Assembly: GCA_965213625.1 (NCBI GenBank) | Contig: CBDBZU010000004.1 | Span: 2,944,001 to 3,008,000, forward strand | From: a bacterium | Lineage (GTDB): Bacteria; UBA8248 | Reading direction: 5' to 3' | Length of the DNA stretch: 64,000 nucleotides | Shown here: positions 1 through 64,000 of the stretch, piece after piece | Position numbering within the stretch: the stretch's first letter is position 1 | Layout: each line of letters opens with the position of its first letter | Program-made: the position numbers and the translations under genes | Notes under the pieces: generated by a model | Database searches by the model: none | What the model was told of the DNA's origin: nothing | Seen by the model: only the letters and a program-made list of their open reading frames with translations

Positions 1-172
1 AGCGGCTGGCCGCCGCTTTTGCGGCGCGTATATTCGCCCTCTGGAGGGCCTACGCCGCCCGGAGACGCCGTCTGCGCGTTCATCGCGCCCTCGCGCGCTG
101 ATTGGGATCCCTCCCCGCCGCCGCGTGAACCGCCAGAACACCCGCTTCAAAAAAGGGGTTTTTCAACAGACC
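1..172 (+). mobile_element. Possible right end of an IS1182/IS5-like insertion sequence (partial)
   Basis: An open frame from the window edge (RLAAAFAARIFALWRAYAARRRRLRVHRALAR*) is followed by GGGGTTTTTCAACAGACC, which resembles IS1182-type terminal repeats. No catalytic residues are visible in the window. Confidence 0.4.
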
Positions 173-188
173 CTTGAGGGGGGAGTGG
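171..188. repeat. Half copy of the CACTCCCCCC-TTGA-GGGGGAGT palindrome family
   Basis: CCCTTGAGGGGGGAGTG matches the loop and right arm of the palindrome at 61846-61869. Confidence 0.55.
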
Positions 189-296
189 TTGTTAGGGGGC
201 TCTGCAAGGGGAGAATGGTTTGACGCGACCGTAAGGGCCTTTTCAACAACTCTCCCAATGTCGGCGAAATATTCGTCCCATCCATCGCTTTACTGC

Positions 297-755
297 TCAC
301 CTAACCTCGAGAATCACCTCGAGCTCTACTGGCGCTCCTAATGGCAACTCCGCCACGCCCACCGCCACTCTGGCGTGCAAACCCTTGTCCCCGAAAATCT
401 CGGCGGCCAGATTTGACGCCCCGTTCACGACAAGCGGTTGAGCCGTGAAATCGGGCGCAACGGCAACGTAACCCGTCATTCGCACGATTCTCTCCACGCG
501 CTCCAGATCGCCCAGAGCCGCTTTCGCCTGTGCGATGGCGTTCAGAAAACAGAGTGCGGCGCATTCCTGGCCCTGCTCGATGGAGACGTCGAGCGGCACT
601 TTCCCCTCGTAAATCATCGCCCCGTCCTTGATGGGAATCTGGCCCGAGATGAACATCAAGGACCCGGATATGACGAATGGCACATACGCCCCGACGGGCG
701 CAGGCGCATCGGGCAATTCGATACCCAGTTCATTCATTCGCTCGGCGATGCTCAT
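297..755 (-). CDS. RidA/YjgF/UK114 family protein
   Basis: GAYVP..SGQIP and HARVAVGVAELPLGAPVELE motifs. The start was reassigned to ATG 755 (MSIAERM), which overlaps the mobA stop (ATGA). Confidence 0.9.
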   Translation of the reverse strand: MSIAERMNELGIELPDAPAPVGAYVPFVISGSLMFISGQIPIKDGAMIYEGKVPLDVSIEQGQECAALCFLNAIAQAKAALGDLERVERIVRMTGYVAVAPDFTAQPLVVNGASNLAAEIFGDKGLHARVAVGVAELPLGAPVELEVILEVR

Positions 756-1381
756 TTCGGCTCTCCCCTCATCGAGATGGTTTTTATTTTTTCGAATTCT
801 TCCGGTGTATTCGCGTTCAGAAATGACGCCCCCTCGGGGTCCCACATCCTCCAGATCGCCTCCTCCACCCGCCTCACGCGCACTTGCTCGTGAAACCCTA
901 TCATCTTGAGACGCCCCGCCGAAATGGATTGCTCGATAGAAAGCTCGCATTTTTTTCCGTAAATCGCGCAAAGCGGCTCGGGGTAATCGTCCTTGACGGG
1001 TATCACCACGTCCAAATCCTCCACCATCGAGGCAAGGCCGCGTATGAGAGCGGGCCGCAGCAGCGGCATGTCGCATCCCGCCACGAAGACGTGCGAGCTT
1101 TCCGCGCTCGCCACGGCGGTATGAAGACCGCCCAGCGAGTCGTTGCCGGGATGAATGTCCCCCACCACGTCGAGCCCCATCCGCTCATATTGTTCTTTCT
1201 CGTTCGCGATAATGAGGAGTTCAGAAAAAACCTCGCCGAGGGTGTCCGCGATGCGCCTGATGACGGGGACCCCGCCAATCTCCAGCATGGATTTGTCTTG
1301 TCCCATGCGGCGGCTTCTGCCGCCTGCCAGGATGGCGGCGGAAAACGGCAGTCTCCCCCTCCCTTCGGTGTTCATGCGCAA
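752..1381 (-). CDS. mobA: Molybdenum cofactor guanylyltransferase
   Basis: LAGGRSRRMGQDK, GCDMP, EPLCAIY and NANTPEE motifs; adjacent to moeA. Confidence 0.92.
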   Translation of the reverse strand: MRMNTEGRGRLPFSAAILAGGRSRRMGQDKSMLEIGGVPVIRRIADTLGEVFSELLIIANEKEQYERMGLDVVGDIHPGNDSLGGLHTAVASAESSHVFVAGCDMPLLRPALIRGLASMVEDLDVVIPVKDDYPEPLCAIYGKKCELSIEQSISAGRLKMIGFHEQVRVRRVEEAIWRMWDPEGASFLNANTPEEFEKIKTISMRGEPK

Positions 1382-1418
1382 TGCCCCGGGAGGAGGCGAT
1401 AGTCAGGAAGCTGTTTGT

Positions 1419-2690
1419 TCAGGAGTGCACCCGTTCCGGGGTAGCCGCCTCGATGTGCTCGGGTTTTTCTGAGGGCGTCTCCCCCAGCAAAATGACCTGC
1501 ACGCGGCTGCCGGCGGCGAGTTCGGTCTCATATTCGGGGAATACGACGAGGGCGTTCGCCCGCACCATGGAATGCAGGATGTTGGAGCCTTGGGCCTCGA
1601 TGGCCTGAACGATAAATTCCTCCCCGTCCCGGTAGACGATGGAGCGAACGTAGTGGCGCCGCTCGGGCGATTTCGTGAGCGGGTGCAAGAGGCGCGCCGC
1701 CACGCTGGCGCGGAACAGGTTTTCATGGCCCTGCATCTTCAGCAGCGATGGCCGCACAAAGAGCTCGAAGCTGACCATCGTGGAGACGGGATTCCCCGGC
1801 AGGCCGAACACGGGCTTACCGTTCAGGACGCCGAACGCCATCGGTTTGCCCGGCTTCATGCGCACGCGCCAGAATCGCATGTCGTTTCCCAGCCCGCCCA
1901 GCGTGGACTTTACGAGATCGAAATCTCCCACCGACACGCCGCCGCTCGTGATAAGCAAATCCGCGGCCAGGCCGTCGTTGATGTGGCGGGTCAGGTCTTC
2001 GGCGTTGTCGCGGGCAATGCCCAGGAGAATCGGATCTCCACCGGCTTCTTGCACCTGTGCGGCGAGAGCGTAGGAATTGGAGTTGAATATCTGTCCCACG
2101 CCGGGGGCGTCGCCCAGGTCGACAAGTTCCTCTCCCGTCGCCAGGATGGCCACTTTTGGTTTTTGATAGACGTACACCCTCGCCCGGCCGATGTTCGCCA
2201 GCATCCCTGCGGAAGCAGGACCCAGGCGGGTGCCGTGCGATAAAACTGTCTCACCGGGCTTCACGTCCTCCCCGGCCAGGCGGATGGCCTCTCCTTCGCG
2301 CACGGCGAGGAATATCTGGACTTCCTCCTCGGAGATTCTCTCCGTCTCCTCGACCAGCACGACGGCGTCCGCACCGTCCGGGATGGGCGCGCCCGTCATG
2401 ATCTTGATGGCCTCGCCAGGACCCAGCGTGCGGCTCGCCATGACGCCGGCCTGAATCTCCTCGACCACCCTGAGCGTTTTGGGCGTCTCCCTGCTCGCGC
2501 CCGTCACGTCTTCCGCGCGCAGGGCGTAGCCGTCCATGGCCGAGTTGTTCCATGGCGGAACGGGCCGTGAGGATTGGACGTCTTCGGCCAGCACCCTGCC
2601 CGGGCAATCGAGCAGGCCCACCCGCGCGCGCCCCATCGGGTGTATCATCTCGAGTATCGTTTGTTGGGCGTCTTCCACGCTGATCATCAA
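1419..2690 (-). CDS. moeA: Molybdopterin molybdotransferase
   Basis: NSAMDGYA, IMTGAPIP, TSGGVSVGDFD, MKPGKP and LPGNPVS motifs. Confidence 0.95.
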   Translation of the reverse strand: MMISVEDAQQTILEMIHPMGRARVGLLDCPGRVLAEDVQSSRPVPPWNNSAMDGYALRAEDVTGASRETPKTLRVVEEIQAGVMASRTLGPGEAIKIMTGAPIPDGADAVVLVEETERISEEEVQIFLAVREGEAIRLAGEDVKPGETVLSHGTRLGPASAGMLANIGRARVYVYQKPKVAILATGEELVDLGDAPGVGQIFNSNSYALAAQVQEAGGDPILLGIARDNAEDLTRHINDGLAADLLITSGGVSVGDFDLVKSTLGGLGNDMRFWRVRMKPGKPMAFGVLNGKPVFGLPGNPVSTMVSFELFVRPSLLKMQGHENLFRASVAARLLHPLTKSPERRHYVRSIVYRDGEEFIVQAIEAQGSNILHSMVRANALVVFPEYETELAAGSRVQVILLGETPSEKPEHIEAATPERVHS

Positions 2691-2832
2691 AGGCTCCAGT
2701 TTCTTTGAATCCCGCTCTCTCCATTCCGGACGCCGCTATTATAACCGACGCCCGTGAGGGAACAAGCCGAAGGCCGCTTCGGGAGGCGGGCACGGGATTG
2801 CGAATTTCAGACATTTTCATTAGAAATGCCCT

Positions 2833-3276
2833 ATGCCCAAAGACCAGTACAACTACAAGAGTGAAATGCGCGTGCGTTTTGGGGAAACCGACCTCCAGGG
2901 CGTGGTGTTCAACGCCAACTACCTCCTCTACGTCGACACCGCGCAGATGGACTACCTCCGCACCATCGGCGTCCCATACTTCGACATGCTCGAGCGGGGG
3001 TACGACATCGTCATCGTCGACGCCTCTGTGCAGTTTCTCGCGCCCGCTCATTTCGACGAGGTTCTCGAAGTCTACGCGCGCATCTATGAAATCGGGAACT
3101 CGAGCATCAGGATGGATTATGAGATCTACGAGGCCGAAACGGAGCGCTTCGTCGCCAGGGCGCAGACGGCCTACGTCATCATCGATAAGGACTCACAGAA
3201 GCCCGTCCGCGTGCCTCCCTACATTCGCCGCGCCGTCAGGGACTTCGAATCGAGAGAAGATATTGAAGAAACGTAA
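2833..3276 (+). CDS. Acyl-CoA thioesterase (YbgC/4HBT hot-dog family)
   Basis: RVRFGETDLQGVVFNANYL motif; 147 aa. Confidence 0.9.
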   Translation: MPKDQYNYKSEMRVRFGETDLQGVVFNANYLLYVDTAQMDYLRTIGVPYFDMLERGYDIVIVDASVQFLAPAHFDEVLEVYARIYEIGNSSIRMDYEIYEAETERFVARAQTAYVIIDKDSQKPVRVPPYIRRAVRDFESREDIEET

Positions 3277-3535
3277 ACGCAACTGATTTTCCGCTTCATA
3301 CGGCGCGGATAATGCAATTACCTCCATTTTCCGGCCCATGGGCGAAAATCGAATCGTTGAGAAGCGCGCTGCTTCATGATAAAATAACAAAATCGATACC
3401 TGCTGTGAAAGATTGTTTTTTGAGACGTTCCGCCGTTGATAAGAGTGGTGAAATCGTTTTTTCAGTCATCAACCGATGATGGAATCGTTTTCGCTGTAAC
3501 AGGCACAACATTCCGCAGCACAAAAAGGAGGGAAT

Positions 3536-4540
3536 ATGATGAAATCGCTGAAAGCATCGAGATGCGCTATTCCGTTCCTCACCCTCGCGCTGACTTTGTT
3601 CATTGTCGTTGCGCTGGGGACCACACAGGCTCTTGCTGCATGGAAGCCGACGCGGCCGATCGAGTTCGTCATCATGGCGGGTAAAGGAGGTGGCGCGGAC
3701 CGCATCGCCCGCCTCATGCAGAAAATCGTCACCCAGAACAAATGGTCGCCGCAGCCACTGGTGCCAATCAACAAAAAAGGCGGTTCAGGCGCCGAGGCGA
3801 TGCTCTACCTGCTCTCGAAAAAAGGAAATCCCCACGTCATTCTCGTGACGCTCAACAGCTTCTTCACCACCCCGGCCCTGCGGAAACTGCCGGTGAACTA
3901 CACGAAACTCACACCGGTCTACCGCTTGGCCATGGATACGTTCCTGCTCTGGGTCAACACGAAATCGGGAATCAAGAACATGGATGATTTCGTGAAGGCC
4001 GTGAAAGCCAAAAAGGGCAAGTGGACCATGGGCGGCACGGGCAAAATGCAGGAAGACCAGCTCGTCACCAATATGCTCATGCAGGCCTACGGCCTGAAAG
4101 GCATGATCACTTATGTGCCGTTCCGTGGCGGCGGCACCGTGGCGAAAAACCTGGCCGGCGGACACGTCGACTCGACGGTGAACAACCCCTCCGAGGGTCT
4201 GCCGCACTATCCCGGCAAAATGAGGCCGATAGCCGCGCTGACGCCTGAGCGGATCCCTGCTTTCAAGGAGGTTCCCACTTTCAAAGAAATGGGCCAGCCG
4301 CAACTCGTGTATTTCATGCAGCGCAGCATCACCGCGCCCGGTGGCATCCCCAAGGATGCCCTGAAATGGTATAGCGATTTATTCGCCAAGTTGTGCGCTT
4401 CCGGGGAATGGAAAACCTATACGGAGAAGAAGGCGCTGAATCGCGCTTGTCTGACTGGCGCCCCGCTGGGCAAATTCTTCGCCTCCGAGGACACAAAGCA
4501 CAAGAAGCTGCTCATGGGTATGGGTTTGCTGAAGAATTAG
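3536..4540 (+). CDS. tctC: Tripartite tricarboxylate transporter substrate-binding protein (TctC/Bug)
   Basis: Signal peptide; GGGADRIAR, NKKGGSG and YVPFRGGG motifs; followed by TctB and TctA. Confidence 0.9.
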   Translation: MMKSLKASRCAIPFLTLALTLFIVVALGTTQALAAWKPTRPIEFVIMAGKGGGADRIARLMQKIVTQNKWSPQPLVPINKKGGSGAEAMLYLLSKKGNPHVILVTLNSFFTTPALRKLPVNYTKLTPVYRLAMDTFLLWVNTKSGIKNMDDFVKAVKAKKGKWTMGGTGKMQEDQLVTNMLMQAYGLKGMITYVPFRGGGTVAKNLAGGHVDSTVNNPSEGLPHYPGKMRPIAALTPERIPAFKEVPTFKEMGQPQLVYFMQRSITAPGGIPKDALKWYSDLFAKLCASGEWKTYTEKKALNRACLTGAPLGKFFASEDTKHKKLLMGMGLLKN

Positions 4541-4557
4541 CTTGGAGAAGAATTTAG

Positions 4558-5049
4558 ATGCAACGGGCGGATAGGATTGTCGCCATCGGGCTGATTCTCG
4601 TCAGTCTCGGCGTCGCCTGGAAATCTACGGAACTACCAGTCGGCATTCTACCGAAAGAAGGGCCAGGAGGGGGATTCCTCCCCTTCTGGCTCTCTTTGGG
4701 AATCGCCGTCGTGTCGTTGATGGTATTGATTCAGTCGCTGGTTTCCGCGCGCCGGGATGAATCATCCGCCAGTGGCGAAGGGGTATTCATGAGCCGGGAG
4801 GGTCTGGGCGACCTGTTGCGAGTCGGCCTGCCCGGAATGATCATGATTCTCTTGATCGGCATCATCTCGGTGTATTTCTCGGCGGCTCTTTTCATCTTTT
4901 ATTGTTTGTTCCTGGTCGGGGGGCACAACCTTAAAACGAGTTTCGGCGTATCCATAGGCGTCCCGGTCGTGGTCTATTATATTTTTGAGAAATTCCTGAT
5001 TATCCCTTTACCGAAGGGGTATGCGGAGTATCTGTTTTACTGGAACTGA
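4558..5049 (+). CDS. tctB: TTT small membrane subunit TctB
   Basis: About 4-5 TM segments, GPGGGFLP and a C-terminal LIIPLPKG. Confidence 0.85.
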   Translation: MQRADRIVAIGLILVSLGVAWKSTELPVGILPKEGPGGGFLPFWLSLGIAVVSLMVLIQSLVSARRDESSASGEGVFMSREGLGDLLRVGLPGMIMILLIGIISVYFSAALFIFYCLFLVGGHNLKTSFGVSIGVPVVVYYIFEKFLIIPLPKGYAEYLFYWN

Positions 5050-5130
5050 TTATTCACCGTTTCCTTTGCCCATCGTTTAGGAAAATTACTGTAACCGTGG
5101 GGGCAAGGTTCGTCCTAAGGGCCGAATACA

Positions 5131-6657
5131 TTGGAGATTCTCGGTAATCTATTCTACGGGCTGGGTATTGCACTCTCGCCTCAGAATCTGTTGATGGCGC
5201 TGTTCGGCGTCGTCCTGGGCGTTGCGATTGGCGCGATGCCCGGACTGGGTTCCGTGAACGGCGTCGCCATCCTGTTGCCGATTACGTTTGCGGTACCCCC
5301 GACAAGCGCCATTATTTTCCTGGCCGCCATCTACTACGGAGCCATGTACGGCGGCGCCATCAGTTCGATCACCTTGAACATACCGGGTGCGTCCACGGCC
5401 GTTGCGACCACTTTCGACGGCTACCCGCTGGCGAGAAGGGGGAAAGCCGCCGATGCCCTTGTGACGGCCGCGGTGGCCAGTTTCATCGGCGGGACGATAT
5501 CCATCGTCCTCTTCACTTTCTTCGCCCCGCCCCTTGCCGAGTTCGCCTTGCGCTTCGGCCCGCCCGAAGAATTCGCCGTCGTGCTCCTGGCGTACGCGAC
5601 CTTCGCGGGACTGGGCGGGGAAAGCCCCCTCAAAACCATTATCGCCACCATGATCGGCCTGCTCATGTCCACCGTGGGCACCGACATCGTAAGCGGCTCG
5701 CCCCGCCTGATCTTCGGCGGCATTACGGGTTTCTATCACGGCATCAATTTCCTCGTGCTGGCCATCGGCATCTACGGGGTCGGCGAGATTTTCTACACCC
5801 TCGAAGAAGGGTTCAAGACGAAAGAGAGGTACCAGGCGAAACTCGGCATCAAAGAAATCTTCGCAACACTCAAGAACCTCACGCAATACTCCCCCACCAT
5901 TTTGCGAGGCTCTTTTCTGGGATTTTTCGTCGGCATGCTCCCCGCCGCGGGCGCCACGCCCGCGAGTTTCATGAGCTACAGCATCGCAAAGAGGTTTGCG
6001 AAAAACCCGGAAGAATTCGGCAAGGGCACCATCGAAGGCGTCGCCGCGCCCGAGTGCGCCAACAACGCGGCGAGCACTGGCTCCATGCTCCCTATGCTGA
6101 CGCTTGGGATTCCGGGCTCCCCGACCACCGCTGTGATGCTCGGCGCCTTGTTCGTGTGGGGGCTCGTGCCGGGTCCCCGGCTGTTCGTCGAAAACGCAGA
6201 TTTCGTCTGGGGACTTACGGGGAGCCTCTACATCGCGAACACGATGGCGGTCATCGTCGCGATTTTCGCCGTTCCCCTCTTCATCTGGATGCTCAGAATG
6301 CCCATGACGATTCTTGCGCCGATCATCCTGGTCGTCTGCGCGGTGGGCGGTTTCTCGCCGACGCAGGATATGTTCGACGTGTATCTGATGTTCATCTTCG
6401 GCGCTGTCGGCTATATATTCCGCAAGCTGGATTATCCCCTCGCCCCGATGGTGCTGGCGCTGGTTCTGGGAGGTTTGACGGAGCGCACCTTCCGCCAGAG
6501 CATGATCATGAGTCACGGGAGCCCCGGAATCTTTTTCGACTTCGCAGGCCACCCGATAGCCGCGGCTTTGATGATGCTATCCGTCGTCCTGTTCGTCCTG
6601 CCGCTTCTGCCGATGCTTTTCAAATTCAGGGTTTCCCGGGCAGGCACTTCATCCTGA
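5131..6657 (+). CDS. tctA: TTT large membrane subunit TctA
   Basis: GAMPGLG, YGAMYGG, FDGYPLA, APECANNA and TLGIPGS motifs. Confidence 0.95.
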   Translation: MEILGNLFYGLGIALSPQNLLMALFGVVLGVAIGAMPGLGSVNGVAILLPITFAVPPTSAIIFLAAIYYGAMYGGAISSITLNIPGASTAVATTFDGYPLARRGKAADALVTAAVASFIGGTISIVLFTFFAPPLAEFALRFGPPEEFAVVLLAYATFAGLGGESPLKTIIATMIGLLMSTVGTDIVSGSPRLIFGGITGFYHGINFLVLAIGIYGVGEIFYTLEEGFKTKERYQAKLGIKEIFATLKNLTQYSPTILRGSFLGFFVGMLPAAGATPASFMSYSIAKRFAKNPEEFGKGTIEGVAAPECANNAASTGSMLPMLTLGIPGSPTTAVMLGALFVWGLVPGPRLFVENADFVWGLTGSLYIANTMAVIVAIFAVPLFIWMLRMPMTILAPIILVVCAVGGFSPTQDMFDVYLMFIFGAVGYIFRKLDYPLAPMVLALVLGGLTERTFRQSMIMSHGSPGIFFDFAGHPIAAALMMLSVVLFVLPLLPMLFKFRVSRAGTSS

Positions 6658-6733
6658 CCGGGTGAGGTTTCGCGCCGGAGGCATTCTTTAGGGAAAGCGT
6701 GCTCCGTCCGTCGGGCTTCAGGGAAATGGCGCT

Positions 6734-7630
6734 TCAGGCGTCCATCGCGCACCGGAAGCCGATGTTGAAATTCTTGTACCAGGGCTCGAAGCCCTCTCTC
6801 GCCGAACACCTGAGACTGTCTTCTATGTAATCCCAGCCGCAGCCCCGGGCGACCTTGGCCGTCCAGGCATACCCCGCCCTGCGCGGCAGCCAGCCCTCCG
6901 TGTTCCCGAAGCGGATCTTGTAACTGTCTTCGTCTCGCAGCAGGATCTCGTAGCGCTCGCCGCGTTTTACTTCGCCCAGGCTCAGGTTTCCCCCTCCCGG
7001 AACGGCGAATACGGGCACCTTCGCCATCGCCACCTCGAAAGTAGGCTTCTCGAGTCCTTTCGGATTCTCCACCGGACCCGTCTGGTAGTAAAACCCGTCA
7101 AACCAGTCCGCCACCCACTCGAAGACGTTCCCGGCCATCTGCACGCAATCGTAAGGAGATGCGCTATCCCCGAAATCATTCACGTTGGCGGGGCAGTGAA
7201 TATCCGTTTCCGTGCTCGCGTAAACGGCTCGCTCGGGAGATGGTTCATCCTCCCCCCATGGATACTTGCGGCCATCCGTTCCGCGCGAGGCTTTCTCCCA
7301 CTCCGCCTCGGTCGGCAGGCGCTTGCCCACCCACTTGGCGTATGCGTTCGCCTCCTCCCAGCTGATGCTGACGATGGGCTGCTCCGGCCCCACGAAATCA
7401 TCTCTTGTAAATGAGGGAGGTGGAGGAAACGCCTCGGTCTCCTCCAGAAATGCGCGGTACTGCGCATTCATAACGCAGTATTTGTCGATCCAGAAAGCGT
7501 CGAGCGTGACTTCGCGCTGGGGACGCTCATCCGCGTTCCCGGTCTCGGAACCCATCTGGAAAGAACCAGCCGGCACACACACCATCGCGGCTTCGTCTTT
7601 CCCTCTTTTCGTTTCCCTCACATCGTTCAT
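6734..7630 (-). CDS. FGE-sulfatase (SUMF1/EgtB-like) fold protein with an internal SH3-like insertion
   Basis: FQMGS, RLPTEAEWEKA, YPWG, MAGNVFEW and IGFRC motifs, with about 60 extra residues between NPKG and KVARG. Confidence 0.85.
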   Translation of the reverse strand: MNDVRETKRGKDEAAMVCVPAGSFQMGSETGNADERPQREVTLDAFWIDKYCVMNAQYRAFLEETEAFPPPPSFTRDDFVGPEQPIVSISWEEANAYAKWVGKRLPTEAEWEKASRGTDGRKYPWGEDEPSPERAVYASTETDIHCPANVNDFGDSASPYDCVQMAGNVFEWVADWFDGFYYQTGPVENPKGLEKPTFEVAMAKVPVFAVPGGGNLSLGEVKRGERYEILLRDEDSYKIRFGNTEGWLPRRAGYAWTAKVARGCGWDYIEDSLRCSAREGFEPWYKNFNIGFRCAMDA

Positions 7631-7667
7631 CTTCGTCTCTTTGGTTTCGTGCGCTCAGACATGAGCG

Positions 7668-7697
7668 AAAAAGAGCGGGGCCCCGAAGGGCCCCGCC
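7668..7697 (-). terminator. Rho-independent terminator after the oxidoreductase operon
   Basis: Minus strand reads GCGGGGCCC-TTCG-GGGCCCCGC followed by TCTTTTT. Confidence 0.85.
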
Positions 7698-7729
7698 GTG
7701 AACTTGCCGATTTTCTGCTTCCCGAATTC

Positions 7730-8758
7730 CTACTTCTTGCTCGGGTCGTTCACCTTGAAGGGAATCACGCCGGGCACCATCCAGTCGTCCCACATCTTGT
7801 CCACTTCACTCTGGAAGTATTCGTAGTCTTCCTCTACGAAGTGGTGGAAGCGGCCCTGCGTTTCCAGGTACTCGCGCACGGGTTTGCGGCCACGCTTGCC
7901 GTACACCTGGCGGGCGGAAATGCCCGTGTAGGTCAAGGCTCCATCCGTCATCTCCCAGAGCGGGAAGAGACCCGTCTCAACGGCCAGTTCGCCCAGCTTG
8001 TGGGAGTAGAAGGGGTCGTAGTCCCAGCCCTTCGGGCACGGGTCGAGCGTGTGTACGAACGCAGGCCCTTTCACGGCCAGCGCCTTGCGGACCTTGTCGA
8101 TCAGGTCGGCAGGATAGGATGCGTCCGCCGTCGCAACATAGTTGCAGCGCGTGTGGCCCACCGCGTACATGGCGGCGATGTTCTTCTTCCAGCAGTCGTG
8201 CATGATGCGGAACTTCTTGCCCGGAGGCGTGAACGTCGTGTTCGCGCCCCAGGGGGACGCGCCTGAAATCTGGATATCGGTGTTCGCGTACGACTCGTTG
8301 TCGTAGCAGATGATCGCCAGATTGTACTTCGCGTGCATGAGCGCCGCCGATATGGACGAGACGCCCATGTCGATGCCGCCCCCGTCTCCGCAGAAGGCGA
8401 TGACGTTGATCGGCTCTTCCTTCATCTTGCCCTTGCGCATCAGTGCGCGAAGAGCCGCCGCCGTTCCTGTCGCCGCCGAGCCCGAAGAACCGAGCTGCGT
8501 GTGCATCCACGGCACCACCCAGGGGGTGCTGTAGTAGGTGGTGTTCGCCACGTACATGCAGCCCGTGCTGCCCAGGATGATGGAGCGGGGGCCGGCCGCC
8601 TTGGCCATGAGACGCATGATGAGCGCGCTCTCGCAACCCTGGCACGTTCTGTGCCCGCTGGTGAAATACTCTTCCACCGCTTTCTCGGGAATGGCGTTCA
8701 CCTTCCCCATCAAGGGAAGTTCCTGAGTTCCGATGTTGTATTCAGAGGTTTCAGCCAT
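7730..8758 (-). CDS. 2-oxoacid:ferredoxin oxidoreductase beta subunit (oxalate oxidoreductase-like)
   Basis: GHRTCQGC, TGC, the TPP-binding GDGG..YDNESYANT and PCPKGW motifs. Confidence 0.9.
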   Translation of the reverse strand: MAETSEYNIGTQELPLMGKVNAIPEKAVEEYFTSGHRTCQGCESALIMRLMAKAAGPRSIILGSTGCMYVANTTYYSTPWVVPWMHTQLGSSGSAATGTAAALRALMRKGKMKEEPINVIAFCGDGGGIDMGVSSISAALMHAKYNLAIICYDNESYANTDIQISGASPWGANTTFTPPGKKFRIMHDCWKKNIAAMYAVGHTRCNYVATADASYPADLIDKVRKALAVKGPAFVHTLDPCPKGWDYDPFYSHKLGELAVETGLFPLWEMTDGALTYTGISARQVYGKRGRKPVREYLETQGRFHHFVEEDYEYFQSEVDKMWDDWMVPGVIPFKVNDPSKK

Positions 8759-8760
8759 GA

Positions 8761-9978
8761 TTATCCCCTCACGCCGATCCAGTCGACTTCGTTGTCGGCC
8801 GCATCGTTCTGACCCATGGAAATGACCTTGTCGGCCATCTGTTTGACGTCTTCGAGCAACACCTCACGGCCACCGAGGCCGCAAACGAATCCTTTCATGT
8901 GAGGCGCCTTGTCCGCCCCGTACATGGCGGCTTTTATTTCATTATACACGATACCGCCGTGATAGGGAGAACCAAACGAATAGTCGCGGTCGATGACGCC
9001 CACCGCCTTGAAGCGCGAGAGCGATTCGCGCAACTCTTCTGTCGGGAATGGGCGGAACCACTTGAGACGAACCATACCGACTTTCTTGCCTTCCTTACGC
9101 ATTTCGCGAATGGCGACTTTCACCGGCAGACTCAGTGTTCCTACGCCGCACAGCACGACGTCGGCATCCTCTGTCATATACTCATCGAGGAAGGGGTTGG
9201 TGTTTGTACCAAAAATTTTACTGAAATCGGCGTGGGCTTCCTTGAGCACGGTGTAGGAGTTTTTCGCCGCCTCGCTGCTTTGGCGTCTCACTTCCATGAG
9301 CCAGTCTTCGTTGGCTTGTGGCGCGATGGTGATGGGGTTGTCCGGATGAAGCAGCAGGTCTCCCCTGTCGTAGGGAGGCAGGAATGCGTTGACTTCATCC
9401 TGTCCGGGCAGCCGCACCGTCGCCTGGCTGTGCGTCAGGAATGCGCCGTCCATCGCGATGGCGCAAGGGAGATATACCCTCGGGTCTTCGGCGACGCGAT
9501 ACGCCAGAAGACCGAGTTCGATGACTTCCTGCGCCGTGTCCGGGAAGTTGATCATCCAGCCCAAGTCACGAACGAGCATGGCGTCGTTGTGCTCGGTGCC
9601 GAACGCGCCTGGGTCATCCAGAGCGCGGCAGCCCACCAGGGCCACCATCGGTAGCCTGAGGCCCGCCGTAACGGCGAGCGGCTCCATCGCATAGAGCCAG
9701 CCCACGCCGCTCGAGCCGGTGAACACGCGCGCGCCGCAGGCCGAGGCGTGTTTGACTATCTCGAACTGACCGTGTTCGCTTTCCGCCGGGATGTAGTCGG
9801 CGTCGAAATCGCCCTCGGCGATGAACTTGGAAACATACTGCATCACGGTGTCATACGGTCGTATGGGATAGGCCGTGATGACATCGACGTCGGCGAGACG
9901 GCAGATATGCGCCATGACCTCGCTTCCGGTGAGGAGATGAACCCCCGCACCTTGTTGTTGTTCGGTAGCTGTTGCCAT
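8761..9978 (-). CDS. 2-oxoacid:ferredoxin oxidoreductase alpha subunit (oxalate oxidoreductase-like)
   Basis: AYPIRP (not YPITP), ESEH, RALDDPG, RPFP and GLGGR motifs. Confidence 0.9.
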   Translation of the reverse strand: MATATEQQQGAGVHLLTGSEVMAHICRLADVDVITAYPIRPYDTVMQYVSKFIAEGDFDADYIPAESEHGQFEIVKHASACGARVFTGSSGVGWLYAMEPLAVTAGLRLPMVALVGCRALDDPGAFGTEHNDAMLVRDLGWMINFPDTAQEVIELGLLAYRVAEDPRVYLPCAIAMDGAFLTHSQATVRLPGQDEVNAFLPPYDRGDLLLHPDNPITIAPQANEDWLMEVRRQSSEAAKNSYTVLKEAHADFSKIFGTNTNPFLDEYMTEDADVVLCGVGTLSLPVKVAIREMRKEGKKVGMVRLKWFRPFPTEELRESLSRFKAVGVIDRDYSFGSPYHGGIVYNEIKAAMYGADKAPHMKGFVCGLGGREVLLEDVKQMADKVISMGQNDAADNEVDWIGVRG

Positions 9979-9991
9979 CAGTTCGCTCCTA

Positions 9992-11179
9992 TTAAAGCTC
10001 TTTGAGAGATTTGACCTGCGCCGTTTCAGGATTGTGGCCCATTTCGATGCCGATGCCGGAGAACGCCTGCCCGAGGCCGGTGATGGGGTGACGACCCTCT
10101 ATCTTGCCGGTGCTGATCTTCTCGTCCATGTACTTGTCGTAGTCGCCCTTATTCTCCTGCCACATCTGCCACTGGCTGTCGCGCTCATCGAAGACGACTT
10201 CGTTCACCATGGTGATGCAGTCCTTGACGGGACAGATGGCCTCGCACACGCCGCAGCCGCAGCAGGCTTCCATGTTTGCGTCGAAAAAGCCGTCCGGCGT
10301 AACGTCGAAACAGGTGTCCGGGCATGCAACCCAGCACAGCGTGCATTTCGTGCATTTCTCAAAAGACACGACGGGACGCATGGTGCGGGTTGACCATTTC
10401 TTGAAGTAGGGATTTCTCCCCGGCTCGTAGCCGTCCTCGCCGCCCCTGAAGCCCTCGTGGCCGCCCACGCCGTCGATGACGACGCCCTGGCGCATTTCGT
10501 GCCACTTGAGGAGTTCGAACGTGAAAGGAACTTCATCATTGCCCTGGCCCGGTTCGATTTCCACGGGACGCAGGTCTTCATATACCTCGCGCGCGGCTTC
10601 TACGTGCGTTTCAGAACCGAGGTTCTCGCGGATCGCCGATTCGAGAGACGCGATGGAGCACATTGTCGGCTCGGCCTTGAGGGCCGCCGCCAGACAGCGC
10701 GTGTCGGTGCCGTCGTCCTTGTACACCCAGAGACCTGCAAAGCTCGCCTCACCTGGGATGATAGCGAGTTTGTAGGGCGTGTCCCTGCGGTGGATGTGCT
10801 GGACGAGTTCGTCTTCTTTCTGATTGGACGTGACAATCAGCGTGCCGCCGGGCTTGGTGACGGCGTTGATAGGCTGAAGGCCGTACCACGCCCACGATTC
10901 CACGCCCTTGCAAAGCGTGTCGTCCACACAGATGGAGATGTCCACCTGTTTGGGCTCGTATTGCGCCGCCACGGTCTCGAGTTCTTCCTCGTTGTCCGCG
11001 ATGTAACCGAACTGCTTGGCCGGAATTCCGTTGCGCTCGGGCGAATCGCTGTAGCGCCCGAAGGAGATGCCCGGCTTGCCTTCTTTCACGGCCGCTAGAA
11101 TCAGCGTCCGCGAAATTTTTACGGCAAGGCTTTTCTGGAAAATCCCTCTGTAAATTACTTCAAACGAAATCACACTCAC
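9992..11179 (-). CDS. Fused gamma/delta subunit with 2x[4Fe-4S] ferredoxin domain
   Basis: An N-terminal gamma-like domain (FGRYSDSPERNG) plus CTKCTLCWVACP and CCGCGVCEAICP. Confidence 0.88.
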   Translation of the reverse strand: MSVISFEVIYRGIFQKSLAVKISRTLILAAVKEGKPGISFGRYSDSPERNGIPAKQFGYIADNEEELETVAAQYEPKQVDISICVDDTLCKGVESWAWYGLQPINAVTKPGGTLIVTSNQKEDELVQHIHRRDTPYKLAIIPGEASFAGLWVYKDDGTDTRCLAAALKAEPTMCSIASLESAIRENLGSETHVEAAREVYEDLRPVEIEPGQGNDEVPFTFELLKWHEMRQGVVIDGVGGHEGFRGGEDGYEPGRNPYFKKWSTRTMRPVVSFEKCTKCTLCWVACPDTCFDVTPDGFFDANMEACCGCGVCEAICPVKDCITMVNEVVFDERDSQWQMWQENKGDYDKYMDEKISTGKIEGRHPITGLGQAFSGIGIEMGHNPETAQVKSLKEL

Positions 11180-11294
11180 ATTCGATACCCCCCACTTTGG
11201 AGTTGAAGAAAATGAATCTTATCGTCTGGGGATTGAACCCCTCAAAATTGCCTGATACCTATCTGGATTTACGCTAACTTCAATCTCGCAAACA

Positions 11295-11993
11295 TTATTT
11301 CCGAGCGGGCGTCTGCTCGACCAGATGACTGATCATCCCTGCCGTCGCCCTGTTCCTGTCCTTCTCCGAAACGGCATTCAGAATCTTGTGGTGCGCTTCC
11401 CACGAACGCAGGCGCACACTTTCATCGCGCCGGAGTGAGCGCTCCCTTAACTCGCTCAGAGAATTCAGCAGGCTGCTCAGCAGATGGTGCAGAAATTGAT
11501 TCTTGGCGGCCTCTGCAAGGCTCAAATGAAACTCGGTGTCTTCCCTCAGGCCGAGACGCCCCCCTTCTATCTCATCATGCTGACACCGGAGTGTTTCTTC
11601 CAGCTTTTCCAATTCCGCCTCCGTCACTCGCTCGGCGGCCAGAGCGGCGATTTGAGGCTCAAGAACCATGCGCGCCTCAAAAAGGTGGTGAATGCCGCTT
11701 TCCGCATCGGAGGAGACTTTTTCGGAAATCACATGAATCATGGATACCGGGTTCGCCGTAACGAACGTGCCCTCCCCCTGCTTCGTTTCCACCAGACGGG
11801 CGGATTCCAGCGACCGTGTAGCCTCTCGAACGGAATTGCGTCCCACACCGAATTGCTCGCAAAGCTCACGCTCCGAGGGCAGCTTCTCGCCCGGTTTGAT
11901 GACGCCTTCGAGGATCAGGGACGTCAGTTGATCGACGATGGCCTCGTAAACGCGCGTTTTCTTCACCGCCTGCAGTCTGTCGCTGATGACCAC
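11295..11993 (-). CDS. FadR/GntR family transcriptional regulator
   Basis: LPSERELCEQFGVGRNSVREA winged HTH; FCD domain with DTEFH and EAHHKI. Confidence 0.93.
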   Translation of the reverse strand: MVISDRLQAVKKTRVYEAIVDQLTSLILEGVIKPGEKLPSERELCEQFGVGRNSVREATRSLESARLVETKQGEGTFVTANPVSMIHVISEKVSSDAESGIHHLFEARMVLEPQIAALAAERVTEAELEKLEETLRCQHDEIEGGRLGLREDTEFHLSLAEAAKNQFLHHLLSSLLNSLSELRERSLRRDESVRLRSWEAHHKILNAVSEKDRNRATAGMISHLVEQTPARK

Positions 11994-12070
11994 GGCAAAT
12001 CCCTCGGATTTAATTGCCTCAGTTCTGTTGCCACCCCGGTTAGCTTGTTGCCAACTTAAAGGATTATGGG

Positions 12071-12116
12071 ATTGTCCTACCAGTTAGCTTAAGTCTATTA
12101 TTTGTAGAGTGTCAAC
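12071..12116 (-). promoter_or_regulatory. Sigma70-like promoter with FadR-type operator
   Basis: Minus strand reads TTGACA-18nt-TAAGCT and then AACTGGTAGGACAAT, which is TGGT-N3-ACCA with one mismatch. A second TTGACA lies 20 bp upstream. Confidence 0.6.
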
Positions 12117-12473
12117 CGAATATATAGGGTGTCAACAGTAAATAAGGGGAAATACGGGAATTTGGAGATAAAATTCGTGAAAATTGGATATATTTTAACT
12201 TCATTTACGCTATTTTATTGAAATGCAGGTTTCATTTCTTTCAGAACCCTCCTCGGGGGCCGTTCCGCCAATCGAGAACGGCTCTGCCAAGATGTGGCGC
12301 GTACTGCGCAAAACGCCCTCATGGAACACATTCTTACTTCTTCGAAATTGCATATACCTGCGCATTTAAGCGCTTTCAGGGACTCCCTCCCGGTCTATGC
12401 CAGAACCCATGAAAATGCTAGGATTGTTCATCTCTATTCCGCGCCATCGCATCGCCATGAAAGACACGAAACC

Positions 12474-13685
12474 TTGAAGAAATGGCAACTCCTTGCCCTG
12501 CTCACAACCGGCCACGCCTGTGAACACTGGTTCCAGGGCGTTCTGGGACCCGTCATCCCCTTTCTAGCGGCAGATCTTGGCCTTACGTTAACCCAGGTGG
12601 GACTTCTCTTCACGGGCAGAGCCGTGATGAGCGCTTTCAGCAGCGTGGGCACCGGCTACGTCATCGACGCCTACGGCGGCGGGAAATGGCTTCTCGTCGG
12701 TTGCATGGCTACGGTAGGGCTTTTCTACGGAGGGGCGAGCCTCGCTACGGGGTTCATCACACTGGCGCCCATCATCTGGCTGAGCGGCCTGGCAACGCAC
12801 ACCTGGCACCCGCCCTCTATGGGCTTGCTGGGCATGCGCTTCGATAACCGAAAGGGTTTTGCCCTGGGCGTGCACGGCACGGGCGCGAACCTGGGACAGA
12901 CGCTGGCGCCCATCATCGCGGGCTATCTGCTCCTCATCATGAGCTGGCGGGGCGTCTTGTTGGCGAACACGATTCCGCTGTTCGCCACGGCGCTTCTCTT
13001 ATTGGTTTTTCTCGAACCTTTCCAGATCAGCGGCAAACAAAAGCCCGGCTCCTCCATCACCCCGCGAAATTTCGTGGACGCGCTCATCAAGAACCCCGGC
13101 ATGGCGGGGGCATGCGTCTTCTCCGGCGTAAGGACGCTGGCGCACAACGTCGTCTCCATTTTCCTGCCCATTCTCCTGGTGAGAAAATACGGTGTGGGCC
13201 CAAGCACACTGGGCCTTGCGCTAGGCGTGTACTCGGCGGCCTCCATATTTCCTGAAACCATCGTCGGCTATCTCTCCGACAAGATTTCCCGAAAATTGAT
13301 CCTCTTCATCGGAATCGCCGCCGGTGGTTTCGCAATGCTCCTAATTCCCTACACTGGCACGGGAATTTTCCTCTACGCCTGCGTCGCGTCGGTCGGCGTT
13401 TTTCTCATTTCCATGCGCTCGGCGATTTTCGCTTACGGCTTCGAGATCAGCCCGCCCAGGTTGGCGGGAAGCGTCGTCGGCGTTATTTTCACTGCGAATC
13501 AGATTTTTGTTGGCCTGGGATTGTTTTTTCTGGGTATACTGGCGGATGCATACGGCCTGGAAGTCGTTTTCGGAGCAATCGGCGTCGCCTGTCTGGGCAG
13601 CCTGATCGCCTTCTCATGGTTGCCCGCAACGGAAGAGAATTTGGCTCCTCACCAGGCGGCGAATCCGGGGGATCCTATGCGCTAG
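12474..13685 (+). CDS. MFS transporter (FSR-like)
   Basis: About 12 TM segments; WHPP..G and GVHGTGANLG motifs. The start is uncertain (TTG 12474 chosen; the ORF is open from 12294). Confidence 0.85.
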   Translation: MKKWQLLALLTTGHACEHWFQGVLGPVIPFLAADLGLTLTQVGLLFTGRAVMSAFSSVGTGYVIDAYGGGKWLLVGCMATVGLFYGGASLATGFITLAPIIWLSGLATHTWHPPSMGLLGMRFDNRKGFALGVHGTGANLGQTLAPIIAGYLLLIMSWRGVLLANTIPLFATALLLLVFLEPFQISGKQKPGSSITPRNFVDALIKNPGMAGACVFSGVRTLAHNVVSIFLPILLVRKYGVGPSTLGLALGVYSAASIFPETIVGYLSDKISRKLILFIGIAAGGFAMLLIPYTGTGIFLYACVASVGVFLISMRSAIFAYGFEISPPRLAGSVVGVIFTANQIFVGLGLFFLGILADAYGLEVVFGAIGVACLGSLIAFSWLPATEENLAPHQAANPGDPMR

Positions 13686-13715
13686 TCCTTCATGATTTGT
13701 ACAGGAGGATGCTTC

Positions 13716-16700
13716 ATGAGCGTCCGGGTTGAAGAGCATCCGGGATTTTCCCATATCGAAAAACTCTTGCTTGGCGGCGCCCCTACTCCCGCAGCGAAAG
13801 ACCTTTTCGCCCAAATCGGTGTCAGCGACCCGATAGGCGTGACAAGAAATCTCCAGTCCCTGGCGTTACATCCCGCATTCCCGCGCAACAATTCCGAATT
13901 TTTACTGCAGTTGCTCTCTTCTCTGAGCGACACGTTCGACCCCGAACGCGCCCTGAGTAACTTCGAGCGCATTCTAGGAACCCGTGATAGTCCCGACGCC
14001 CTTCTGAAAGCCCTCACCCGCTCAGATGAGCGCAGGGCGGAATTCTTCGCTCTTGCCGGCGGAAGCCAGTTTCTGATCGAAACGATCCTGCGTCATCCGA
14101 ACTTTCTCGACTGGCTACTCCGGCCGAGCACGTTGAGTGCCTCCCGCACGAAAGAAAAAATGGTCTCCGAACTATGGAAATGGGTGCGGGAGAACCGTGA
14201 TGCGCCCAATGGACCGGAAAACGCGATGCGCCGTTTTCGACAGCGCGAATACCTGAGAATCGCGGTGCTCGATTTGAAGCGGCAAGCGTCTCTTATGGAG
14301 ATCACGACAAACCTCTCACACCTTGCGGACGCCTGCCTGGAAGTGGCGGTCCGTATCGCCAGACAGGAACTCGAACAAAAATACGGAAAACCCCGCTACA
14401 AGGATATGGACGGCAGGTGGCGTAATACCGAATTCTGCGTGATCGGGATGGGCAAGCTTGGCGGTCTGGAACTCAACTTCAGCTCGGATATCGATCTGAT
14501 CTTCGTATACTCATCGGACGAAGGTCAGACGACCGGCGTGACGGACGCAATTACAGGCCGGACGAAAAGAAGCATCTCCAACCATGAGTTTTTCGCCCAC
14601 CTCTCCAGACGCCTCATATCCCTGATGGCGACGAACACCGAAGAAGGCCACGTCTTCCGCATCGATACGCGTCTCAGGCCCGAGGGCTCACAAGGCGCAT
14701 TGGCGTATTCGCTCAGAAGCTGTGAGGTTTATTACGAATCCTGGGGCGAGACGTGGGAGCGTCAAGCCCTCATCAAATCCCGCCATTGCGCGGGCTCCGC
14801 CGCCTTAAGCGATGATTTCATGGAAATGATTCGTCCTTTCGTGTACCGGCGCACGATGGACATCAGCGTGCTCGAGGAGATTGGCCGCATCAAGGGCCGC
14901 ATCAACGAAAATCTAAAAGGCGAGGACGCCGCGACGCGAAACGTAAAACTCGGCGAAGGCGGCATTCGTGAGATTGAGTTTATTACCCAGGCATTGCAAC
15001 TCATCTACGGTGGCCGCGAAACGCTTCTCCAGAACCCGAGCACGCTGGAGGGCCTCTCCATCATCGAGGCGCTCGGCCTCCTGCCGGCCCATGAGTGCGA
15101 TCAGCTATCGAACGCATACGTGTTCTTAAGAGACGTGGAACATCGCGTACAGGTTACGCACGGACTTCAGACGCATGAGGTTCCTGCGGATGAGAAGAGT
15201 CTGAACGTGCTGGCGCGCAAGATGGATTGCGCGGAAAGCGCTGAACTGAAATCCCGCCTGGCGTATCACCAGAATAATGTATCCAGGATTTTCGAAAACA
15301 TGTTCCAAAGCGAAAACGGGGAGCAGGAATCGGAAGCCGCAAGCGGCCCGCCGACCCCGGCGCTTACCCTGGAGGATTCGCTATCCGCCGAGGATCTGGC
15401 CTCCTACAGCTTCGTGGATCCGGAAGGCGTAAGTACGCATCTCAAACTCCTGAGAAACGGCGCATCGCTCGAGCACGTCAGCGCCAAGGCGAAACGGATT
15501 TTCGACGAACTCCTCCCCCGTATGCTGTATCAGACACTCGACCTTCCTGAGCCGGACAGGGCCATTGCTCATCTCAACAAGTTCGTGGAGCGGGGAGGCG
15601 GTCGTGAATCCATCCTGGGGTTCATGGCCGAGCAGGAAGAATCGCTGGAAATCATCCTCAAACTCTTCGCTTCGAGCAATTACCTGGCAGAGGTTCTGAT
15701 CGAACAACCAGGACTACTCGAAACGCTCTTTCAGAGGGAAACCCTCGCCGAGCCGCGTTCCGAAGTTCTGCTCGCTGAAGAACTGAGAAAGGTAACGGAT
15801 TCACAAATCTCGCCGGAAGAAAAATTCAATCGCCTGCACCTGCTCAAAAAAAGCGAGGAACTCGCGATAGGCATCAGAAGCATCCTGGGAGCAGCGGACA
15901 TCCTGGAAACCCTCTCCGCCCTCTCCCAACTCGCCGAAGCCACGCTCAAGAGCGGCTACGAAATCGCCAACGAGAGAATGCGCAAACTCTACGGCGTCCC
16001 GATGGAAGAGGACACTGGAGCGGAAGCACGGTTCGCCATCATCAGCCTCGGCAAGATGGGCAGCGGGGAGATGAACTACGGCTCGGATCTCGACCTGATA
16101 TTCGTCTACAGCGCCGCAGGGAAAACAAGTGGCCAAATCGACGGCAAACCCGCCGAATACAGATCCATCTCGAATCATGAATTCTACATCAAGGTCGCCA
16201 CGTTCCTGCGCGACGGCCTTGCCGCGTCGGTTTCGCGTGAGCGAACCTACGAAATGGATCTTCGCCTGCGTCCCGAAGGGGAAAAAGGCGCTTTGGCCGC
16301 GCCGATAGATGTGTTCAAGGAATACTTCAACAACCGTGCTGAAATATGGGAAAAGCAAGCCCTTACGAGATCAAGATACGTCGCTGGCTCTGAAGGGCTG
16401 GGCGCGGAATTCATGACGCTTGTGAATGAATTCGTATATGAGCGCGCAGCGCCCGAAGACCTCGCCGAACAGGTACGCCACATGCGAGGCCGCATTGAAA
16501 AAGAACTCTCCGCAGAGGATGAGGGAATCGCCGACATCAAACTCGGCCGCGGCGGAATCATCGACATCGAGTTTTTGACGCAGTATCTTCTGATTCAAAA
16601 TGGCGGAGCGCATCCGGGTATCCGTGTCCCGAATACCTACCTTGCAGTGCAGGCCTTGAACGAGGCAGGGTTGCTCTCGGACGAGGATTCCGCCGCGCTG

Positions 16701-16931
16701 CACGATGGGTACCGCTTCTTGCGCCTGGTCGAAAATCGGCTCCGCATCGGCAATGCGCAGTCGATCAATATCTTCATGAAGACGAGACACGCCATGAACA
16801 CGTTGGCGCGGCGGATGAATTTCGTAGATGATATCGACGGAAGCGCAAACGCCAAGCTGCTGGCGCAGTTTGAGAAAAACACAGAACGAGTAAGAGAGGT
16901 TTATGAGAAAATCGTAGTCGCAAACACGTGA
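13716..16931 (+). CDS. glnE: Bifunctional glutamine synthetase adenylyltransferase/adenylyl-removing enzyme
   Basis: Two NT domains (GKLGGLELNFSSDIDL and GKMGSGEMNYGSDLDL), RLRPEG, WERQA and KLGxGGI..IEF motifs. AGGAGG precedes ATG 13716. Confidence 0.95.
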   Translation: MSVRVEEHPGFSHIEKLLLGGAPTPAAKDLFAQIGVSDPIGVTRNLQSLALHPAFPRNNSEFLLQLLSSLSDTFDPERALSNFERILGTRDSPDALLKALTRSDERRAEFFALAGGSQFLIETILRHPNFLDWLLRPSTLSASRTKEKMVSELWKWVRENRDAPNGPENAMRRFRQREYLRIAVLDLKRQASLMEITTNLSHLADACLEVAVRIARQELEQKYGKPRYKDMDGRWRNTEFCVIGMGKLGGLELNFSSDIDLIFVYSSDEGQTTGVTDAITGRTKRSISNHEFFAHLSRRLISLMATNTEEGHVFRIDTRLRPEGSQGALAYSLRSCEVYYESWGETWERQALIKSRHCAGSAALSDDFMEMIRPFVYRRTMDISVLEEIGRIKGRINENLKGEDAATRNVKLGEGGIREIEFITQALQLIYGGRETLLQNPSTLEGLSIIEALGLLPAHECDQLSNAYVFLRDVEHRVQVTHGLQTHEVPADEKSLNVLARKMDCAESAELKSRLAYHQNNVSRIFENMFQSENGEQESEAASGPPTPALTLEDSLSAEDLASYSFVDPEGVSTHLKLLRNGASLEHVSAKAKRIFDELLPRMLYQTLDLPEPDRAIAHLNKFVERGGGRESILGFMAEQEESLEIILKLFASSNYLAEVLIEQPGLLETLFQRETLAEPRSEVLLAEELRKVTDSQISPEEKFNRLHLLKKSEELAIGIRSILGAADILETLSALSQLAEATLKSGYEIANERMRKLYGVPMEEDTGAEARFAIISLGKMGSGEMNYGSDLDLIFVYSAAGKTSGQIDGKPAEYRSISNHEFYIKVATFLRDGLAASVSRERTYEMDLRLRPEGEKGALAAPIDVFKEYFNNRAEIWEKQALTRSRYVAGSEGLGAEFMTLVNEFVYERAAPEDLAEQVRHMRGRIEKELSAEDEGIADIKLGRGGIIDIEFLTQYLLIQNGGAHPGIRVPNTYLAVQALNEAGLLSDEDSAALHDGYRFLRLVENRLRIGNAQSINIFMKTRHAMNTLARRMNFVDDIDGSANAKLLAQFEKNTERVREVYEKIVVANT

Positions 16932-16944
16932 TTATCCGGCGTGA

Positions 16945-18228
16945 ATGCCCTGCCGGGTGTCCCCACGAATTTCGTTTCGCACAACCAACGCCAGAGGGCT
17001 CGAATTGCTGATCAATCCTGAACGTTTTCGCCGGTCCATGGAGGAGATGGCCCGGGTCGGAGCGACAAAAGGAGGCGGTGTTAACCGCCTCACACTCACC
17101 GAAGCCGACAAACAGGCGCGGGATTTGTTCGCCGCCTGGGCGAACGATGCCGGCCTCGGGCTGCAAATCGATGCGATGGGAAATATGTTCGCCAAACGAG
17201 CGGGTCAAGACGAAAACGCCCCTCCCGCCATGGCAGGCAGCCACCTGGACTCCGTGCCCAACGGAGGCCGCTTCGACGGCTCGCTGGGCGTATTAGCCGC
17301 CTTGGAAGCCGTACGGACGCTTAACGATAGGAACATATCGACAAAACGCCCGATAGAAATCGTAAACTGGACGAATGAAGAAGGCCCCCGCTTTCCGCCT
17401 TCCATGCTCGGTAGCGGTGTATTCGCAGGCGCCATACCACTCGAGACCGCCTATGAGACGAGAGACGCAGAAGGTATGAGGTTTATCGATGAGCTCGTGC
17501 GGATCGGCTACCGGGGCGATGCGCCCTGCACTCCCCGGCCCATCGGGTCGTATCTCGAACTCCACATCGAACAAGGTCCCGCACTCGTCAGCGAGGGGGT
17601 GCAGGTGGGGGTCGTGGAGGGAATTTTCGGCCTCACCTGGCTCCGGGTCACCATGAAAGGAGAGCGCGACCACGCCGGCCCTACGCCGATGCACATGCGG
17701 CGCGACGCCCTGGTGGGCGCTGCGCGCACAATCGCGGCCATTCGCGAAATTCCGGCCAAGTTGCATCCGGATTTCGTCGCCACAGTGGGAGAATTCTCCC
17801 TCTCCCCCAATGCGATTAACGTCATTCCTGATGACGTGACGTTCTCGGTCGATTTTCGCCACAGCCGGCCGGAACTGCTGGCCGAAGCGAGAAAACGCAT
17901 CGAGGAAGCCGCGCGCACAGAAGCGGAGAAGGAAAATCTAGAGGTTGAGATTCAAGACGTCGGCGGCTCCACCCCCAGCGCGTTCGACGCCGGGGTCGCG
18001 CAGGTCGTCAAAAACGCATGCGAGGAGTCGGGCTACAGTCATCGTTCCATGTGGAGCGCCGCAGGCCATGACGCCCGCTATGCGTCCGATTTGGGGCCCA
18101 CGGCCATGATTTTCGTACCCTGCGTCGCCGGGAAAAGTCACTCTGAGGAAGAAGACATGGACTGGGAGGACGCCTACAGGGGCTGTGAAGTCCTGGCGCG
18201 CGCATTGCTGAAAATGGCGGATTCATAG
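16945..18228 (+). CDS. M20 Zn-dependent amidohydrolase (N-carbamoyl-amino acid/allantoate amidohydrolase family)
   Basis: GSHLDSVPNGGRFDG, NEEG, ELHIEQG, HAGPTPM and SAAGHDA motifs. The start may lie about 60 nt downstream. Confidence 0.9.
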   Translation: MPCRVSPRISFRTTNARGLELLINPERFRRSMEEMARVGATKGGGVNRLTLTEADKQARDLFAAWANDAGLGLQIDAMGNMFAKRAGQDENAPPAMAGSHLDSVPNGGRFDGSLGVLAALEAVRTLNDRNISTKRPIEIVNWTNEEGPRFPPSMLGSGVFAGAIPLETAYETRDAEGMRFIDELVRIGYRGDAPCTPRPIGSYLELHIEQGPALVSEGVQVGVVEGIFGLTWLRVTMKGERDHAGPTPMHMRRDALVGAARTIAAIREIPAKLHPDFVATVGEFSLSPNAINVIPDDVTFSVDFRHSRPELLAEARKRIEEAARTEAEKENLEVEIQDVGGSTPSAFDAGVAQVVKNACEESGYSHRSMWSAAGHDARYASDLGPTAMIFVPCVAGKSHSEEEDMDWEDAYRGCEVLARALLKMADS

Positions 18229-18260
18229 ACTTTTCACGAAATACGAATGAGGGGAATCGA

Positions 18261-19100
18261 ATGCCGAGAGTGAAATGGGAAAATGGGGCGCGATGCGCCG
18301 TTTGTCTGACTTTCGACGTGGACGGCGAGACCGTCTGGATGGGCCGGGACCCCTCGCTGGGAGGCCGCCCCATCCACAACTCCATGGGCGCATACGGCCC
18401 CAAAGTGGGAATCCCGCGGATACTGAAGCTACTCAAGAAATACAGCCTGCCCGGCGCTTTCTATATCCCGAGCTGGACGGTGGAGAAATGGCCGAGAATG
18501 ACCGAGTCCATCGTGAAGGCGGGGCACGAAATCGGCCACCACGGCCACATTCACGAAAAACCCTATCAGATGTGCGACGCAGAGCGAGAAGAAGAACTGC
18601 TCGTGCGCGCCCTCGAGATATTAAAGCGCGATACGGGGCAGGAAATCCTGGGCTCGCGCACCCCATCTGCGGACCCGAGTGTCCACACGATGGGCCTCTT
18701 GAAAAAATACGGGCTCTTGTACCACTCGAACATGATGGACGACGACTGGCCCTACTATCACGACTGCGGCTTGGTGGAGTTGCCCACCAAATGGAGCCTC
18801 GATGATTTCATCTTCTTCGCCCACAGCACGAATCCGCCGCTCGGACACGGCATTCGAGACCCCGAATCGGTCTATTCGATTTGGGTCGAGGAGTTCGAGG
18901 GCACGTATGAGGAAGGCGGCTACATCAACATCATGTGCCACCCCCAGATCATCGGCCAGCACCACCGCATGCGGATGCTCGAAAGATTGATTCTGCACAT
19001 TCTCGCAAAGGGCGACGCCTGGATCGCTGCGCCTGTCGACGTGGCGAGGTGCTGGGCGTCTCAAAGGAAAACGCCCAGGACGAGAAGAGCAAGGAGATAG
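18261..19100 (+). CDS. Polysaccharide deacetylase family protein (PuuE/HpPgdA-like)
   Basis: LTFDVD, YGPKVGIPRIL, HEIGHHGHIH and HPQIIG motifs. Confidence 0.88.
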   Translation: MPRVKWENGARCAVCLTFDVDGETVWMGRDPSLGGRPIHNSMGAYGPKVGIPRILKLLKKYSLPGAFYIPSWTVEKWPRMTESIVKAGHEIGHHGHIHEKPYQMCDAEREEELLVRALEILKRDTGQEILGSRTPSADPSVHTMGLLKKYGLLYHSNMMDDDWPYYHDCGLVELPTKWSLDDFIFFAHSTNPPLGHGIRDPESVYSIWVEEFEGTYEEGGYINIMCHPQIIGQHHRMRMLERLILHILAKGDAWIAAPVDVARCWASQRKTPRTRRARR

Positions 19101-19114
19101 GGTGCAGCCTACTA

Positions 19115-19552
19115 TCAGAGTATCGGGGAGAGCCAGCCCAGCAGTCCGCCGTAGATGGCGTGGGCGATCACGGCGGTCTGCCACGCCCTGGGGTGCATCT
19201 TGCGGCTGAAAAAGCCGTGTCCCGTGATGAGCGGGTTGAATACGCATTGCGAGAAAATCAGTAGCGCCCCGCCCCATATCAGACCACGCGCAACGGGCGC
19301 CCCGGGGAGACACCCCGCCGCCCAGGTGGCGTATATCAGACCGAATATGATGCCGTTTAAATGCACGGCGATGAAGCCGAGCGTATAAGGCGGATTTCCC
19401 TCATACGCTTCTCCGAACAAGAGCATCGATACCCCTTTGCCGAAGTCGAGCTTCACCATGCCTATCTTGTCCGCAATCAAGGCGAATACCAGATGCGCGT
19501 AAGTCGCCAGAAAAGAAGCGGCGCAGACGACGAAAAAATCACCCGGGCTCAT
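19115..19552 (-). CDS. Small membrane protein of unknown function
   Basis: Four hydrophobic segments carrying His residues (HLNGIIFG, AHAIYG); GGAG RBS. Confidence 0.75.
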   Translation of the reverse strand: MSPGDFFVVCAASFLATYAHLVFALIADKIGMVKLDFGKGVSMLLFGEAYEGNPPYTLGFIAVHLNGIIFGLIYATWAAGCLPGAPVARGLIWGGALLIFSQCVFNPLITGHGFFSRKMHPRAWQTAVIAHAIYGGLLGWLSPIL

Positions 19553-19617
19553 AAAACTCTCCTCGCTTCAGAGAACCCACCTCACAGAAGCGGAACGTAG
19601 ACGCTCCATTCCGCCGC

Positions 19618-20799
19618 CTACCCCGTGTACTCCAGGATGTGCATCCCCGCTCCGTTGCGGTCGATCAGATATAGCAGGCCGTTCTCGTCCATACCGATGT
19701 CGTTCGACTGGGCATAGTCCTTCCCGAAATTGAGTTCAGGGATGTAATGGCCCACTTCTTTTGGTTTAAAGGGATCCGACAAATCGATGGCCCTCAAGCC
19801 AGAATTGAAATACGTGAGGAAAATGATGTCCTTCCAGGGGCCTTCGGCGGGCGTGTATTCCAGAATGTTGTGCGCGCCGAAGCGCCCTCCCCTGTTCATG
19901 TTCTCTTCCCTGTCCGGAATGTAGGTGGAGATGGGTATCGGGTTCGTCTCGTCCCGGATGTCCACTACCCACATGAACTGGCTGCTCTCGTAGTTTTCCT
20001 GCGCGCGCGCCTCGTCCGTCACCACGGCGTACGGCCTGTCTCCGAGCGGCCACACGGTATGTGTGGAGCCGATGAACGGTGGCGACCAGCACAGGTGTCC
20101 CACGCATTCGATGTTGCGCAGATCCGTGCAATCGAAAATTCCCATACCGGCCCCCCAAAAGCCGCAGTACATGCGATCTCCACGAATGGTGGCCGGTCCG
20201 TGGCACGTCCAGGAGCGCTCGAAATCATCCGGCTCCTCGTATTCGTAGTCGAGGCTCAAATCCTGCTGCGGGAGACCGACGATGTTCAGCACTTCCGGCT
20301 TCAAGGGATTTGTGATGTCGAGAGTCCACATGACCCGGTTTCGCCACCCCTCGGCATGGTTCGGCAAGAATGCGAGTCCGCGCTCGTTGTCGACGCCGAA
20401 CCTGTGCGGGCCGGTGCCCGGCAGATCGAAAAAGCCGACTTCTTTGGGTTCAGCCGGATTGGAGATATCGAAAATGCATATCCCTGCATTGGCCTTTTCT
20501 CCTTCCGGCGTCTTTAAGCGTTCATGATTCACATACAGCAGGTCGTCGCCCACGATGCGGACCTTGTGATTATGCAGGCCGGGAGGCGCGAACACCTCGG
20601 CGATGCGTTTCGGCTTGCTGGGGTCTGAAACGTCGTGGACGGTCCAGCCCTCGGGGCCGTCGTAGCTCGCCGTTCCCACCGCACCCACATAGGCGTATCC
20701 GTTTTTCACCTCGACGAGGCTGCCCCCGCCCCACGCCGCATCGGGGTCGTGTCCTATCAGTCTGAAATTCTTCGATTCAGCCGGTGCGCCTTTCGCCAT
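19618..20799 (-). CDS. LVIVD-repeat beta-propeller protein
   Basis: Repeated 'IFDISNPAEPKEVG'-type units and a GRFGAHN motif. The start is set at MAKG (20799). Confidence 0.85.
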   Translation of the reverse strand: MAKGAPAESKNFRLIGHDPDAAWGGGSLVEVKNGYAYVGAVGTASYDGPEGWTVHDVSDPSKPKRIAEVFAPPGLHNHKVRIVGDDLLYVNHERLKTPEGEKANAGICIFDISNPAEPKEVGFFDLPGTGPHRFGVDNERGLAFLPNHAEGWRNRVMWTLDITNPLKPEVLNIVGLPQQDLSLDYEYEEPDDFERSWTCHGPATIRGDRMYCGFWGAGMGIFDCTDLRNIECVGHLCWSPPFIGSTHTVWPLGDRPYAVVTDEARAQENYESSQFMWVVDIRDETNPIPISTYIPDREENMNRGGRFGAHNILEYTPAEGPWKDIIFLTYFNSGLRAIDLSDPFKPKEVGHYIPELNFGKDYAQSNDIGMDENGLLYLIDRNGAGMHILEYTG

Positions 20800-20841
20800 T
20801 GTGCATCTCCTATACAGTCGCCATGAAACCAAAGATGAATT

Positions 20842-21717
20842 CTAGCCGTCCTTCCCCTCATACGCCTCCACGACGCGGGCGCAATCATCTTCCGTCCAGC
20901 CCGCGTTTTGCGCGCGCCGGAACATATCGAGCGCGGCTTCCGTCATAGACGCATCAAATCCTTTTTCTCTCGCGAGGTCAACGCAAAGGCCGAGATCCTT
21001 CACGTATATTCCCACCGAAGCATGGGGCGTGAAATCACGCTCTAGAATCTTCTCTCCTTTCAAGTCCAGAAGAACGCTCGCCGCCGCGCCCGAACGCAGA
21101 CAGGACATTATCGTTTCGGCGGACAAACCCGAGCGTTCGCCCAGGAGCAAGCCTTCCGCCAGCAAAGCTACGCCGGCATTAACTATCAGGTTCGTCACCA
21201 GCTTCATCGAACAACCCGTGCCGTTGGGTCCGGTGTAGAGGACGCTTTTACCCAAGGGCTCGATGATGGGATTGATGCGCTCGAAAATCTCTTTCTTTCC
21301 GCCCACCATATAAGCCAGCGTCCTCGACTCCACGTGCGGCACGGTTCCCGAAACGGGGGCGTCGACCATCTCCACGCCTCTGGCCTCTAGTTCCTTCGCA
21401 AGCCCGACTGACCAGGTCGGGTTCATCGTGCTCATCTCGATTAGAATGAGACCCTCCTTGCCCGCGGCGGCGATCCCATCAGACCCGATGGTGTTCGTCT
21501 CGATATGCTCTGGCTTGAGCAGCATGGTGAAAACCACGTCCGACTGCTCAGCCACCTCTTTTGCATTCGCGCAAGGGGTTCCACCCGATTCTCTCAACTG
21601 CTCCATGCGCGCCGGGTCGATATCGAAACCGGATACCTCATGGCCGTCCTCGATCAGATTCCTCGTCAAAGGCGTTCCCATTTTACCTAGACCGATAAAC
21701 CCAAGTTTCTCACCCAT
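20842..21717 (-). CDS. Beta-hydroxyacid dehydrogenase (tartronate semialdehyde reductase/3-hydroxyisobutyrate dehydrogenase family)
   Basis: GFIGLGKMG, DAPVSG, MKLVTN and KDL motifs. Confidence 0.9.
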   Translation of the reverse strand: MGEKLGFIGLGKMGTPLTRNLIEDGHEVSGFDIDPARMEQLRESGGTPCANAKEVAEQSDVVFTMLLKPEHIETNTIGSDGIAAAGKEGLILIEMSTMNPTWSVGLAKELEARGVEMVDAPVSGTVPHVESRTLAYMVGGKKEIFERINPIIEPLGKSVLYTGPNGTGCSMKLVTNLIVNAGVALLAEGLLLGERSGLSAETIMSCLRSGAAASVLLDLKGEKILERDFTPHASVGIYVKDLGLCVDLAREKGFDASMTEAALDMFRRAQNAGWTEDDCARVVEAYEGKDG

Positions 21718-21872
21718 ATTTCGCCTTGCCTCCCGGAATGGATAAAGTAAAAACAGATATTCTTTATTCGGTTCCTTTCACCCTCGGTTAGGGCGTAGAA
21801 TAGAAAAGCGTTGAAATTTGTTGGACGTTTCATTTTCTGCATTCAATCAGGCAATGCCCGGAGAGGAAACCA

Positions 21873-22949
21873 ATGTCAGCCACTCCCCTACTTGCTCTGC
21901 ATCAGGAGGCCAATGCCGTGTTCATCGAAGAAGCGGGATGGCAAATCCCCGCATCGTTTGGAGACGCGGCAGCCGAGCATCTCGCATGCAGAGAAAGCGC
22001 CGTCGTAATTGACCTGTCTCACCGGGGCAACCTCTGTTTCAGCGGCCCGGACACGGAAGAATTCCTCCACCGGATGCTCTCCAATCGGGTGAAAGAGTTA
22101 ATGCCTGGCGAGGGCGCATACAGCACCTTCCTGACACGGCAGGGAAAGTTTATCTCCGATCTCTATTTGTACAAATTCGATTCACATGTCGTCGCCTCGG
22201 TGGCTCCGGGTATGGCGGATACGCTCGCCGAGGAAATCGACAAATTCATCATCATGGATCAGGTGGAAGTGGCGAACGAGACGATAAATTCGTTTTGTCT
22301 CGGCCTTTTCGGCCCTTATTCGCGAGAGATATTCGCCAAAGCGGGCATGGGTGCTCCCTCTCCCGAGGAACACGGCCATACGACTTCGGGCAACATGATG
22401 ATAGCTCGAGAACTTTGGACAGGAGAAGACGGCTATTTACTCATGGGACCCCGAGATGAAGCGGAATCCGTCTGGCGCGCCTTGTCGGAATCGGGAGCGA
22501 AACCGGGGGGCGTCGCTGCGCTCGAATCGCTCACCCTAGAGGCCGGGGTGCCGCTCTTTGGCAAGGACATGACTTCTGCCGTCAACCCCATGCAGGCGGG
22601 GCTCGAGACAAAAGCAATCGACTTCGACAAGGGTTGCTACATAGGGCAGGAGGTCATCGCCAAGATCAAGTATCTGGGCCAGGTGAACCGCGGACTCGTG
22701 GGGCTCAAACTCAGCGGAGAAGGCACGCCCAAACCGGGAGCCGCCGTCAATTCCGATGAGAATAACATCGGCTCCATCACCCGCTCCGCTTATTGCCCGA
22801 CTGTTGATGGAATTCTGGCTTTCTCGTATCTGCCCCGCGCCCAAATGGAGCCTGGAACGCAAGTAAAGGTGGATTGTCGAGGTACCGAGGCCGAGGCGAC
22901 TGTCGAGAGCCTGCCTTTTTATCAGAACGAAAGAGAAGTCATCGTATAA
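21873..22949 (+). CDS. ygfZ: Folate-binding GcvT/YgfZ family protein
   Basis: KGCYIGQE signature on a GcvT-like scaffold. Confidence 0.85.
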   Translation: MSATPLLALHQEANAVFIEEAGWQIPASFGDAAAEHLACRESAVVIDLSHRGNLCFSGPDTEEFLHRMLSNRVKELMPGEGAYSTFLTRQGKFISDLYLYKFDSHVVASVAPGMADTLAEEIDKFIIMDQVEVANETINSFCLGLFGPYSREIFAKAGMGAPSPEEHGHTTSGNMMIARELWTGEDGYLLMGPRDEAESVWRALSESGAKPGGVAALESLTLEAGVPLFGKDMTSAVNPMQAGLETKAIDFDKGCYIGQEVIAKIKYLGQVNRGLVGLKLSGEGTPKPGAAVNSDENNIGSITRSAYCPTVDGILAFSYLPRAQMEPGTQVKVDCRGTEAEATVESLPFYQNEREVIV

Positions 22950-23161
22950 GACGCAAATACCCGATAAAACCAGAAAGAGATTGCGTAGTCCGCGAGGTGA
23001 AAACGACCTGGGTTCGCTTTTGACTTCTTTGATTGTGCGAGGCATATTGCGACCTTCTTTGGGCGGATGCGTACGCGATTCGCGAGACTACCCAGAAAGA
23101 AGTTCCGCTTGCTGGCGGAGCCGATGTTTTAAAAATTTCGACTCCCGGGAGGAAGCAACGA

Positions 23162-24796
23162 ATGGCGTCAACCAAGGGGGGAGGAAAAAATAATTCCTCA
23201 CCCGTGAAAATAGGTACGGGAAAAACCTTCGGCCTCGACAAAATGGGCATCAAGAACGTAGGCAAGATTTACCGCAATCTCCCAATTGCTACACTCAACG
23301 AAATGGCAGTCGCACGAAGCGAAGGTTTCCTCGCTCCCAATGGCGCTCTAGTCGTCCACACGGGCAAATTCTCGGGCCGATCACCCAAGGACAAATTCAC
23401 GGTGGACCAGGACCCTTCCAACAAGAAGATATGGTGGGGGCCCATCAACCAGAAAATATCGACCGAAAACTGGGACAACATTTATCAAAGAATCGCCAGC
23501 TACGCCCAGAAACGCGACCTTTTCATTTTTGATGGTTTCGTGGGCAACGACCCGAGATACAAACTCCCCGTGCGCGTCATCTCTGAACTGGCCTGGCATT
23601 CGATGTTTTGTCAGACACTGCTCGTCCGTCCCGAACCAGGTGAACTCGACAATCATTCAAACCCCTTCACGGTCATCGACATGTGCAAGTTCCTGGGAGC
23701 GGGCTCGGCGGAAGGACTCCGGCAGGATAACTTCACGGTGGTGAATTTTGAGAAAAACATGGCGCTCATCGGTGGTTCTGAGTACGCCGGCGAAATGAAG
23801 AAATCCGCTTTTTTCATTATGAATTATCTGCTGCCCCAAAAAGGCGTCTTCCCGATGCACTGCTCGGCGAACATGGGACACGGCGGGGACACGGCTCTTT
23901 TCTTCGGCCTCTCCGGCACCGGCAAAACCACGTTGTCCGCAGATCCGAACCGGAAGCTCATCGGCGACGATGAACACGGATGGTCGGATTCGGGCATCTT
24001 TAATTTTGAAGGCGGGTGCTACGCGAAAACCATCAACTTAACAAGAGAGGAAGAGCCCCAGATTTGGGATGCGATTCGCTTCGGTTCCGTTCTCGAAAAC
24101 GTCATTGTCGACCCGCTGACAAGGGAAATTGATTACGACGACATGTCGATAACCGAAAACACGCGCGCCACCTACCCCACCCACTTCATCGATAACTGCG
24201 TGCTCTCGGGCATGGGCGGACACCCGAAGAATCTCTTTTTCCTCACTTGCGACGCATTCGGGGTCCTGCCCCCTATCAGCAAGCTCACGCCCGAGCAGGC
24301 TGCCTATCATTTCCTGTCCGGCTATACAGCGAAAGTGGCCGGCACCGAGGCGGGCGTCGATGAGCCGATGGCCACGTTCAGCAGTTGTTTCGGCGCGCCC
24401 TTCCTGGCGCTGCATCCCGCCGAATATGGAGAGATGCTCCGTGACAGACTCAAGAAACACGACGCGCAGGTCTGGCTCGTCAACACGGGTTGGATTGGCG
24501 GCGCCGCAGGTGAGGTCGATAGAATGCCGCTGCATCATACGCGCGCGCTTCTGACCGCCGCGCTGACCGGTGAACTCGCTAAAGTTTCCACCCAGGACGT
24601 ACCGATCTTCAACCTCCATGTTCCGACAAGCTGCCCTGGAGTGCCGCAAGAATACATGATCCCCCGAAATCTTTGGGCTAGCGCCGAGAAATACGACGAG
24701 AAAATACGCGAACTCGCTGGAGCGTTCCTGGATAATTTCGAGCAGTTCGCAGACCGGGTGACGCCCGACGTCGCAGCGGCCGGTCCCAATATTTAG
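23162..24796 (+). CDS. pckA: Phosphoenolpyruvate carboxykinase (ATP)
   Basis: GRSPKDK, YAGEMKK, GLSGTGKTTLS, IGDDEHGW and NFEGGCYAK motifs. Confidence 0.97.
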   Translation: MASTKGGGKNNSSPVKIGTGKTFGLDKMGIKNVGKIYRNLPIATLNEMAVARSEGFLAPNGALVVHTGKFSGRSPKDKFTVDQDPSNKKIWWGPINQKISTENWDNIYQRIASYAQKRDLFIFDGFVGNDPRYKLPVRVISELAWHSMFCQTLLVRPEPGELDNHSNPFTVIDMCKFLGAGSAEGLRQDNFTVVNFEKNMALIGGSEYAGEMKKSAFFIMNYLLPQKGVFPMHCSANMGHGGDTALFFGLSGTGKTTLSADPNRKLIGDDEHGWSDSGIFNFEGGCYAKTINLTREEEPQIWDAIRFGSVLENVIVDPLTREIDYDDMSITENTRATYPTHFIDNCVLSGMGGHPKNLFFLTCDAFGVLPPISKLTPEQAAYHFLSGYTAKVAGTEAGVDEPMATFSSCFGAPFLALHPAEYGEMLRDRLKKHDAQVWLVNTGWIGGAAGEVDRMPLHHTRALLTAALTGELAKVSTQDVPIFNLHVPTSCPGVPQEYMIPRNLWASAEKYDEKIRELAGAFLDNFEQFADRVTPDVAAAGPNI

Positions 24797-24844
24797 GAGT
24801 TAATGCCTGTAAAATTCACTTCCCATTGAGTAGGAGGTATTCCG

Positions 24845-25030
24845 ATGCCCGTGGTTCAAGTCAGTTTGCTGTCAGGAAGATCCAAGGAACAGAAAAGCGC
24901 GATGGCGGATGAGATTACAGAGACAGTGCACAAGCACTCAGGCGCCCCCAAAAACGTCATTACGGTCATCTTTCAAGACATCGAGACGGATTCCTGGGCG
25001 GCGGACGGAACGCTTTACGCGGACCGGTAG
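24845..25030 (+). CDS. 4-oxalocrotonate tautomerase family protein
   Basis: 61 aa with an N-terminal Pro and GRSKEQK; AGGAGG RBS. Confidence 0.9.
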   Translation: MPVVQVSLLSGRSKEQKSAMADEITETVHKHSGAPKNVITVIFQDIETDSWAADGTLYADR

Positions 25031-25062
25031 CGGCTGTAATCCTTTAATGAGGAGGGATTGAG

Positions 25063-25920
25063 ATGAGCGCCGATAATTTCAGGCTCGCACTCGTGCAGCC
25101 GATGGGATACCCCCCACCCGAGGATGAAAAAAACGTGGCCGACGCAGTTCGCTATGTGGAAGACGCCGCTGCGCAGGGGGCCGACTTCGTCGCCTTCCCC
25201 GAATCGTATCCGGGGCCGTGGCGAATGCCTGCCACTTTCGACCCCACCGAAGCGATGGAGGAAGTGGCCAAACGCTGCGGCGTTTATGTTCAATACGGAA
25301 CCTTGGAGCCGTTGGACAATGAGAAGAAAACGGCTCACAACCTGCTGAACCTCGCCCGGCCCACCGGCGGCGCCTCGGGGCGCTACCGCAGGACGCATCC
25401 GCCAGGCCCCTGGATATACACCGGAGGCGGCATCTGGGAGTTCCAGTATGTCGCTGGAAACGAATACCCCGTTTTCGAGACCCAGTACGGTCAGGTCGGC
25501 ATGGCGATGTGCAGCGAAGTTTATATGCCCGAAGTCACGCGCGCGCTCTCGCTGCGCGGGGCGGAAATCATCTTCCTGCCCGCAGGCGTGGACAAGAAAA
25601 GGCTGTGGGGCACCTGGCGGAACCTCATCTGGTCGCGCGCGATAGAAAACCTCGCGATAGTCATCACCACGCAGAACCTTTTTGACAAGAGCCAGCGCGG
25701 CTTGGCGATGGTGGCGACGCCGGAGGAAATCGTATTCGAGAGCACGAGGGCCGGCATGTTCATGGTCGACGTGGATCTGGAGAGAATGCGCGAGCTTCGC
25801 GAGCAAAACGACGAGGTGACCTCATCGGGGCAAAACGCAGCCAAGGCCGGCGTACTGAGGCAGTGGCAACGGCCCGAGTTATACGACAAGTTCTTCCCCA
25901 AAGAAGGCGCAGCCAGTTAA
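25063..25920 (+). CDS. Carbon-nitrogen hydrolase (nitrilase superfamily)
   Basis: FPE, YRRTH and MCSE motifs (Glu and Cys present; the usual Lys appears as Arg); RAIEN. Confidence 0.85.
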   Translation: MSADNFRLALVQPMGYPPPEDEKNVADAVRYVEDAAAQGADFVAFPESYPGPWRMPATFDPTEAMEEVAKRCGVYVQYGTLEPLDNEKKTAHNLLNLARPTGGASGRYRRTHPPGPWIYTGGGIWEFQYVAGNEYPVFETQYGQVGMAMCSEVYMPEVTRALSLRGAEIIFLPAGVDKKRLWGTWRNLIWSRAIENLAIVITTQNLFDKSQRGLAMVATPEEIVFESTRAGMFMVDVDLERMRELREQNDEVTSSGQNAAKAGVLRQWQRPELYDKFFPKEGAAS

Positions 25921-25928
25921 ACACGCAT

Positions 25929-25963
25929 GCCCCCCTTGGAAAACACTCCGGGGGGGTGTTTGT
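25929..25963 (+). terminator. Hairpin after the nitrilase-family gene
   Basis: CCCCCC..GGGGGGG and AAACAC..GTGTTT alternative stems; weak U tract. Confidence 0.4.
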
Positions 25964-25993
25964 CACGCTAAAATTTCCGCCTAGAAGATACGA

Positions 25994-26497
25994 ATGTCGA
26001 ATACCAATTTCTGGCTACTTTACGTCCATATACTGGCGGCCTGTCTGTACGAGGGCGCGCTCGTTTTCTTCTGGCTCCTCATGGGGCACTTGAGGCGCAG
26101 GCTTCAGCCTGAGGAATACGCGGGCGAGATCATCTCTATCCTGCGCTTTTATCACCCTTTCGTGCTCATCTGCATGGGCGTGCTCATCATGACGGGCGCG
26201 TGGTATCTCACTGGACTCAAAATGGCGATGGGCCCTGCATTCGGAAAAATCTTCGTGCCCCTGGGGCTTAAGTTACTCACGGTTTTCCTGATGATGATGG
26301 GCATCAGCTTTCAGTTCTTCGCCGTGGGCCTCAGGCTCACGCGGGGAACGGGCCCCGCCGGGAACGGGCGCCCCATTGGCGATACGACGGATGAGCGCAT
26401 CAGATTGCTCAAGACGCTCGAGCATGTGAATCTCGGGAACGCAGTCCTCGCCCTGTTCGCGATATTCTTTGGTCTCGCGCTCAACAAGGGTTTTTAG
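25994..26497 (+). CDS. 4-TM membrane protein (CopD/DUF4149-like)
   Basis: HILAA..G in TM1, IMTG in TM2 and LKL in TM3. Confidence 0.7.
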   Translation: MSNTNFWLLYVHILAACLYEGALVFFWLLMGHLRRRLQPEEYAGEIISILRFYHPFVLICMGVLIMTGAWYLTGLKMAMGPAFGKIFVPLGLKLLTVFLMMMGISFQFFAVGLRLTRGTGPAGNGRPIGDTTDERIRLLKTLEHVNLGNAVLALFAIFFGLALNKGF

Positions 26498-26620
26498 TCA
26501 TATCTTTGTGAGAATTAGTTAAAGTAACACTTTATTCATTCCATGCCTATTATATTTCTCGTTTTACCCCGTGAATTTATCGATATTTATCGGATTTTTC
26601 AGAAATTATGAGGGCTCTTC

Positions 26621-27352
26621 ATGGCTACGGATTTGGAGCTGGCGAGCGCCACAAACAGACGTCCCGTCGGTAATGCCGAAGTCGCCCCGAAGCCCTGGGA
26701 AGGATTCTCCGGCGTCGCGCTTTCGGGACTCAGAACTTCTCTCGAGCCCGTCGATGCGGACCGCGACACGCCCGATATCTTCTGCGCCGCGACAGAAGGC
26801 GAAGACACAGACCGGATATTCGATTACATGAACGTGGGTCCCTTCTCCGGCGAGGCGGAAGTGCACGCATTACTGGTCGAGCGCCAGGCGTCAGAAGACC
26901 CCGTGTTCGTGGTCTACCGCGACAACGCCACCGGCCGCCTCGGCGGCATGGGCAGTTTCATGGAGATTAGGCCCGCCATCGGAGTCGCCGAAATCGGCCA
27001 CATCTGGTTCGGCCGCGCCTGGCAGCGCGACGCCCGCGCCACCGAGGTCCTCTCGCTCAAGATACACCACGTGTTGGAAACTCTTGCCTACCGCCGCCTG
27101 GAGTGGAAGTGCGACGCAATGAACACGGCCTCACGCAGCGCGGCCCTGCGCCTGGGTTTCCGCTATGAGGGAATTTTCCTGAACCACATGATCGTCAAGG
27201 GGCGCAGCCGCGACACCGCCTGGTTTTCCCTCACGCAGGAGGAATGGCCCGCCGTCGCCGATGCCCACGCCCGCTGGCTCGCGCCGGATAATTTCGACGC
27301 CCGGGGAAAACAGAAATTCTCCCTGAGCGACCTCACCCGCGCGCTGTGGTGA
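26621..27352 (+). CDS. GNAT N-acetyltransferase (RimJ/RimL-like)
   Basis: AEIGHIW, YRRLEWKC..N..S..AALRLGF and KGRSRDTAWFS motifs. Confidence 0.9.
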   Translation: MATDLELASATNRRPVGNAEVAPKPWEGFSGVALSGLRTSLEPVDADRDTPDIFCAATEGEDTDRIFDYMNVGPFSGEAEVHALLVERQASEDPVFVVYRDNATGRLGGMGSFMEIRPAIGVAEIGHIWFGRAWQRDARATEVLSLKIHHVLETLAYRRLEWKCDAMNTASRSAALRLGFRYEGIFLNHMIVKGRSRDTAWFSLTQEEWPAVADAHARWLAPDNFDARGKQKFSLSDLTRALW

Positions 27353-27368
27353 GGAAAGGTTCTTTTTA

Positions 27369-28214
27369 CTAGGTCGAATGAGGGGCTTGGGCGGCGCACC
27401 GGAAGCCGATGTAGCCGTGCCCCGTCGCCTGTCTACCGGGCATCACGACTTCCCGGTTCGTCGCCGTCATGCCGTCAGGCGCACTCGCCGAATTGCCGCC
27501 CCGCACCACGCGCGCATCCACCGCGCCAAGGTTCTCGCGCCCGTCCTTGGGCTTGTAGGGGTAGTTCATCGCGAGCGAGGCCGTCCATTCCCATACCTGC
27601 CCCGCCATATCGTTTACTCCGTATGGACTCGCGCCTTTGGGATAACTGCCCACGACCGCCGTCTGGCCCCTGAAATCCCCGAGGAGCATGTACTCGCTTG
27701 ATGGCTTCTGGTTCCCCCACGGGTAGAGGCGGCCATCGCCTCCGCGCGCCGCCTTTTCCCATTGCGCCTCGCTAGGCAGCCGCTTCCTCTTCCAGCGGCA
27801 ATACGCCAGGGGCCCGCCCCAGGCCATCTCGCTCGCCGGGAATTTGTCGAAACCCTTCTCGACGACCCAGCTGTCGCCTTGGGGAACGATCTTGGCGTCG
27901 GGGTCGTCGGTGTCGAGGTACATCTCTCCCTGCGGCCCGGTCGGGCCTTTCTCCTGAATGAAGGGCAGGTAATCCGCCCAGGTCACCAGGTTTTGGTCGA
28001 TGTAATAGGCGGGGAGAAACACGCGATGCGCGGGTTTTTCCTCATCGGGGCCGTCGTTTCTCCCCATCATGAAGGGACCTGCGGGAATGAGCACCATCCC
28101 TGCATATTTGCCCTTTCCCATCTTCGGTGCGGAAGCGGCACTGGCCGTTTCTGCAAAAACCGCCGCTACGAAGATGAGAAGGAGAATCCATATGCCGACC
28201 GATTTTATTGTCAT
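27369..28214 (-). CDS. Secreted FGE-sulfatase-fold protein, copy 1
   Basis: Signal peptide; RLPSEAQWEKAARG, DMAGQVWEW and IGFRC motifs. Confidence 0.9.
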   Translation of the reverse strand: MTIKSVGIWILLLIFVAAVFAETASAASAPKMGKGKYAGMVLIPAGPFMMGRNDGPDEEKPAHRVFLPAYYIDQNLVTWADYLPFIQEKGPTGPQGEMYLDTDDPDAKIVPQGDSWVVEKGFDKFPASEMAWGGPLAYCRWKRKRLPSEAQWEKAARGGDGRLYPWGNQKPSSEYMLLGDFRGQTAVVGSYPKGASPYGVNDMAGQVWEWTASLAMNYPYKPKDGRENLGAVDARVVRGGNSASAPDGMTATNREVVMPGRQATGHGYIGFRCAAQAPHST

Positions 28215-28287
28215 TCTCCACCCTCAAACCATAGAATTCTGAGGATTATAACGGAATTTGGATGGATAAACCGCCTCAAATAGTTCC

Positions 28288-28314
28288 GTCATTCCGGCGC
28301 ATGCCGGAATCCAG
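28288..28314. repeat. REP/dRS3-like palindrome
   Basis: GTCATTCCGGC-GCAT-GCCGGAATCCAG, a perfect 8-bp stem. Confidence 0.6.
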
Positions 28315-28507
28315 AACCGGTGTGAGCCGACATCGTTTTCTTGGGCCGGTGGCTGGAAAATCGAGGCTAAGGAAGATATTGTCGATCATAGCAGGTACGG
28401 CAATTTTGTTGCTCAAGGTAGTATGCGCGGATTATCGTTTAATTTGAGTCGTTAGTGGCCAACCAAAATTTGCCCGAAAAGTAACGAAGCATAACTCGGA
28501 GACTTTA

Positions 28508-30001
28508 ATGGCCAAGAAAACTATCTTCGCGATTAACACAGACGTGCCAGGGGAAATCACTTCCGAAGTAAATTATCGTTCCAACCAAACATTGTTGGAC
28601 GCTGATATTATTTTGTTCACTCCTACCCTAGAAATCGGTTGGTCAAGTGAGACTTACCAAGGTAAACCGCTTCTTTCGGAGCAGAAGTCATTTACAGCAT
28701 TAGAACAAACACGCCATTGGGAAAAAGAGATCTCCACAGCAGTTAATGCAGGAAAATTGGTTGTCGTTTATTTGGCGAAACCGGAAGACTGTTTTCGGTA
28801 TACCGGTGAAAAACAAACTTCAGGCACTGGCCGGAATCAGAAAGTCACCAATATTGTTACAGAAATAAATTCTTACGACGCACTACCAGCAATAAATTCT
28901 TATTCGTCGGTGACAGGTGCGAAGATAAAAATTGCTAAGACAGGAGCAATTATTTCACCGTATTGGGATCAGTTTGCGACTTACTCATCTTATCGCACTG
29001 AGGTAAAGGGGGAATTTTCCGAAGTCTTACTAGAATCTGAGGTAGGAATTAGGGTTGTGGGCGCTTTAATTAGGGCTACAGGAGGAGGATCTCTCTTATT
29101 TCTGCCACCTGTTAATTTTAATGTAGCTGAGTTTCTTGAGGAGAATGACGAAGGCTACGAAGTCTGGAACGAGGCTGGCTTGCAGGCAGGAAAAAGATTC
29201 GTCGGAGCCATAATTTCGCTTGCAGAAGCGATATCTGTCAATAGAACTATGACCCCACCGCCTGATTGGGCATCTGGCAACCAATATCGTTTGCCGAATG
29301 AAAGACGTCTTGAAGCCGAGGTTACCCAAATTTCCGAAAAAATTGTGCATCTCGATAAGACTAAAAACACTCTCCAACAGACTCTATTGGCTGCAGGAAG
29401 CCCTCGCAATCTTCTGTTTGAAAAAGGCACACCTCTGGAAGATGCCATTCTGGAGAGCTTGAAACTAATGGGCTTCAAAGCGGGTGGTTTTGATGACGGA
29501 GAGTCCGAGTTCGACGCCATTTTTTCTTCTCCTGAGGGAAGATTCATCGGTGAAGCCGAAGGTCGCGACAATAAGGCTATTAGCATAGATAAATTTAGCC
29601 AATTAGAACGCAACTTGCATGAAGATTTTAGCCTCGATGAAATCGACGAAATGGCAAAAGGGGTATTGTTCGGCAATGGCTATCGCTTAGAACCACCAGA
29701 AGAACGCGTTGAAACTTTCACTGCAAAATGTCTAAAAGCGACGAAAAGAACCGGGATTGCTTTGGTTCGCACGCCAGACATGTTCGAGCCAACAAGATAT
29801 CTTAAAGAACATCCTGAAGATCAAGATTACGCGACGGCCTGCCGAAGAGCGATAGCCGATACAGAGGGGGCGATTGTCGAATTTCCTACGCCTCCGATCG
29901 AGGAAACAGCAAAAATTGTAGAGAAAACCGCTAATATCATAAACGACACAAGCGACGAAATATTTGAGGGTGCTCAGGCCAAGACAGACGGAAAAGCCTA
30001 A
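28508..30001 (+). CDS. AT-rich hypothetical protein with coiled coil and C-terminal restriction-endonuclease-like domain
   Basis: 497-aa ORF with a GGAG RBS, visibly AT-richer than its flanks. LE..I...L..MGF, EFDAIF..IGEAEG and SQL follow an Mrr/PD-(D/E)xK-like layout. Confidence 0.7.
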   Translation: MAKKTIFAINTDVPGEITSEVNYRSNQTLLDADIILFTPTLEIGWSSETYQGKPLLSEQKSFTALEQTRHWEKEISTAVNAGKLVVVYLAKPEDCFRYTGEKQTSGTGRNQKVTNIVTEINSYDALPAINSYSSVTGAKIKIAKTGAIISPYWDQFATYSSYRTEVKGEFSEVLLESEVGIRVVGALIRATGGGSLLFLPPVNFNVAEFLEENDEGYEVWNEAGLQAGKRFVGAIISLAEAISVNRTMTPPPDWASGNQYRLPNERRLEAEVTQISEKIVHLDKTKNTLQQTLLAAGSPRNLLFEKGTPLEDAILESLKLMGFKAGGFDDGESEFDAIFSSPEGRFIGEAEGRDNKAISIDKFSQLERNLHEDFSLDEIDEMAKGVLFGNGYRLEPPEERVETFTAKCLKATKRTGIALVRTPDMFEPTRYLKEHPEDQDYATACRRAIADTEGAIVEFPTPPIEETAKIVEKTANIINDTSDEIFEGAQAKTDGKA

Positions 30002-30076
30002 TCAATTCTATTTCTTATTTCATATGCAACATATCAGCACAGCTTAGATTACAAGAATTTCCTTGCCTTCGCCCCA

Positions 30077-30922
30077 TCAAGTCGAATGAGGGGCTTGGGC
30101 GGCGCATCTGAAGCCGATGTAGCCATGCCCCGTCGCCTGCCTGCCGGGCATCACGACTTCCCGGCTCGTGGCCGTCATGCCGTCCGGCGCACTCGCCGAA
30201 TTGCCGCCCCGCACCACGCGCGCATCCACCGCGCTCAAGTTTTCGCGTCCGTCTTTGGGCTTGTAGGGGTAGTTCATCGCGAGCGAGGCCGTCCATTCCC
30301 ATACCTGCCCCGCCATGTCGTTCACCCCGTATGGGCTGGCGCCTTTAGGATAACGACCCACGACCGCCGTTTGGCCCCTGAAATCCCCTAAAAGCAGGTA
30401 TTCTCCCGACGGCTTCTGGTTCCCCCACGGGTAGAGGCGGCCATCGCCTCCGCGCGCCGCCTTTTCCCATTGCGCCTCGGTGGGCAGCCGCTTCCTTTTC
30501 CAGCGGCAATAGGCCAGCGCCCCGCCCCAGGCCATCTCGCTCGCCGGGAATTTGTCGAAACCCTTCTCGACGACCCAGGAATCTCCCATCGGGATAATTT
30601 TGGCGTCGGGGTCGTCAGTGTCGAGGTACATCTCCCCCTGCGGCCCGGTCGGGCCTTTCTCCTGAATGAAGGGCAGGTAATCCGCCCAGGTCACCAGGTT
30701 TTGGTCGATGTAATAGGCGGGCAGGAACACGCGATGCGCGGGTTTTTCCTCATCGGGGCCGTCGTTTCTCCCCATCGTGAAGGGACCTGCGGGAATGAGA
30801 ATCATCCCGGCGTATTTGCCCTTTCCCATCTTCGGTGCGGAAGCGGCACCGGCCGTTTCTGCAAAAACCGCCGCTACGAAGACGAGAAGGAAAATCCATA
30901 TGCCGACCGATTTTTTTGTCAT
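30077..30922 (-). CDS. Secreted FGE-sulfatase-fold protein, copy 2
   Basis: About 95% amino-acid identity to 27369..28214. Confidence 0.9.
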   Translation of the reverse strand: MTKKSVGIWIFLLVFVAAVFAETAGAASAPKMGKGKYAGMILIPAGPFTMGRNDGPDEEKPAHRVFLPAYYIDQNLVTWADYLPFIQEKGPTGPQGEMYLDTDDPDAKIIPMGDSWVVEKGFDKFPASEMAWGGALAYCRWKRKRLPTEAQWEKAARGGDGRLYPWGNQKPSGEYLLLGDFRGQTAVVGRYPKGASPYGVNDMAGQVWEWTASLAMNYPYKPKDGRENLSAVDARVVRGGNSASAPDGMTATSREVVMPGRQATGHGYIGFRCAAQAPHST

Positions 30923-31055
30923 TCGTCATCCCTCAAACCAAAGAATACTGAAGAGTATATCGTAAAGCGGGAAGAGAAGCTGTAAGGGAATGGGGCGTCA
31001 CCGCTCAGTCAAAACGCAACCTTGCTCAATAACGAGCGTCCATTCGGTTCCTCGG

Positions 31056-31838
31056 TCAGACCGTCCCGAGTGCGTCGCGCAGGAACGCGCACAGCGGCTC
31101 ATTGACCGCCTGCGGCGATTCGGCGAGCGCCATATGCCTGAGTCCGGGCAATACAACGAGACGGGCGCCGGGAATAAGTTCTGCCATGGCCCGCGCCATG
31201 GCGGGCGTGTTGCCCGGGTCGTCCTCGCCGGCCATCACAAGCGTCGGACAGGCGATCCGTTCAAGACCCTGGACGATCTCGGAGTCCCCCTCGGCGAGAA
31301 CCCGGTATATCCGTGAATAGACTTTCGGGTCGTTGCGCGTAATCCACATGCGGACCTGGTCGATCAGTTCCGGCGCCTGGGTGCGGCACGCAGGTGTGAA
31401 CCAGCGTTCGAGGGCGGAGTCCACGTTCGCCGAAGGTCCTTGTACCTGGGTCTGGCGCACGCGCTCACGAACCGCGGCGCGTTCGGCCGGGCTGCGATCG
31501 TGCGGCGAGTGCAGTATCGCGAGCGCAGAGAGGCGGTCCGGATGATCCAGCGCGAATCGGCGCGCTATCATGCCGCCGAGCGAGAACCCGACCACTGCAG
31601 CGCGCTCGACCCCGCATCGGTCCATGATTCGGAGCAGTTGCCCGGAGAACATGGCGAGGTCGGGCGCGCCCGCAGGCGGCGCGCTCTCTCCATGCCCAAG
31701 CAGATCGTAGGTCAGTACGCTGAAATGCGGCGTGAGCGCCGGGAGTTGCCACTGCCACATCGCGCGGTTCAGGCCGAAGCCGTGAATCAATGCGACCGTC
31801 GGGCCGCTTCCGTGTAACTCCCAGAACGATTCGTCCAT
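31056..31838 (-). CDS. Alpha/beta hydrolase (enol-lactonase-like)
   Basis: HGFG, YDLLGHG, GFSLGG, GEDD and H motifs. Confidence 0.9.
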   Translation of the reverse strand: MDESFWELHGSGPTVALIHGFGLNRAMWQWQLPALTPHFSVLTYDLLGHGESAPPAGAPDLAMFSGQLLRIMDRCGVERAAVVGFSLGGMIARRFALDHPDRLSALAILHSPHDRSPAERAAVRERVRQTQVQGPSANVDSALERWFTPACRTQAPELIDQVRMWITRNDPKVYSRIYRVLAEGDSEIVQGLERIACPTLVMAGEDDPGNTPAMARAMAELIPGARLVVLPGLRHMALAESPQAVNEPLCAFLRDALGTV

Positions 31839-31893
31839 GCCACCCCTACTTTTCACGCCTGCAGTCCATGGGCGATAGCGTGCATATCATTTA

Positions 31894-32931
31894 TCACACG
31901 AACGCCGGCATCACTTCCTTGATGAACAGTTCCAGTGACCGCTTCTGCTCCTTCATCCCGAGACCCAGGCTCGCGTAGTAGGTGAAATGGTCGACGCCGA
32001 GCGCTTCGTAGGCTCTGAGCTTCTCTGTCACCTCTTCCGGTGTGCCGAACAGCAGGTTGTGATGGAGCATCTTCGGATCATACTCGTCCCTGTTCTCCAA
32101 CTCCGAGAGTTCAACCGCCCGGGGAAAACCATTGGCGACGTCTCCTAAGTTCTTGAACAGGTTCTCGAACTGGCCGAACTGGCGTATTGCGGCCTTCACC
32201 GGCGTCTCCCAATCCTCCTTGCGGTCGTAGACCACCGTGTGGCGCATGGTAGCGAATATCGGCCGCGGCTTGCCGGGGTTGTTAGCGAGCGCGGTCTCCA
32301 GACGCCCCTTGTAGAGCTCGACTTCCGACATCGGGCGGGTCAGGGGCCAGGAGAGGATGTTGCACTCATGCTTCACCGCAAAGTCGTAGGAGTCCGGAGA
32401 GCGCGCCGCGATCCAGAGCGGTGGATGGGGCTTCTGCAACGGCTTCGGCACGGATGTCGCCGCCGGAAAGGACCAGAATTCGCCCTCGTGCTCGCAGTCG
32501 CCCTGCCATAACGCCTTCACCACCGGCAGCATCTCGAACATGTACCGGAATCCATCGTTGCGCTGCAGACCGGGATGCATGCGGTCGAACTCGCGCTGGT
32601 AGGCGCCGGAGGCGATGCCGAACTCGAGGCGCCCGCCGCTGTACAGGTCCAGCAGCGCAGCCTCGCCCGCGGCCTTGAGCGGATGCCAGTACGCCGCCAC
32701 GACCACAGCCGAGCCGAGCCGGATGCGGGACGTGTGGGCGGCCCACCAGGTCAGGATCTGGAATGGATTGGGCGCAATGGTCATCTCCAGCGCATGGTGC
32801 TCGGCGGCCCATGCGATTGCGAAGCCACCCTCGTCCGCCATCTGCACCATCTCAAGCGTATGGCGCTCGACATCTGCCATGTCCTGCTCGGGTGTCATGC
32901 GCTCCATGTTGATGGCCAGGTGAAACTTCAT
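31894..32931 (-). CDS. Luciferase-like (LLM) flavin-dependent oxidoreductase
   Basis: WAAEHH, RIRLGS, GRLEFG and PKPLQKPHPP motifs. Confidence 0.92.
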   Translation of the reverse strand: MKFHLAINMERMTPEQDMADVERHTLEMVQMADEGGFAIAWAAEHHALEMTIAPNPFQILTWWAAHTSRIRLGSAVVVAAYWHPLKAAGEAALLDLYSGGRLEFGIASGAYQREFDRMHPGLQRNDGFRYMFEMLPVVKALWQGDCEHEGEFWSFPAATSVPKPLQKPHPPLWIAARSPDSYDFAVKHECNILSWPLTRPMSEVELYKGRLETALANNPGKPRPIFATMRHTVVYDRKEDWETPVKAAIRQFGQFENLFKNLGDVANGFPRAVELSELENRDEYDPKMLHHNLLFGTPEEVTEKLRAYEALGVDHFTYYASLGLGMKEQKRSLELFIKEVMPAFV

Positions 32932-32985
32932 ATTTTCAAGCCCCTCGCTAGGCTCATGGCGTATGGATTACCGATGAGTCACGTA

Positions 32986-33705
32986 TCAGGCGTTCTGCGG
33001 CGGCCAGATGCGGCTTGCCGCCAGCGGAGAGCCGGGTGGATGGATGAGATACCCGTGCACGCGCTTCGTCCCCTCGGTCTCCTCGAGCGCGATGTAGTTC
33101 GCTTCCCGCGCCTCTAAAGATGTGTACTCATAGAGCACCGAATGCTTGGGCCAGGCCGTGGCCACCAGGTATTTCCTGGCGCCGATGCAGCCCGGCGTGT
33201 CTGCGACCCTCGCCATGCGCTCCTGGGCGTACCATGCCTGGAGGTCCTCATCGTTGCCCTGCGCATCGTAGCGGCCCATCTGGATGGCGGGCGCCATGAC
33301 GTCGGGCGCTTCCCTCTTCCCTGCGTCCGGGCCTTCCACCCGCCACTCCTCGCAGAGGATGAGCCCTTTGGCCTGAATCCGCATCCCCGTCATTTCGCGG
33401 GTTTCGGCGTTTTGGCGCTCTTTTAGCTGCGCAGGGCTGGGGTCGTAGAAAACGCGGGTGGATTCCCCGCCGAAGAGCGCGATGAACCCCGCGCCCGACG
33501 CAAGCTCTGGATCGTCGGTGCGGTGCAGGCGCGCCGCAATCTTCTCGAACTTCTCTCCGGGGTGCTTCACCTCATAATGCGCAGCCCATGTATAGCCCGG
33601 CCGCGAGAGTTTTTCGGGAATGTGTACGCCGTGAAACCAATCCATGTACTCATCCCGTCCCTCCTCTGGCAAATCATAGATGATCGCCCATACCGCCCTG
33701 TCCAT
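32986..33705 (-). CDS. Two-domain dimeric alpha/beta-barrel protein (EthD/DUF4286-like)
   Basis: Repeated W(F/Y)...(H/R)......PG pattern in both halves. Confidence 0.6.
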   Translation of the reverse strand: MDRAVWAIIYDLPEEGRDEYMDWFHGVHIPEKLSRPGYTWAAHYEVKHPGEKFEKIAARLHRTDDPELASGAGFIALFGGESTRVFYDPSPAQLKERQNAETREMTGMRIQAKGLILCEEWRVEGPDAGKREAPDVMAPAIQMGRYDAQGNDEDLQAWYAQERMARVADTPGCIGARKYLVATAWPKHSVLYEYTSLEAREANYIALEETEGTKRVHGYLIHPPGSPLAASRIWPPQNA

Positions 33706-33776
33706 ATTTCGCCTCCGGTTACTGATGAATGATTGGCAAATGAAAAGAATTCGAAGGTCGTCGGTATCGCCTCTCC

Positions 33777-34124
33777 CTACACTCCCGACGACTCGGGCTC
33801 ACGAGACGCGGTTTTCAGGTCCTGCTGAGTGAAAAGGAGTTTGCAGACCTTGTCCATGTGCGCCCTGAGCGGCGGATAGGTTGTTAGTTCGTAACTTTTC
33901 ACGTCCACACTGAACGGCAGATTACTCTCATAAAATAGAGTCCAGAGCCTATCGATCTGCTTTTCATTGATGGTGCCGCGCAATACCAGGTCGACGTCCG
34001 AATTTGGACGATATTTACCCGTAGCGCGTGAACCGAACAACTCGACCGAGACGACCTCCTCTGCATAGAGCGAGAGAATCTGTTTCAAAACCATGAGCTG
34101 GCGGTCCGAGAGTCCGTGGTTCAT
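33777..34124 (-). CDS. Minimal nucleotidyltransferase (MNT antitoxin)
   Basis: GS-X10-DVD motif (FGSRATGKYRPNSDVDL); overlaps the HEPN stop. Confidence 0.9.
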   Translation of the reverse strand: MNHGLSDRQLMVLKQILSLYAEEVVSVELFGSRATGKYRPNSDVDLVLRGTINEKQIDRLWTLFYESNLPFSVDVKSYELTTYPPLRAHMDKVCKLLFTQQDLKTASREPESSGV

Positions 34125-34546
34125 GGCTGCTCCCCGGTTTTTTCGAGGAATTGCGTGTGCAATGCGTCAAACGCGCGCAGGTAGTTTTTCCTGATCTCTT
34201 CGATGACGGCCTCGAATCTTTTCGGATCATAGTTGTGCGACATCTTATTGCGTGCATCCAGAGCGTCCATCCATGTCTGTCCATCTTCCAGTAAATTCGC
34301 CTCGAAGGCCTTGCGGATGACGGTTCTGGGAGTCACATGCTCAAAGACGAAGTTCTCGCTCTCCAGATAGTCCTTCATGAGGTTCCAGGCAAGTTCAGTC
34401 GTGTACTCGAATCGCTGAATAATCCCTTCTTTTTCAAGCTGACTCGGCTCTCTTTGGTCCATCATTTCGATGGCCTCACGCAGTAAGGAAAAAGCGCGCT
34501 TGTAGTTGTCGAAGCGATATTGCCAGCGTGGGGTGTCGTCGTTCAC
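34121..34546 (-). CDS. HEPN toxin (HI0074 family)
   Basis: GIIQRFEYTTELAW and RNKMSHNY (R-X4-H-X-Y) motifs. Confidence 0.9.
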   Translation of the reverse strand: MNDDTPRWQYRFDNYKRAFSLLREAIEMMDQREPSQLEKEGIIQRFEYTTELAWNLMKDYLESENFVFEHVTPRTVIRKAFEANLLEDGQTWMDALDARNKMSHNYDPKRFEAVIEEIRKNYLRAFDALHTQFLEKTGEQP

Positions 34547-34744
34547 CGGGCTTTCCTCTCACTTGAGCGCTTTCAGGCCTTTCGACTCATATCAAGAATG
34601 TATCCACGACGAAACAACATGCTTCACGGAATGGTGCGCGTCAAGTATATTGATTTTCTAAATTCCGCTATCGCTTAGAACGAGGTTTCCTTCCGACGTT
34701 CGTTGGCCGGGAGCCCTGACATCGACAACCTGGAGCCCATATCC

Positions 34745-35374
34745 ATGATCTATGAAGTTCGCGCTTACACGTTCCCCTCGGGATTCGCCACGGAAGGCGT
34801 GGAGGATTTCGGCAAAATCATCGAAAAAAGAACCGCCATATCCCCGCTCATCGGTTTTTTCATCTCCGCCATCGGGGGGTTGAACAGGATTTTGCATATC
34901 TGGGAGTATGAAAACTCCGCCCACCGGGAGGCGGCTCGCGCCGAAGCCCTCGCCCAGCCGTGGTGGCCGCCGCTCCAAGTGGACAAAATCCTCTACCAGC
35001 AGACGCGCATCATGCGGGCCGCTCCGTTTTGTCCCAAACCAAGGGCGGGCGAGATGGGGAGCGTATACGAAATCAGGAGCGACGTGATCATCACGGGCAA
35101 GATGAGGGACATCAGCGCGGCGTGGGAGAAGAATCTGCCAGAAAGGGAGCGCCTCTCGCCCCTGGCGGCGGCGTTCGCCAACCCGGCGGGCGAGTTCGAG
35201 TCCGGCATCCTGAACGAGTTCCTGCACATCTGGCCCTACCGGGATATGAACCACTGGGCCGAAGTGCAAAAGGAGGCGGAAAATCTCCCCGCCTGGGATG
35301 CGGGTTATAAACCTTATCTCAGGAGCGAGACTTCTGAAATCTGGTATCCGGTGGCGTATTCACCCATGAAATAG
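34745..35374 (+). CDS. NIPSNAP family protein (two domains)
   Basis: IYEVRAY..HIWEYE and VYEIRS..HIWPY repeats; ends in YSPMK. Confidence 0.88.
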   Translation: MIYEVRAYTFPSGFATEGVEDFGKIIEKRTAISPLIGFFISAIGGLNRILHIWEYENSAHREAARAEALAQPWWPPLQVDKILYQQTRIMRAAPFCPKPRAGEMGSVYEIRSDVIITGKMRDISAAWEKNLPERERLSPLAAAFANPAGEFESGILNEFLHIWPYRDMNHWAEVQKEAENLPAWDAGYKPYLRSETSEIWYPVAYSPMK

Positions 35375-35405
35375 CGGGGACCGCATTTGGCGATCCCCGC
35401 TTTGT
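35373..35405. terminator. Hairpin between convergent NIPSNAP and tRNA
   Basis: AGCGGGGA..TCCCCGCT stem followed by TTGT. Confidence 0.6.
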
Positions 35406-35415
35406 CATAGGTAAA

Positions 35416-35490
35416 TGGAGCGGGAAACGGGATTTGAACCCGCGACCCCAACGTTGGCAACGTTGTGCTCTACCACTGAGCTATTCCCGC
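35416..35490 (-). tRNA. tRNA-Gly (GCC)
   Basis: The reverse complement GCGGGAATAGCTCAGTGGTAGAGCACAACGTTGCCAACGTTGGGGTCGCGGGTTCAAATCCCGTTTCCCGCTCCA folds as a cloverleaf with a GCC anticodon and encoded CCA. Confidence 0.97.
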
Positions 35491-35568
35491 AAAAAACAAC
35501 TCAAAAAGTTTACCCGACTGGCATCGAGAGTCAAGAGTCGTACGACTTTTTGAATTCATCTTTCCCGT

Positions 35569-36654
35569 TCAACCCACCTCCAGTTTCTCCGCTAGCCAGT
35601 CCGCCGCGAGGGGACGCCACAAGAAAGGAATGTTGTTGCACACGTGGACGCCTTCCTCGTACACCACGAGTTCGCACGCATCGCCCGCCTCCGCCGCTAT
35701 CTTGCGGGCTTGCTCTACGGGGCACAGCCTGTCGCGCGCGCCGTGAATGATCAGCAAGGGTCGATCCAGCCCGCTCAGGCAACCGCGCAGGGAGATCTCC
35801 TGCGACTTGAGCGCGCCTTGCTCTTCATTTTCCGTCTGAAAGGAGACGCAAACCCCCTGGCGCGTCAGCATGGGCAAACCCTCCCAAATCTCCACCATGT
35901 CGTATGGTCCGCATACGCCGACCCCTGCCTTGAGGCGGGGTTCCAGGGCGAGGCTACGCGGCGCGTAGTAGCCGCCCAGGCTCACCCCCAGGGCGCCGAT
36001 GCGGGATGAGTCCAGGCGCTCATCTTCCACCAGATGATCCATGACGACCGAGACCACACCCTCGAAATCGGGACGCATCTGCATGTCGGCGTTTTCCCCT
36101 TGCGCCGGGCCGTCGAAGGCGAAAGTCGCCATCCCCCGGCTGTGGAGAACTTCTTCGAGCGTATAAAATTCCTCTTTTGTGGAATCGAGGCCCGCGACCA
36201 GGACAACGCACGGTGCTCCGCCCTCCCCTTTCGCCCCCTCGGGGACCCGCAGAATACCCGGCAAACCCCTCCCTCCCGGCCAGGGGATTTCCACCCGCTC
36301 GGCAGGCGGGTCCAGGTGCGGAGCGGCGCGCATGTAGGCAGCCACCTTTCTCTTTTGCGCCTCCGCCTTGAGTTCCAGGTCCTCATGGTAGACGAACTGG
36401 GCGAAATGATAAGCGAGAGAAGCCCGCACGTAGGCTTCGGCGGCGCTCAACATCCTGCCCGCCTGTTCCATCTCGCGGGCTTCGCGTTCTCGAACCGCCG
36501 CGCGCTCCATCCAGAGACGGCACCACGCATGCCAGGAACTTACCTTGGGTATGACTTCCGAGGCGTCGAAATAGGAGATGCCATTCGCCAGAAGGCGGAC
36601 GTACCAGTGCGAGAGGGCTTCTTGCGTGAGGGCATCTGCGGAAGACTCACTCAA
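35569..36654 (-). CDS. Alpha/beta hydrolase (FrsA/2,6-dihydroxypseudooxynicotine hydrolase-like)
   Basis: GLDSTKEE, FDGPAQGE, GVSLGGYY and GVHVCNN motifs. Confidence 0.88.
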   Translation of the reverse strand: MSESSADALTQEALSHWYVRLLANGISYFDASEVIPKVSSWHAWCRLWMERAAVREREAREMEQAGRMLSAAEAYVRASLAYHFAQFVYHEDLELKAEAQKRKVAAYMRAAPHLDPPAERVEIPWPGGRGLPGILRVPEGAKGEGGAPCVVLVAGLDSTKEEFYTLEEVLHSRGMATFAFDGPAQGENADMQMRPDFEGVVSVVMDHLVEDERLDSSRIGALGVSLGGYYAPRSLALEPRLKAGVGVCGPYDMVEIWEGLPMLTRQGVCVSFQTENEEQGALKSQEISLRGCLSGLDRPLLIIHGARDRLCPVEQARKIAAEAGDACELVVYEEGVHVCNNIPFLWRPLAADWLAEKLEVG

Positions 36655-37415
36655 TTTACTTCTCCTAAAGCGGCCTTGCGGGCATGAATGCGAACCGACA
36701 CCACCGGTCGAAACGGAGCGTGGCCGGATATATCAATATCACAAAACCCGGCGCCCGCCAGCAATGATTCCCATTCGGTCTGCTCGCAAACCCCGCCGAG
36801 CGAGGCGTTCCACGCCTGGGGGTCCTGGGCGATCTCATCGGGCAAAGCACCCTCGCGTATCAGTTCACGGACGACGAGACGCCCGCCCGGCTTCAATATC
36901 CTGTGCGCCTCGGCGAGCGCCTTTTCCTTGTCCACCGTGAGGTTGAACGAGGCGTTGGCCAGCACGACGTCGGCGACACCATCAGCGAGGGGGACCTTCT
37001 CCATGTCCCCGGCCAGCAGATTCAGTTGCGCGCCACCAATGGCTCCCCTGAACGCCTCGCGCGCCCGATGAAGCATTTGAATCGCAAAATCCACGGCGTA
37101 CAGACTGGCGCCGACATCGAGTCTTTCGCTCAAGAGGCGCGCGTCCAATCCTGCGCCGCATCCCAATTCGACGGCCGTACGCACGCCTCTCAGATCGACC
37201 CCATCGAGCAGGTATCCGCAACCGCAATAAGAACCCGAAACCCGTTCGGGCAGACCGTCGATGAAGCGGGCGGGATAACCCGCACCCCGCGCCCTGTCCG
37301 TCCCGCCCTCCGGGAACGCATCCGCCTCGGCCAGATGGGCGTAGCGCTTTCTGACGAAGGATTTTACCTGCTCCTCCCACGCTTTCGGCTTCGCGCCATC
37401 TACGGTTACGGGCAT
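36651..37415 (-). CDS. SAM-dependent methyltransferase (ArsM-like)
   Basis: SYCGCG, ELGCGAGLD, NASFNL..DK and RILKPGG motifs. The start was reassigned to ATG 37415. Confidence 0.8.
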   Translation of the reverse strand: MPVTVDGAKPKAWEEQVKSFVRKRYAHLAEADAFPEGGTDRARGAGYPARFIDGLPERVSGSYCGCGYLLDGVDLRGVRTAVELGCGAGLDARLLSERLDVGASLYAVDFAIQMLHRAREAFRGAIGGAQLNLLAGDMEKVPLADGVADVVLANASFNLTVDKEKALAEAHRILKPGGRLVVRELIREGALPDEIAQDPQAWNASLGGVCEQTEWESLLAGAGFCDIDISGHAPFRPVVSVRIHARKAALGEVN

Positions 37416-37422
37416 GGTCGGC

Positions 37423-38175
37423 CTAATGCGGCATGTGGGCCGGGTTCCAGAACTCCCCGGTCCGCACCATTTTGGCGATTCGTTCGCCGTGAGGCATCCA
37501 GCCGTTCTCGTTTTTCTTCGCCTGCGTTTCGCAGTCGTACGCCACGCGCTTGGTCTCAACGCGCCACTCGCCATCGCCCAGATATTCCACGACCGAATAG
37601 GCGGGGCGGTAGTCGCCGTCCCAGTTCATTCCGACTGCGGCGGTGCAGACCAGGGTCTGTCCGTCCACTTCGCGGACGTAGGGGCCGTGCACGTGGCCGA
37701 AGGCCATGATCTCCGCATCCGTTCCCTTGATCTTCTCCTTCACCTCCTCGTCCGTGAACCTCAGGGGAATCGCGTCTTCGATGTCGTCCGGTGTAGCGTG
37801 GAAGATGAAGAAATCATGCCCCTTCTCGGGCGTGATCGTCATCGACCACATGAGGCCGTCGAGATAGTCGATCTGCTCGGCGGAGAGGCGCTCGCGCGTC
37901 TTCTTCACCATCTCGTAGAGCCATACATGGTGTTCGTTCTTGGGCGGGTCCGTCTCGTCTTTTCGCTTCGACACCCACCAGTCCAGGTTTCCGGCGAGGA
38001 CGTCCACGTCCTTGCGCCCCATGAAGCGCTCCACCACCTCGGTGGGCTCGGGGCCGAGCATCACCAGATCGCCGATGACGATCTCACGGTCCGCGTTTTC
38101 TTTGGCCACTGCTTCCTGCACGGCATCCAGAGGCGCAAGCTGCGCGTGGATGTCGGAATACAAAATAATTTTCAC
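37423..38175 (-). CDS. Metallophosphoesterase (calcineurin-like)
   Basis: SDIH, GDLV, GNLD, FH and GHVH motifs. Confidence 0.9.
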   Translation of the reverse strand: MKIILYSDIHAQLAPLDAVQEAVAKENADREIVIGDLVMLGPEPTEVVERFMGRKDVDVLAGNLDWWVSKRKDETDPPKNEHHVWLYEMVKKTRERLSAEQIDYLDGLMWSMTITPEKGHDFFIFHATPDDIEDAIPLRFTDEEVKEKIKGTDAEIMAFGHVHGPYVREVDGQTLVCTAAVGMNWDGDYRPAYSVVEYLGDGEWRVETKRVAYDCETQAKKNENGWMPHGERIAKMVRTGEFWNPAHMPH

Positions 38176-38198
38176 GTTGCTATTCCCTTTCCGTTATC

Positions 38199-38238
38199 AA
38201 AAGAACAGGGCCGCCGCACCCGAAGAGCGCGGCGGCCC
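38199..38238 (-). terminator. Hairpin/terminator after the ABC substrate-binding gene
   Basis: GGGCCGCCGC..GCGGCGGCCC stem with a TGTTCTTTT tail on the minus strand. Confidence 0.7.
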
Positions 38239-38259
38239 GTAATCATACTTGTTGAAAAT

Positions 38260-39273
38260 CTAAATTTTGCCTGCCTTGGCCAAGGCCGCTTTCGTCACGC
38301 TGGTGTCGACGATGTCCTCATAAGAGGGAACCTTGCCCTTGATCTTCCCGAGGCGCTTCATGTAGTCCGCCGTGAAGGCAACCGAGGCTTTGGGGATGCC
38401 GTTGTTCACACCCCAGATCTTCTCCGCCACGAAAATGTCATACGTCTTCGACATGATCTCGGGGTTTTTCTTGTAAACGGGGCGCACCCATTTGTTCGCC
38501 GATTTAAGATACCCCGCCTTGTCCTTGTAGATGGATCGGTTGGACTGCATCATCGCCATGGCGAAGCGCACGTAGGCATCCTTGTTCGAGTTGATCTTCG
38601 AAGACGGTGCGATGAACGCCCCGTAGAAGAAGTTCGGCATCGCCTTCCACAGGTCCATCAGCTTGTTGAAGTTGGGCTTTCTCTTCTTGACGACGAGAAC
38701 CTGCTCGACGTGAATCACCACGGCGTCGGCCTTGCCCTTGAGCAGGAACGGAACGCGCGCCGGCGGCGGGGTCTTGATGTATTTGACATCCTTGTCCGTC
38801 AGGCCTGCGGTCGACAGTACGGCGAGTGCGCCCAGGTGGCTGTATCCGCCGCGCCCCTCGATACCGATGGTCTTGCCCTTGAGGTCGGACGGCTTTTTCA
38901 CCTGGTCGTTCCCGGCCATCTGCGCTTCGTTCAGGTAAGCCATGGAGTGGAAGAACTTCATGCCGCTACCCTTGGTGATGCCCACCATCGCTATCGGGGC
39001 CGGCACCCAGGCGGCGTCCAGACCGCTCTTCTTGCTCGTTATCGCCCGGTGCGTGGCGACACCGCCCCGGAAGAATTTGATCTCCACGTCCAGGCCGTGT
39101 TTCTTGAAGATATCGTTGTCCAGCGCGTAAAACACCGGCAGGTGCACCATGACCGGCGGCCGCACGGGCATGCCGAGCACGATCTTGTCTGCGGCAACGG
39201 ACTGCGCCGGCGCGCTCCACATCGTTGCGGCGAGAACGAACGCCGCGACCAAAACCATCCACATCTTTTTCAT
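38260..39273 (-). CDS. NitT/TauT-type ABC substrate-binding protein
   Basis: Signal peptide MKKMWMVLV; FKKHGLDVE, DLKGKTIG and GKADA motifs. Confidence 0.88.
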   Translation of the reverse strand: MKKMWMVLVAAFVLAATMWSAPAQSVAADKIVLGMPVRPPVMVHLPVFYALDNDIFKKHGLDVEIKFFRGGVATHRAITSKKSGLDAAWVPAPIAMVGITKGSGMKFFHSMAYLNEAQMAGNDQVKKPSDLKGKTIGIEGRGGYSHLGALAVLSTAGLTDKDVKYIKTPPPARVPFLLKGKADAVVIHVEQVLVVKKRKPNFNKLMDLWKAMPNFFYGAFIAPSSKINSNKDAYVRFAMAMMQSNRSIYKDKAGYLKSANKWVRPVYKKNPEIMSKTYDIFVAEKIWGVNNGIPKASVAFTADYMKRLGKIKGKVPSYEDIVDTSVTKAALAKAGKI

Positions 39274-39328
39274 TTCAAACTCCTTAAAAAGAATAGAAAA
39301 TTCATGCCTCGACAAGACGCCCACTCAA

Positions 39329-40153
39329 TCAGGACTCTTGCCGAACCCTCCAGGAAGAGAACTTCGTTTCACAGATGTTCACCACTTTCGTTAAAGCTAT
39401 ACCGACTGCCATCAACAAGACAACAGGCGCCAGGCCTTTGTCCAGTTCCAAGTCCCCGATGTAGTCCTGACTCAACGCGCCGAGCCCCGAGATGCTCATC
39501 AGAAACTCCGCGACGACCATGCCCACCAGCGCGCGCCCGCACGCGAGCCCCAGCCCCGCGACGAGATAAGGGACTACGCTCGGGAAAATCAGGTCCCGCC
39601 ATCGCTGGCTCTCCGTGGAGCAGAACGAGCGCGTCACTTCCAAGAGCGAGAGGTCCACGTTCCGCACCCCGTGATAGACGTTCACGATGATAGGCATGAT
39701 GGCGAAGAATACGACGATGGTCGTCTTGCCCACGAAATCCACGCCCAGCACCATGGCTATCGGGAACGCCAGCGCGACCACCGGCGTGGCGTAGAGCGCG
39801 AACACGTAGGTGTCCACGGCGTATTCGAATATCTGGAAGCGCCCCATGAGAATCCCTAAAACGATGCCCATGGGAATCGCGATGAGCAGTCCCGCCACCA
39901 GGATTTGCGAACTCTCATAGGCGGCGGCCGTCATCTGGCCGCTGGCGATCAGGTCCCAGAACGCGACGGATATGGCGCTCGGGTAGCTGAAGGTGACCGG
40001 ATCGATGTTTCCGGTCAGCCCCATCAACTCCCACCCGCCGATGACGACCACAAGCGATATCAAGCGCACGTATACGGCGGGGTCCTTGATGCGCTCCCAG
40101 GATGCTTTTTCTGCCGTCGATACACCTGCTGCCGTCGGGGCGTCGGTAGCCAA
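39329..40153 (-). CDS. NitT/TauT ABC permease
   Basis: Six TM segments, an EAA-like loop and VVAEF..ISGLG. Confidence 0.9.
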   Translation of the reverse strand: MATDAPTAAGVSTAEKASWERIKDPAVYVRLISLVVVIGGWELMGLTGNIDPVTFSYPSAISVAFWDLIASGQMTAAAYESSQILVAGLLIAIPMGIVLGILMGRFQIFEYAVDTYVFALYATPVVALAFPIAMVLGVDFVGKTTIVVFFAIMPIIVNVYHGVRNVDLSLLEVTRSFCSTESQRWRDLIFPSVVPYLVAGLGLACGRALVGMVVAEFLMSISGLGALSQDYIGDLELDKGLAPVVLLMAVGIALTKVVNICETKFSSWRVRQES

Positions 40154-40167
40154 AGGTCTGGTGCCTC

Positions 40168-40977
40168 CTATTCAGCGATAAGTTCGGGTATGGGCTCGGG
40201 CTCTTCGTCGGGGTTGCGCAAGGCTTCCCAGAGGTAATGGCGCAGCGCCTGAAAGCGCTTGCCGCCACGGAGTTCTTCTAGGTTCCTGCCGCGGCCGAAG
40301 CCGGTTTCGAACTCAAAGCGTATTCTCCCGGGCCTGGGCGTCATCACCAGAACGCGGTCTCCGAGCAGGAGCGCCTCGTCGATGCTGTGGGTGATGAAAA
40401 TCATCGCCTTGGGCTCCGCTTCGTTGATGCGCAGCAATTCCTCCTGCAGGGTTTCGCGCGTGAGGGCATCGAGAGCGCCGAAGGGCTCATCCATCAGCAG
40501 GACGTCGGGCTGCGCGGCGAGCGCCCTCGCAAGGCCCGCTCTTTGCTGCATCCCGCCCGATAGCTGCGAGGGGTAGTTCGCCTCGAAACCGCCCAGACCC
40601 ACCAGCTCCGTGTAGTGGCTCACCAGGCTGTCGATTTCACTCTTATCCTTGCCCTGTATCCTGAGCGCGTAGCCGATATTCTGATCCAGGCGCTTCCAGG
40701 GGAAAAGCCCGAAATTCTGAAAAACCATGGCCATCTCGGGCCTCGGACCGTCCACCACCTCGCCCTTGAAGGACACCTCGCCCCTCTCGCAGAGAATGAG
40801 TCCGTTCACGATGCGAAGGAGCGTCGTCTTCCCGCACCCGCTGGGCCCCAGCACCGTCAGGATTTCCTGGGTCTTCACGTCGATGTCGATGTCATCGAGC
40901 ACATGGAGGGACCCGAACCATTTCCCGACGCCTTGAAGGCGCAGTGTCGGATTCGTGCCGTTGTCGGATGAAGACAT
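40168..40977 (-). CDS. NitT/TauT ABC ATP-binding protein
   Basis: GPSGCGKT, LSGGMQQR, MDEPFGALD and ITHS motifs. Confidence 0.95.
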   Translation of the reverse strand: MSSSDNGTNPTLRLQGVGKWFGSLHVLDDIDIDVKTQEILTVLGPSGCGKTTLLRIVNGLILCERGEVSFKGEVVDGPRPEMAMVFQNFGLFPWKRLDQNIGYALRIQGKDKSEIDSLVSHYTELVGLGGFEANYPSQLSGGMQQRAGLARALAAQPDVLLMDEPFGALDALTRETLQEELLRINEAEPKAMIFITHSIDEALLLGDRVLVMTPRPGRIRFEFETGFGRGRNLEELRGGKRFQALRHYLWEALRNPDEEPEPIPELIAE

Positions 40978-41191
40978 GAATAAGAGAATTCCTGTAGAGA
41001 AAAAGCGGCTTTATATGTTTCCTTCGGATGGGGAGATGATTCGCCACGCAACTCAAACCGTGGACTGATAGAACACTTATGAAAAAAGGCGATGCCTGCT
41101 CGCCATCCAGAGCCGTTAAAAATAATTGTGGGAGATTAGCATCCTTTAAATGAGGCGGCAAACACGGGGTTTCGCTCCCGCTGCCCCTTCC

Positions 41192-41584
41192 CTATTCCTC
41201 GCCGATGACGGCGACGGCCTGTATTTCCACCATCATTTCCGGCTTTGCGAAACCCGCCACCGTGATCAAGGCGCTGCCGGGATATCCATCCGGGAAATAC
41301 TGCTTTCTGAGATCGACGAACCGATCCCCATACTGGACGTTCAGAGTGAAGACGGTCATCGTCACGATGTCCTGAAGTTTTCCGCCCGCCCGCTCCAGGG
41401 TTCGCTCAATCTGGCGAAACGTGGCGTGCACCTGCGCGTCGAAATCTCCCGCCAGCACGTTTCCCCGCTCATCGCGCCACATCCCTACGCCGGCAAGCCA
41501 GATGTGCTCGCCTCCTTTCGTCTTCACCGCAGGCGAAAAGGAACGATCCTCCTGCCAGGTGCCCTTGAAATACTCGCGCGCCAT
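41192..41584 (-). CDS. RidA family protein
   Basis: FDAQ..TF, YPGSALI and MVEIQAVA motifs. The start MAREY overlaps the MFS stop. Confidence 0.85.
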   Translation of the reverse strand: MAREYFKGTWQEDRSFSPAVKTKGGEHIWLAGVGMWRDERGNVLAGDFDAQVHATFRQIERTLERAGGKLQDIVTMTVFTLNVQYGDRFVDLRKQYFPDGYPGSALITVAGFAKPEMMVEIQAVAVIGEE

Positions 41585-42810
41585 TATGTTGCCTCCCCGG
41601 GTTTTGATGTTTCCGTTTTTTTGCCTCTTAACTGCACCGATGCCGAAACGGCCAGCCAGCTCATGATCGCAAAACAAAAATAGCTCGCATCCAGATTCAC
41701 CTGCTCGGCGAGCCACCCGCCCAGCAATGGGGCGAGGAAACTCAAGCCGTGGCAGGTATAAATGAATCCGACGGATGAAGCGAGAATATCCTTTTCCGAG
41801 AAATCAGCCGCCGCGGTGAGGATAATCGGGCTCACGAACCCGACGACACCCGTCAATGCCGAAAGAATATAAAACCCCGTTTCCCACCCCATGAACGGCA
41901 GGGCGAAAACGAATACTCCCAGCAGCGTCAAGGGCCAGAACAAAGCGGCCCGCGCCCCCCAGCGGTTATACAGGACTCCCATCAATGGTTTGGCCAACAT
42001 GCCGAACCCGAAATGGAGCGATACGGCCACGCCGATTTGCGCCGTGTTCATCCCCAGGTTCGAGGTCGCCAGAAGGGGGAGAAAACCTATCATTCCCTTG
42101 GTGCACATGCCGCGCAAAGTGTAGGTCGCCGCCAGCCACACCGTGTTTTTGTTCTCGACGACCCGCCTGATGATGGAGAAGACTTTCAGGTCCGCCGTTT
42201 TTCCCGCTTCGCGAATGGAGCGATTTCTCCCTTCGCTGAACCGTGCGTTCACCAGAGGGAGGAGCGCTATGGCGGGGGCCGCGCATGCGCCGACCGCCGC
42301 GCGCCATCCGGCTACCGCCGCCAGCGCCGCCTGGGCCAGCGGGAGGATGCTGGTTCCCAGATTGCCGCCCAGGCTGTGCCACGAAATGGCGAATGCGCGG
42401 TCGCGCTCGAAGCGATTCGCCGTCAGCGCCGTTCCGCACGGGTGGTAAACGGAATTGCCCGCGCCCGCCAGAAACGCCAGGGCGCACATAGGCAAGAACC
42501 GGCTCACCCAAATCATCGCCATGAAAGAGGCGGCGGAGAGGCCCATGCCCATCAGCAGGATTCGTTTTCTGGCGCCCGTGCTGTCCGCCAGTATGGAGAG
42601 GGGGTATTGGAAGATCATCTGCCCCAGACTGAAAGTGCTGAGGAGGACTCCCACTTCGAAGGGAGAGAGGTCGAGATCCACGACGATGAGCGCGAGAACG
42701 GGAACGAGCATGTTGGAGAACCCGTCACTCAGCCCGTGGGTAAAACCGATGACGCTCAGATCGAAATAATCACCGAGCCTCCAAGCCGGTTTTTGCGCTT
42801 GTGTGGTCAC
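41584..42810 (-). CDS. MFS transporter (FSR-like)
   Basis: About 12 TM segments; YHP.G and HSLGGNLG motifs. The GTG start overlaps the upstream stop. Confidence 0.87.
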   Translation of the reverse strand: MTTQAQKPAWRLGDYFDLSVIGFTHGLSDGFSNMLVPVLALIVVDLDLSPFEVGVLLSTFSLGQMIFQYPLSILADSTGARKRILLMGMGLSAASFMAMIWVSRFLPMCALAFLAGAGNSVYHPCGTALTANRFERDRAFAISWHSLGGNLGTSILPLAQAALAAVAGWRAAVGACAAPAIALLPLVNARFSEGRNRSIREAGKTADLKVFSIIRRVVENKNTVWLAATYTLRGMCTKGMIGFLPLLATSNLGMNTAQIGVAVSLHFGFGMLAKPLMGVLYNRWGARAALFWPLTLLGVFVFALPFMGWETGFYILSALTGVVGFVSPIILTAAADFSEKDILASSVGFIYTCHGLSFLAPLLGGWLAEQVNLDASYFCFAIMSWLAVSASVQLRGKKTETSKPGEAT

Positions 42811-43865
42811 TACGATGCGGGAAGATCGCGCCAGGCGGGAACGATGCCTCCGCCGTCGGCTTCCATGACCGCGCGGCAAATCGCGTGGCCGACAGCCTTG
42901 ATGGCGGCTGCGCCTACGACGTCGAGCGCCGCCTCTCGCTCCCCGTGAGAGAGCGCGAACACCATGTCTCCATCCACCGTCGTATAGGAGGGGCGGACAG
43001 TCCGAATGAGTCCGTTCGTCGCCAATTGGGCGAGTTTGTGGGTTTCTGTTTTCGTCAGGCGGGCATTCGTCGCCACGGCGACCAGCGTCGTGTTCTGGGA
43101 AGTGTTGGAAAACCCCTCAAAAGGTCGTCCGTGGATTCTCAGGTGTTCTTCCGTATCCACGATCCCCTGCTCGGGGGGCATCGCCCTGGGTCCGGCAACC
43201 GGTTTTCCCGTCTCCGGGTCGTACACGCCGCCGAAGGCGTTCACCGCGGCAATCGCGCCAACGACACCACCCCCCGGCAGCGCAACGCTCGCCGTACCGA
43301 CGCCGCCCTTCATGGCTCGTTCCTGGCCGAACAGTTTCCCGATCGTGGCGCCCGCGCCTGCGCCCACGCTCCCCTGGGGGCCTTCGGCGTTCGAAGCCGC
43401 ATCGCATGCGGCGCGCCCCATCGCAGCGTTCGGACGGACTCTGCCGTCACCGAAATGCAGATCGAACAACACACCTGCTGCGACCGTGGGCACGTTGAAT
43501 AGCCCGGTTGGAAACCCCCTGCCCTGCTCCTCGAGAAAGGCCATGACACCGTCGGCAGAAGCCAGGCCGAACGCGCTGCCTCCCGTCAAGACGATCGCGT
43601 CCACGCCGCCGACCAGATGCTCGGCGCGCAGCGCATCCATGCCGCGCGTCGCCGTCGCCGTGCCTCGTAATTCGCACGCCCCGACGGTCCCTGGAGGGCA
43701 TAGCACCACGGAGACGCCCGTCCTGGCTTCTTCATCGTGCGCGTGGCCGAGGTAAAAGCCCGGCACGTCGGTTATGCAGCCTGTGAGGTCAGAGAGATTC
43801 AGAAGAGAGACTCCTCGTTTCCTCGGGCATCGATCGATCCGCCTAGTCCGCGACGGGCAATTCAC
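42810..43865 (-). CDS. DmpA/peptidase S58 (P1) family protein
   Basis: ITDVPGFYLGH, TGGSAFGL, GAGAGA, KGGVG, NTTL and DGDMVFALS motifs. The true start is probably near 43800. Confidence 0.88.
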   Translation of the reverse strand: MNCPSRTRRIDRCPRKRGVSLLNLSDLTGCITDVPGFYLGHAHDEEARTGVSVVLCPPGTVGACELRGTATATRGMDALRAEHLVGGVDAIVLTGGSAFGLASADGVMAFLEEQGRGFPTGLFNVPTVAAGVLFDLHFGDGRVRPNAAMGRAACDAASNAEGPQGSVGAGAGATIGKLFGQERAMKGGVGTASVALPGGGVVGAIAAVNAFGGVYDPETGKPVAGPRAMPPEQGIVDTEEHLRIHGRPFEGFSNTSQNTTLVAVATNARLTKTETHKLAQLATNGLIRTVRPSYTTVDGDMVFALSHGEREAALDVVGAAAIKAVGHAICRAVMEADGGGIVPAWRDLPAS

Positions 43866-44499
43866 CGGACGACGGGCCGGGCAGCTCGCCGGTTTCGAGG
43901 ATGCTGTCGATGACGTATTTGTATTGTTCCGCCGGCACCGCGCCGACCATGACCGCTTGGTCGTTCACGACGACGGAGGGGATGCCCGTTATCCCTAAAT
44001 TCGTGGCTTCCATGTATTCCTTGACGGCCTTTTCCTTCAAACCCCCGCTTTCGAGTGTGTCACGGTACCTGTCCATATCCAGACCGCTTTTCTCCGCCAC
44101 GTCGCTCACCACTTCGGGGTTCGATATGTTCCTGTTTTCCGTGAAGAAGGCGGCCAGAAGATTATCGTGGAATTTTTCCCACTCTTCGGGGCCCTGGAAC
44201 CTCGCCGCCAGCCCGGCTTCCGCTGAGGGCATCGAGCAGTTCGGGAATTCCTCCTCGCTCTCCCACAAGGTGAAATCGCCGGAATCTGGCTGTGAATCCG
44301 CGTTCGTCCAGTGGTTTTTCCGGTAATCGTTGAACACCGCCGTGGGGTCCGGCTCGGGCCTCAGCATGAATACCCTGTACTGGATTTCGACTTTATCTCC
44401 GTATTCTTCTTTAATCTTCTTCAGGCGCACGGCCGAGTTGAAGCACCAGGGTCACAAAAAATCGCTGTAAACCGTGAACCGTACAGGGGCGTTCTCCAT
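43843..44499 (-). CDS. DsbA/FrnE-like thiol oxidoreductase with in-frame UGA (probable selenocysteine, UPWC)
   Basis: AGGAG RBS, then MENAPVRFTVYSDFL-TGA(44452-44454)-PWCFNSAVRL in frame with the track ORF; C-terminal GITGIP..GAVP. Confidence 0.85.
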
Positions 44500-44555
44500 T
44501 TCTCTCTCCTTTGGCTCCGGGCGAATGACGCCGGCGCAGACTGATGAACGGCAAA

Positions 44556-45443
44556 CTATAGTCTCATGTGCCTCATATGCACCTTCACTTTCTCGCCGAT
44601 GCCCGTTTCCAGAAACTGGGCGGCATTTCCTTCGGGCACGAATATCTCCAGCCGAGTCCAGCTGTTGAACTGCGCGCCGAGATCACCCGTCTTCACCGCC
44701 TGATAGAATTCGCTCACTCCGTTAATCACGTGGCCGCCAATTTCGATGATCGGCAAATGCGCGACATCGTCTTCTCCATACTCGAAACGCCAGAAAGTCG
44801 TGGTGTCGATGTTCGTCACGAGGTTACCGTAATGATCGACGTAGATGACCTCGCCGGAGATGGTATCGGAGTCCTCGAATTCCACTGCCGGGAAATCGAA
44901 GCGCACCGGATCGGTGATGATGGATCCGAAATCCTCCGGTGGAGCTCCGTAGGAGAGATGCCCCGCGACGGGCGCGAAAATATCCCTGCCGTGGAAGGTG
45001 GAACTCACCTCGTCCAGGAAAAACGCATCTTCTTCGAGCTCTCTCGTCCACATATAGAGGGGGTCGTCATACACGCAGGAAAACATGCCGTTGTCCGGCC
45101 CCACGAAGTAATAGTTTTCCGTGGCGGCTATAACCCCCCTTCGGCTGCTTCCCACGCCGGGGTCCACGACCGCCAAATGAATCGTACCGCGCGGAAAGTA
45201 ATGCGCCGAGGACCCCAGAATCAACGACGCCGCCTTGACGTCGTAAGGCGCTACGGAGTGGGTGATGTCCACAAGCCGGGCCATCGGGTTGATAGCCAGG
45301 ACGACGCCCTTCATCACTCCCACATAGTGTTCATCGCTACCGAAATCCGTGAGGAGCGTGACGATCGGCTGCGCGCCGCTTTCCTCTTCGTAATCGGGTG
45401 CGCCCTCGTGAAAAGGATTTGGACGCGATTGATCGTCCGTCAT
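44556..45443 (-). CDS. SAM hydroxide adenosyltransferase (DUF62)
   Basis: TLLTDFG, AVVDPGVGSSR, GPDNG, STFHGRDIFAP and DHYGN motifs. The start overlaps the mtaB stop. Confidence 0.9.
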   Translation of the reverse strand: MTDDQSRPNPFHEGAPDYEEESGAQPIVTLLTDFGSDEHYVGVMKGVVLAINPMARLVDITHSVAPYDVKAASLILGSSAHYFPRGTIHLAVVDPGVGSSRRGVIAATENYYFVGPDNGMFSCVYDDPLYMWTRELEEDAFFLDEVSSTFHGRDIFAPVAGHLSYGAPPEDFGSIITDPVRFDFPAVEFEDSDTISGEVIYVDHYGNLVTNIDTTTFWRFEYGEDDVAHLPIIEIGGHVINGVSEFYQAVKTGDLGAQFNSWTRLEIFVPEGNAAQFLETGIGEKVKVHMRHMRL

Positions 45444-46831
45444 GGCGCTAACTCCCCCCATAAGGCATCCGACCTTGCGGCGATGCGGGAAAATCCATTC
45501 TTCGCGGGTAAAGATGCGAGCCGCACCGGAACCGTGCGCCCTATCCATTCATCAGGACCGGACGCCAGCACGCGGATGTAATTGTCCGACAAGCCGGTGA
45601 GAAGGCCGTCTTCAGTACGTTTGCTCTCGATCAACACGTCCGTTTCCTCCCCGGTTTGCGAGGAGACGAACGCCGCCCATTTCCTGCGGCCCAATTCCTG
45701 TAAGGCGCGCGCGCGGGCTTTCTGCTCGGCCTTTGGAATCTGCTCCGGCATTTCGATAGCCGCCGTCCCCTCGCGCGGCGAATACGGGAAAACGTGCAGA
45801 TACGCCAATGGCGATTCCCGCACCCATTCCATGGTCCGCTCGAACGCCTCCTTGCTCTCACCGGGAAAGCCGACGATGAAATCTCCGCCGAGGCAAGCCC
45901 CGTCTATTTTTCTTGCGATTTCATCGAACCGGCGCGCGCAGCGCTCGGCGGTATAGTTACGGTTCATCGCCGCGAGCGTTTCATCGTCCCCGCTCTGGAC
46001 GGGTATGTGGAAATGGCGGCAAATGTATCTTCCCCCATTCGACCTGGCAGGACTATACGCCTCGCCCGCCACGACGCGTATCAGTTCTCGCGTGAATTCC
46101 CCCGGCTCCACGGAGGAGAGCCTGAGGCGGAAATTTTTTTCAATCTCAAGCAATCGGCTCACCAGACGGCTCAGGGTGCTGCGCGGCTTGATGTCCCTGC
46201 CGTATGCGCCGAGGTGAATGCCGGTGAGCACCAGTTCCTCGTGCCCTCCAGTTAGCAGGGTACCGGCATGCGCAGCGCACGATTCCATTTCCAGCGAGCG
46301 GCTCGCCCCGCGCGCGATGGTCGTCGCGCAAAATGTGCAGGAAAAGTTGCACCCGTCCTGAACCTTGAGGTACGCCCGCGTCCTGCTGCCGAATTGAGGC
46401 AGGACGACGCTCTCGATATCGAGGCTTTCCTCGATGGGAGAAACCCGCATTTCGGGCTTCTCACCTCCAAGGAGCGGTATCGCCAGTTCATCGGGGAGCC
46501 TCAGTTTCTCCCTGTTTCCGAGCAGGAGGTCGACTTCCGGGATCAGCATATTCTCCGCGTTTGCCTGGGCGGAGCATCCCGCAATGACGACCTTGGCGTC
46601 CGGGCCGCCCGTCCGCCGCGCCTTGCGCGCCAGTCGCCTGCCCTCGCGGTCGGCTTCGGCCGTGACCGTGCAGCTGTTGACGACGTAGACGTCCGCTTCC
46701 TCTCCAAACGGAACCAACTCGAAACCAGCCCCCGCAGAGAGGTGCTTCATGGCTTCACCCTCGGCGTGGTTGAGCTTGCAGCCCAGATTGGCCAGGGCGA
46801 GGCGCAGGGGTTTCGCGCTTGCGCTCTTCAT
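45440..46831 (-). CDS. mtaB: tRNA t6A37 methylthiotransferase
   Basis: LGCKLN, NSCTVT, KVQDGCNFSCTFC, HVFPYSPREGT motifs and a TRAM-like C-terminus. Confidence 0.92.
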   Translation of the reverse strand: MKSASAKPLRLALANLGCKLNHAEGEAMKHLSAGAGFELVPFGEEADVYVVNSCTVTAEADREGRRLARKARRTGGPDAKVVIAGCSAQANAENMLIPEVDLLLGNREKLRLPDELAIPLLGGEKPEMRVSPIEESLDIESVVLPQFGSRTRAYLKVQDGCNFSCTFCATTIARGASRSLEMESCAAHAGTLLTGGHEELVLTGIHLGAYGRDIKPRSTLSRLVSRLLEIEKNFRLRLSSVEPGEFTRELIRVVAGEAYSPARSNGGRYICRHFHIPVQSGDDETLAAMNRNYTAERCARRFDEIARKIDGACLGGDFIVGFPGESKEAFERTMEWVRESPLAYLHVFPYSPREGTAAIEMPEQIPKAEQKARARALQELGRRKWAAFVSSQTGEETDVLIESKRTEDGLLTGLSDNYIRVLASGPDEWIGRTVPVRLASLPAKNGFSRIAARSDALWGELAP

Positions 46832-47151
46832 GGCTTAACTCACCTCGTTCATGCCGACTACCTTCAACTGTTGAAAAATGCTACTTTTACAGCGAATCTT
46901 ACGCTTAGCGCAAATTGGCCCGCAAGGGCTGTTTCGCTTGACGAGAAAGAGCGGCAGTTGGTAGGGTAGCTCCGCCCGTAAGAGAGTGATAACGATTTGT
47001 TCGGCCAGTTCATCGGGGGACGCAGGCTGGCTATGTCACTCTGAGCGTTTTTCTTGTCCCCTTCTGTCGAATATGATTCGGCTTCGTTTTCAGTTTTCAT
47101 TGCAGGCATTGGTTGATTCTATTTCAGTAGATTTGAGGAGAGTTTCCGTCT

Positions 47152-48018
47152 ATGCGTGGTTTTGACTTCGTGGCGCCGACGACCATATCGGCCACCCTAA
47201 AAGCGGCAAAAGGCAGAAGCACAAAGTACATCGCCGGAGGCACCAATTTCCTGCCCGATCTCAGGCACCAGCACGACGGCCCGGCGAAAGTCGTCATCGA
47301 CCTGATGAGAGTCTCTGCGCTACAGGGGATTTCCTCATCCAAGGGCCAGATTAAGCTGGGCGCCCTCGCGACCATGACGGACTTGTTGACCAACAAGACC
47401 ATTCTCAAGGAAGCGCCCATCCTGGCGGCGATGTCGGAGAAATTCGCAGGCCCGATCATCCGCAACCGCGCCACGGTGGCCGGCAACATCGTCGACGGCG
47501 GCCCCGCTGCCGACGCCGTTCCTCCCCTCCTCGCTCTGAAGGCGAAGGTGAGACTCGCCAGCGAAAAAGGAAGGCGGACGGTCGATCTCGACAAATTCCT
47601 CACCGGATACCGCCAGACGGCAATCCGGTCCAATGAATTGATCACCGCCGTAACCTTCCCCTCCCCCGGTAGAAACCACAAATGGGGCTATTACAAACTC
47701 GCTCGCAGGAACGCCATGGCCATCACCGTGGTGGGCGTGGCGGTCGTGTTGAAGGTGAGGCGCAAGAAGGTGGAAGAAGCGGGTATTTCGCTGGGCTCCG
47801 TGACGGCGGCTCCCATCCGCTGCTATGAGGCCGAGAAAATTCTCGAAGGCAACGTGGTGAATCTTGAACTGGCCCAAAAAGCCGCGGAAGCCTGCGCCGC
47901 CGTGGCGGCGCCAATCGACGACATTCGCGCATCGGCAGAATACCGCAAGCTGATGTGCGAAGTTCTGCCGCGTCGTCTCATCTGCCAGGCGCTGGATATT
48001 TCACAGGACAACGAATAG
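47152..48018 (+). CDS. Xanthine dehydrogenase family FAD subunit (CoxM/CutM-like)
   Basis: IAGGTN, IRNRATVAGN and DDIRASAEYR motifs. Confidence 0.92.
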   Translation: MRGFDFVAPTTISATLKAAKGRSTKYIAGGTNFLPDLRHQHDGPAKVVIDLMRVSALQGISSSKGQIKLGALATMTDLLTNKTILKEAPILAAMSEKFAGPIIRNRATVAGNIVDGGPAADAVPPLLALKAKVRLASEKGRRTVDLDKFLTGYRQTAIRSNELITAVTFPSPGRNHKWGYYKLARRNAMAITVVGVAVVLKVRRKKVEEAGISLGSVTAAPIRCYEAEKILEGNVVNLELAQKAAEACAAVAAPIDDIRASAEYRKLMCEVLPRRLICQALDISQDNE

Positions 48019-48063
48019 AAGACTTCATCGTCTCTTGAGAATTTCATTGGAGAACACTTGAAG

Positions 48064-48612
48064 ATGGCTACAGCAAGCAAATCTAAACGAACCAAAAAAT
48101 CGAGCGCTCCCGCATACGTGCCGCCCAAGAAACTGCCCATTTCATTCACGGTGAACGGCCAGGAAGTCAGCGCCGAAGCGCCCGCGCACACCACTTTGCT
48201 GTATCTGCTGCGCGACCTGGGCTTCACCGAGGTGAAAAACGGCTGCGAGGCGGGCGATTGCGGCGCGTGCACGATTCTTCTGGATGGTCTGGCGATGAAC
48301 GCTTGCTGCGCGCTCGGCGTCCAGGCCGAAGGGCGTGAGATCACCACCGTCAAGGGCATCGGCACGGTGGACAACCTCCATCCCATACAAGAAAAATTCA
48401 TCGAGCACGGCGCCATCCAGTGCGGTTTTTGCACGCCTGGAATGATAGTCGCCGCGAAGGAGTTGCTCGACAACACCCCGAATCCCAGCCGACACGAAAT
48501 CAAGGCCGGCATTGCGGGTAATCTATGTCGCTGCACAGGCTACGTGAAGATTATCGACGCTATCGAGGCCGCGGCTGAAGAACTTTCCTCGAAGAAAGGA
48601 AAAGGTAAATGA
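48064..48612 (+). CDS. [2Fe-2S] subunit (CoxS/CutS-like)
   Basis: GCEAGDCGACT, QCGFCTPG and GNLCRCTGY motifs. Confidence 0.95.
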   Translation: MATASKSKRTKKSSAPAYVPPKKLPISFTVNGQEVSAEAPAHTTLLYLLRDLGFTEVKNGCEAGDCGACTILLDGLAMNACCALGVQAEGREITTVKGIGTVDNLHPIQEKFIEHGAIQCGFCTPGMIVAAKELLDNTPNPSRHEIKAGIAGNLCRCTGYVKIIDAIEAAAEELSSKKGKGK

Positions 48613-49559
48613 GCGTGACTGCCTCATCGAATTCCACCAAGAAGAAAAAGGCTTCTGAAGAGGGATTCTCGAACGTCGATGACGTTCAAGAGTCGTTCAG
48701 AAAACTCGATTACATCTCCGACCGTACCCTGGCGACCACCCTCTTCCTGGCCACGAAGCTCGAAAAGCCCCTCTTCCTTGAAGGAGAAGCAGGCGTAGGT
48801 AAAACGGAACTCGCCAAGGTGCTCGCCAGCGCGATGGATACCGAGCTCATCCGCCTGCAATGCTACGAGGGTCTCGACGCGAACTCGGCTCTTTACGAGT
48901 GGAACTATGCGAAACAACTCCTCCACATCAAGATGGAGGAAGGTAAGGATTCGGACGCGAAGTCGATTGAAAAAGACATCTTCAGCGAAGAATACCTGAT
49001 AGAACGGCCGCTTCTTCGCGCGCTTTTGCATTCGAAAGAAAAGCCGGTGGTCCTCCTCATCGACGAAATCGACCGCTCAGACGAGGAGTTCGAAGCATTC
49101 CTGCTGGAAATCCTCTCGGACTACCAGATCACGATTCCCGAGATGGGGACCGTAAAGGCGGCCAGCAAGCCTCTGGTGGTGCTCACCAGCAACCGGACGC
49201 GCGAAATCCACGATGCCCTCAAACGCCGTTGCCTGTATCTGTGGGTCGACTACCCCTCCTTCGAGAAAGAAGTGGAGATCATCACGACGAAGGTGCCTGG
49301 AATCAGCGATCGGCTGGCGGAGCAAATCTCGCGCTTCATGACGCAGGCGAGGCAGATGGATTTCTACAAACGCCCCGGCGTGGCCGAATCCCTCGACTGG
49401 GCGCAGGCGCTCCTCGCTCTGCACCGCAATGAGTTAGACGCCGATGCCGTGCGGGAGACCATCGGCTGCATTCTGAAATATCAGGATGACATCAAGCGGG
49501 TGGAAAGGGATGGTCTCGACAGCATGGTAGCGACTGCGCAACTCGCGCCCGACGCTTAA
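48609..49559 (+). CDS. coxD: MoxR AAA+ ATPase (CoxD-like)
   Basis: GEAGVGKT, RLQCYEGLD, LIDEIDR and HDALKRRC motifs. Confidence 0.9.
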   Translation: MSVTASSNSTKKKKASEEGFSNVDDVQESFRKLDYISDRTLATTLFLATKLEKPLFLEGEAGVGKTELAKVLASAMDTELIRLQCYEGLDANSALYEWNYAKQLLHIKMEEGKDSDAKSIEKDIFSEEYLIERPLLRALLHSKEKPVVLLIDEIDRSDEEFEAFLLEILSDYQITIPEMGTVKAASKPLVVLTSNRTREIHDALKRRCLYLWVDYPSFEKEVEIITTKVPGISDRLAEQISRFMTQARQMDFYKRPGVAESLDWAQALLALHRNELDADAVRETIGCILKYQDDIKRVERDGLDSMVATAQLAPDA

Positions 49560-49572
49560 TCCGGACTACTTC

Positions 49573-50838
49573 ATGGCAACCTCCATTCGTCCCATCGTGC
49601 AAGGCACTCTGCCCAAGCGCAAAATACGCGTAAAGGGACGGGGTCTGAAAGGCGAGATGATCGGCTTTTGCCGAATCCTCAGGCGCGCGGGCCTCAAGAT
49701 AACCTCCGGCCGCATCATCGACGTGTTCCGCTGCTTTGATTCGCTCGAAGCCACGAATCTCGACAACATCTACGTCGCCAGCAAGTCGAATCTCATCTCC
49801 AGCCAGGATGAGAGCATGATCTTCGACGCCGTATTCCGGCAATACTGGTTCGATGAGGAAGGAAATCCTTACACGGGCGACGAATCGGTGCAGGTCGACA
49901 CGCAATTCGAAGAAGAAGGCGAAGGACAGGCCAGCGAAGGGGGCGGCTCTTCGGAAGAAGGTGAATCGGACGCCGAGGGCGAAGGGCAGGAAAACCCGGG
50001 CCTCCCGTCGGAAGACGACGTGGAAAGCGCCGCCGAACCCGGCGAGCAGGGAGACGACGACGAGGGAATACCCTCATACAGCCCCGCCGAAGTCATTTCG
50101 GACAAAGATTTTTCCGCGCTGAACATGGACCAGGTTGCCGAACTCAGGCGCCTCATTGCGAAACTCGTTCCCAAGCTCGCCACTAAAATCAGCCGCCGCA
50201 AACGCCCAGACATGCGCTCTCCCGAAATCGACATGAGACGAAGCGTGAAGAGAAGCGTTCGCTCGGGCGGCGAGGTGCTGAAACTCTTCCGCCGCAGAAG
50301 AAAGATACAAAAAACCCAGATCGTGCTCATCTGTGACGTATCGGGGTCGATGGACAGCTACAGCCAGTTTTTGATTCAGTTCCTCTACAGTCTGCAAAAC
50401 GAGATCAAGTCGCTGCGCACGTTCGTCTTCAGCACGCGTCTTTCGGACGCCACGCCGTATCTGCGCCACAAGGACGTGAACACTGCTCTCAAGCGACTCT
50501 CCATGGAGGTGCACGACTGGAGCGGCGGCACGCAAATCGGCAACTGTCTCAAGACTTTCAACTATGAATTCGGAAGAACCATCCTGAACAGCCGCACCAT
50601 CGTAATCATCATATCGGACGGCTGGGACCGGGGCGATACGGACACGCTGGCGGAGGAAATGAACCGCCTCAAGAAGATCTGCTACAAACTCTTCTGGCTC
50701 AATCCCTTGCTGGGCAGCCCCGGCTACCGCCCGATCGACAGGGGAATGAGAACGGCCCTTCCCTATTGCGATGAATTCCTGGCGGCCCACAATCTCGATA
50801 GCCTGGTCGACATGACGAACAAGATCGCGCGCATATAA
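49573..50838 (+). CDS. coxE: VWA-domain protein (CoxE-like)
   Basis: CDVSGSM, FSTRL, WSGGT, ISDGWD and WLNPL motifs; acidic linker. Confidence 0.9.
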   Translation: MATSIRPIVQGTLPKRKIRVKGRGLKGEMIGFCRILRRAGLKITSGRIIDVFRCFDSLEATNLDNIYVASKSNLISSQDESMIFDAVFRQYWFDEEGNPYTGDESVQVDTQFEEEGEGQASEGGGSSEEGESDAEGEGQENPGLPSEDDVESAAEPGEQGDDDEGIPSYSPAEVISDKDFSALNMDQVAELRRLIAKLVPKLATKISRRKRPDMRSPEIDMRRSVKRSVRSGGEVLKLFRRRRKIQKTQIVLICDVSGSMDSYSQFLIQFLYSLQNEIKSLRTFVFSTRLSDATPYLRHKDVNTALKRLSMEVHDWSGGTQIGNCLKTFNYEFGRTILNSRTIVIIISDGWDRGDTDTLAEEMNRLKKICYKLFWLNPLLGSPGYRPIDRGMRTALPYCDEFLAAHNLDSLVDMTNKIARI

Positions 50839-50905
50839 AACCACCGCTTTTCTTCACGCAATTCTGTTGGTATGAATACGCAATTATCAATTCATCACTC
50901 AGGAA

Positions 50906-51580
50906 TTGAGAACGGAATTGGCAAATCTACTGATTTACACGGCAGACAACGGATTCGCGGACGCGCTAGGGCGCGCTCTGAGGCGTGAAGGCCATTTTTG
51001 CAAAATGGTGCAGGATGAAACCACGGCTTTGCAGGAAGTACGCTCAAGGGGCCTGGCCCTCATCTTGCTTGATGACGCCCCTGCGCTGCCAAAAGTCGAA
51101 GAAATGCGGAACTGGACCACGCTGCCGATCCTCCTGCTACTCGAACCGGACCGACTGGCCGTAGTTCGCACGCCCACCGAGGCCGACGACATTCTCGTAA
51201 AACCCGTACGGGAAGAGGAGCTTTTGTATCGCGTCCGAAATCTGTGTCATCGCTCGGGGCAGGAATCCGAAGGTGCGCGAACGCTCAAGAGCAAGGGGCT
51301 GACGCTGGATGAGAGTCGTTACGAGATCAGGCTCGATGGCGAGTTGATTGACTTGACCTACCGTGAATTCGAGCTTTTGAAGCACCTCATCAACAATCCC
51401 GAACGCGTCTTCGACAGAGAACAGCTTCTGAACCTCGTCTGGGGAATTGACTACCTCGGAGGCCCGCGGACGGTCGACGTTCACATTCGCCGCATTCGCG
51501 CGAAAATCGAGGTCAGGGGATATTCGTTCATTTCCACCGTGCGGGGAGTCGGCTACAAGTTTATTGGAGAATCGTCGTGA
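50906..51580 (+). CDS. Orphan OmpR-family regulator, GlnR-like
   Basis: Degenerate receiver domain; C-terminal LTYREFELLKHL..RVFDREQLL..VWGIDYLGGPRTVDVHIRRIRAK. No kinase is adjacent. Confidence 0.8.
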   Translation: MRTELANLLIYTADNGFADALGRALRREGHFCKMVQDETTALQEVRSRGLALILLDDAPALPKVEEMRNWTTLPILLLLEPDRLAVVRTPTEADDILVKPVREEELLYRVRNLCHRSGQESEGARTLKSKGLTLDESRYEIRLDGELIDLTYREFELLKHLINNPERVFDREQLLNLVWGIDYLGGPRTVDVHIRRIRAKIEVRGYSFISTVRGVGYKFIGESS

Positions 51581-51627
51581 CGCCTGGTTTCTTTCGCATT
51601 TTCGTTTCGATCAAAAACCGGCGATTT

Positions 51628-51643
51628 GAAACCGGCACGAAAC
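51628..51643 (+). promoter_or_regulatory. GlnR-box-like direct repeat upstream of glnA
   Basis: GAAAC-CGGCAC-GAAAC (5-N6-5 spacing). Confidence 0.45.
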
Positions 51644-51701
51644 ATACAGGATATAGGCTGAATTGCTTTGCCGGGAAAAATCGGCTCATCTGGAGTTCAT
51701 A

Positions 51702-53048
51702 ATGTCTGACGCTTTCGATGATAAAGATCGCGAATTCGTAATCAACCAAGCCCGCGAACTCGGCGTGCGCTTTATCCGCATGTGGTTCACCGACATCCTG
51801 GGCTTCCTCAAGAGTTTCGCCATCACCATCGAAGAGCTCGAAAACGCGCTCTACGAGGGGCATCTTTTCGATGGAGCCGCCATCGAGGGCTTCGCGCGCA
51901 TCGAAGAGAGCGACATGTTCGCCCACCCCGACCCCACGACGTTCTGCGTGCTGCCATGGCGTCCGCAGGATGGCGGGGCCGTCGCAAGAATGTTCTGCGA
52001 CATCAAAGACCCGGACGGCAATCCCTATGAGAGCGACCCTCGCTACGTGCTCAGGCGAACCCTCCAGAGTGCGGCGCAAAAGGGATTCACGTTTTACGCG
52101 GGCATAGAGTATGAACACTACTACTTCAAATCTCATGAACAGCCGATTGAAACACTCGACCGGGGTGGGTATTTCGATCTCACACCCTTGGATATCGCAA
52201 GTGATCTAAGACGCGAGACGGTGCTCAATCTCGAAAAAATGGGAATCGGCGTCGAATACAGCCATCACGAGGTCGGGCCCAGCCAGCACGAAATAGACTT
52301 GCGCTACGGCGATGCGCTCACCATGGCGGACAACGCAATGACTTACCGACTCGTCGTGAAAGAAGTCGCCATGCGCCATGGCGTCTACGCCACTTTCATG
52401 CCCAAGCCTTTATCCCAAGAAAACGGAAATGGAATGCACACCCATCTTTCTCTGTTCCAGGGTTTGGAGAACGTGTTCCACAACCCGGATAAGCCCGGCG
52501 GCCTATCGGATACGTGCCAGGCGTTTATCTCCGGGCTCTTGAAATACGTCCCCGAGATGACGCTCGTCCTCAACCAATGGGTGAACAGCTACAAGCGCCT
52601 CGTCCCCGGTTTCGAGGCGCCCGCCTACGTCACTTGGGCGCACAAGAGCCGCAGCGATCTGATTCGCATCCCCAGCACGCGCAAGGGCATGGAATCCGAT
52701 ACGCGAATCGAGTTGCGCTCGCCGGACTCGGCGTGCAATCCCTATCTGGCGTTCGCCTGCATGCTGGCGGCAGGGATGGCGGGAATCGAAGAGGGCCTGC
52801 CGCCCGTACCTGCCGTGGAAGAAAACGTATTTGAAATGAGTGAGAAAAAACGTCGGGATCAAGGTATTAAAAGCTTGCCCGGAAACTTGCGGGAAGCCAC
52901 GGTGCTGGCAGAGCAGAGCGATTTCCTGAGAAACGTGTTCGGAAACCAGTTATTCGAGAAATTCATCGAGAACAAAAAACTCGAATGGGCGCCCTATCGC
53001 GCCCACGTCTCGGATTTCGAACTCAACAAATATCTTTCGATTCTCTAA
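51702..53048 (+). CDS. glnA: Glutamine synthetase type I (GSI-alpha-like)
   Basis: FDGAAIEG, HHEV..QHEI, TFMPKP..NGNGMH, NSYKRLVPGFEAP and RIELRSPD..NPYL motifs. Confidence 0.93.
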   Translation: MSDAFDDKDREFVINQARELGVRFIRMWFTDILGFLKSFAITIEELENALYEGHLFDGAAIEGFARIEESDMFAHPDPTTFCVLPWRPQDGGAVARMFCDIKDPDGNPYESDPRYVLRRTLQSAAQKGFTFYAGIEYEHYYFKSHEQPIETLDRGGYFDLTPLDIASDLRRETVLNLEKMGIGVEYSHHEVGPSQHEIDLRYGDALTMADNAMTYRLVVKEVAMRHGVYATFMPKPLSQENGNGMHTHLSLFQGLENVFHNPDKPGGLSDTCQAFISGLLKYVPEMTLVLNQWVNSYKRLVPGFEAPAYVTWAHKSRSDLIRIPSTRKGMESDTRIELRSPDSACNPYLAFACMLAAGMAGIEEGLPPVPAVEENVFEMSEKKRRDQGIKSLPGNLREATVLAEQSDFLRNVFGNQLFEKFIENKKLEWAPYRAHVSDFELNKYLSIL

Positions 53049-53095
53049 AATCAGACTGCTTGCTCAGGAAGTATGAGGCGAGGAATTTAGTCGCT

Positions 53096-53425
53096 CTAGT
53101 CAGCACAACTCTCGGCCAACCATTCGAGGTAGGACGCACTCCCCTTATTAACCGCAATCGCCAGCATCTCCGGCACATCATAGCTGTGGATTTCCGCCAG
53201 ATGATCGGAGAGGGCCTGCAATTTTTCCTGCGTGGTTTTTATGATGAGCAGGACTTCCGCATCATCCTGAACCGCCCCCTCCCACCGATAGAAGCTGCGG
53301 ATTTTCGGGACCAGATTGACGCAGGCGCACAGCTTCCGCTCGACCAACGATTTCGCAACCCGCACTCCCTCTTCCTCGGAACCCGCTGTGCTCAACACGA
53401 TCCGGAACGCTCGCCCATCTTTCAT
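53096..53425 (-). CDS. cutA: Divalent-cation tolerance protein CutA
   Basis: LCACVN, SFYRWEG, IKT and HSYDVPE motifs. Confidence 0.93.
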   Translation of the reverse strand: MKDGRAFRIVLSTAGSEEEGVRVAKSLVERKLCACVNLVPKIRSFYRWEGAVQDDAEVLLIIKTTQEKLQALSDHLAEIHSYDVPEMLAIAVNKGSASYLEWLAESCAD

Positions 53426-53435
53426 GGCTTTCTCC

Positions 53436-54392
53436 TCATGCGCCCAGTATCTTCTCGGCCGCGCTGTAGGGGTCCACTCTTCGCGCGGCGATGGCGTCCA
53501 GAAGATCATCCAGCTCCCGCCCGCCTTTCGCGCCGTCTCCCATGCGCTCCACGGCGAGTTCTTTCATCACTTCCGCGAGTGTGATGCGGGCGCGCTCTCG
53601 CCCGAGACGCCCTGCCTCTTCGGGGTGTTCTTGCAAAAAGGCCATACGCGCCTCGACCTGCGCGGCCAATTCTTCCGTTCCCTCGCCCGTGAGCGCTTCT
53701 GTCTTCAGCACGGGGGGCCTCCAGATACTCGCCTCGCCGGGATGAAACTTGAAATCCAGCATTTCCTCGATTTCCTTCACTGTCCTGTCCGCGCCGTCTC
53801 GCTTTGCCTTATTCACCACGAAAATATCGCCGATCTCCAGTATTCCCGCCTTCGCCGCCTGAATATGGTCCCCGCCGCCGGGCGTCTGGAGCAAAACAAC
53901 CACGTCCGCGCACTGCATGATGTTCACCTCACCCTGCCCCACGCCTACGGTCTCGACGATCACGACGTCCCAGCCCATGGCGTCCATGACGCAGAGCGCA
54001 TCCCCTGTCGCGCGAGCGAGTCCGCCCAGATTGCCGCGTGTCGCCATGCTGCGGATAAAGACTTTCGGGTCCGTACTGTGCCTGCCCATCCGGATGCGAT
54101 CGCCCAGAATGGCGCCGCCCGTGAATGGACTCGTCGGGTCCACCGCGATGACGCACACCCTTTTCTCCTGAGCGCGATAATGGGCGATCAACTGGTCGGA
54201 AAGCGTGCTCTTGCCCGCTCCGGGGGGGCCGGTGATGCCGATGACCAGGCCTTTCCCGCCTTTCAAATACAACTCCTGCAAAATGGGTTTCGCACGCGGG
54301 TCGTTGTCTTCCACCAGCGTGATGAGCTTGGCGGCTGGTCGTACCATCCCGTCCAGTATCTGAGAGATTTGTATTTTACTTCTATCATTCAT
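53436..54392 (-). CDS. meaB: Methylmalonyl-CoA mutase-associated GTPase
   Basis: GITGPPGAGKST, AVDPTSPFTGGAILGDRIRM and ETVGVGQ motifs. Confidence 0.93.
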   Translation of the reverse strand: MNDRSKIQISQILDGMVRPAAKLITLVEDNDPRAKPILQELYLKGGKGLVIGITGPPGAGKSTLSDQLIAHYRAQEKRVCVIAVDPTSPFTGGAILGDRIRMGRHSTDPKVFIRSMATRGNLGGLARATGDALCVMDAMGWDVVIVETVGVGQGEVNIMQCADVVVLLQTPGGGDHIQAAKAGILEIGDIFVVNKAKRDGADRTVKEIEEMLDFKFHPGEASIWRPPVLKTEALTGEGTEELAAQVEARMAFLQEHPEEAGRLGRERARITLAEVMKELAVERMGDGAKGGRELDDLLDAIAARRVDPYSAAEKILGA

Positions 54393-54450
54393 ATTTATTT
54401 ATCAGTATGTTGTGGGCGTATCATTATGTTGTTTCTAGGGTATTTTGCTT

Positions 54451-55596
54451 TCAGGAATCGAATAGATGCCGGCACACGAGATCACGATGCACCTCGCTCG
54501 TGCCTTCTCCGAGGGTGAACACCCGGGCGTCGCGCCAGAACATCCCCGCAGGCGTTTCTGCGATGTAGCCATACCCGCCATGAATCTGTATCCCTCTATC
54601 GCATACGCGAAGACAGGCCTCCGAGGCGAAAAGTTTCGCCATGGCTACCTCCTCCCTGTTGTCTCCTCCCGCGTCACGGATTCTTGCTGCAGCGACAACC
54701 ATCTCGCGAGAAGTAGCGATATCTATGGCGCTATCGGCCATCATGCCCCGCAGACCGGCAAAATCAGAGACAGGCTTTCCGAATGCTTCGCGCTTCTTGG
54801 CATGGGATGCCGCAGCTTCTAGTGACGCCTGCGCTATACCGACGCACATCGCACCCAGGACGACTCTCCCGTCGTTCAGTACCTGCATCGCCTGTCGCAG
54901 GCCATCCCCTTCTTCTCCGATCAGGCGTTCCGCCGGAATCTCGCAGTTTTCAAAGTAGATTTCCGCCGTGCCTGCTGAGCGCATCCCGAGAGTCTCTGCA
55001 AGTGGGACGCTTCTACACCCCCCATCGCCATTTTCTATCAAAAATGCGCTGATACCGTCTTTTCCCTCGGATGAGCGTGCAAAGATAACCATGCTTTCAA
55101 AATTCATTCCTTGTGTAACGAACATTTTCGCGCCGTTGATGATATAGGCATCCCCATGTCGCCTTGCTTCACACTCGAGAGCCGATGCATGACTGCCCGC
55201 GACACGCTCGGTAATCACCCATGCGCCTATCGCTCCTCTCGTAAGTGGGGGAATCCAACTATTTTTCTGCGCGTCCGATCCATGGTGGAGCAAATGCCCC
55301 CCGCAAAGGCCCGCCGAGACGCTGATAGTGAGCGCGAAACTCGGATCGCCACCGGCCAGTTCCTCCATAATGAGGCATTCGTCAAACAAACCGAGGCCGC
55401 GTCCGACCTGGCTTTCGGGTATTTTAACGCCGATGAATCCCGCTTCGGCCGCCTCTTCGTATAACTCGCAGGAGAAAGTGCCCGCCAGGTCGCGATCCAA
55501 AGCGCCGTGTGCAAGTCGCTTTTGGGCGAATTCCCGGGCCTCTGCCTGGAGGGCCGATTCTTCTTGCGTTATTTCCGTGTGTGTGACGAAAGACAA
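54451..55596 (-). CDS. Acyl-CoA dehydrogenase
   Basis: ITE..AGS, NGAKMFVT, REAFGKP, QIHGGYGY and LGEGTSE motifs. Confidence 0.92.
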   Translation of the reverse strand: MSFVTHTEITQEESALQAEAREFAQKRLAHGALDRDLAGTFSCELYEEAAEAGFIGVKIPESQVGRGLGLFDECLIMEELAGGDPSFALTISVSAGLCGGHLLHHGSDAQKNSWIPPLTRGAIGAWVITERVAGSHASALECEARRHGDAYIINGAKMFVTQGMNFESMVIFARSSEGKDGISAFLIENGDGGCRSVPLAETLGMRSAGTAEIYFENCEIPAERLIGEEGDGLRQAMQVLNDGRVVLGAMCVGIAQASLEAAASHAKKREAFGKPVSDFAGLRGMMADSAIDIATSREMVVAAARIRDAGGDNREEVAMAKLFASEACLRVCDRGIQIHGGYGYIAETPAGMFWRDARVFTLGEGTSEVHRDLVCRHLFDS

Positions 55597-55601
55597 GCTC
55601 G

Positions 55602-56591
55602 TTATCCTCCACCCGCTTGAAGCGCCGGTATGATTTCTTCGCCCAGAAGTGTCAACCTATGAGGATTCAGGTCCAGATCGGGAATGGTAATCAGAATGTG
55701 GTTCACCCCAGCTTTCGGGTATTCCTTCAGACGCGCAACGCAATCTTTGGGAGTTCCATAGACGCTACCTGATTCCGGGATGACGCTCAGCTTCTCGCGT
55801 GCCGCCCTGGCCACGGCCCTGTCTTTTTCTGGTATCACCATAACCATGAGAGACGCCCTCACCGCATCGGGGTCTCTCCCCCCTCTTTTGCACTCGGCCT
55901 CAATGGCGGGTCTTTTATCCAGAAACTGCTCAGGCGTCCACCAGCGGCAGTTGTAGCCATCCGCCTGGCGGGCAGAAACCCCCAGTAGTTTTGGACCCTC
56001 GCCTCCCGTCCAGATTGGCGGGTGCGGTTTTTGAACAGGGTGCGGATCGCAAACGCCGTTTCGGATTTGAAAATATCCGCCATCGAAATGGGGAGTAGAT
56101 TCGGTCCACATCGCGCGTATCAACCGAATGGCTTCTTCTAATTGCTCAATACGCACGGAGGCGTTCGGATAGGGATAACCGAAAGAATGATATTCATTTT
56201 CTATCCAGCCCGCCCCGATCCCGAAATCAACCCGGCCCTTGCTGATAACGTCGACCGTGGCCGCCATCTTCGCCAGCATGGCCGGCGGACGGTATCCAAC
56301 ACAAGTCACCAGCGTGCCCAGGCGTAAGGTTTCGGTGTCTCGCGCGAGGGCGGCGAGGGTCGTCCAGGGCTCTAGAATCGCGGTATCGCCGGATTGTTCT
56401 TTCTCGTCCTGGGCGCCGAAGCCCGTCTGGCTCCCGTAGGAAGCGGGATCGAGCGTCACGAAATGATCGCAATGCCACAAAGAATCGATGCCCAGTCTTT
56501 CCGCCTCCTGGGCGATTTCTCTCAGCTTATCGTAGTCGCCGATATAAGTGCCCTTGAGCGTCAGCGCCACGATGACTCCGAATTCCAGCAT
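55602..56591 (-). CDS. LLM-class oxidoreductase, probable F420-dependent subfamily
   Basis: WHCDHF, LEPWTTLAALARDTETLRLGTLVT and YRPPAMLAKMAATVDVISKGR motifs. Confidence 0.85.
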   Translation of the reverse strand: MLEFGVIVALTLKGTYIGDYDKLREIAQEAERLGIDSLWHCDHFVTLDPASYGSQTGFGAQDEKEQSGDTAILEPWTTLAALARDTETLRLGTLVTCVGYRPPAMLAKMAATVDVISKGRVDFGIGAGWIENEYHSFGYPYPNASVRIEQLEEAIRLIRAMWTESTPHFDGGYFQIRNGVCDPHPVQKPHPPIWTGGEGPKLLGVSARQADGYNCRWWTPEQFLDKRPAIEAECKRGGRDPDAVRASLMVMVIPEKDRAVARAAREKLSVIPESGSVYGTPKDCVARLKEYPKAGVNHILITIPDLDLNPHRLTLLGEEIIPALQAGGG

Positions 56592-56712
56592 GATGCTCCT
56601 CTCACACACGCGTATACAGGGAACCGTTTCGTTCCTTCACTTTATCAGCAATATGAACGAGAAACGAGAGGTAGCACATTCTCCTAATTGTATCGTTCAG
56701 CGAATGGGAACC

Positions 56713-57594
56713 CTATTTACCCAAGACGACTCCGGCGGCGCCAATGACGGACAAGAGGCCGCCGATGACGACGCGCAAGGTTACCGCTTCCTGTTTTCTG
56801 AAAAACAGCCATGACAGAAAAATGATAAGCAGAACCGAGAGGCGATTGATGGGTATAATTTGAACGATCTCCCCCGTTTTTATGGATGACCAGAAGAAAA
56901 AGGCGGCCACGGCGTTCAGGCAAGCGCCGCCCAAAACGGCCAGGAGTCCTTTTTTGTCCCAGGTTTTGGGCGCTCTCCCCTCTGCGGAAAAAGGCAGGAC
57001 GGCCATCATGAGGCAAAGTGCGGTCGTACTGCCGACGGACATGCCGAAGGAGGCGGATTTGATCACCAACAGCCCGAATTTTCCGAACAGGTGCGTCATC
57101 GCAAACAAAACGGCCGTGCCCAGAGGGAAAAGATAGAAATACAGAGGTATACGCCTTTGAACCTCGCCTTTTTCATAAACCAGCAGAATCGACCCTGCCA
57201 GAATGGCCAAAGTCCCGATTGCAATAAGTCCAGTCATCTGTTCGCCCGCGAAAACCACCGCAAACAAAGAAGCCCATACGAGGCTGGTCTGGGTCACGAT
57301 CGAAGAGCGCGCTAAGCCGACAAGCTTCATACCGATGAGACTCAGATAACGGCCGATGAACGAGCCGGAAACGCCCATAGCGGCGAACCAGACGACTCCC
57401 TCGATCGGCCAAGCCTCCACGCCACCCTCCAGAAAATAAAAAGCGGCTCCGAAAGACATCTGCACGATGGACATGAGAATGTTCATCACAAACGGACTCA
57501 GGCGCGCCACGCCGGCGCGGTATAGAGTGCGTGCGGAGGCGATGAAACAAGCAGCGATAAGAGCCAGAATGTTGGGGTGTATGAAGTCGAGCAA
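56713..57594 (-). CDS. DMT/EamA transporter
   Basis: About 10 TM segments with two EamA repeats; paralogue of the next gene. Confidence 0.88.
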   Translation of the reverse strand: MLDFIHPNILALIAACFIASARTLYRAGVARLSPFVMNILMSIVQMSFGAAFYFLEGGVEAWPIEGVVWFAAMGVSGSFIGRYLSLIGMKLVGLARSSIVTQTSLVWASLFAVVFAGEQMTGLIAIGTLAILAGSILLVYEKGEVQRRIPLYFYLFPLGTAVLFAMTHLFGKFGLLVIKSASFGMSVGSTTALCLMMAVLPFSAEGRAPKTWDKKGLLAVLGGACLNAVAAFFFWSSIKTGEIVQIIPINRLSVLLIIFLSWLFFRKQEAVTLRVVIGGLLSVIGAAGVVLGK

Positions 57595-57597
57595 CGC

Positions 57598-58485
57598 TTA
57601 TCTTCCCGTCACGATGGCGAATGCACCCGCAAGCGCGACCATTGCGCCCAGGACGACGCGCCACGTCACGTTTTCCTGCTTCCGGAACAACAACCATGAG
57701 AGAAATATGATCAATAAAACGGACAGGCGGGTTAAGGGGATGACGCGGGTAATCTCGCCGAGCTTCACCGCGGACCAGAAGAAGAAAATACCGCACCCTT
57801 GCAGCGCGGCTCCCAGGAGAAGTACGAATAACCCTTTGTTGTCGCCACTTGAGCGCGGGTCGCCTTGGCTTTGTGCGAAGGGCGCCAATCCCAGAAGGAG
57901 CGTGAGCGAGGTCGTATTCGCGACCGCCATACCGAAAGCGGATGAGGAAATCCACTCGAACGCGAATTTTCCCACTAGATGCGCGAATGCGTACATCAGC
58001 GCAGACGCAACCGGTATCGCATAGTAATGAAACGGTATCCTGCGACCGGCGTCCCCCTTGGGTTTGTAGACGAGCAGGCTCGCCCCGCACATAACGCCCA
58101 GAATCCCGGTCGCTTTTTGAAGCGACATACTTTCGCCCAATATGAAAACAGCCAGAATCGACGCCCAGATCAGCACGGTCTGGCTCATCACCGCCGCGCG
58201 CGCCAACCCCGTGTAACGAATAGCGACAAAATTAATGTATCTCCCCAAAAAACTCCCGAAAAATCCCATCGCCATGAACCAGAAAACGCCTTGGTAGGGT
58301 ATTTGGTCGAGCGCTCCCTCCATCCAGTAGAAAAACCAACCAAGAGTAGTCGTCACGCATGCCATCACCAGATTTGCCGTATGCATTTTCATGCGCGGAA
58401 TCGCATAGCGCTGCGAAACGCGAGCGAAGGCGATGAGCGCAGCGCAACAGAGCGCTAGAATGTTGGGATGTATGGCATCAAGCAA
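57598..58485 (-). CDS. DMT/EamA transporter
   Basis: About 10 TM segments; shares MLDxIHPNILAL and RLSVLLIIFLSWLxFRKQE with the adjacent gene. Confidence 0.88.
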   Translation of the reverse strand: MLDAIHPNILALCCAALIAFARVSQRYAIPRMKMHTANLVMACVTTTLGWFFYWMEGALDQIPYQGVFWFMAMGFFGSFLGRYINFVAIRYTGLARAAVMSQTVLIWASILAVFILGESMSLQKATGILGVMCGASLLVYKPKGDAGRRIPFHYYAIPVASALMYAFAHLVGKFAFEWISSSAFGMAVANTTSLTLLLGLAPFAQSQGDPRSSGDNKGLFVLLLGAALQGCGIFFFWSAVKLGEITRVIPLTRLSVLLIIFLSWLLFRKQENVTWRVVLGAMVALAGAFAIVTGR

Positions 58486-58839
58486 AGCGTCGACCTTTTA
58501 GGAACAACTTACCTTCTATCCATGCACATAAGACCTGGGATGCGCGCACATCGTCGCTAATTCGCCGCAAAAGACGCTTTTTTGCGAAGAAATAACCACG
58601 GGAAGCGAAGAAAATGGCTTGCGGCGACTCGAAATGCGACCCAAGGGCTCGGTTCAAGAAAATTCCCAACAGGCAGAATATGAAGGGCCGATTATGGCAC
58701 GGAAAGCGTCTTTCTGGATAGCTTTGGGCGTCTCGAAACGTACGAAATACGTAGGTTTACTTTGTGATGAGGGAAACTATGAATATCTGCCGCATAGCCC
58801 GCTGAATACTACACTGAATCGAACCTTCGGAGGATGGAG

Positions 58840-59322
58840 CTACATCTCGTCCAGACTCTTTTCGACGACTTTGGGGCCCCGATAGCCCGGCAAATTCTCG
58901 ACGTAGGGACAATCCTCTGGCAAAGCTCCCATTTCGATGATTTCAGGCCCTATCGGAAGGCACATCGGCTCTATATCGAAGCGCTCCGAATATACACGGC
59001 AACGGTTGGTCTCGATCTCGAGTTGCGGGCATGCGCTCGTCAGCAAGAGCAGCCTGTCGCCCTCCCACACCTTGTCATAACAACACTTCCCGCAGCCGGT
59101 GCAAAGCGCCTCCCACTCGGGCGTGCCCTCGGGAGGCAGATTTTTATCCATCCACCTCTGAATTTCATCGAGTCGGCGCTCTTTTTTCGTCTTGTACATG
59201 GGAATGACTTGTGGAGCGTCGTGTTCGAGGCGCTTCTGCTCGGGCGTCTTCCAGATGCGATGGCTGCGTTTGCCTTTTGGTGGCTTGCTCCGTTTCCTGG
59301 AATCAGCCTTCGGGCCGGGCAT
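58840..59322 (-). CDS. YcgN family CxxCxxCC protein
   Basis: WEALCTGCGKCC, C..Y..RF...P.C and LPEDCPY motifs. Confidence 0.85.
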   Translation of the reverse strand: MPGPKADSRKRSKPPKGKRSHRIWKTPEQKRLEHDAPQVIPMYKTKKERRLDEIQRWMDKNLPPEGTPEWEALCTGCGKCCYDKVWEGDRLLLLTSACPQLEIETNRCRVYSERFDIEPMCLPIGPEIIEMGALPEDCPYVENLPGYRGPKVVEKSLDEM

Positions 59323-60104
59323 CAGCGATCCTGAAAGTCGGCGGTGCGTTTTTCGATGAATGCGTTTAGGCCTTCCTGTGAATCTTCCGTGCTGTTCACC
59401 AGACCGAATTTCTCTGTTTCGAGCGTCAGACCTGCCTCGAGGCCGCCCTCGATGCCACCGTGAACGGCTTGTAAAATCAATTCGATAGCGGGTTTGCTCT
59501 TAGACGCCAGTTTGTGCGCCAGCGCTTTCGCTTCATCCATCAGAGCGTCCTGCTCGCATACCTTGTTCACTAGCCCTATTCTGTGAGCTTCCTCTGCATT
59601 TACCGGATCTCCCGTCATGAGGATTTCCAGCGCGCGGCCTTCTCCGACGAGGCGAGGAAGGCGCTGGGTGCCGCCGTAGCCGGGAATGATCCCCAGATTA
59701 ATCTCCGGCTGGCCGAAGAGCGCGTTCGTGGACGCCAGCCTGATAGAACACGCCATAGCCACCTCGCACCCGCCTCCCAGGGCGAACCCGTTCACCGCCG
59801 CAATCGAAGGTTTTCCAATGGTTTCCAGGTCTCTCAGTATTTTCGTTCCATGCTCAGAGAGCCACCTTGCGCTGAGGGGAGAGCGCCCCACCATGCCCTT
59901 GATGTCCGCCCCCGCGATGAATGCCCTATCGCCTGAACCCGTTAATATCAATACTTTCAGCTCGTTATCTTCCTTGAAATTAGATACCACGTGAGCAAGC
60001 TCATCCATCGTCTCTGTATTCAAGGCATTTAACGCTTTAGGACGATTAAATGTGCAGATGGCGATCGGCCCATCAATTTCATATATCAAATTGTTATAAT
60101 TCAA
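59322..60104 (-). CDS. Enoyl-CoA hydratase (crotonase)
   Basis: AFIAGADI, ALGGGCE and GQPEINLGIIPGYGGTQRL motifs. Confidence 0.95.
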   Translation of the reverse strand: MNYNNLIYEIDGPIAICTFNRPKALNALNTETMDELAHVVSNFKEDNELKVLILTGSGDRAFIAGADIKGMVGRSPLSARWLSEHGTKILRDLETIGKPSIAAVNGFALGGGCEVAMACSIRLASTNALFGQPEINLGIIPGYGGTQRLPRLVGEGRALEILMTGDPVNAEEAHRIGLVNKVCEQDALMDEAKALAHKLASKSKPAIELILQAVHGGIEGGLEAGLTLETEKFGLVNSTEDSQEGLNAFIEKRTADFQDR

Positions 60105-60208
60105 TAGTTTAGCACCTTATTCCTAAAGTCTGTTATCCATAAATTCAATTTATCGAAAAACCCTGTTAATTTATCTGAATTTATCGATATTTTCGGATTA
60201 AATTACGT

Positions 60209-60260
60209 CCCAAAAACCGTCATGACTACGTTTACCCAAAAACCGTCATGACTACGTTTA
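60209..60260. repeat. Perfect 26-bp tandem duplication
   Basis: CCCAAAAACCGTCATGACTACGTTTA occurs twice in tandem. Confidence 0.95.
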
Positions 60261-60347
60261 AAGGCAAGGTAAGTGAAACGGGGGTTTCTTCCTATGATAC
60301 TCCCCACTCACCTCCGCTGACACTGGAACGCTCCGTGCATGAAATTT

Positions 60348-61538
60348 CTAATCCCCATACGCCTCGACGATCACCGAAAGCCCCATGCCGCCGCCGATGC
60401 AGGCGCCCGCCAAGCCGTATTTCCCGCCCCGGCGTCTCAGCTCGTGCAGTATCGTGAGGGTGAGCCGCGCGCCGCTCGCGCCCACGGGGTGGCCGATGGC
60501 GATGGCGCCGCCGTTCACGTTCGTTTTATCGCGATCCAGGCCGAGTTCCTTCTCCACCGCCAGATACTGCGCCGAGAACGCCTCGTTTATCTCGATCAAG
60601 TCCATGTCGTCGAGCTGGAGGCCCGCTTTTTTGAGGGCGATGCGGCTGCTCTCCGCAGGCCCGATGCCCATGATCTTCGGATCGCACCCCGAAACGCCCC
60701 AGGATACGAGCCGCCCGATGGGTTTTCGGCCCAGACGCTCCGCCGCCGCTCTCGAAGATATGACGAGCGCCGCCGCCCCGTCGTTGATGCCGCTCGCGTT
60801 GCCCGCCGTCACCACGCCGTCTTCCTTGAATGCGGGCCTGAGCCGCGCGAGCGATTCCTCGTTCGAATCCGCCCGGGGATGCTCGTCGCGGTCGAACGTA
60901 ATCGTCTTTCTGCGCTCTTTCACCTCGACCGCGAAGCATTCTTCCGCCAGACGACCGCTCTCCCAGGCATCGTGCGCGCGCGCCTGTGAAAGTGCTGCGA
61001 ACTCATCCACTCCCTCACGGTGCAGGTCGTATTTATCAGCCAGATTCTCCGCCGTGATGCCCATCGGCACGTTCGCCATCGTGTCGGTGAGCGCCGTGTA
61101 GAGGCCGTCTTCCATCGGGGCCTGGAAAAGCTTCATGCCGGTTCTCGAGTTTCTGATGATGTGCGGTGTCAGGCTCATGTTCTCAGCCCCTACGGCGAGC
61201 ACCACGTCGGCGTCTTCGGTCATGATTTCCTTCGCCCCGCTCACCACGGCCTGGAAGCCGGACGCGCACATGCGGTTCACGCAGTAGCCGGGCCGCTCCA
61301 GCGGAACGCCCGCCGCCAGCGCGACGTGCCTGCCGATGTAGACGCCGTCCGAGTTCGACTGGATGACGTTGCCCACCACGGTGTGGTCGATGTCCTCGGG
61401 CGTCACGCCCGAGCGCGTCATCGCCTCTTTCGCCGCCAGCGAGCCGAGCTCGGTGGCCGACTTCTCCTTCAAGGTTCCCAGAAACGCGCCGAACGGCGTC
61501 CGTGCTCCGCCCAGAAAAACGATATCCTTATCCGACAT
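60348..61538 (-). CDS. Thiolase (acetyl-CoA C-acyltransferase)
   Basis: NRMCASG, NEAF, GHPVGASG and CIGGGMG motifs. Confidence 0.96.
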   Translation of the reverse strand: MSDKDIVFLGGARTPFGAFLGTLKEKSATELGSLAAKEAMTRSGVTPEDIDHTVVGNVIQSNSDGVYIGRHVALAAGVPLERPGYCVNRMCASGFQAVVSGAKEIMTEDADVVLAVGAENMSLTPHIIRNSRTGMKLFQAPMEDGLYTALTDTMANVPMGITAENLADKYDLHREGVDEFAALSQARAHDAWESGRLAEECFAVEVKERRKTITFDRDEHPRADSNEESLARLRPAFKEDGVVTAGNASGINDGAAALVISSRAAAERLGRKPIGRLVSWGVSGCDPKIMGIGPAESSRIALKKAGLQLDDMDLIEINEAFSAQYLAVEKELGLDRDKTNVNGGAIAIGHPVGASGARLTLTILHELRRRGGKYGLAGACIGGGMGLSVIVEAYGD

Positions 61539-61845
61539 TCCCCAATTCCTCCTGCTTCAGTGTTGTAACGTAAGAAAATTTTCCGTTTTTTATCCTGCCA
61601 TTTTGTGTTCTCACCATAACGCCAAGGCGAAGCGATGCGCAAGGGTAGTACGTGCAGGCGGGTACGGTGGAATTGTTTCCGCTAGCTCAGTTGCTCTTGC
61701 GGCACCCGGAAGACTCCTTTGATGTTGGAGGTATTGCATACGCAAATCCGGATATGCGTTTTCGCGCGGAAACCGGCTCCCTCATGGGGGTATTGAATAA
61801 GTCCCGATAAGGAGGGCTTGACCCGACCGATCAAAGAGAACAGTA

Positions 61846-61994
61846 CACTCCCCCCTTGAGGGGGAGTCGAAGAGGCCGAGCCTTGGCGAAGGTCGATTCG
61901 GTGGGGGGACATGCCACATAAAAAACTCCCCCCACCGGTTCGGTTTCGGGCAAAACCCCCCTCACCTCACCGACTCCCCCTCAAGGGGGAAATG
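61846..61994. repeat. Inverted pair of REP-like palindromes
   Basis: CACTCCCCCCTTGAGGGGGAGTCG..CGGTGGGGGGA is mirrored by TCCCCCCACCG..CGACTCCCCCTCAAGGGGGA. Confidence 0.85.
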
Positions 61995-62126
61995 AACTTC
62001 AAAAGCGTGCGCGCAAACCATAATCACTTCTCGTGGGCTTTCATAAAAACCGGCCCGGAAACAGGCGCGTTTGATGCTTCCTCATTTTTCATGCCAAACC
62101 CTTTTCATTTCTGGTCACCGTATCCG

Positions 62127-62253
62127 CCTCACCCTGAGTAGCGGCGAAGCCGCGTATCGAAGGGCTATCTTGAGCCTGACGAAGGTAACGCTCCCTTAGA
62201 TACGCCCCGGATATCTGCAATACGGCGCGCGAGCGCGACTACTCGGGACGAGG
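62127..62253. repeat. Second REP/RIME-like inverted-repeat element
   Basis: CCTCACCCTGAGTAGC..GCGTATCGAAGGG is mirrored by CCCTTAGATACGC..GACTACTCGGGACGAGG. Confidence 0.7.
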
Positions 62254-62473
62254 GGGTATACTGCGCAAGGGATTCAGCTGTAGCCAACTACCCAATAGCG
62301 TATAGCACAATTGGAGATGACTAATTTCCGTTAGACAGCTTCGGAGATGGGGTGTTAAAGATGTTCTGGCAGATGACTTGTGATGCAGGTGCCGTATAGC
62401 AAAAAAGATGAAGATTAATTTCCTGCATGGCAATCAAGAAATAAACAGATTTTGAGGGGAGCATAAGAGCTTC

Positions 62474-64000
62474 ATGATACACATAGAACTCAAGCAACCA
62501 TACCTTTCAATAAAGAACCTCAACAGCGTCGAATTACCCGATTTTACACTTTTGATCGGCCGAAATGGTGTTGGGAAGACTCAATTACTCGAAGCAATAG
62601 CTGAGGGCCATATTTCTGTCTCGGGCATCTCAAATTCAAGAACTGAAAAATACGATATCGATTCTTTTCGGCCAAGTGATTCTGGGCAAGCAAATTGGGA
62701 GAGTTCTAGTTTTGCTGAAACAGCGGTGGAGAAATATTTCAAAGGTGAATCCGGTTTGGCTGAAACAAGGGTGGAGATATATCTCAAAGGTGAATCCGGT
62801 TTGGCTGCAGCAACAATTTTTCGGAATATTTATCGGAAAACAACTGAGGATTTTGAGCTAGATGATGGCACCGAATATCGCCTCCAATTCGAAGAAGAAG
62901 CAAGGGATACAATTGCCGAAATGTTATCCTCTAGCCAACCAATGCGCACATTGGCTGAATCAACAGATGCGATAAAATATTACTTGGAACAAATCGGAAA
63001 ACTCATCTTTTCATGGCCTCTAGAAGATATAGATGCGGATCTCGCAAATCAGATGTGCCATCTTATCCATTCAGCAATTATATCGAATAGAAAGTTACCG
63101 CATGAAATAACTCGAGGCGATATTCTACGAGCTGCAAATTCTGCAGTAAAAACAATCGGTAATTCGCTGAGTCAAGTTTTCACGAGATATAAAGTCGAAC
63201 AGTTCTCATGGGCACACAAGGAAGCGGAAGCGGGTCCCGAGAATTTTGAACATCTGATGTCGAGTTATCTAGAGACAAATCCCCCGCCATGGATCACGTT
63301 GCACGAAAACCTGGAAAAGATGCGCGAGGCACCGGGATATCCGGATCTTTTTAATTTTGAATTTTCTGACCCGAGAGACGACAAAATCACTTTTGCGAAT
63401 CATCGAGAATACTCATTTGAAACAAAGTTTACCAACAGAGCTACCGGTGAAAGCTATCCAGTCGAAAGCCTTTCATCAGGAGAGAAAATACTGATGTCAT
63501 TATGTTTGGCCTCATTCAATCAAAAGTTGGGTCGCCAACCGCCCAGCCTCATATTACTGGACGAACTCGACTCCGTACTACACCCTTCCATGATTTCTGC
63601 TCTTATAGCTAGCATCAAGACTCTGTTTATCGACAAAGGAACGAAAGTCATCATGGCTACGCATTCTGTAACGACCGCAGCCCTCTTCGATGAAGATAAA
63701 ATTTACCGCATGAGAAGGAACAACAACAAAATTACTATTCGACCTATTACAATATCCGAGGCGGTTTCAGAACTATCAGAGGGTCTGGCGACGATAGATA
63801 CTGGATTGAGGATTGCGGGAGCTGATGCTAAACCAATTACTATACTGACTGAAGGCAAGAACTTGCTACACATGAAAAAGTGGGCAAGCTTATATTATCC
63901 TGAAGAAGTAGATGTATTTGATGCTTTGCCAGAAAAAACAGGCAAGGATCAGCTAAAAACCTACGGTGATCTTCTCTCGAAAGTAAACACGAATTCTCAC
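62474..64000 (+). CDS. ABC-type ATPase with probable C-terminal TOPRIM domain (OLD/AAA_21-like), 3' partial
   Basis: Not in the ORF track because it has no stop in the window; translated by hand from ATG 62474. It shows GRNGVGKT, LSSGE, LILLDELDSVLHP and ATHS, then ILTEGK. AT-rich. Confidence 0.85.
   Translation, partial: MIHIELKQPYLSIKNLNSVELPDFTLLIGRNGVGKTQLLEAIAEGHISVSGISNSRTEKYDIDSFRPSDSGQANWESSSFAETAVEKYFKGESGLAETRVEIYLKGESGLAAATIFRNIYRKTTEDFELDDGTEYRLQFEEEARDTIAEMLSSSQPMRTLAESTDAIKYYLEQIGKLIFSWPLEDIDADLANQMCHLIHSAIISNRKLPHEITRGDILRAANSAVKTIGNSLSQVFTRYKVEQFSWAHKEAEAGPENFEHLMSSYLETNPPPWITLHENLEKMREAPGYPDLFNFEFSDPRDDKITFANHREYSFETKFTNRATGESYPVESLSSGEKILMSLCLASFNQKLGRQPPSLILLDELDSVLHPSMISALIASIKTLFIDKGTKVIMATHSVTTAALFDEDKIYRMRRNNNKITIRPITISEAVSELSEGLATIDTGLRIAGADAKPITILTEGKNLLHMKKWASLYYPEEVDVFDALPEKTGKDQLKTYGDLLSKVNTNSH
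62711..62807 (+). repeat. In-frame 45-bp tandem repeat inside the ATPase
   Basis: Encodes FAETAVEKYFKGESG / LAETRVEIYLKGESG / LA. Confidence 0.9.

Follow-up and report, generated by a model that had tools for sequence, protein, structure and literature searches.

In a stretch of bacterial DNA of 64,000 nucleotides (hereafter, the window), one gene stands out by its low GC content. An initial annotation, made before any database search, described a 497-aa protein in which a sensor domain is followed by a coiled coil and a nuclease, and proposed that it might be an undescribed anti-phage system. This raises the questions of whether the gene is real, which modules its protein contains, and what role a solitary nuclease could have at such a locus.

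A low-GC gene between duplicated neighbors

The AT-rich ORF that had been described is indeed present. It occupies positions 28508..30001 of the forward (+) strand, stop codon included, starts with ATG, and comprises 497 codons plus the stop. A Shine-Dalgarno sequence, GGAGA, is located 5 bases before the ATG (28498..28502, +), and is conserved in L001, an orthologous locus in a related genome. The ATG start is also supported by an alignment of 40 homologues, most of which begin at the same M-x-K-x-x-I/F position. In comparison with the 86%-identical L001 orthologue, dN/dS is 0.22 for the whole gene, and its lowest value among the domains is the 0.13 of the nuclease domain. Because of this ratio, and because 930 homologues and at least 1391 cluster representatives were found (see below), we conclude from sequence that 28508-30001 is a real gene rather than a chance ORF. 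Its GC content is 0.444, versus 0.571 for the whole window, and its GC3 is 0.396, while GC3 in eight neighboring genes is 0.64-0.79.

The gene is carried on a low-GC insert of ~1.8 kb (28270..30073) that lies between two direct copies of a gene with an FGE-sulfatase domain. GC content per 1 kb is 0.456/0.458 in the insert and 0.59-0.65 on either side of it, and the homology of the duplicated flanks stops near 28270 and restarts near 30073. Copy 1, in the upstream flank (27369..28214, -; Pfam PF03781, E 9e-45), and copy 2, in the downstream flank (30077..30922, -; PF03781, E 3e-46), share 95% amino acid and 92% nucleotide identity. In L001, copy 1 is missing and an orthologue of copy 2 is present; six flanking genes are 78-95% identical to those of the window at the amino acid level, and the sizes of the flanking ORFs are syntenic. 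The same chromosomal site keeps the gene in two related genomes. Such retention suits any useful gene, and not specifically an immune one.

Upstream of the gene is a perfect 18-base palindrome, TTCCGGCGCATGCCGGAA (28292..28309, +), within a block that is conserved in the upstream alignment with L001. The palindrome has a single match in the window, and one match was found in 5 of 100 shuffles. An Rfam search of the upstream region, including the palindrome, gave no match, and scans for promoters and terminators there reached chance level only. We considered a 61-aa ORF (28262-28447) as a partner gene and rejected it, as its L001 counterpart is similar only where the palindrome is translated, and diverges beyond that.

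Predicted modules of the protein

An AlphaFold2 model of the full protein is confident (mean pLDDT 85.8), with an uncertain domain-to-domain arrangement (pTM 0.52). As modelled, the protein has three modules, i.e., a glutamine-amidotransferase (GATase)-like N-domain that lacks a conserved nucleophile Cys, a helix with heptads, and a FokI-like PD-(D/E)xK domain. These are followed by a variable, low-confidence C-terminal tail (residues 466-497; 29903..29998, +), in which pLDDT is below 50 and the majority-residue fraction is 0.16.

The predicted PD-(D/E)xK domain consists of residues 306-465 (29423..29902, +). A model of the domain alone has a pLDDT of 94.8 and a pTM of 0.90. The initial annotation had suggested a REase-like fold here, and Foldseek searches by domain agree: the best solved match is FokI (2fok/1fok; E 5e-4 to 1.3e-3, probability 1.00, TMq 0.56-0.58), spanning nearly all of the 175-residue domain, and other members of the same superfamily follow, namely AF1548, HindIII, NucS/EndoMS (2vld, 5gke), Hjc (2wiw) and VC1899. 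No PDB entries other than FokI chains match at E <= 1e-3 (2 chains in each of two Foldseek searches), and models of phage 'restriction endonuclease' and Mrr-like type are among the matches in BFVD. The DSSP order of elements (H307-320, E324-329, E334-341, E344-352, H361-374, E384-390) corresponds to the alpha-beta-beta-beta-alpha-beta core of the superfamily. Based on the models, a nuclease fold is very probable.

Sequence searches gave a different kind of result. With Pfam and PDB searches, we found no significant sequence or profile match to the FokI-type cleavage-domain family. Pfam searches of 40 family members returned scattered noise of coiled-coil type (at most 2/40 per family) and no nuclease family at E <= 1, and phmmer and hmmsearch against PDB returned no nuclease at E <= 10, the matches being coiled-coil or chance ones at E >= 0.14. 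Two observations here count against the reading of the protein as an immune nuclease: the Foldseek E-value is modest (5e-4), and no sequence profile ties the family to nucleases.

Conservation in the domain is concentrated where an active site would be expected. The motifs that had been quoted from the sequence are all found in the translation, at residues 334-339 (EFDAIF), 347-352 (IGEAEG) and 364-366 (SQL). Using 261 sequences, which remained of 270 after 9 were dropped for length, we observed Glu in 257 at E311, a predicted metal-site residue in helix alpha1 (307-320; codon 29438..29440, +), and Asp in all 261 at D336, the predicted catalytic aspartate at the start of strand beta2 (334-341; codon 29513..29515, +). 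The EAE that had been suggested to stand at the (D/E)xK position, E349-A350-E351 (codons 29552..29560, +), is on strand beta3 (344-352) and nearly invariant (E349 in 261/261, E351 in 259/261). Also conserved are Q365 (261/261), N390 (261/261), K362 (260/261) and K407; K/R353, K362 and K407 are near the E-x-E site, in which Glu replaces the Lys of (D/E)xK. PMC3025578 documents E-x-E as an active variant in BamHI/OkrAI, and gives the acidic residues of BamHI as Glu77, Asp94, Glu111 and Glu113. We consider the domain of our protein to be probably active in catalysis. The domain is net acidic in 40/40 sequences (-3 to -17), a property that speaks against an immune nuclease.

Preceding this domain is a long helix (residues 263-296, as assigned by DSSP; 29294..29395, +), a putative coiled-coil dimerization stalk. 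The string previously quoted as a coiled coil, NERRLEAEVTQISEKIVHLDKTKNTLQQTL (residues 264-293), indeed lies in this modelled helix, whose 34 residues have a 3-4 heptad (a/d) pattern that is conserved in 40 sequences. The conserved hydrophobic positions are 268, 272, 275, 279, 282, 289, 293 and 296, and position 286 is a polar K. The chances that the protein is a homodimer seem to us evenly balanced.

The N-terminal alpha/beta domain of about 250 aa, for which the initial annotation had no name, is modelled with a pLDDT mostly above 90 (residues 1-250; 28508..29257, +), and its predicted fold resembles class-I glutamine amidotransferases. Foldseek matches at E 1.5e-3 to 2e-2 are 2a9v, 3fij, GatD, HisH, Pdx2, the ThuA-like 1t0b, GH42 domains and IFT52-N; those with the GATase1 fold (2a9v, 3fij, 6gs2, 8hx9, 4gud, 2nv0 and 1t0b) have probabilities of 0.85-0.99. 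The rmsd is high, so the likeness to GATase1 is a distant one, within what the model indicates to be a flavodoxin-like amidotransferase fold. However, the conserved Cys nucleophile that class I amidotransferases have in their Cys-His-Glu triad was not found: no Cys in residues 1-250 is invariant, and only C95 is kept in at least half of one alignment (27/40, and 74/261 in the larger set). The residues that are conserved are D31 (250/261), D33 (249/261), H70 (234/261), W71 (259/261), E74 (239/261), K83, Y123, Y152, W153, Y162 and the tip of an SGTGR hairpin. Of these, D31, D33, H70, W71, E74, Y123, Y152 and W153 make up a polar and aromatic surface of strong conservation. In the window's protein, the domain is net acidic (-7).

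A large family without a name

Among 8000 scored candidates, 930 database proteins match at E <= 1e-3. At the same threshold, so do the representatives of at least 1391 clusters (50% identity), whose sources are both bacterial and archaeal. The architecture is constant throughout the family, and a search of longer proteins found no longer fused forms, which is weak evidence. The source labels are patchy; among proteins labelled as Bathyarchaeia, Phycisphaerae, Woeseia and Burkholderia, mutual identity is 55-63%. The 106 short matches, many of which are on contigs of 1-2 kb, look like fragments or pseudogenes, and fragmentary copies are also present on long contigs. In 40 sequences, mean column identity is 57%, and the majority fraction in the N-domain is 0.62. 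For a sensor engaged in an arms race, a mean column identity of 57% is unusually high and tells against an immune nuclease.

Searches of the 497-aa protein with Pfam (E <= 0.01), NCBIfam and PHROGs found no family, the sole line being a PHROG at E 0.45. In a protein atlas, the whole protein matches unnamed clusters, and the N-domain scores at most 0.76 against named clusters (DUF2194, MJECL34), which is under the level of a lead. A literature search found no paper on the architecture; supplementary tables of defence-discovery papers might still list the family. By these searches, the family is large, well conserved and unnamed.

Genomic contexts and a possible link to defence

The analysis covered three kinds of context, namely the window itself, L001 and a single plasmid lineage; a scan of genome contigs with one protein as query gave L001 as its sole orthologous locus. 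The neighbors in the window are genes for a GNAT acetyltransferase, the two FGE-sulfatase copies, an alpha/beta hydrolase and a luciferase-like oxidoreductase. Neighbors are metabolic in L001 as well, as judged by a Pfam search of two ORFs that lie downstream of its FGE gene and by synteny for the other flanks. On plasmids, a homologue that is 42% identical to the window's protein and has the same motifs occurs in 7 Enterobacter IncF plasmids among 72,556 plasmid records, and in no other genus; these copies adjoin genes for a tyrosine recombinase, IS3/IS21 and toxin-antitoxin systems. In three settings, the gene has a lower GC content than the DNA of its host (0.444 vs 0.571, 0.45 vs 0.57 and 0.358 vs 0.512), and on sequence grounds we consider it horizontally acquired.

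The initial annotation had called the gene stand-alone and without an adjacent methyltransferase, and both statements hold up. The gene is solitary in all three contexts, which have no partner gene in common, and neither the window nor the annotated Enterobacter plasmid loci have a methyltransferase next to it. The nearest ORF with a methyltransferase domain (36651-37574) lies at a distance of 6.6 kb, and its matches are to models of the Methyltransf_11/25/ubiE type. The only defence-like neighbors are an MNT/HEPN pair, at a distance of 3.8 kb, and an ATPase, at 32 kb. A PADLOC search, which had been recommended as a check of the anti-phage proposal, did not bear it out: with PADLOC-DB v2.0.0, no model of a system protein matches the 497-aa protein at E <= 1, and no family matches the Enterobacter plasmid homologue at E <= 1e-3. 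A defence role is something that we infer.

Possible functions

Our preferred reading is that the protein is a self-contained, horizontally spread sensor-nuclease that acts on invading DNA, i.e., a single-protein restriction-like or abortive immune nuclease. We regard this as quite possible, while stopping short of expecting it, and apply the same reserve to an immune function as such. The fold, the conservation of the active site, purifying selection, the heptads, mobility and the solitary state argue for an immune nuclease; the lack of any match to PADLOC-DB v2 models and the metabolic neighbors in the window and L001 argue against it. Mechanistically, the tetrad E311/D336/E349-x-E351 would bind Mg2+ and cleave DNA, by analogy with the E...D...E-x-E of BamHI. 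The helix would pair two chains, with the consequence that two FokI-like domains could cut both strands. The N-domain might bind a conserved ligand or DNA feature and gate the nuclease, and such gating would explain how a lone nuclease is tolerated without a methyltransferase or antitoxin.

A more specific version, which we put forward only tentatively, is a widespread, unnamed family of single-protein immune nucleases, in which a sensor with a dead amidotransferase fold licenses a coiled-coil-paired nuclease of FokI/BamHI type with an E-x-E site. The feature of the invader that is sensed could be, e.g., a nucleobase that carries a modification or a sugar, or else a nucleotide signal. Sensor-nucleases are a kind that is already known; what may be new is the combination with an amidotransferase-fold N-domain, and our literature search found no description of this fold as a sensor that licenses a nuclease.

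Alternatively, the nuclease might be selfish and serve its own spread or maintenance, either as a free-standing endonuclease of homing type or as an exclusion or stability function of an island or plasmid. A single-gene, low-GC insert, with no integrase found in the window, would fit this explanation, as would the tyrosine recombinase and IS elements beside the plasmid copies and the 55-63% identity across domains among labelled proteins. Between the window and L001, dS is 0.33 for the gene versus 0.57-0.74 for six flanking genes, which is compatible with a later exchange of the insert; however, the difference in base composition may alone account for the lower dS. Homing also depends on a specific target site, yet hosts that differ greatly carry a protein that is highly conserved along its entire length. 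Moreover, free-standing homing nucleases are common in phages, and no homologue was found in 50,697 phage records. We consider a selfish nuclease unlikely.

Equally hard to favor is an orphan or unlinked restriction endonuclease of type II/IIS-like character, whose methyltransferase is elsewhere or lost and whose N-domain binds DNA in a sequence-specific manner. Type IIS enzymes have a recognition domain plus a cleavage domain, and the two-module layout of our protein resembles theirs; FokI is also the top structural match, and HindIII is among the matches. The E-x-E site, moreover, is as in BamHI/OkrAI (PMC3025578). However, in none of the contexts seen is a DNA methyltransferase adjacent, and the net acidic N-domain has an amidotransferase-like fold, which is no known DNA-recognition fold. 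Furthermore, the family keeps ~50% identity across phyla, which classical restriction enzymes rarely do.

A housekeeping nuclease for repair or recombination, i.e., a structure-specific endonuclease like NucS/EndoMS or Hjc with a regulatory N-domain, is improbable. The appearance of these enzymes among the structural matches is consistent with such a role, and so are strong purifying selection, high conservation in the family and the shared locus of two genomes. However, the gene has a foreign base composition in three hosts, its surroundings in the window contain no repair genes, source labels are patchy, and copies on long contigs can be fragmentary. The confinement of the plasmid homologue to Enterobacter also opposes this role, as does the result for 20,395 E. 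coli records, which have no DNA-level match to the Enterobacter gene, distant relatives being beyond a search at that level. Finally, it is very doubtful that the N-domain is the business end, as an enzyme or small-molecule binder with a non-DNA substrate, and that the nuclease-fold domain is only for binding or oligomerization: the many conserved polar and aromatic residues of the N-domain (D31, D33, H70, W71, E74) and its enzyme and sugar-enzyme neighbors in structure would suit this, but the nuclease tetrad is better conserved (257-261 of 261), the lowest dN/dS (0.13) falls in the nuclease domain, and the amidotransferase nucleophile position is unconserved.

If the immune or restriction-like reading is true, current catalogues of defence systems lack a system that is common, compact and made of one gene, and the amidotransferase fold would have a new job. 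The PADLOC 2023 set and current Pfam and NCBIfam models do miss it. Enzyme engineers could also be interested in the protein as a second natural FokI-like cleavage module, one that has the rare E-x-E active site. Should the family have no role in defence, it would remain a large and well-conserved nuclease family, as yet unnamed, for which a family model and a name are warranted. Because the Enterobacter IncF plasmids, with their 42%-identical copy, are a cultured source, the question is directly testable.

Comparison with known systems

Type II restriction-modification systems have an adjacent cognate DNA methyltransferase, which was found neither in the window nor in the plasmid loci. The modification-dependent (type IV) enzymes MspJI/AspBHI are, like our protein, stand-alone and without a methyltransferase, and end in a PD-(D/E)xK domain. 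However, the structural matches to them are weak (4oc8, E 0.083; 4f0p, E 0.11) and far below that to FokI. They use an SRA-like base-flipping domain, whereas no SRA-like match was seen for the N-domain in Foldseek.

Shedu (SduA) is likewise a lone protein, in which an N-terminal part serves for sensing and a PD-(D/E)xK nuclease forms the C-terminus. In Shedu, the sensing part is variable or unnamed and the nuclease is inactive until triggered; in contrast, the N-domain is constant across the family studied here. No Pfam or PADLOC match to the DUF4263/SduA models was found, and we do not assign the protein to Shedu.

For the N-domain, the comparison is with non-catalytic GATase-like domains (1t0b, GH42 beta-galactosidase domains and the IFT52 N-domain, 5fmr), which are among its structural neighbors, alongside the true amidotransferases 2a9v, 4gud and 2nv0. 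They differ in that there is no sequence match, and that none of the matched entries is fused to a nuclease.

BamHI, a type IIP enzyme that consists of one domain and is partnered by a methyltransferase, is absent among the Foldseek matches listed. The likeness to BamHI is in its active site, where Glu in alpha1, Asp in beta2 and Glu-x-Glu in beta3 (PMC3025578) would correspond to E311, D336, E349 and E351.

FokI resembles the 497-aa protein in layout: in both, a separate N-terminal module precedes a PD-(D/E)xK domain at the C-terminus. The two differ in several ways: there is no sequence-level match to a PDB chain or Pfam nuclease family, the 497-aa gene has no methyltransferase partner, the last catalytic residue is Lys in FokI and Glu in our protein, and FokI has helix-turn-helix recognition domains where our protein has an amidotransferase-like module. 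FokI cuts as a dimer, and this mode of cutting suits the heptad helix of the 497-aa protein.

The gene and its family

The AT-rich ORF of 497 aa described in the initial annotation is present at 28508..30001 on the forward strand (GC 0.444), with an ATG start, 497 codons and a ribosome-binding motif, GGAGA, 5 bases before the ATG. The sequence strings quoted from its product, P0001, were all found, at residues 264-293, 334-339, 347-352 and 364-366.

A word-indexed search, in which 8000 candidates were scored, gave 930 related proteins at E <= 1e-3, and 119 of the 120 matches listed are 441-508 aa long. When cluster representatives were searched exhaustively with HMMER, 1391 matched at E <= 1e-3, and the stricter limits of 1e-10 and 1e-30 left 900 and 472. 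Among the 150 matches listed, the majority align end to end. Short matches look like fragments or pseudogenes, and no longer fused form of the family was found, which is weak evidence. Among the matches listed, all relatives are named 'hypothetical protein' or similar, and none is given a precomputed Pfam domain. P0001 itself had no usable match in Pfam, NCBIfam, PADLOC-DB v2.0.0 or PHROGs, 40 family members matched no nuclease or amidotransferase model of Pfam at E <= 1, and the PDB, searched both by sequence and by profile, returned only chance or coiled-coil matches. Literature searches yielded no description of this architecture, although one may be in print.

Relative to an 86%-identical orthologue at L001, the orthologous locus of a related genome, the gene as a whole has a dN/dS of 0.22, its N-terminal domain one of 0.24 and its nuclease domain one of 0.13. 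Judging from these comparisons of sequence, the gene is a real, selected member of a large, unnamed family.

Predicted structure and active site

An AlphaFold2 model of P0001 was built on 40 sequences (mean pLDDT 85.8, pTM 0.52). The individual domains of this model are confident; how they are placed relative to each other is not, the pTM being only 0.52. Residue conservation was counted in 261 relatives, 9 of 270 having been dropped for length.

Residues 1-250 are modelled as a beta-rich alpha/beta domain, where the initial annotation had noted an alpha/beta domain that it could not name. In the PDB, Foldseek places it next to proteins or domains of the class-I glutamine-amidotransferase fold, i.e., 2a9v, 3fij, GatD, a PabA-type domain, HisH, Pdx2, the ThuA-like 1t0b, GH42 domains and IFT52-N (E 1.5e-3 to 2e-2, probability mostly 0.85-0.99, high rmsd). 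The nucleophilic cysteine of amidotransferases is conserved in neither the 40- nor the 261-sequence set; C95, the sole cysteine of the domain that reaches 50% of the sequences in either set, is found in 27 of 40 and, in the larger set, 74 of 261. The residues that are kept (of 261) include D31 (250), D33 (249), H70 (234), W71 (259), E74 (239), Y123 (244), W153 (249) and P200 (261). An SGTGR motif at the tip of a beta-hairpin is absent from 4 of the 40 aligned sequences.

A long single helix follows at residues 263-296, whose hydrophobic positions 268, 272, 275, 279, 282, 289, 293 and 296 are spaced 3-4 without a break in each of the 40 sequences, with a conserved lysine at core position 286. 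By this heptad signature it is a putative coiled coil, in line with the earlier claim.

The C-terminal segment, previously called REase-like, is indeed predicted to have a restriction-endonuclease fold (residues 306-465); modelled alone, residues 293-467 reach a pLDDT of 94.8 and a pTM of 0.90. At E <= 1e-3, the PDB matches of this domain in Foldseek are FokI chains only (2fok, E 5e-4 and 5.7e-4), with 1fok next at E 1.3e-3 (FokI matches: TMq 0.56-0.58, probability 1.00), followed by AF1548, HindIII, NucS/EndoMS, Hjc and VC1899. The best-scoring matches with a name in a set of predicted viral structures are phage 'restriction endonuclease' and Mrr-like proteins. The order of secondary structures, namely alpha(307-320), beta(324-329), beta(334-341), beta(344-352), alpha(361-374) and beta(384-390), is in the model that of the canonical PD-(D/E)xK core.

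The predicted active-site residues are E311 in the first helix (kept in 257 of 261 relatives), D336 where the second strand begins (261), and E349 (261) and E351 (259), flanking an alanine in the third. Q365 and N390 are likewise invariant in this set, and K362 (260), K407 (257) and K/R353 (259) are almost so. The conservation of E349 and E351 and their position on the third strand indicate that the 'EAE' noticed earlier is an E-x-E variant of (D/E)xK.

A low-GC insert between repeated genes

The gene has a GC3 of 0.396, versus 0.64-0.79 in eight neighbouring genes, and the mean GC of the window is 0.571. It is carried by some 1.8 kb of inserted low-GC DNA (~28270-30073), bracketed by two FGE-sulfatase-domain genes on the reverse strand (27369-28214 and 30077-30922), which are direct repeats (95% protein and 92% DNA identity, dS 0.26). 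Their homology extends into ~55 bases of 5' leader, and a more distant third paralogue lies at 6734-7630.

L001, on a MAG chromosome, is the sole related genomic locus that we retrieved. It is syntenic with the window, running from a GNAT gene through the P0001 orthologue to one FGE-sulfatase gene. The latter (11570-12421, reverse strand) is the counterpart of the downstream copy in the window. Since each window copy is ~84% identical to it in nucleotides, the pair appears either to have been duplicated in the window lineage or to consist of homogenised copies. This synteny and the 78-95% protein identity of the genes flanking P0001 fit an insert that was already present in the common ancestor of the two genomes. 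The P0001 gene itself (28508-30001 versus L001 10001-11494) has a dS of 0.33, roughly half as high as in six flanking genes (0.57-0.74). Lineages may have exchanged the insert at a later time, or the difference may be an artefact of composition in the NG86 estimate.

Upstream of the gene, both genomes carry a perfect 18-base palindrome, TTCCGGCGCATGCCGGAA (28292-28309; L001 ~9786-9803), within a conserved block of ~30 bases. The window holds a single occurrence, and Rfam has no match to it. It could serve as an operator or terminate the upstream gene, or it could be what remains of the insertion site.

Genomic neighbours and spread of the family

Only two items in the window are defence-like. 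A nucleotidyltransferase (Polbeta/NTP_transf_2) and an NTase_sub_bind gene (33777-34124 and 34121-34546, reverse strand), 3.8 kb downstream, look like a toxin-antitoxin module of MNT/HEPN type; they lie ~0.9 kb from a tRNA-Gly (35416-35490, reverse strand), and the nucleotidyltransferase weakly matches the PADLOC candidate PDC-S09. The half of the pair that was scanned in L001, a Polbeta nucleotidyltransferase ORF (13245-13592), is only ~1.8 kb from the orthologue. The other item, 32 kb away, is a forward ORF of >508 aa (62474-64000) in a second low-GC stretch (0.43-0.45). It has ATPase domains (AAA_15/AAA_21/SMC_N), matches PADLOC models of MADS mad3, ATPase-Toprim, AriA, PtuA, AbiLi and Old (best E 4.8e-24), and probably belongs to a defence system that runs beyond the window. 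A putative 758-aa forward ORF (37414-39690), matched by neither Pfam nor PADLOC, overlaps an opposite-strand methyltransferase-domain ORF over its first 160 bases.

A homologue with 41.5% identity and all of the motifs of P0001 occurs in 7 of 72,556 plasmid records, all Enterobacter IncF plasmids, 6 of them typed as conjugative. This homologue is AT-rich (GC 0.358, versus 0.512 for the locus) and divergent from a tyrosine recombinase, with IS3 and IS21 transposases and a GNAT/DUF1778 toxin-antitoxin pair nearby. On pMB9539_1 (locus L003), it is convergent with a gene for a 364-aa protein (9635-10729, reverse strand) that lacks Pfam and NCBIfam matches and whose 311-aa form lacks a PADLOC match. 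Because the GC of this gene is equally low (0.33), the two may have arrived together. The 364-aa protein is truncated on other plasmids of the set, and no counterpart lies beside the window gene. Across the window, L001 and the Enterobacter plasmids, we found no common partner gene, and the description of P0001 as stand-alone, without an adjacent methyltransferase, is borne out.

No match was found in 50,697 phage records or, with the Enterobacter gene as query and at the DNA level, in E. coli genomes. Relatives labelled Bathyarchaeia, Phycisphaerae, Woeseia and Burkholderia share 55-63% identity with one another. This speaks for horizontal spread, although some of these labels may be errors of MAG binning.

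Possible functions

We tentatively interpret P0001 as an anti-phage or immune nuclease, a reading that we hold at somewhat below even chances. It is favoured by the foreign base composition in three hosts, the solitary, mobile-looking placement, the cross-phylum similarity, a nuclease site that is intact and subject to purifying selection, and the existence of other single-protein sensor-nucleases as a general precedent. However, the PADLOC check proposed with the anti-phage claim gave no match among 5027 models, neighbours in the window and L001 are metabolic, and the defence-like items are just the two above, 3.8 and 32 kb away. Moreover, conservation is unusually high for an arms-race sensor, and the nuclease domain is net acidic in 40 of 40 sequences. 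It is unlikely that P0001 is instead a selfish or mobile-element nuclease, and equally so that it is an unlinked type II/IIS-like enzyme. Less probable again are a repair nuclease and a non-DNA function centred on the N-terminal domain. The plasmid-borne Enterobacter homologue opens a clear experimental route to the function of the family.

Comparison with known nucleases

On the basis of the models, P0001 is a FokI-like PD-(D/E)xK nuclease fold of E-x-E type joined to a non-catalytic amidotransferase-fold domain. Its acidic residues E311, D336 and E349-x-E351 match the site of BamHI (Glu77, Asp94, Glu111, Glu113) and OkrAI, which use E-x-E; in the account of these enzymes in PMC3025578, BtsCI was, besides BamHI isoschizomers, the only enzyme then known with Glu at the last position. 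The site of P0001 is therefore unusual, yet has active precedent. As a stand-alone sensor-nuclease, P0001 is of a kind already known, while its family is large and unnamed.

Follow-up and report, generated by a model that had tools for sequence, protein, structure and literature searches.

The gene at positions 43843 to 44499 on the minus strand of the window (the whole 64,000-nt stretch of DNA that was analyzed, to which all coordinates refer) is a genuine, mis-annotated new member of the published DsbA-like UxxC selenoprotein family. The gene is very probably real and specifies a cytoplasmic redox enzyme of the DsbA/FrnE-like type with a TGA-encoded selenocysteine (Sec), which gene callers truncate. 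With high confidence, we take its product to be a 218-residue cytoplasmic DsbA-like thiol/selenol-disulfide oxidoreductase, nearest to FrnE, whose nucleophilic first active-site residue is Sec.

Reading frame and conservation of the TGA codon

The features that define the coding sequence are the following.
43843..44499, minus strand: complete reading frame of 218 codons for the DsbA/FrnE-like selenoprotein, from ATG 44499 to TAG 43845-43843, a single TGA lying in frame (translated with TGA = U)
44506..44510, minus strand: AGGAG, a Shine-Dalgarno-like motif read from the sequence, 6 nt upstream of ATG 44499-44497
44452..44454, minus strand: TGA codon 16, predicted selenocysteine at position 1 of the U-P-W-C redox motif, based on TGA conservation in orthologues
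44443..44445, minus strand: TGC codon 19, the resolving Cys of UxxC, invariant in alignment A3 and paired with the second Cys of the FrnE CPWC motif

The open reading frame obtained with translation table 11 starts at GTG 44430, encodes 195 aa, and lacks a CxxC motif and an active site. The initial annotation had pointed to this absence and to an upstream frame running from a ribosome binding site and ATG through TGA to PWC, and both can be read on the minus strand. The read-through frame begins with MENAPVRFTVYSDFL, places TGA 44454-44452 within SDFL-U-PWC, continues with PWCFNSAVRLKK, and stays open up to the TAG; the start Met at ATG 44499 is retained in most orthologues. Residues 10 to 197 of the read-through protein match Pfam DSBA (PF01323), covering profile positions 4 to 190 of 191, with an E value of 2.4e-23 and a score of 83.4 bits (cut-off, 25.6). 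None of the NCBIfam models reaches its cut-off on this protein, the best being NF041057 (Rcas_1661 family thioredoxin-like (seleno)lipoprotein) with 47.9 bits against 190.

The TGA is conserved in every ortholog in which it was sought. All 33 matches, at 45 to 100% identity in 31 genomes, contain a TGA, and it is the codon before PWC in 32/32 orthologous loci read at the sequence level, although the orthologs are closely related and these counts are consequently not independent. Within the genome_contigs collection, TGA is found at the codon 16 position in 23/23 Nitrospinota-type loci, and 9 of the 32 loci have TGT or TGC there instead. Among metagenome loci (the best 80 of 369 matches), TGT or TGC occupies the equivalent codon in 73/80, and the split of 7 Sec to 73 Cys forms does not represent frequencies, as Cys is written into one of the two search patterns. 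The Cys homologs P0046 to P0050 read SDF/YL-C-PWC, with Cys in the Sec column. Thus, aligning Cys- and UGA-containing homologs, a check proposed in the initial annotation, brings both to the same codon, and its claim that the UGA falls at the first Cys of the family holds in the orthologs and in the distant homologs with Cys there. Judged from these alignments, the placement of the TGA at a conserved Cys position is far beyond chance.

In total, the Sec form is represented by 40 unique full-length coding sequences. Over the 11 codons 5′ of the TGA, the residues are constant and the codons vary (e.g., four codons for Pro, four for Val, and three for Arg); synonymous variation with constant residues indicates that translation passes through these codons in the same frame. 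This pattern bears on the possibility that the TGA is a true stop, in which case the product would be the 195-residue protein from GTG 44430, a DsbA domain without a redox motif, and the upstream 15 codons would be a leader peptide or noncoding. Gene callers do give such products: 44 of the 51 public matches are N-terminally truncated proteins of 152 to 197 aa that start past the TGA, and none of the 51 spans it, which is the mis-annotation as a truncated gene that had been anticipated. The stability of the downstream hairpin, which does not exceed that of shuffled sequence (see below), would also fit a true stop. However, the 15 upstream codons and U-PWC are kept as protein while their codons change synonymously, these residues line up one for one with full-length Cys homologs and FrnE in their N-terminal strand and CPWC, and the product from GTG 44430 would, according to the structural model, have no strand 1 and an incomplete helix 1. 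We therefore consider termination at the TGA very unlikely.

Equally, a TGA is one base from TGC or TGT, and many of the compared genomes are metagenome assembled, as would suit a recent nonsense mutation (a pseudogene) or a TGC/TGT misread in sequencing or assembly. Against this, TGA is found at the same codon in the 40 unique coding sequences, from independent assemblies and at identities as low as 45%, and apart from it all 40 reading frames are undisturbed. The initial annotation had also called for confirmation of the TGA in sequencing data. Contigs (rather than raw reads) from two other studies span the site, and among the differences listed there is no change at 44452-44454, although contigs cannot reveal rare variants; the contig from run X1 is identical to the stretch, may be its source, and hence is not independent. 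Mutation or error is close to refuted, and a TGA that encodes Sec remains the preferred reading, favored by all those checks proposed in the initial annotation that were carried out.

The sole RNA trace of the gene is one 167-nt metatranscriptome contig (run X22) covering 44117-44280, which could stem from DNA carry-over and is no proof of transcription. Scans around the gene returned no promoter-like site and one terminator-like site, within the gene on the opposite strand, which is at chance level.

Selenocysteine machinery and the SECIS-like hairpin

The Sec machinery that the initial annotation implied is complete in the same genome: selA (564.4 bits), the adjoining selB (388.1 bits), selD (333.5 bits), which itself carries one in-frame TGA, and tRNA-Sec (75.9 bits; called tRNA-SeC with anticodon tca by ARAGORN) all score above their curated cut-offs. 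Among more distant TGA-bearing relatives, selA is above its cut-off in 5/5. TGA is also the commonest ordinary stop, ending 1428 of the 3035 open frames that are 300 codons or longer, so the genetic code is not reassigned. In the proposed mechanism, UGA codon 16 would be recoded by SelB bearing Sec-tRNA(Sec), and a small intragenic hairpin with a GU-containing apical loop ∼24 nt 3′ of the UGA would recruit SelB. The candidate element is located as follows.
44416..44443, minus strand: SECIS-like hairpin, +11 to +38 (U of UGA = 0), which folds

The hairpin CUUCA-ACUC-GGC-CGUGC-GCC-UGAAG is the local minimum-energy fold in a 39-nt folding segment (−6.8 kcal/mol). Its apical stem is GGC/GCC, and its loop, CGUGC, lies at +23 to +27 (44431-44427), with G+24 and U+25 invariant in 40/40 unique Sec forms. 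In the 40 Sec-form sequences, the heterozygosity of codons +6 to +10 is 0.26, 0, 0.18, 0.30, and 0.05, compared with a median of 0.515 for 72 other 4- or 6-fold degenerate codons (one-sided Mann-Whitney P = 0.001). The synonymous sites of the hairpin are nearly frozen, and the hairpin is thus under constraint at the RNA level.

Apical loops of this type recur in the genome. We used a loop rule, namely, a minimum-energy hairpin with a 3- to 9-nt apical loop within +19 to +33 containing GU, which was passed by 16 of the 19 motif-picked candidate selenoprotein genes, bearing in mind that the rule was set post hoc, after these 19 genes had been viewed. Background pass rates were 7.0% for coding positions (n = 1500) and 6.3% for true TGA stops (n = 1000). 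The DsbA-like Sec gene itself passes; across the family, 25/40 Sec-form orthologs pass and 15/40 fail, compared with 7/72 passing Cys forms. A paralog has an 8-bp stem with the loop GUGC at the same +24 to +27, and a GU-containing apical loop ∼24 nt past the UGA is common to other candidate selenoprotein genes of the genome. A genome-wide TGA scan gave 136 candidates, a set that is neither complete nor clean: it missed the DsbA-like gene, because the upstream coding test covers noncoding DNA when Sec is near the N terminus, and of the candidates outside the motif-picked set, 12/117 pass the loop rule, which is approximately background.

Other measures of the hairpin were set aside. Energy alone was dropped as support for a SECIS, since the 66-nt fold after the TGA (−9.9 kcal/mol, z = +0.93) is no more stable than shuffled sequences, 164/200 of which are at least as stable; among the orthologs, the hairpin energy ranges from −4 to −10 kcal/mol. 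The RNAalifold consensus of 35 orthologs is poor (−2.98 kcal/mol), because two clades pair one base out of register; it differs in structure from the hairpin and was not used. Three candidate structures show pairing in 85%, 63%, and 90% of cells, and these pair counts were rejected as proof of a SECIS, as the two genus-type structures show covariation not above that of shuffles (for the genus-type structure, the score is 0.086 and the shuffled mean 0.087). The covariation of the hairpin as initially annotated is below the shuffled mean, and the only two compensatory changes both fall within six class-level sequences. A comparison of hairpin energies between Sec and Cys forms (−6.5 versus −11.5 kcal/mol) was dropped because it is confounded by G+C content (0.50 versus 0.66). 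The SECIS-like hairpin is real but marginal: the proposed sequence is present and its apical GGC-CGUGC-GCC is backed by comparison, but it is thermodynamically weak and the data favor no particular lower stem.

The frame would likewise stay open if the UGA were read as another residue (e.g., Trp, Cys, or Gly) through near-cognate decoding or a reassigned code. Such decoding is nevertheless highly improbable given the ordinary use of TGA as a stop, the complete Sec system, and the synonymous-site constraint downstream, which is of the kind expected of a SECIS. Moreover, the family has its catalytic Cys at this position, and a Trp or Gly there would leave the enzyme inactive. Insertion of selenium at the UGA, presumably with SelB bound to the SECIS-like hairpin, remains the reading that we follow below.

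Predicted fold and relatives of the selenoprotein

An AlphaFold model of the read-through protein (pLDDT 87.4, pTM 0.82) predicts a thioredoxin fold with a helical insertion and the UxxC motif at the N terminus of helix 1. In the model, a strand at residues 6 to 12 is followed by U16, directly before a helix at residues 17 to 36; further helices lie within residues 58 to 167, and the tail at residues 211 to 218 is disordered. A second predicted active-site element precedes the strand at residues 175 to 178.
43978..43983, minus strand: codons for I173-P174, predicted cis-proline loop of the thioredoxin fold, beside the active site; invariant in A3 and just before model strand 175-178

Sec is the first residue of the UxxC motif of a PF01323 protein (U16-P-W-C19). 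From its place at the N terminus of helix 1, U16 would attack a substrate disulfide, and the mixed selenylsulfide would then be resolved by C19. The protein opens with MENAPVRF and its first strand starts at residue 6, so that an obvious signal peptide is lacking; the missing leader suggests a cytoplasmic location.

The best solved relative by profile is FrnE of Deinococcus radiodurans (PDB entries 5cnw, 5cp1, and others), a match that also serves as the nearest proxy for assignment to COG2761. The A3 profile matches FrnE (5cp1/5cnw) with an E value of 4e-14 and places CPWC on UPWC, and the template modeling scores are 0.70 to 0.74, although identity is only ∼20% and FrnE has Cys where the present protein has Sec. 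The top Foldseek matches are 3kzq, FrnE, YjbH, 2in3, and SCO1869. FrnE, which we take to have no obvious export signal, would resemble the present protein in this respect. It is 260 aa long with a further Cys pair in its C-terminal tail, and "C239S mutant" appears in the title of a FrnE structure entry. The tail of the present protein, ETGELPGPSSGELPVAD, differs in having no Cys, and there is none past residue 88.

The Cys-form homologs (SDYL-CPWC-YNAAVRL) share length, N-terminal strand, and motif with the present protein at 34 to 39% identity, and they differ in having a Cys codon in place of the TGA. They come from soil, freshwater, and marine metagenomes and from metagenome-assembled genomes (MAGs) of Myxococcota, Acidimicrobiia, and Pseudomonadota. 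Periplasmic DsbA of Escherichia coli and other Proteobacteria (e.g., 1bed and 2ijy) has the same helix-inserted thioredoxin fold, with helix 1 opening on a CxxC-type motif. However, its sequence match is weak (E value of about 1e-4), and the present protein lacks a signal peptide and has UPWC instead of the CPHC motif of periplasmic DsbA. Given these two differences, an oxidase role with DsbB is not expected, and the enzyme would more plausibly act as a reductase or isomerase.

Selenoproteins of this kind were already on record, as the initial annotation had stated. Zhang et al. (2005) list a "DsbA-like protein" selenoprotein family (COG2761, motif UxxC) from the Sargasso Sea (PMC1088965), and a 2026 review lists "DsbA-like protein form 1, PF01323, UxxC" (PMC13188914). 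Compared by published description, the present gene shares with this family the PF01323 domain, Sec as the first residue of UxxC, and widespread Cys homologs; its marginal candidate hairpin, small and 3′ of the UGA, would also resemble that of the family in carrying a G in its apical loop. It differs in belonging to a clade in which Sec is fixed across a class-level lineage of MAGs labeled Nitrospinota, Nitrospinaceae, or Tectomicrobia. No new principle is involved, Sec in DsbA-like proteins having been in print since 2005 (PMC1088965). The practical weight lies in the annotation of redox enzymes in a selenoprotein-rich lineage: BSepDB counts Nitrospinota/Nitrospinaceae-labeled MAGs (GTDB UBA8248) among the ten bacteria richest in selenoproteins (PMC13326102). 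Because every close relative in the public protein collections covered is truncated at the N terminus and lacks the catalytic motif, and because no NCBIfam model reaches its cut-off, redox inventories of the lineage miss the active enzyme.

The neighboring S58 peptidase gene

The Sec form has one consistent neighbor, immediately downstream.
42810..43865, minus strand: S58 family peptidase (DmpA-like), Pfam PF03576, E value of 9.1e-40

The peptidase gene directly follows the selenoprotein gene in 24/24 loci and in 9 further Sec-form loci. Always having this gene next is a second difference of the present clade from the DsbA-like form 1 family, compared by published description, and the peptidase was found beside none of the 82 Cys-form loci. 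It is also the only neighbor retained beside the Sec form as far as the class-level relatives, and it provides the only lead to a substrate.

A joint reading of these observations, which we offer as speculative and rather unlikely as a whole, is that the Sec form goes beyond a simple exchange of Cys for Sec and constitutes, with the S58 peptidase beside it in every Sec-form locus as far as 45% identity, a lineage-wide two-gene module in which the selenoprotein might govern how the peptidase or its substrates mature, or their redox state. Decoding in this module would proceed through an unusually minimal SECIS, with a 3-bp apical stem and a loop of the C-GUGC-G type, whose pairing would have moved one base out of register between the two clades by coordinated changes, of which two are synonymous (TCG to TCC and CGC to CGG) and one replaces Lys with Glu (AAG to GAA).

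Gene structure and conservation of the in-frame TGA

The DsbA/FrnE-like gene occupies positions 43843-44499 on the minus strand, and its reading frame is delimited by the following elements:

Elements of the selenoprotein gene
44510-44506, minus strand, Shine-Dalgarno-like AGGAG, 6 nt before the ATG
44499-44497, minus strand, start codon ATG, opening a frame of 218 codons
44454-44452, minus strand, in-frame TGA between MENAPVRFTVYSDFL and PWCFNSAVRLKK of the translated frame
43845-43843, minus strand, terminal stop TAG, up to which the frame is open

The translated frame thus runs through MENAPVRFTVYSDFL, the TGA at codon 16 and then PWCFNSAVRLKK. The minus-strand sequence and its translation confirmed the gene reading of the initial annotation, namely an ATG behind a ribosome-binding site, a TGA directly before PWC and a tabulated ORF devoid of the motif; under table 11, the sole ORF comprises 195 residues from GTG 44430 and has no redox motif. 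Residues 10 to 197 of the read-through protein (P0001, with U written as C) matched Pfam DSBA PF01323 (E 2.4e-23, 83.4 bits, cut-off 25.6). No NCBIfam model matched P0001 at its cut-off, the best being the (seleno)lipoprotein family NF041057 (47.9 bits versus 190). The predicted mis-annotation as a truncated protein was borne out, as 44 of 51 database relatives (P0002-P0045; 152 to 197 aa, ≤89% query coverage) start after the TGA and, where named, are called "DsbA family protein." The remaining seven are more distant and 203 to 219 aa long, six with CPWC and one with CPYY, and none of the 51 is a close relative covering the TGA.

Six-frame searching of the window's own genome and 40 relatives yielded matches in 36 of the 41. 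The TGA was present in 33/33 matches of 45 to 100% identity (31 genomes), and in the 32 read at sequence level (a second copy in genome G004 was left out) it was always the codon directly before PWC. The context is SDFL-U-PWC in 27/32 loci, at the genus, family, and order levels, and HDYC-U-PWC in 5/32, at the class level. In class-level relatives (loci L051-L055 and L094), the Cys just before Sec places three redox-active residues within five positions. Among 32 loci from the genome_contigs collection, 23 carry TGA, under record titles of Nitrospinota, Nitrospinaceae, or plain "bacterium," and the other nine carry TGT or TGC (Myxococcota, delta proteobacterium, Acidimicrobiia, Pseudomonadota, Sphingomonadales, and Alphaproteobacteria). 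The best 80 of 369 metagenome loci comprised 7 with TGA and 73 with TGT/TGC; since Cys was written into one of the two search patterns, these counts should not be read as frequencies in nature. In the full-length Cys proteins P0046-P0050 (31 to 35% identical), SDFLCPWC aligns onto SDFL-U-PWC, so that across all three sources TGA and Cys codons share one position, as the proposed alignment of both forms was expected to reveal. After duplicate removal, 40 unique full-length Sec-form coding sequences were retained.

Over the 11 codons 5′ of the TGA, residues are kept while codons vary (four codons for Pro, four for Val, three for Arg, and four for Leu), indicating that the upstream stretch is translated in frame with the downstream part. 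At the level of sequence comparison, the conserved TGA, the Cys homologs, and the upstream coding signal amount to the classical Sec/Cys-pair criterion, and because of this evidence taken together, a sequencing error at the TGA, a recent nonsense mutation there, and an independent start downstream of it are ruled out. Sequencing runs were compared as assembled contigs. One run, possibly the source of the assembly, is identical across the whole stretch; 68 differences separate the stretch from a contig of a second study that covers all of it, and 12 were counted in a third contig, over 44185-44500. Among the differences listed, none falls at 44452-44454; a further 59 lay outside the list. An RNA library contributed one 167-nt contig over 44117-44280. 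The gene is very probably a genuine, consistently mis-annotated selenoprotein gene.

Selenocysteine machinery and other candidate genes

The window's genome (4.15 Mb, 4 contigs) encodes the complete set of selA (564.4 bits, adjoining selB), selB (388.1 bits), selD (333.5 bits), and tRNA-Sec (75.9 bits), all above curated cut-offs, as the selenoprotein reading had implied. ARAGORN called the tRNA as tRNA-SeC with anticodon tca, and selA exceeded its cut-off in 5/5 more distant relatives with the TGA form. The selD gene (locus L011, contig C4:1518852-1519814, plus strand) has one in-frame TGA of its own, in the context KAGG-U-GSK, followed by a −21.0 kcal/mol hairpin. A reassigned genetic code is excluded because TGA ends more of the open frames of ≥300 codons than either other stop codon does (1,428 TGA, 883 TAG, and 724 TAA).

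A crude genome-wide scan of C4 produced 19 candidate selenoprotein genes chosen by recurring redox motifs, an AhpD-like gene included: six CxxU..HN, four D-UGSC, six U-P/G-x-C (one being SVTW-U-PLCY), two GFULLTQ, and one GCYG-U-TMNH. A CxxU gene was found at C4:2410160, and another candidate lies at 2940587 on the minus strand, ∼3.4 kb before the window start. The genome looks selenoprotein rich. A passage of a 2026 database paper counts 48 to 54 selenoprotein genes in MAGs labeled Nitrospinota/Nitrospinaceae (GTDB UBA8248), placing them among the ten richest bacteria (PMC13326102); a full-text literature search pairing Nitrospinota with selenocysteine returned nothing beyond it.

The SECIS-like hairpin

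The SECIS is the weakest link of the selenoprotein reading. The 66 nt after the TGA fold at −9.9 kcal/mol (z = +0.93), a stability matched or surpassed by 164 of 200 shuffles, and local hairpins across the orthologs reach only −4 to −10 kcal/mol. The RNAalifold consensus (−2.98 kcal/mol) differs from the hairpin of the initial annotation (+11 to +38, with the U of UGA as 0). In that hairpin, 89.7% of cells pair, with a covariation score under the shuffled mean; in the genus-type structure, 85.3% pair, with a score of 0.086 versus a shuffled mean of 0.087. The class-type structure has compensatory changes at two pairs, C-G in locus L050 and A-U in L055.

Three apical pairs, GGC/GCC (with one G-U wobble) around CGUGC, occur in 28/28 distinct SDFL-type rows of the Sec-form alignment, and a GCC/GGC stem (ACC/GGU in L055) with loop GUKC occurs in 6/6 HDYC-type and L050-like rows. 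The apical part proposed initially was right; the particular lower stem proposed with it has one nearly equivalent alternative. The two clades pair in registers one base apart (alignment columns 24-42, window 44437-44419); the coordinated changes behind the shift are two synonymous ones, TCG to TCC and CGC to CGG, and one Lys-to-Glu replacement, AAG to GAA. G+24 and U+25 are identical in 40/40 Sec forms.

Codons +6 to +10, five consecutive 4/6-fold degenerate codons, have heterozygosities of 0.26, 0, 0.18, 0.30, and 0.05 in the 40 Sec forms, against a median of 0.515 at the 72 remaining 4/6-fold degenerate codons of these genes (one-sided Mann-Whitney p = 0.001); within the SDFL group, the values are 0.06, 0, 0.06, 0.13, and 0. 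A loop rule, framed after the 19 candidates had been viewed, called for a minimum-energy hairpin whose 3- to 9-nt apical loop lies inside +19 to +33 and contains GU. Such a loop was found in the gene under study and in 16/19 of the motif-picked candidates, compared with 7.0% of 1,500 in-frame coding positions drawn at random and 6.3% of 1,000 true TGA stops. It was also found in 25/40 Sec-form orthologs versus 7/72 Cys forms, the other 15 orthologs lacking it because alternative folds are of equal or lower energy. From these comparisons we conclude that the gene has a SECIS-like hairpin, small and of marginal stability, that is apparently under RNA-level selection.

Outside the window, the minus strand of the same genome carries two more DsbA-like genes interrupted by an in-frame TGA, at C4:2793126-2793680 and C4:3655064-3655540. 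One, the paralog YCVH-U-AWC, forms a stem of 8 bp whose GUGC loop falls at precisely +24 to +27 (−18.6 kcal/mol); the other reads EYH-U-PWA, without the resolving Cys. A TGA flagged at window position 34561 (C4:2978561, minus strand; KALK-U-EESP) has just 10 open codons upstream and no hairpin of the kind that the loop rule requires; it is probably a false positive.

Protein fold and gene neighborhood

A profile of 12 orthologs matched FrnE of Deinococcus radiodurans (5cp1/5cnw; E 4e-14), whose CPWC aligns with UPWC here, followed by YjbH-like GK0824 and SCO1869. FrnE has a C-terminal Cys pair, which is absent from the present protein, the translated tail being without Cys. The AlphaFold model (pLDDT 87.4, pTM 0.82) had as its best Foldseek matches 3kzq, FrnE, YjbH, 2in3, SCO1869, kappa-class GSTs, and the cytosolic reductase DsbM.

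Modeled fold (residues)
6-12, strand
U16, directly before helix 17-36
37-43, strand
58-167, helical insertion
I173-P174, invariant in the alignment, before strand 175-178
182-185, strand
190-203, helix

The first modeled strand begins at residue 6, too early to leave space for a signal peptide; on this basis we infer that the enzyme acts in the cytoplasm as a reductase or isomerase, not as an oxidase coupled to DsbB.

The gene belongs to an already known selenoprotein family, DsbA-like UxxC. Passages of the Sargasso Sea study introduce the "DsbA-like protein" as a new family (COG2761, UxxC, 9 sequences, Cys homologs widespread; PMC1088965), tables of a 2006 survey record it in complete genomes (PMC1794560), and an entry of a 2026 review reads "DsbA-like protein form 1, PF01323, UxxC" (PMC13188914).

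The neighbors are all on the minus strand:

Genes around the selenoprotein gene
45440-46831, minus strand, MiaB-like radical-SAM enzyme
44556-45548, minus strand, SAM hydroxide adenosyltransferase
43843-44499, minus strand, selenoprotein gene
42810-43865, minus strand, peptidase S58 (DmpA-like), directly 3′ of the selenoprotein gene
41584-42879, minus strand, MFS transporter
40168-40977, minus strand, ABC ATPase

Elsewhere in the window, the ORFs at 37414-39690 (plus strand, 758 aa) and 47823-48536 (minus strand, 237 aa) gave no Pfam match with E ≤1e-5. The S58 peptidase lies directly 3′ of the selenoprotein gene in 24/24 loci, including three class-level relatives at 45 to 48% identity, and just 20 of these also retain the SAM hydroxide adenosyltransferase. 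The peptidase is also 3′ in nine further Sec-form loci, two others ending too early to tell, and adjoins none of the Cys forms (0/82 loci). Shared ancestry could account for the pairing, or the peptidase may be an operon partner; this conserved pairing and the minimal, register-shifting SECIS constitute the residual novelty.
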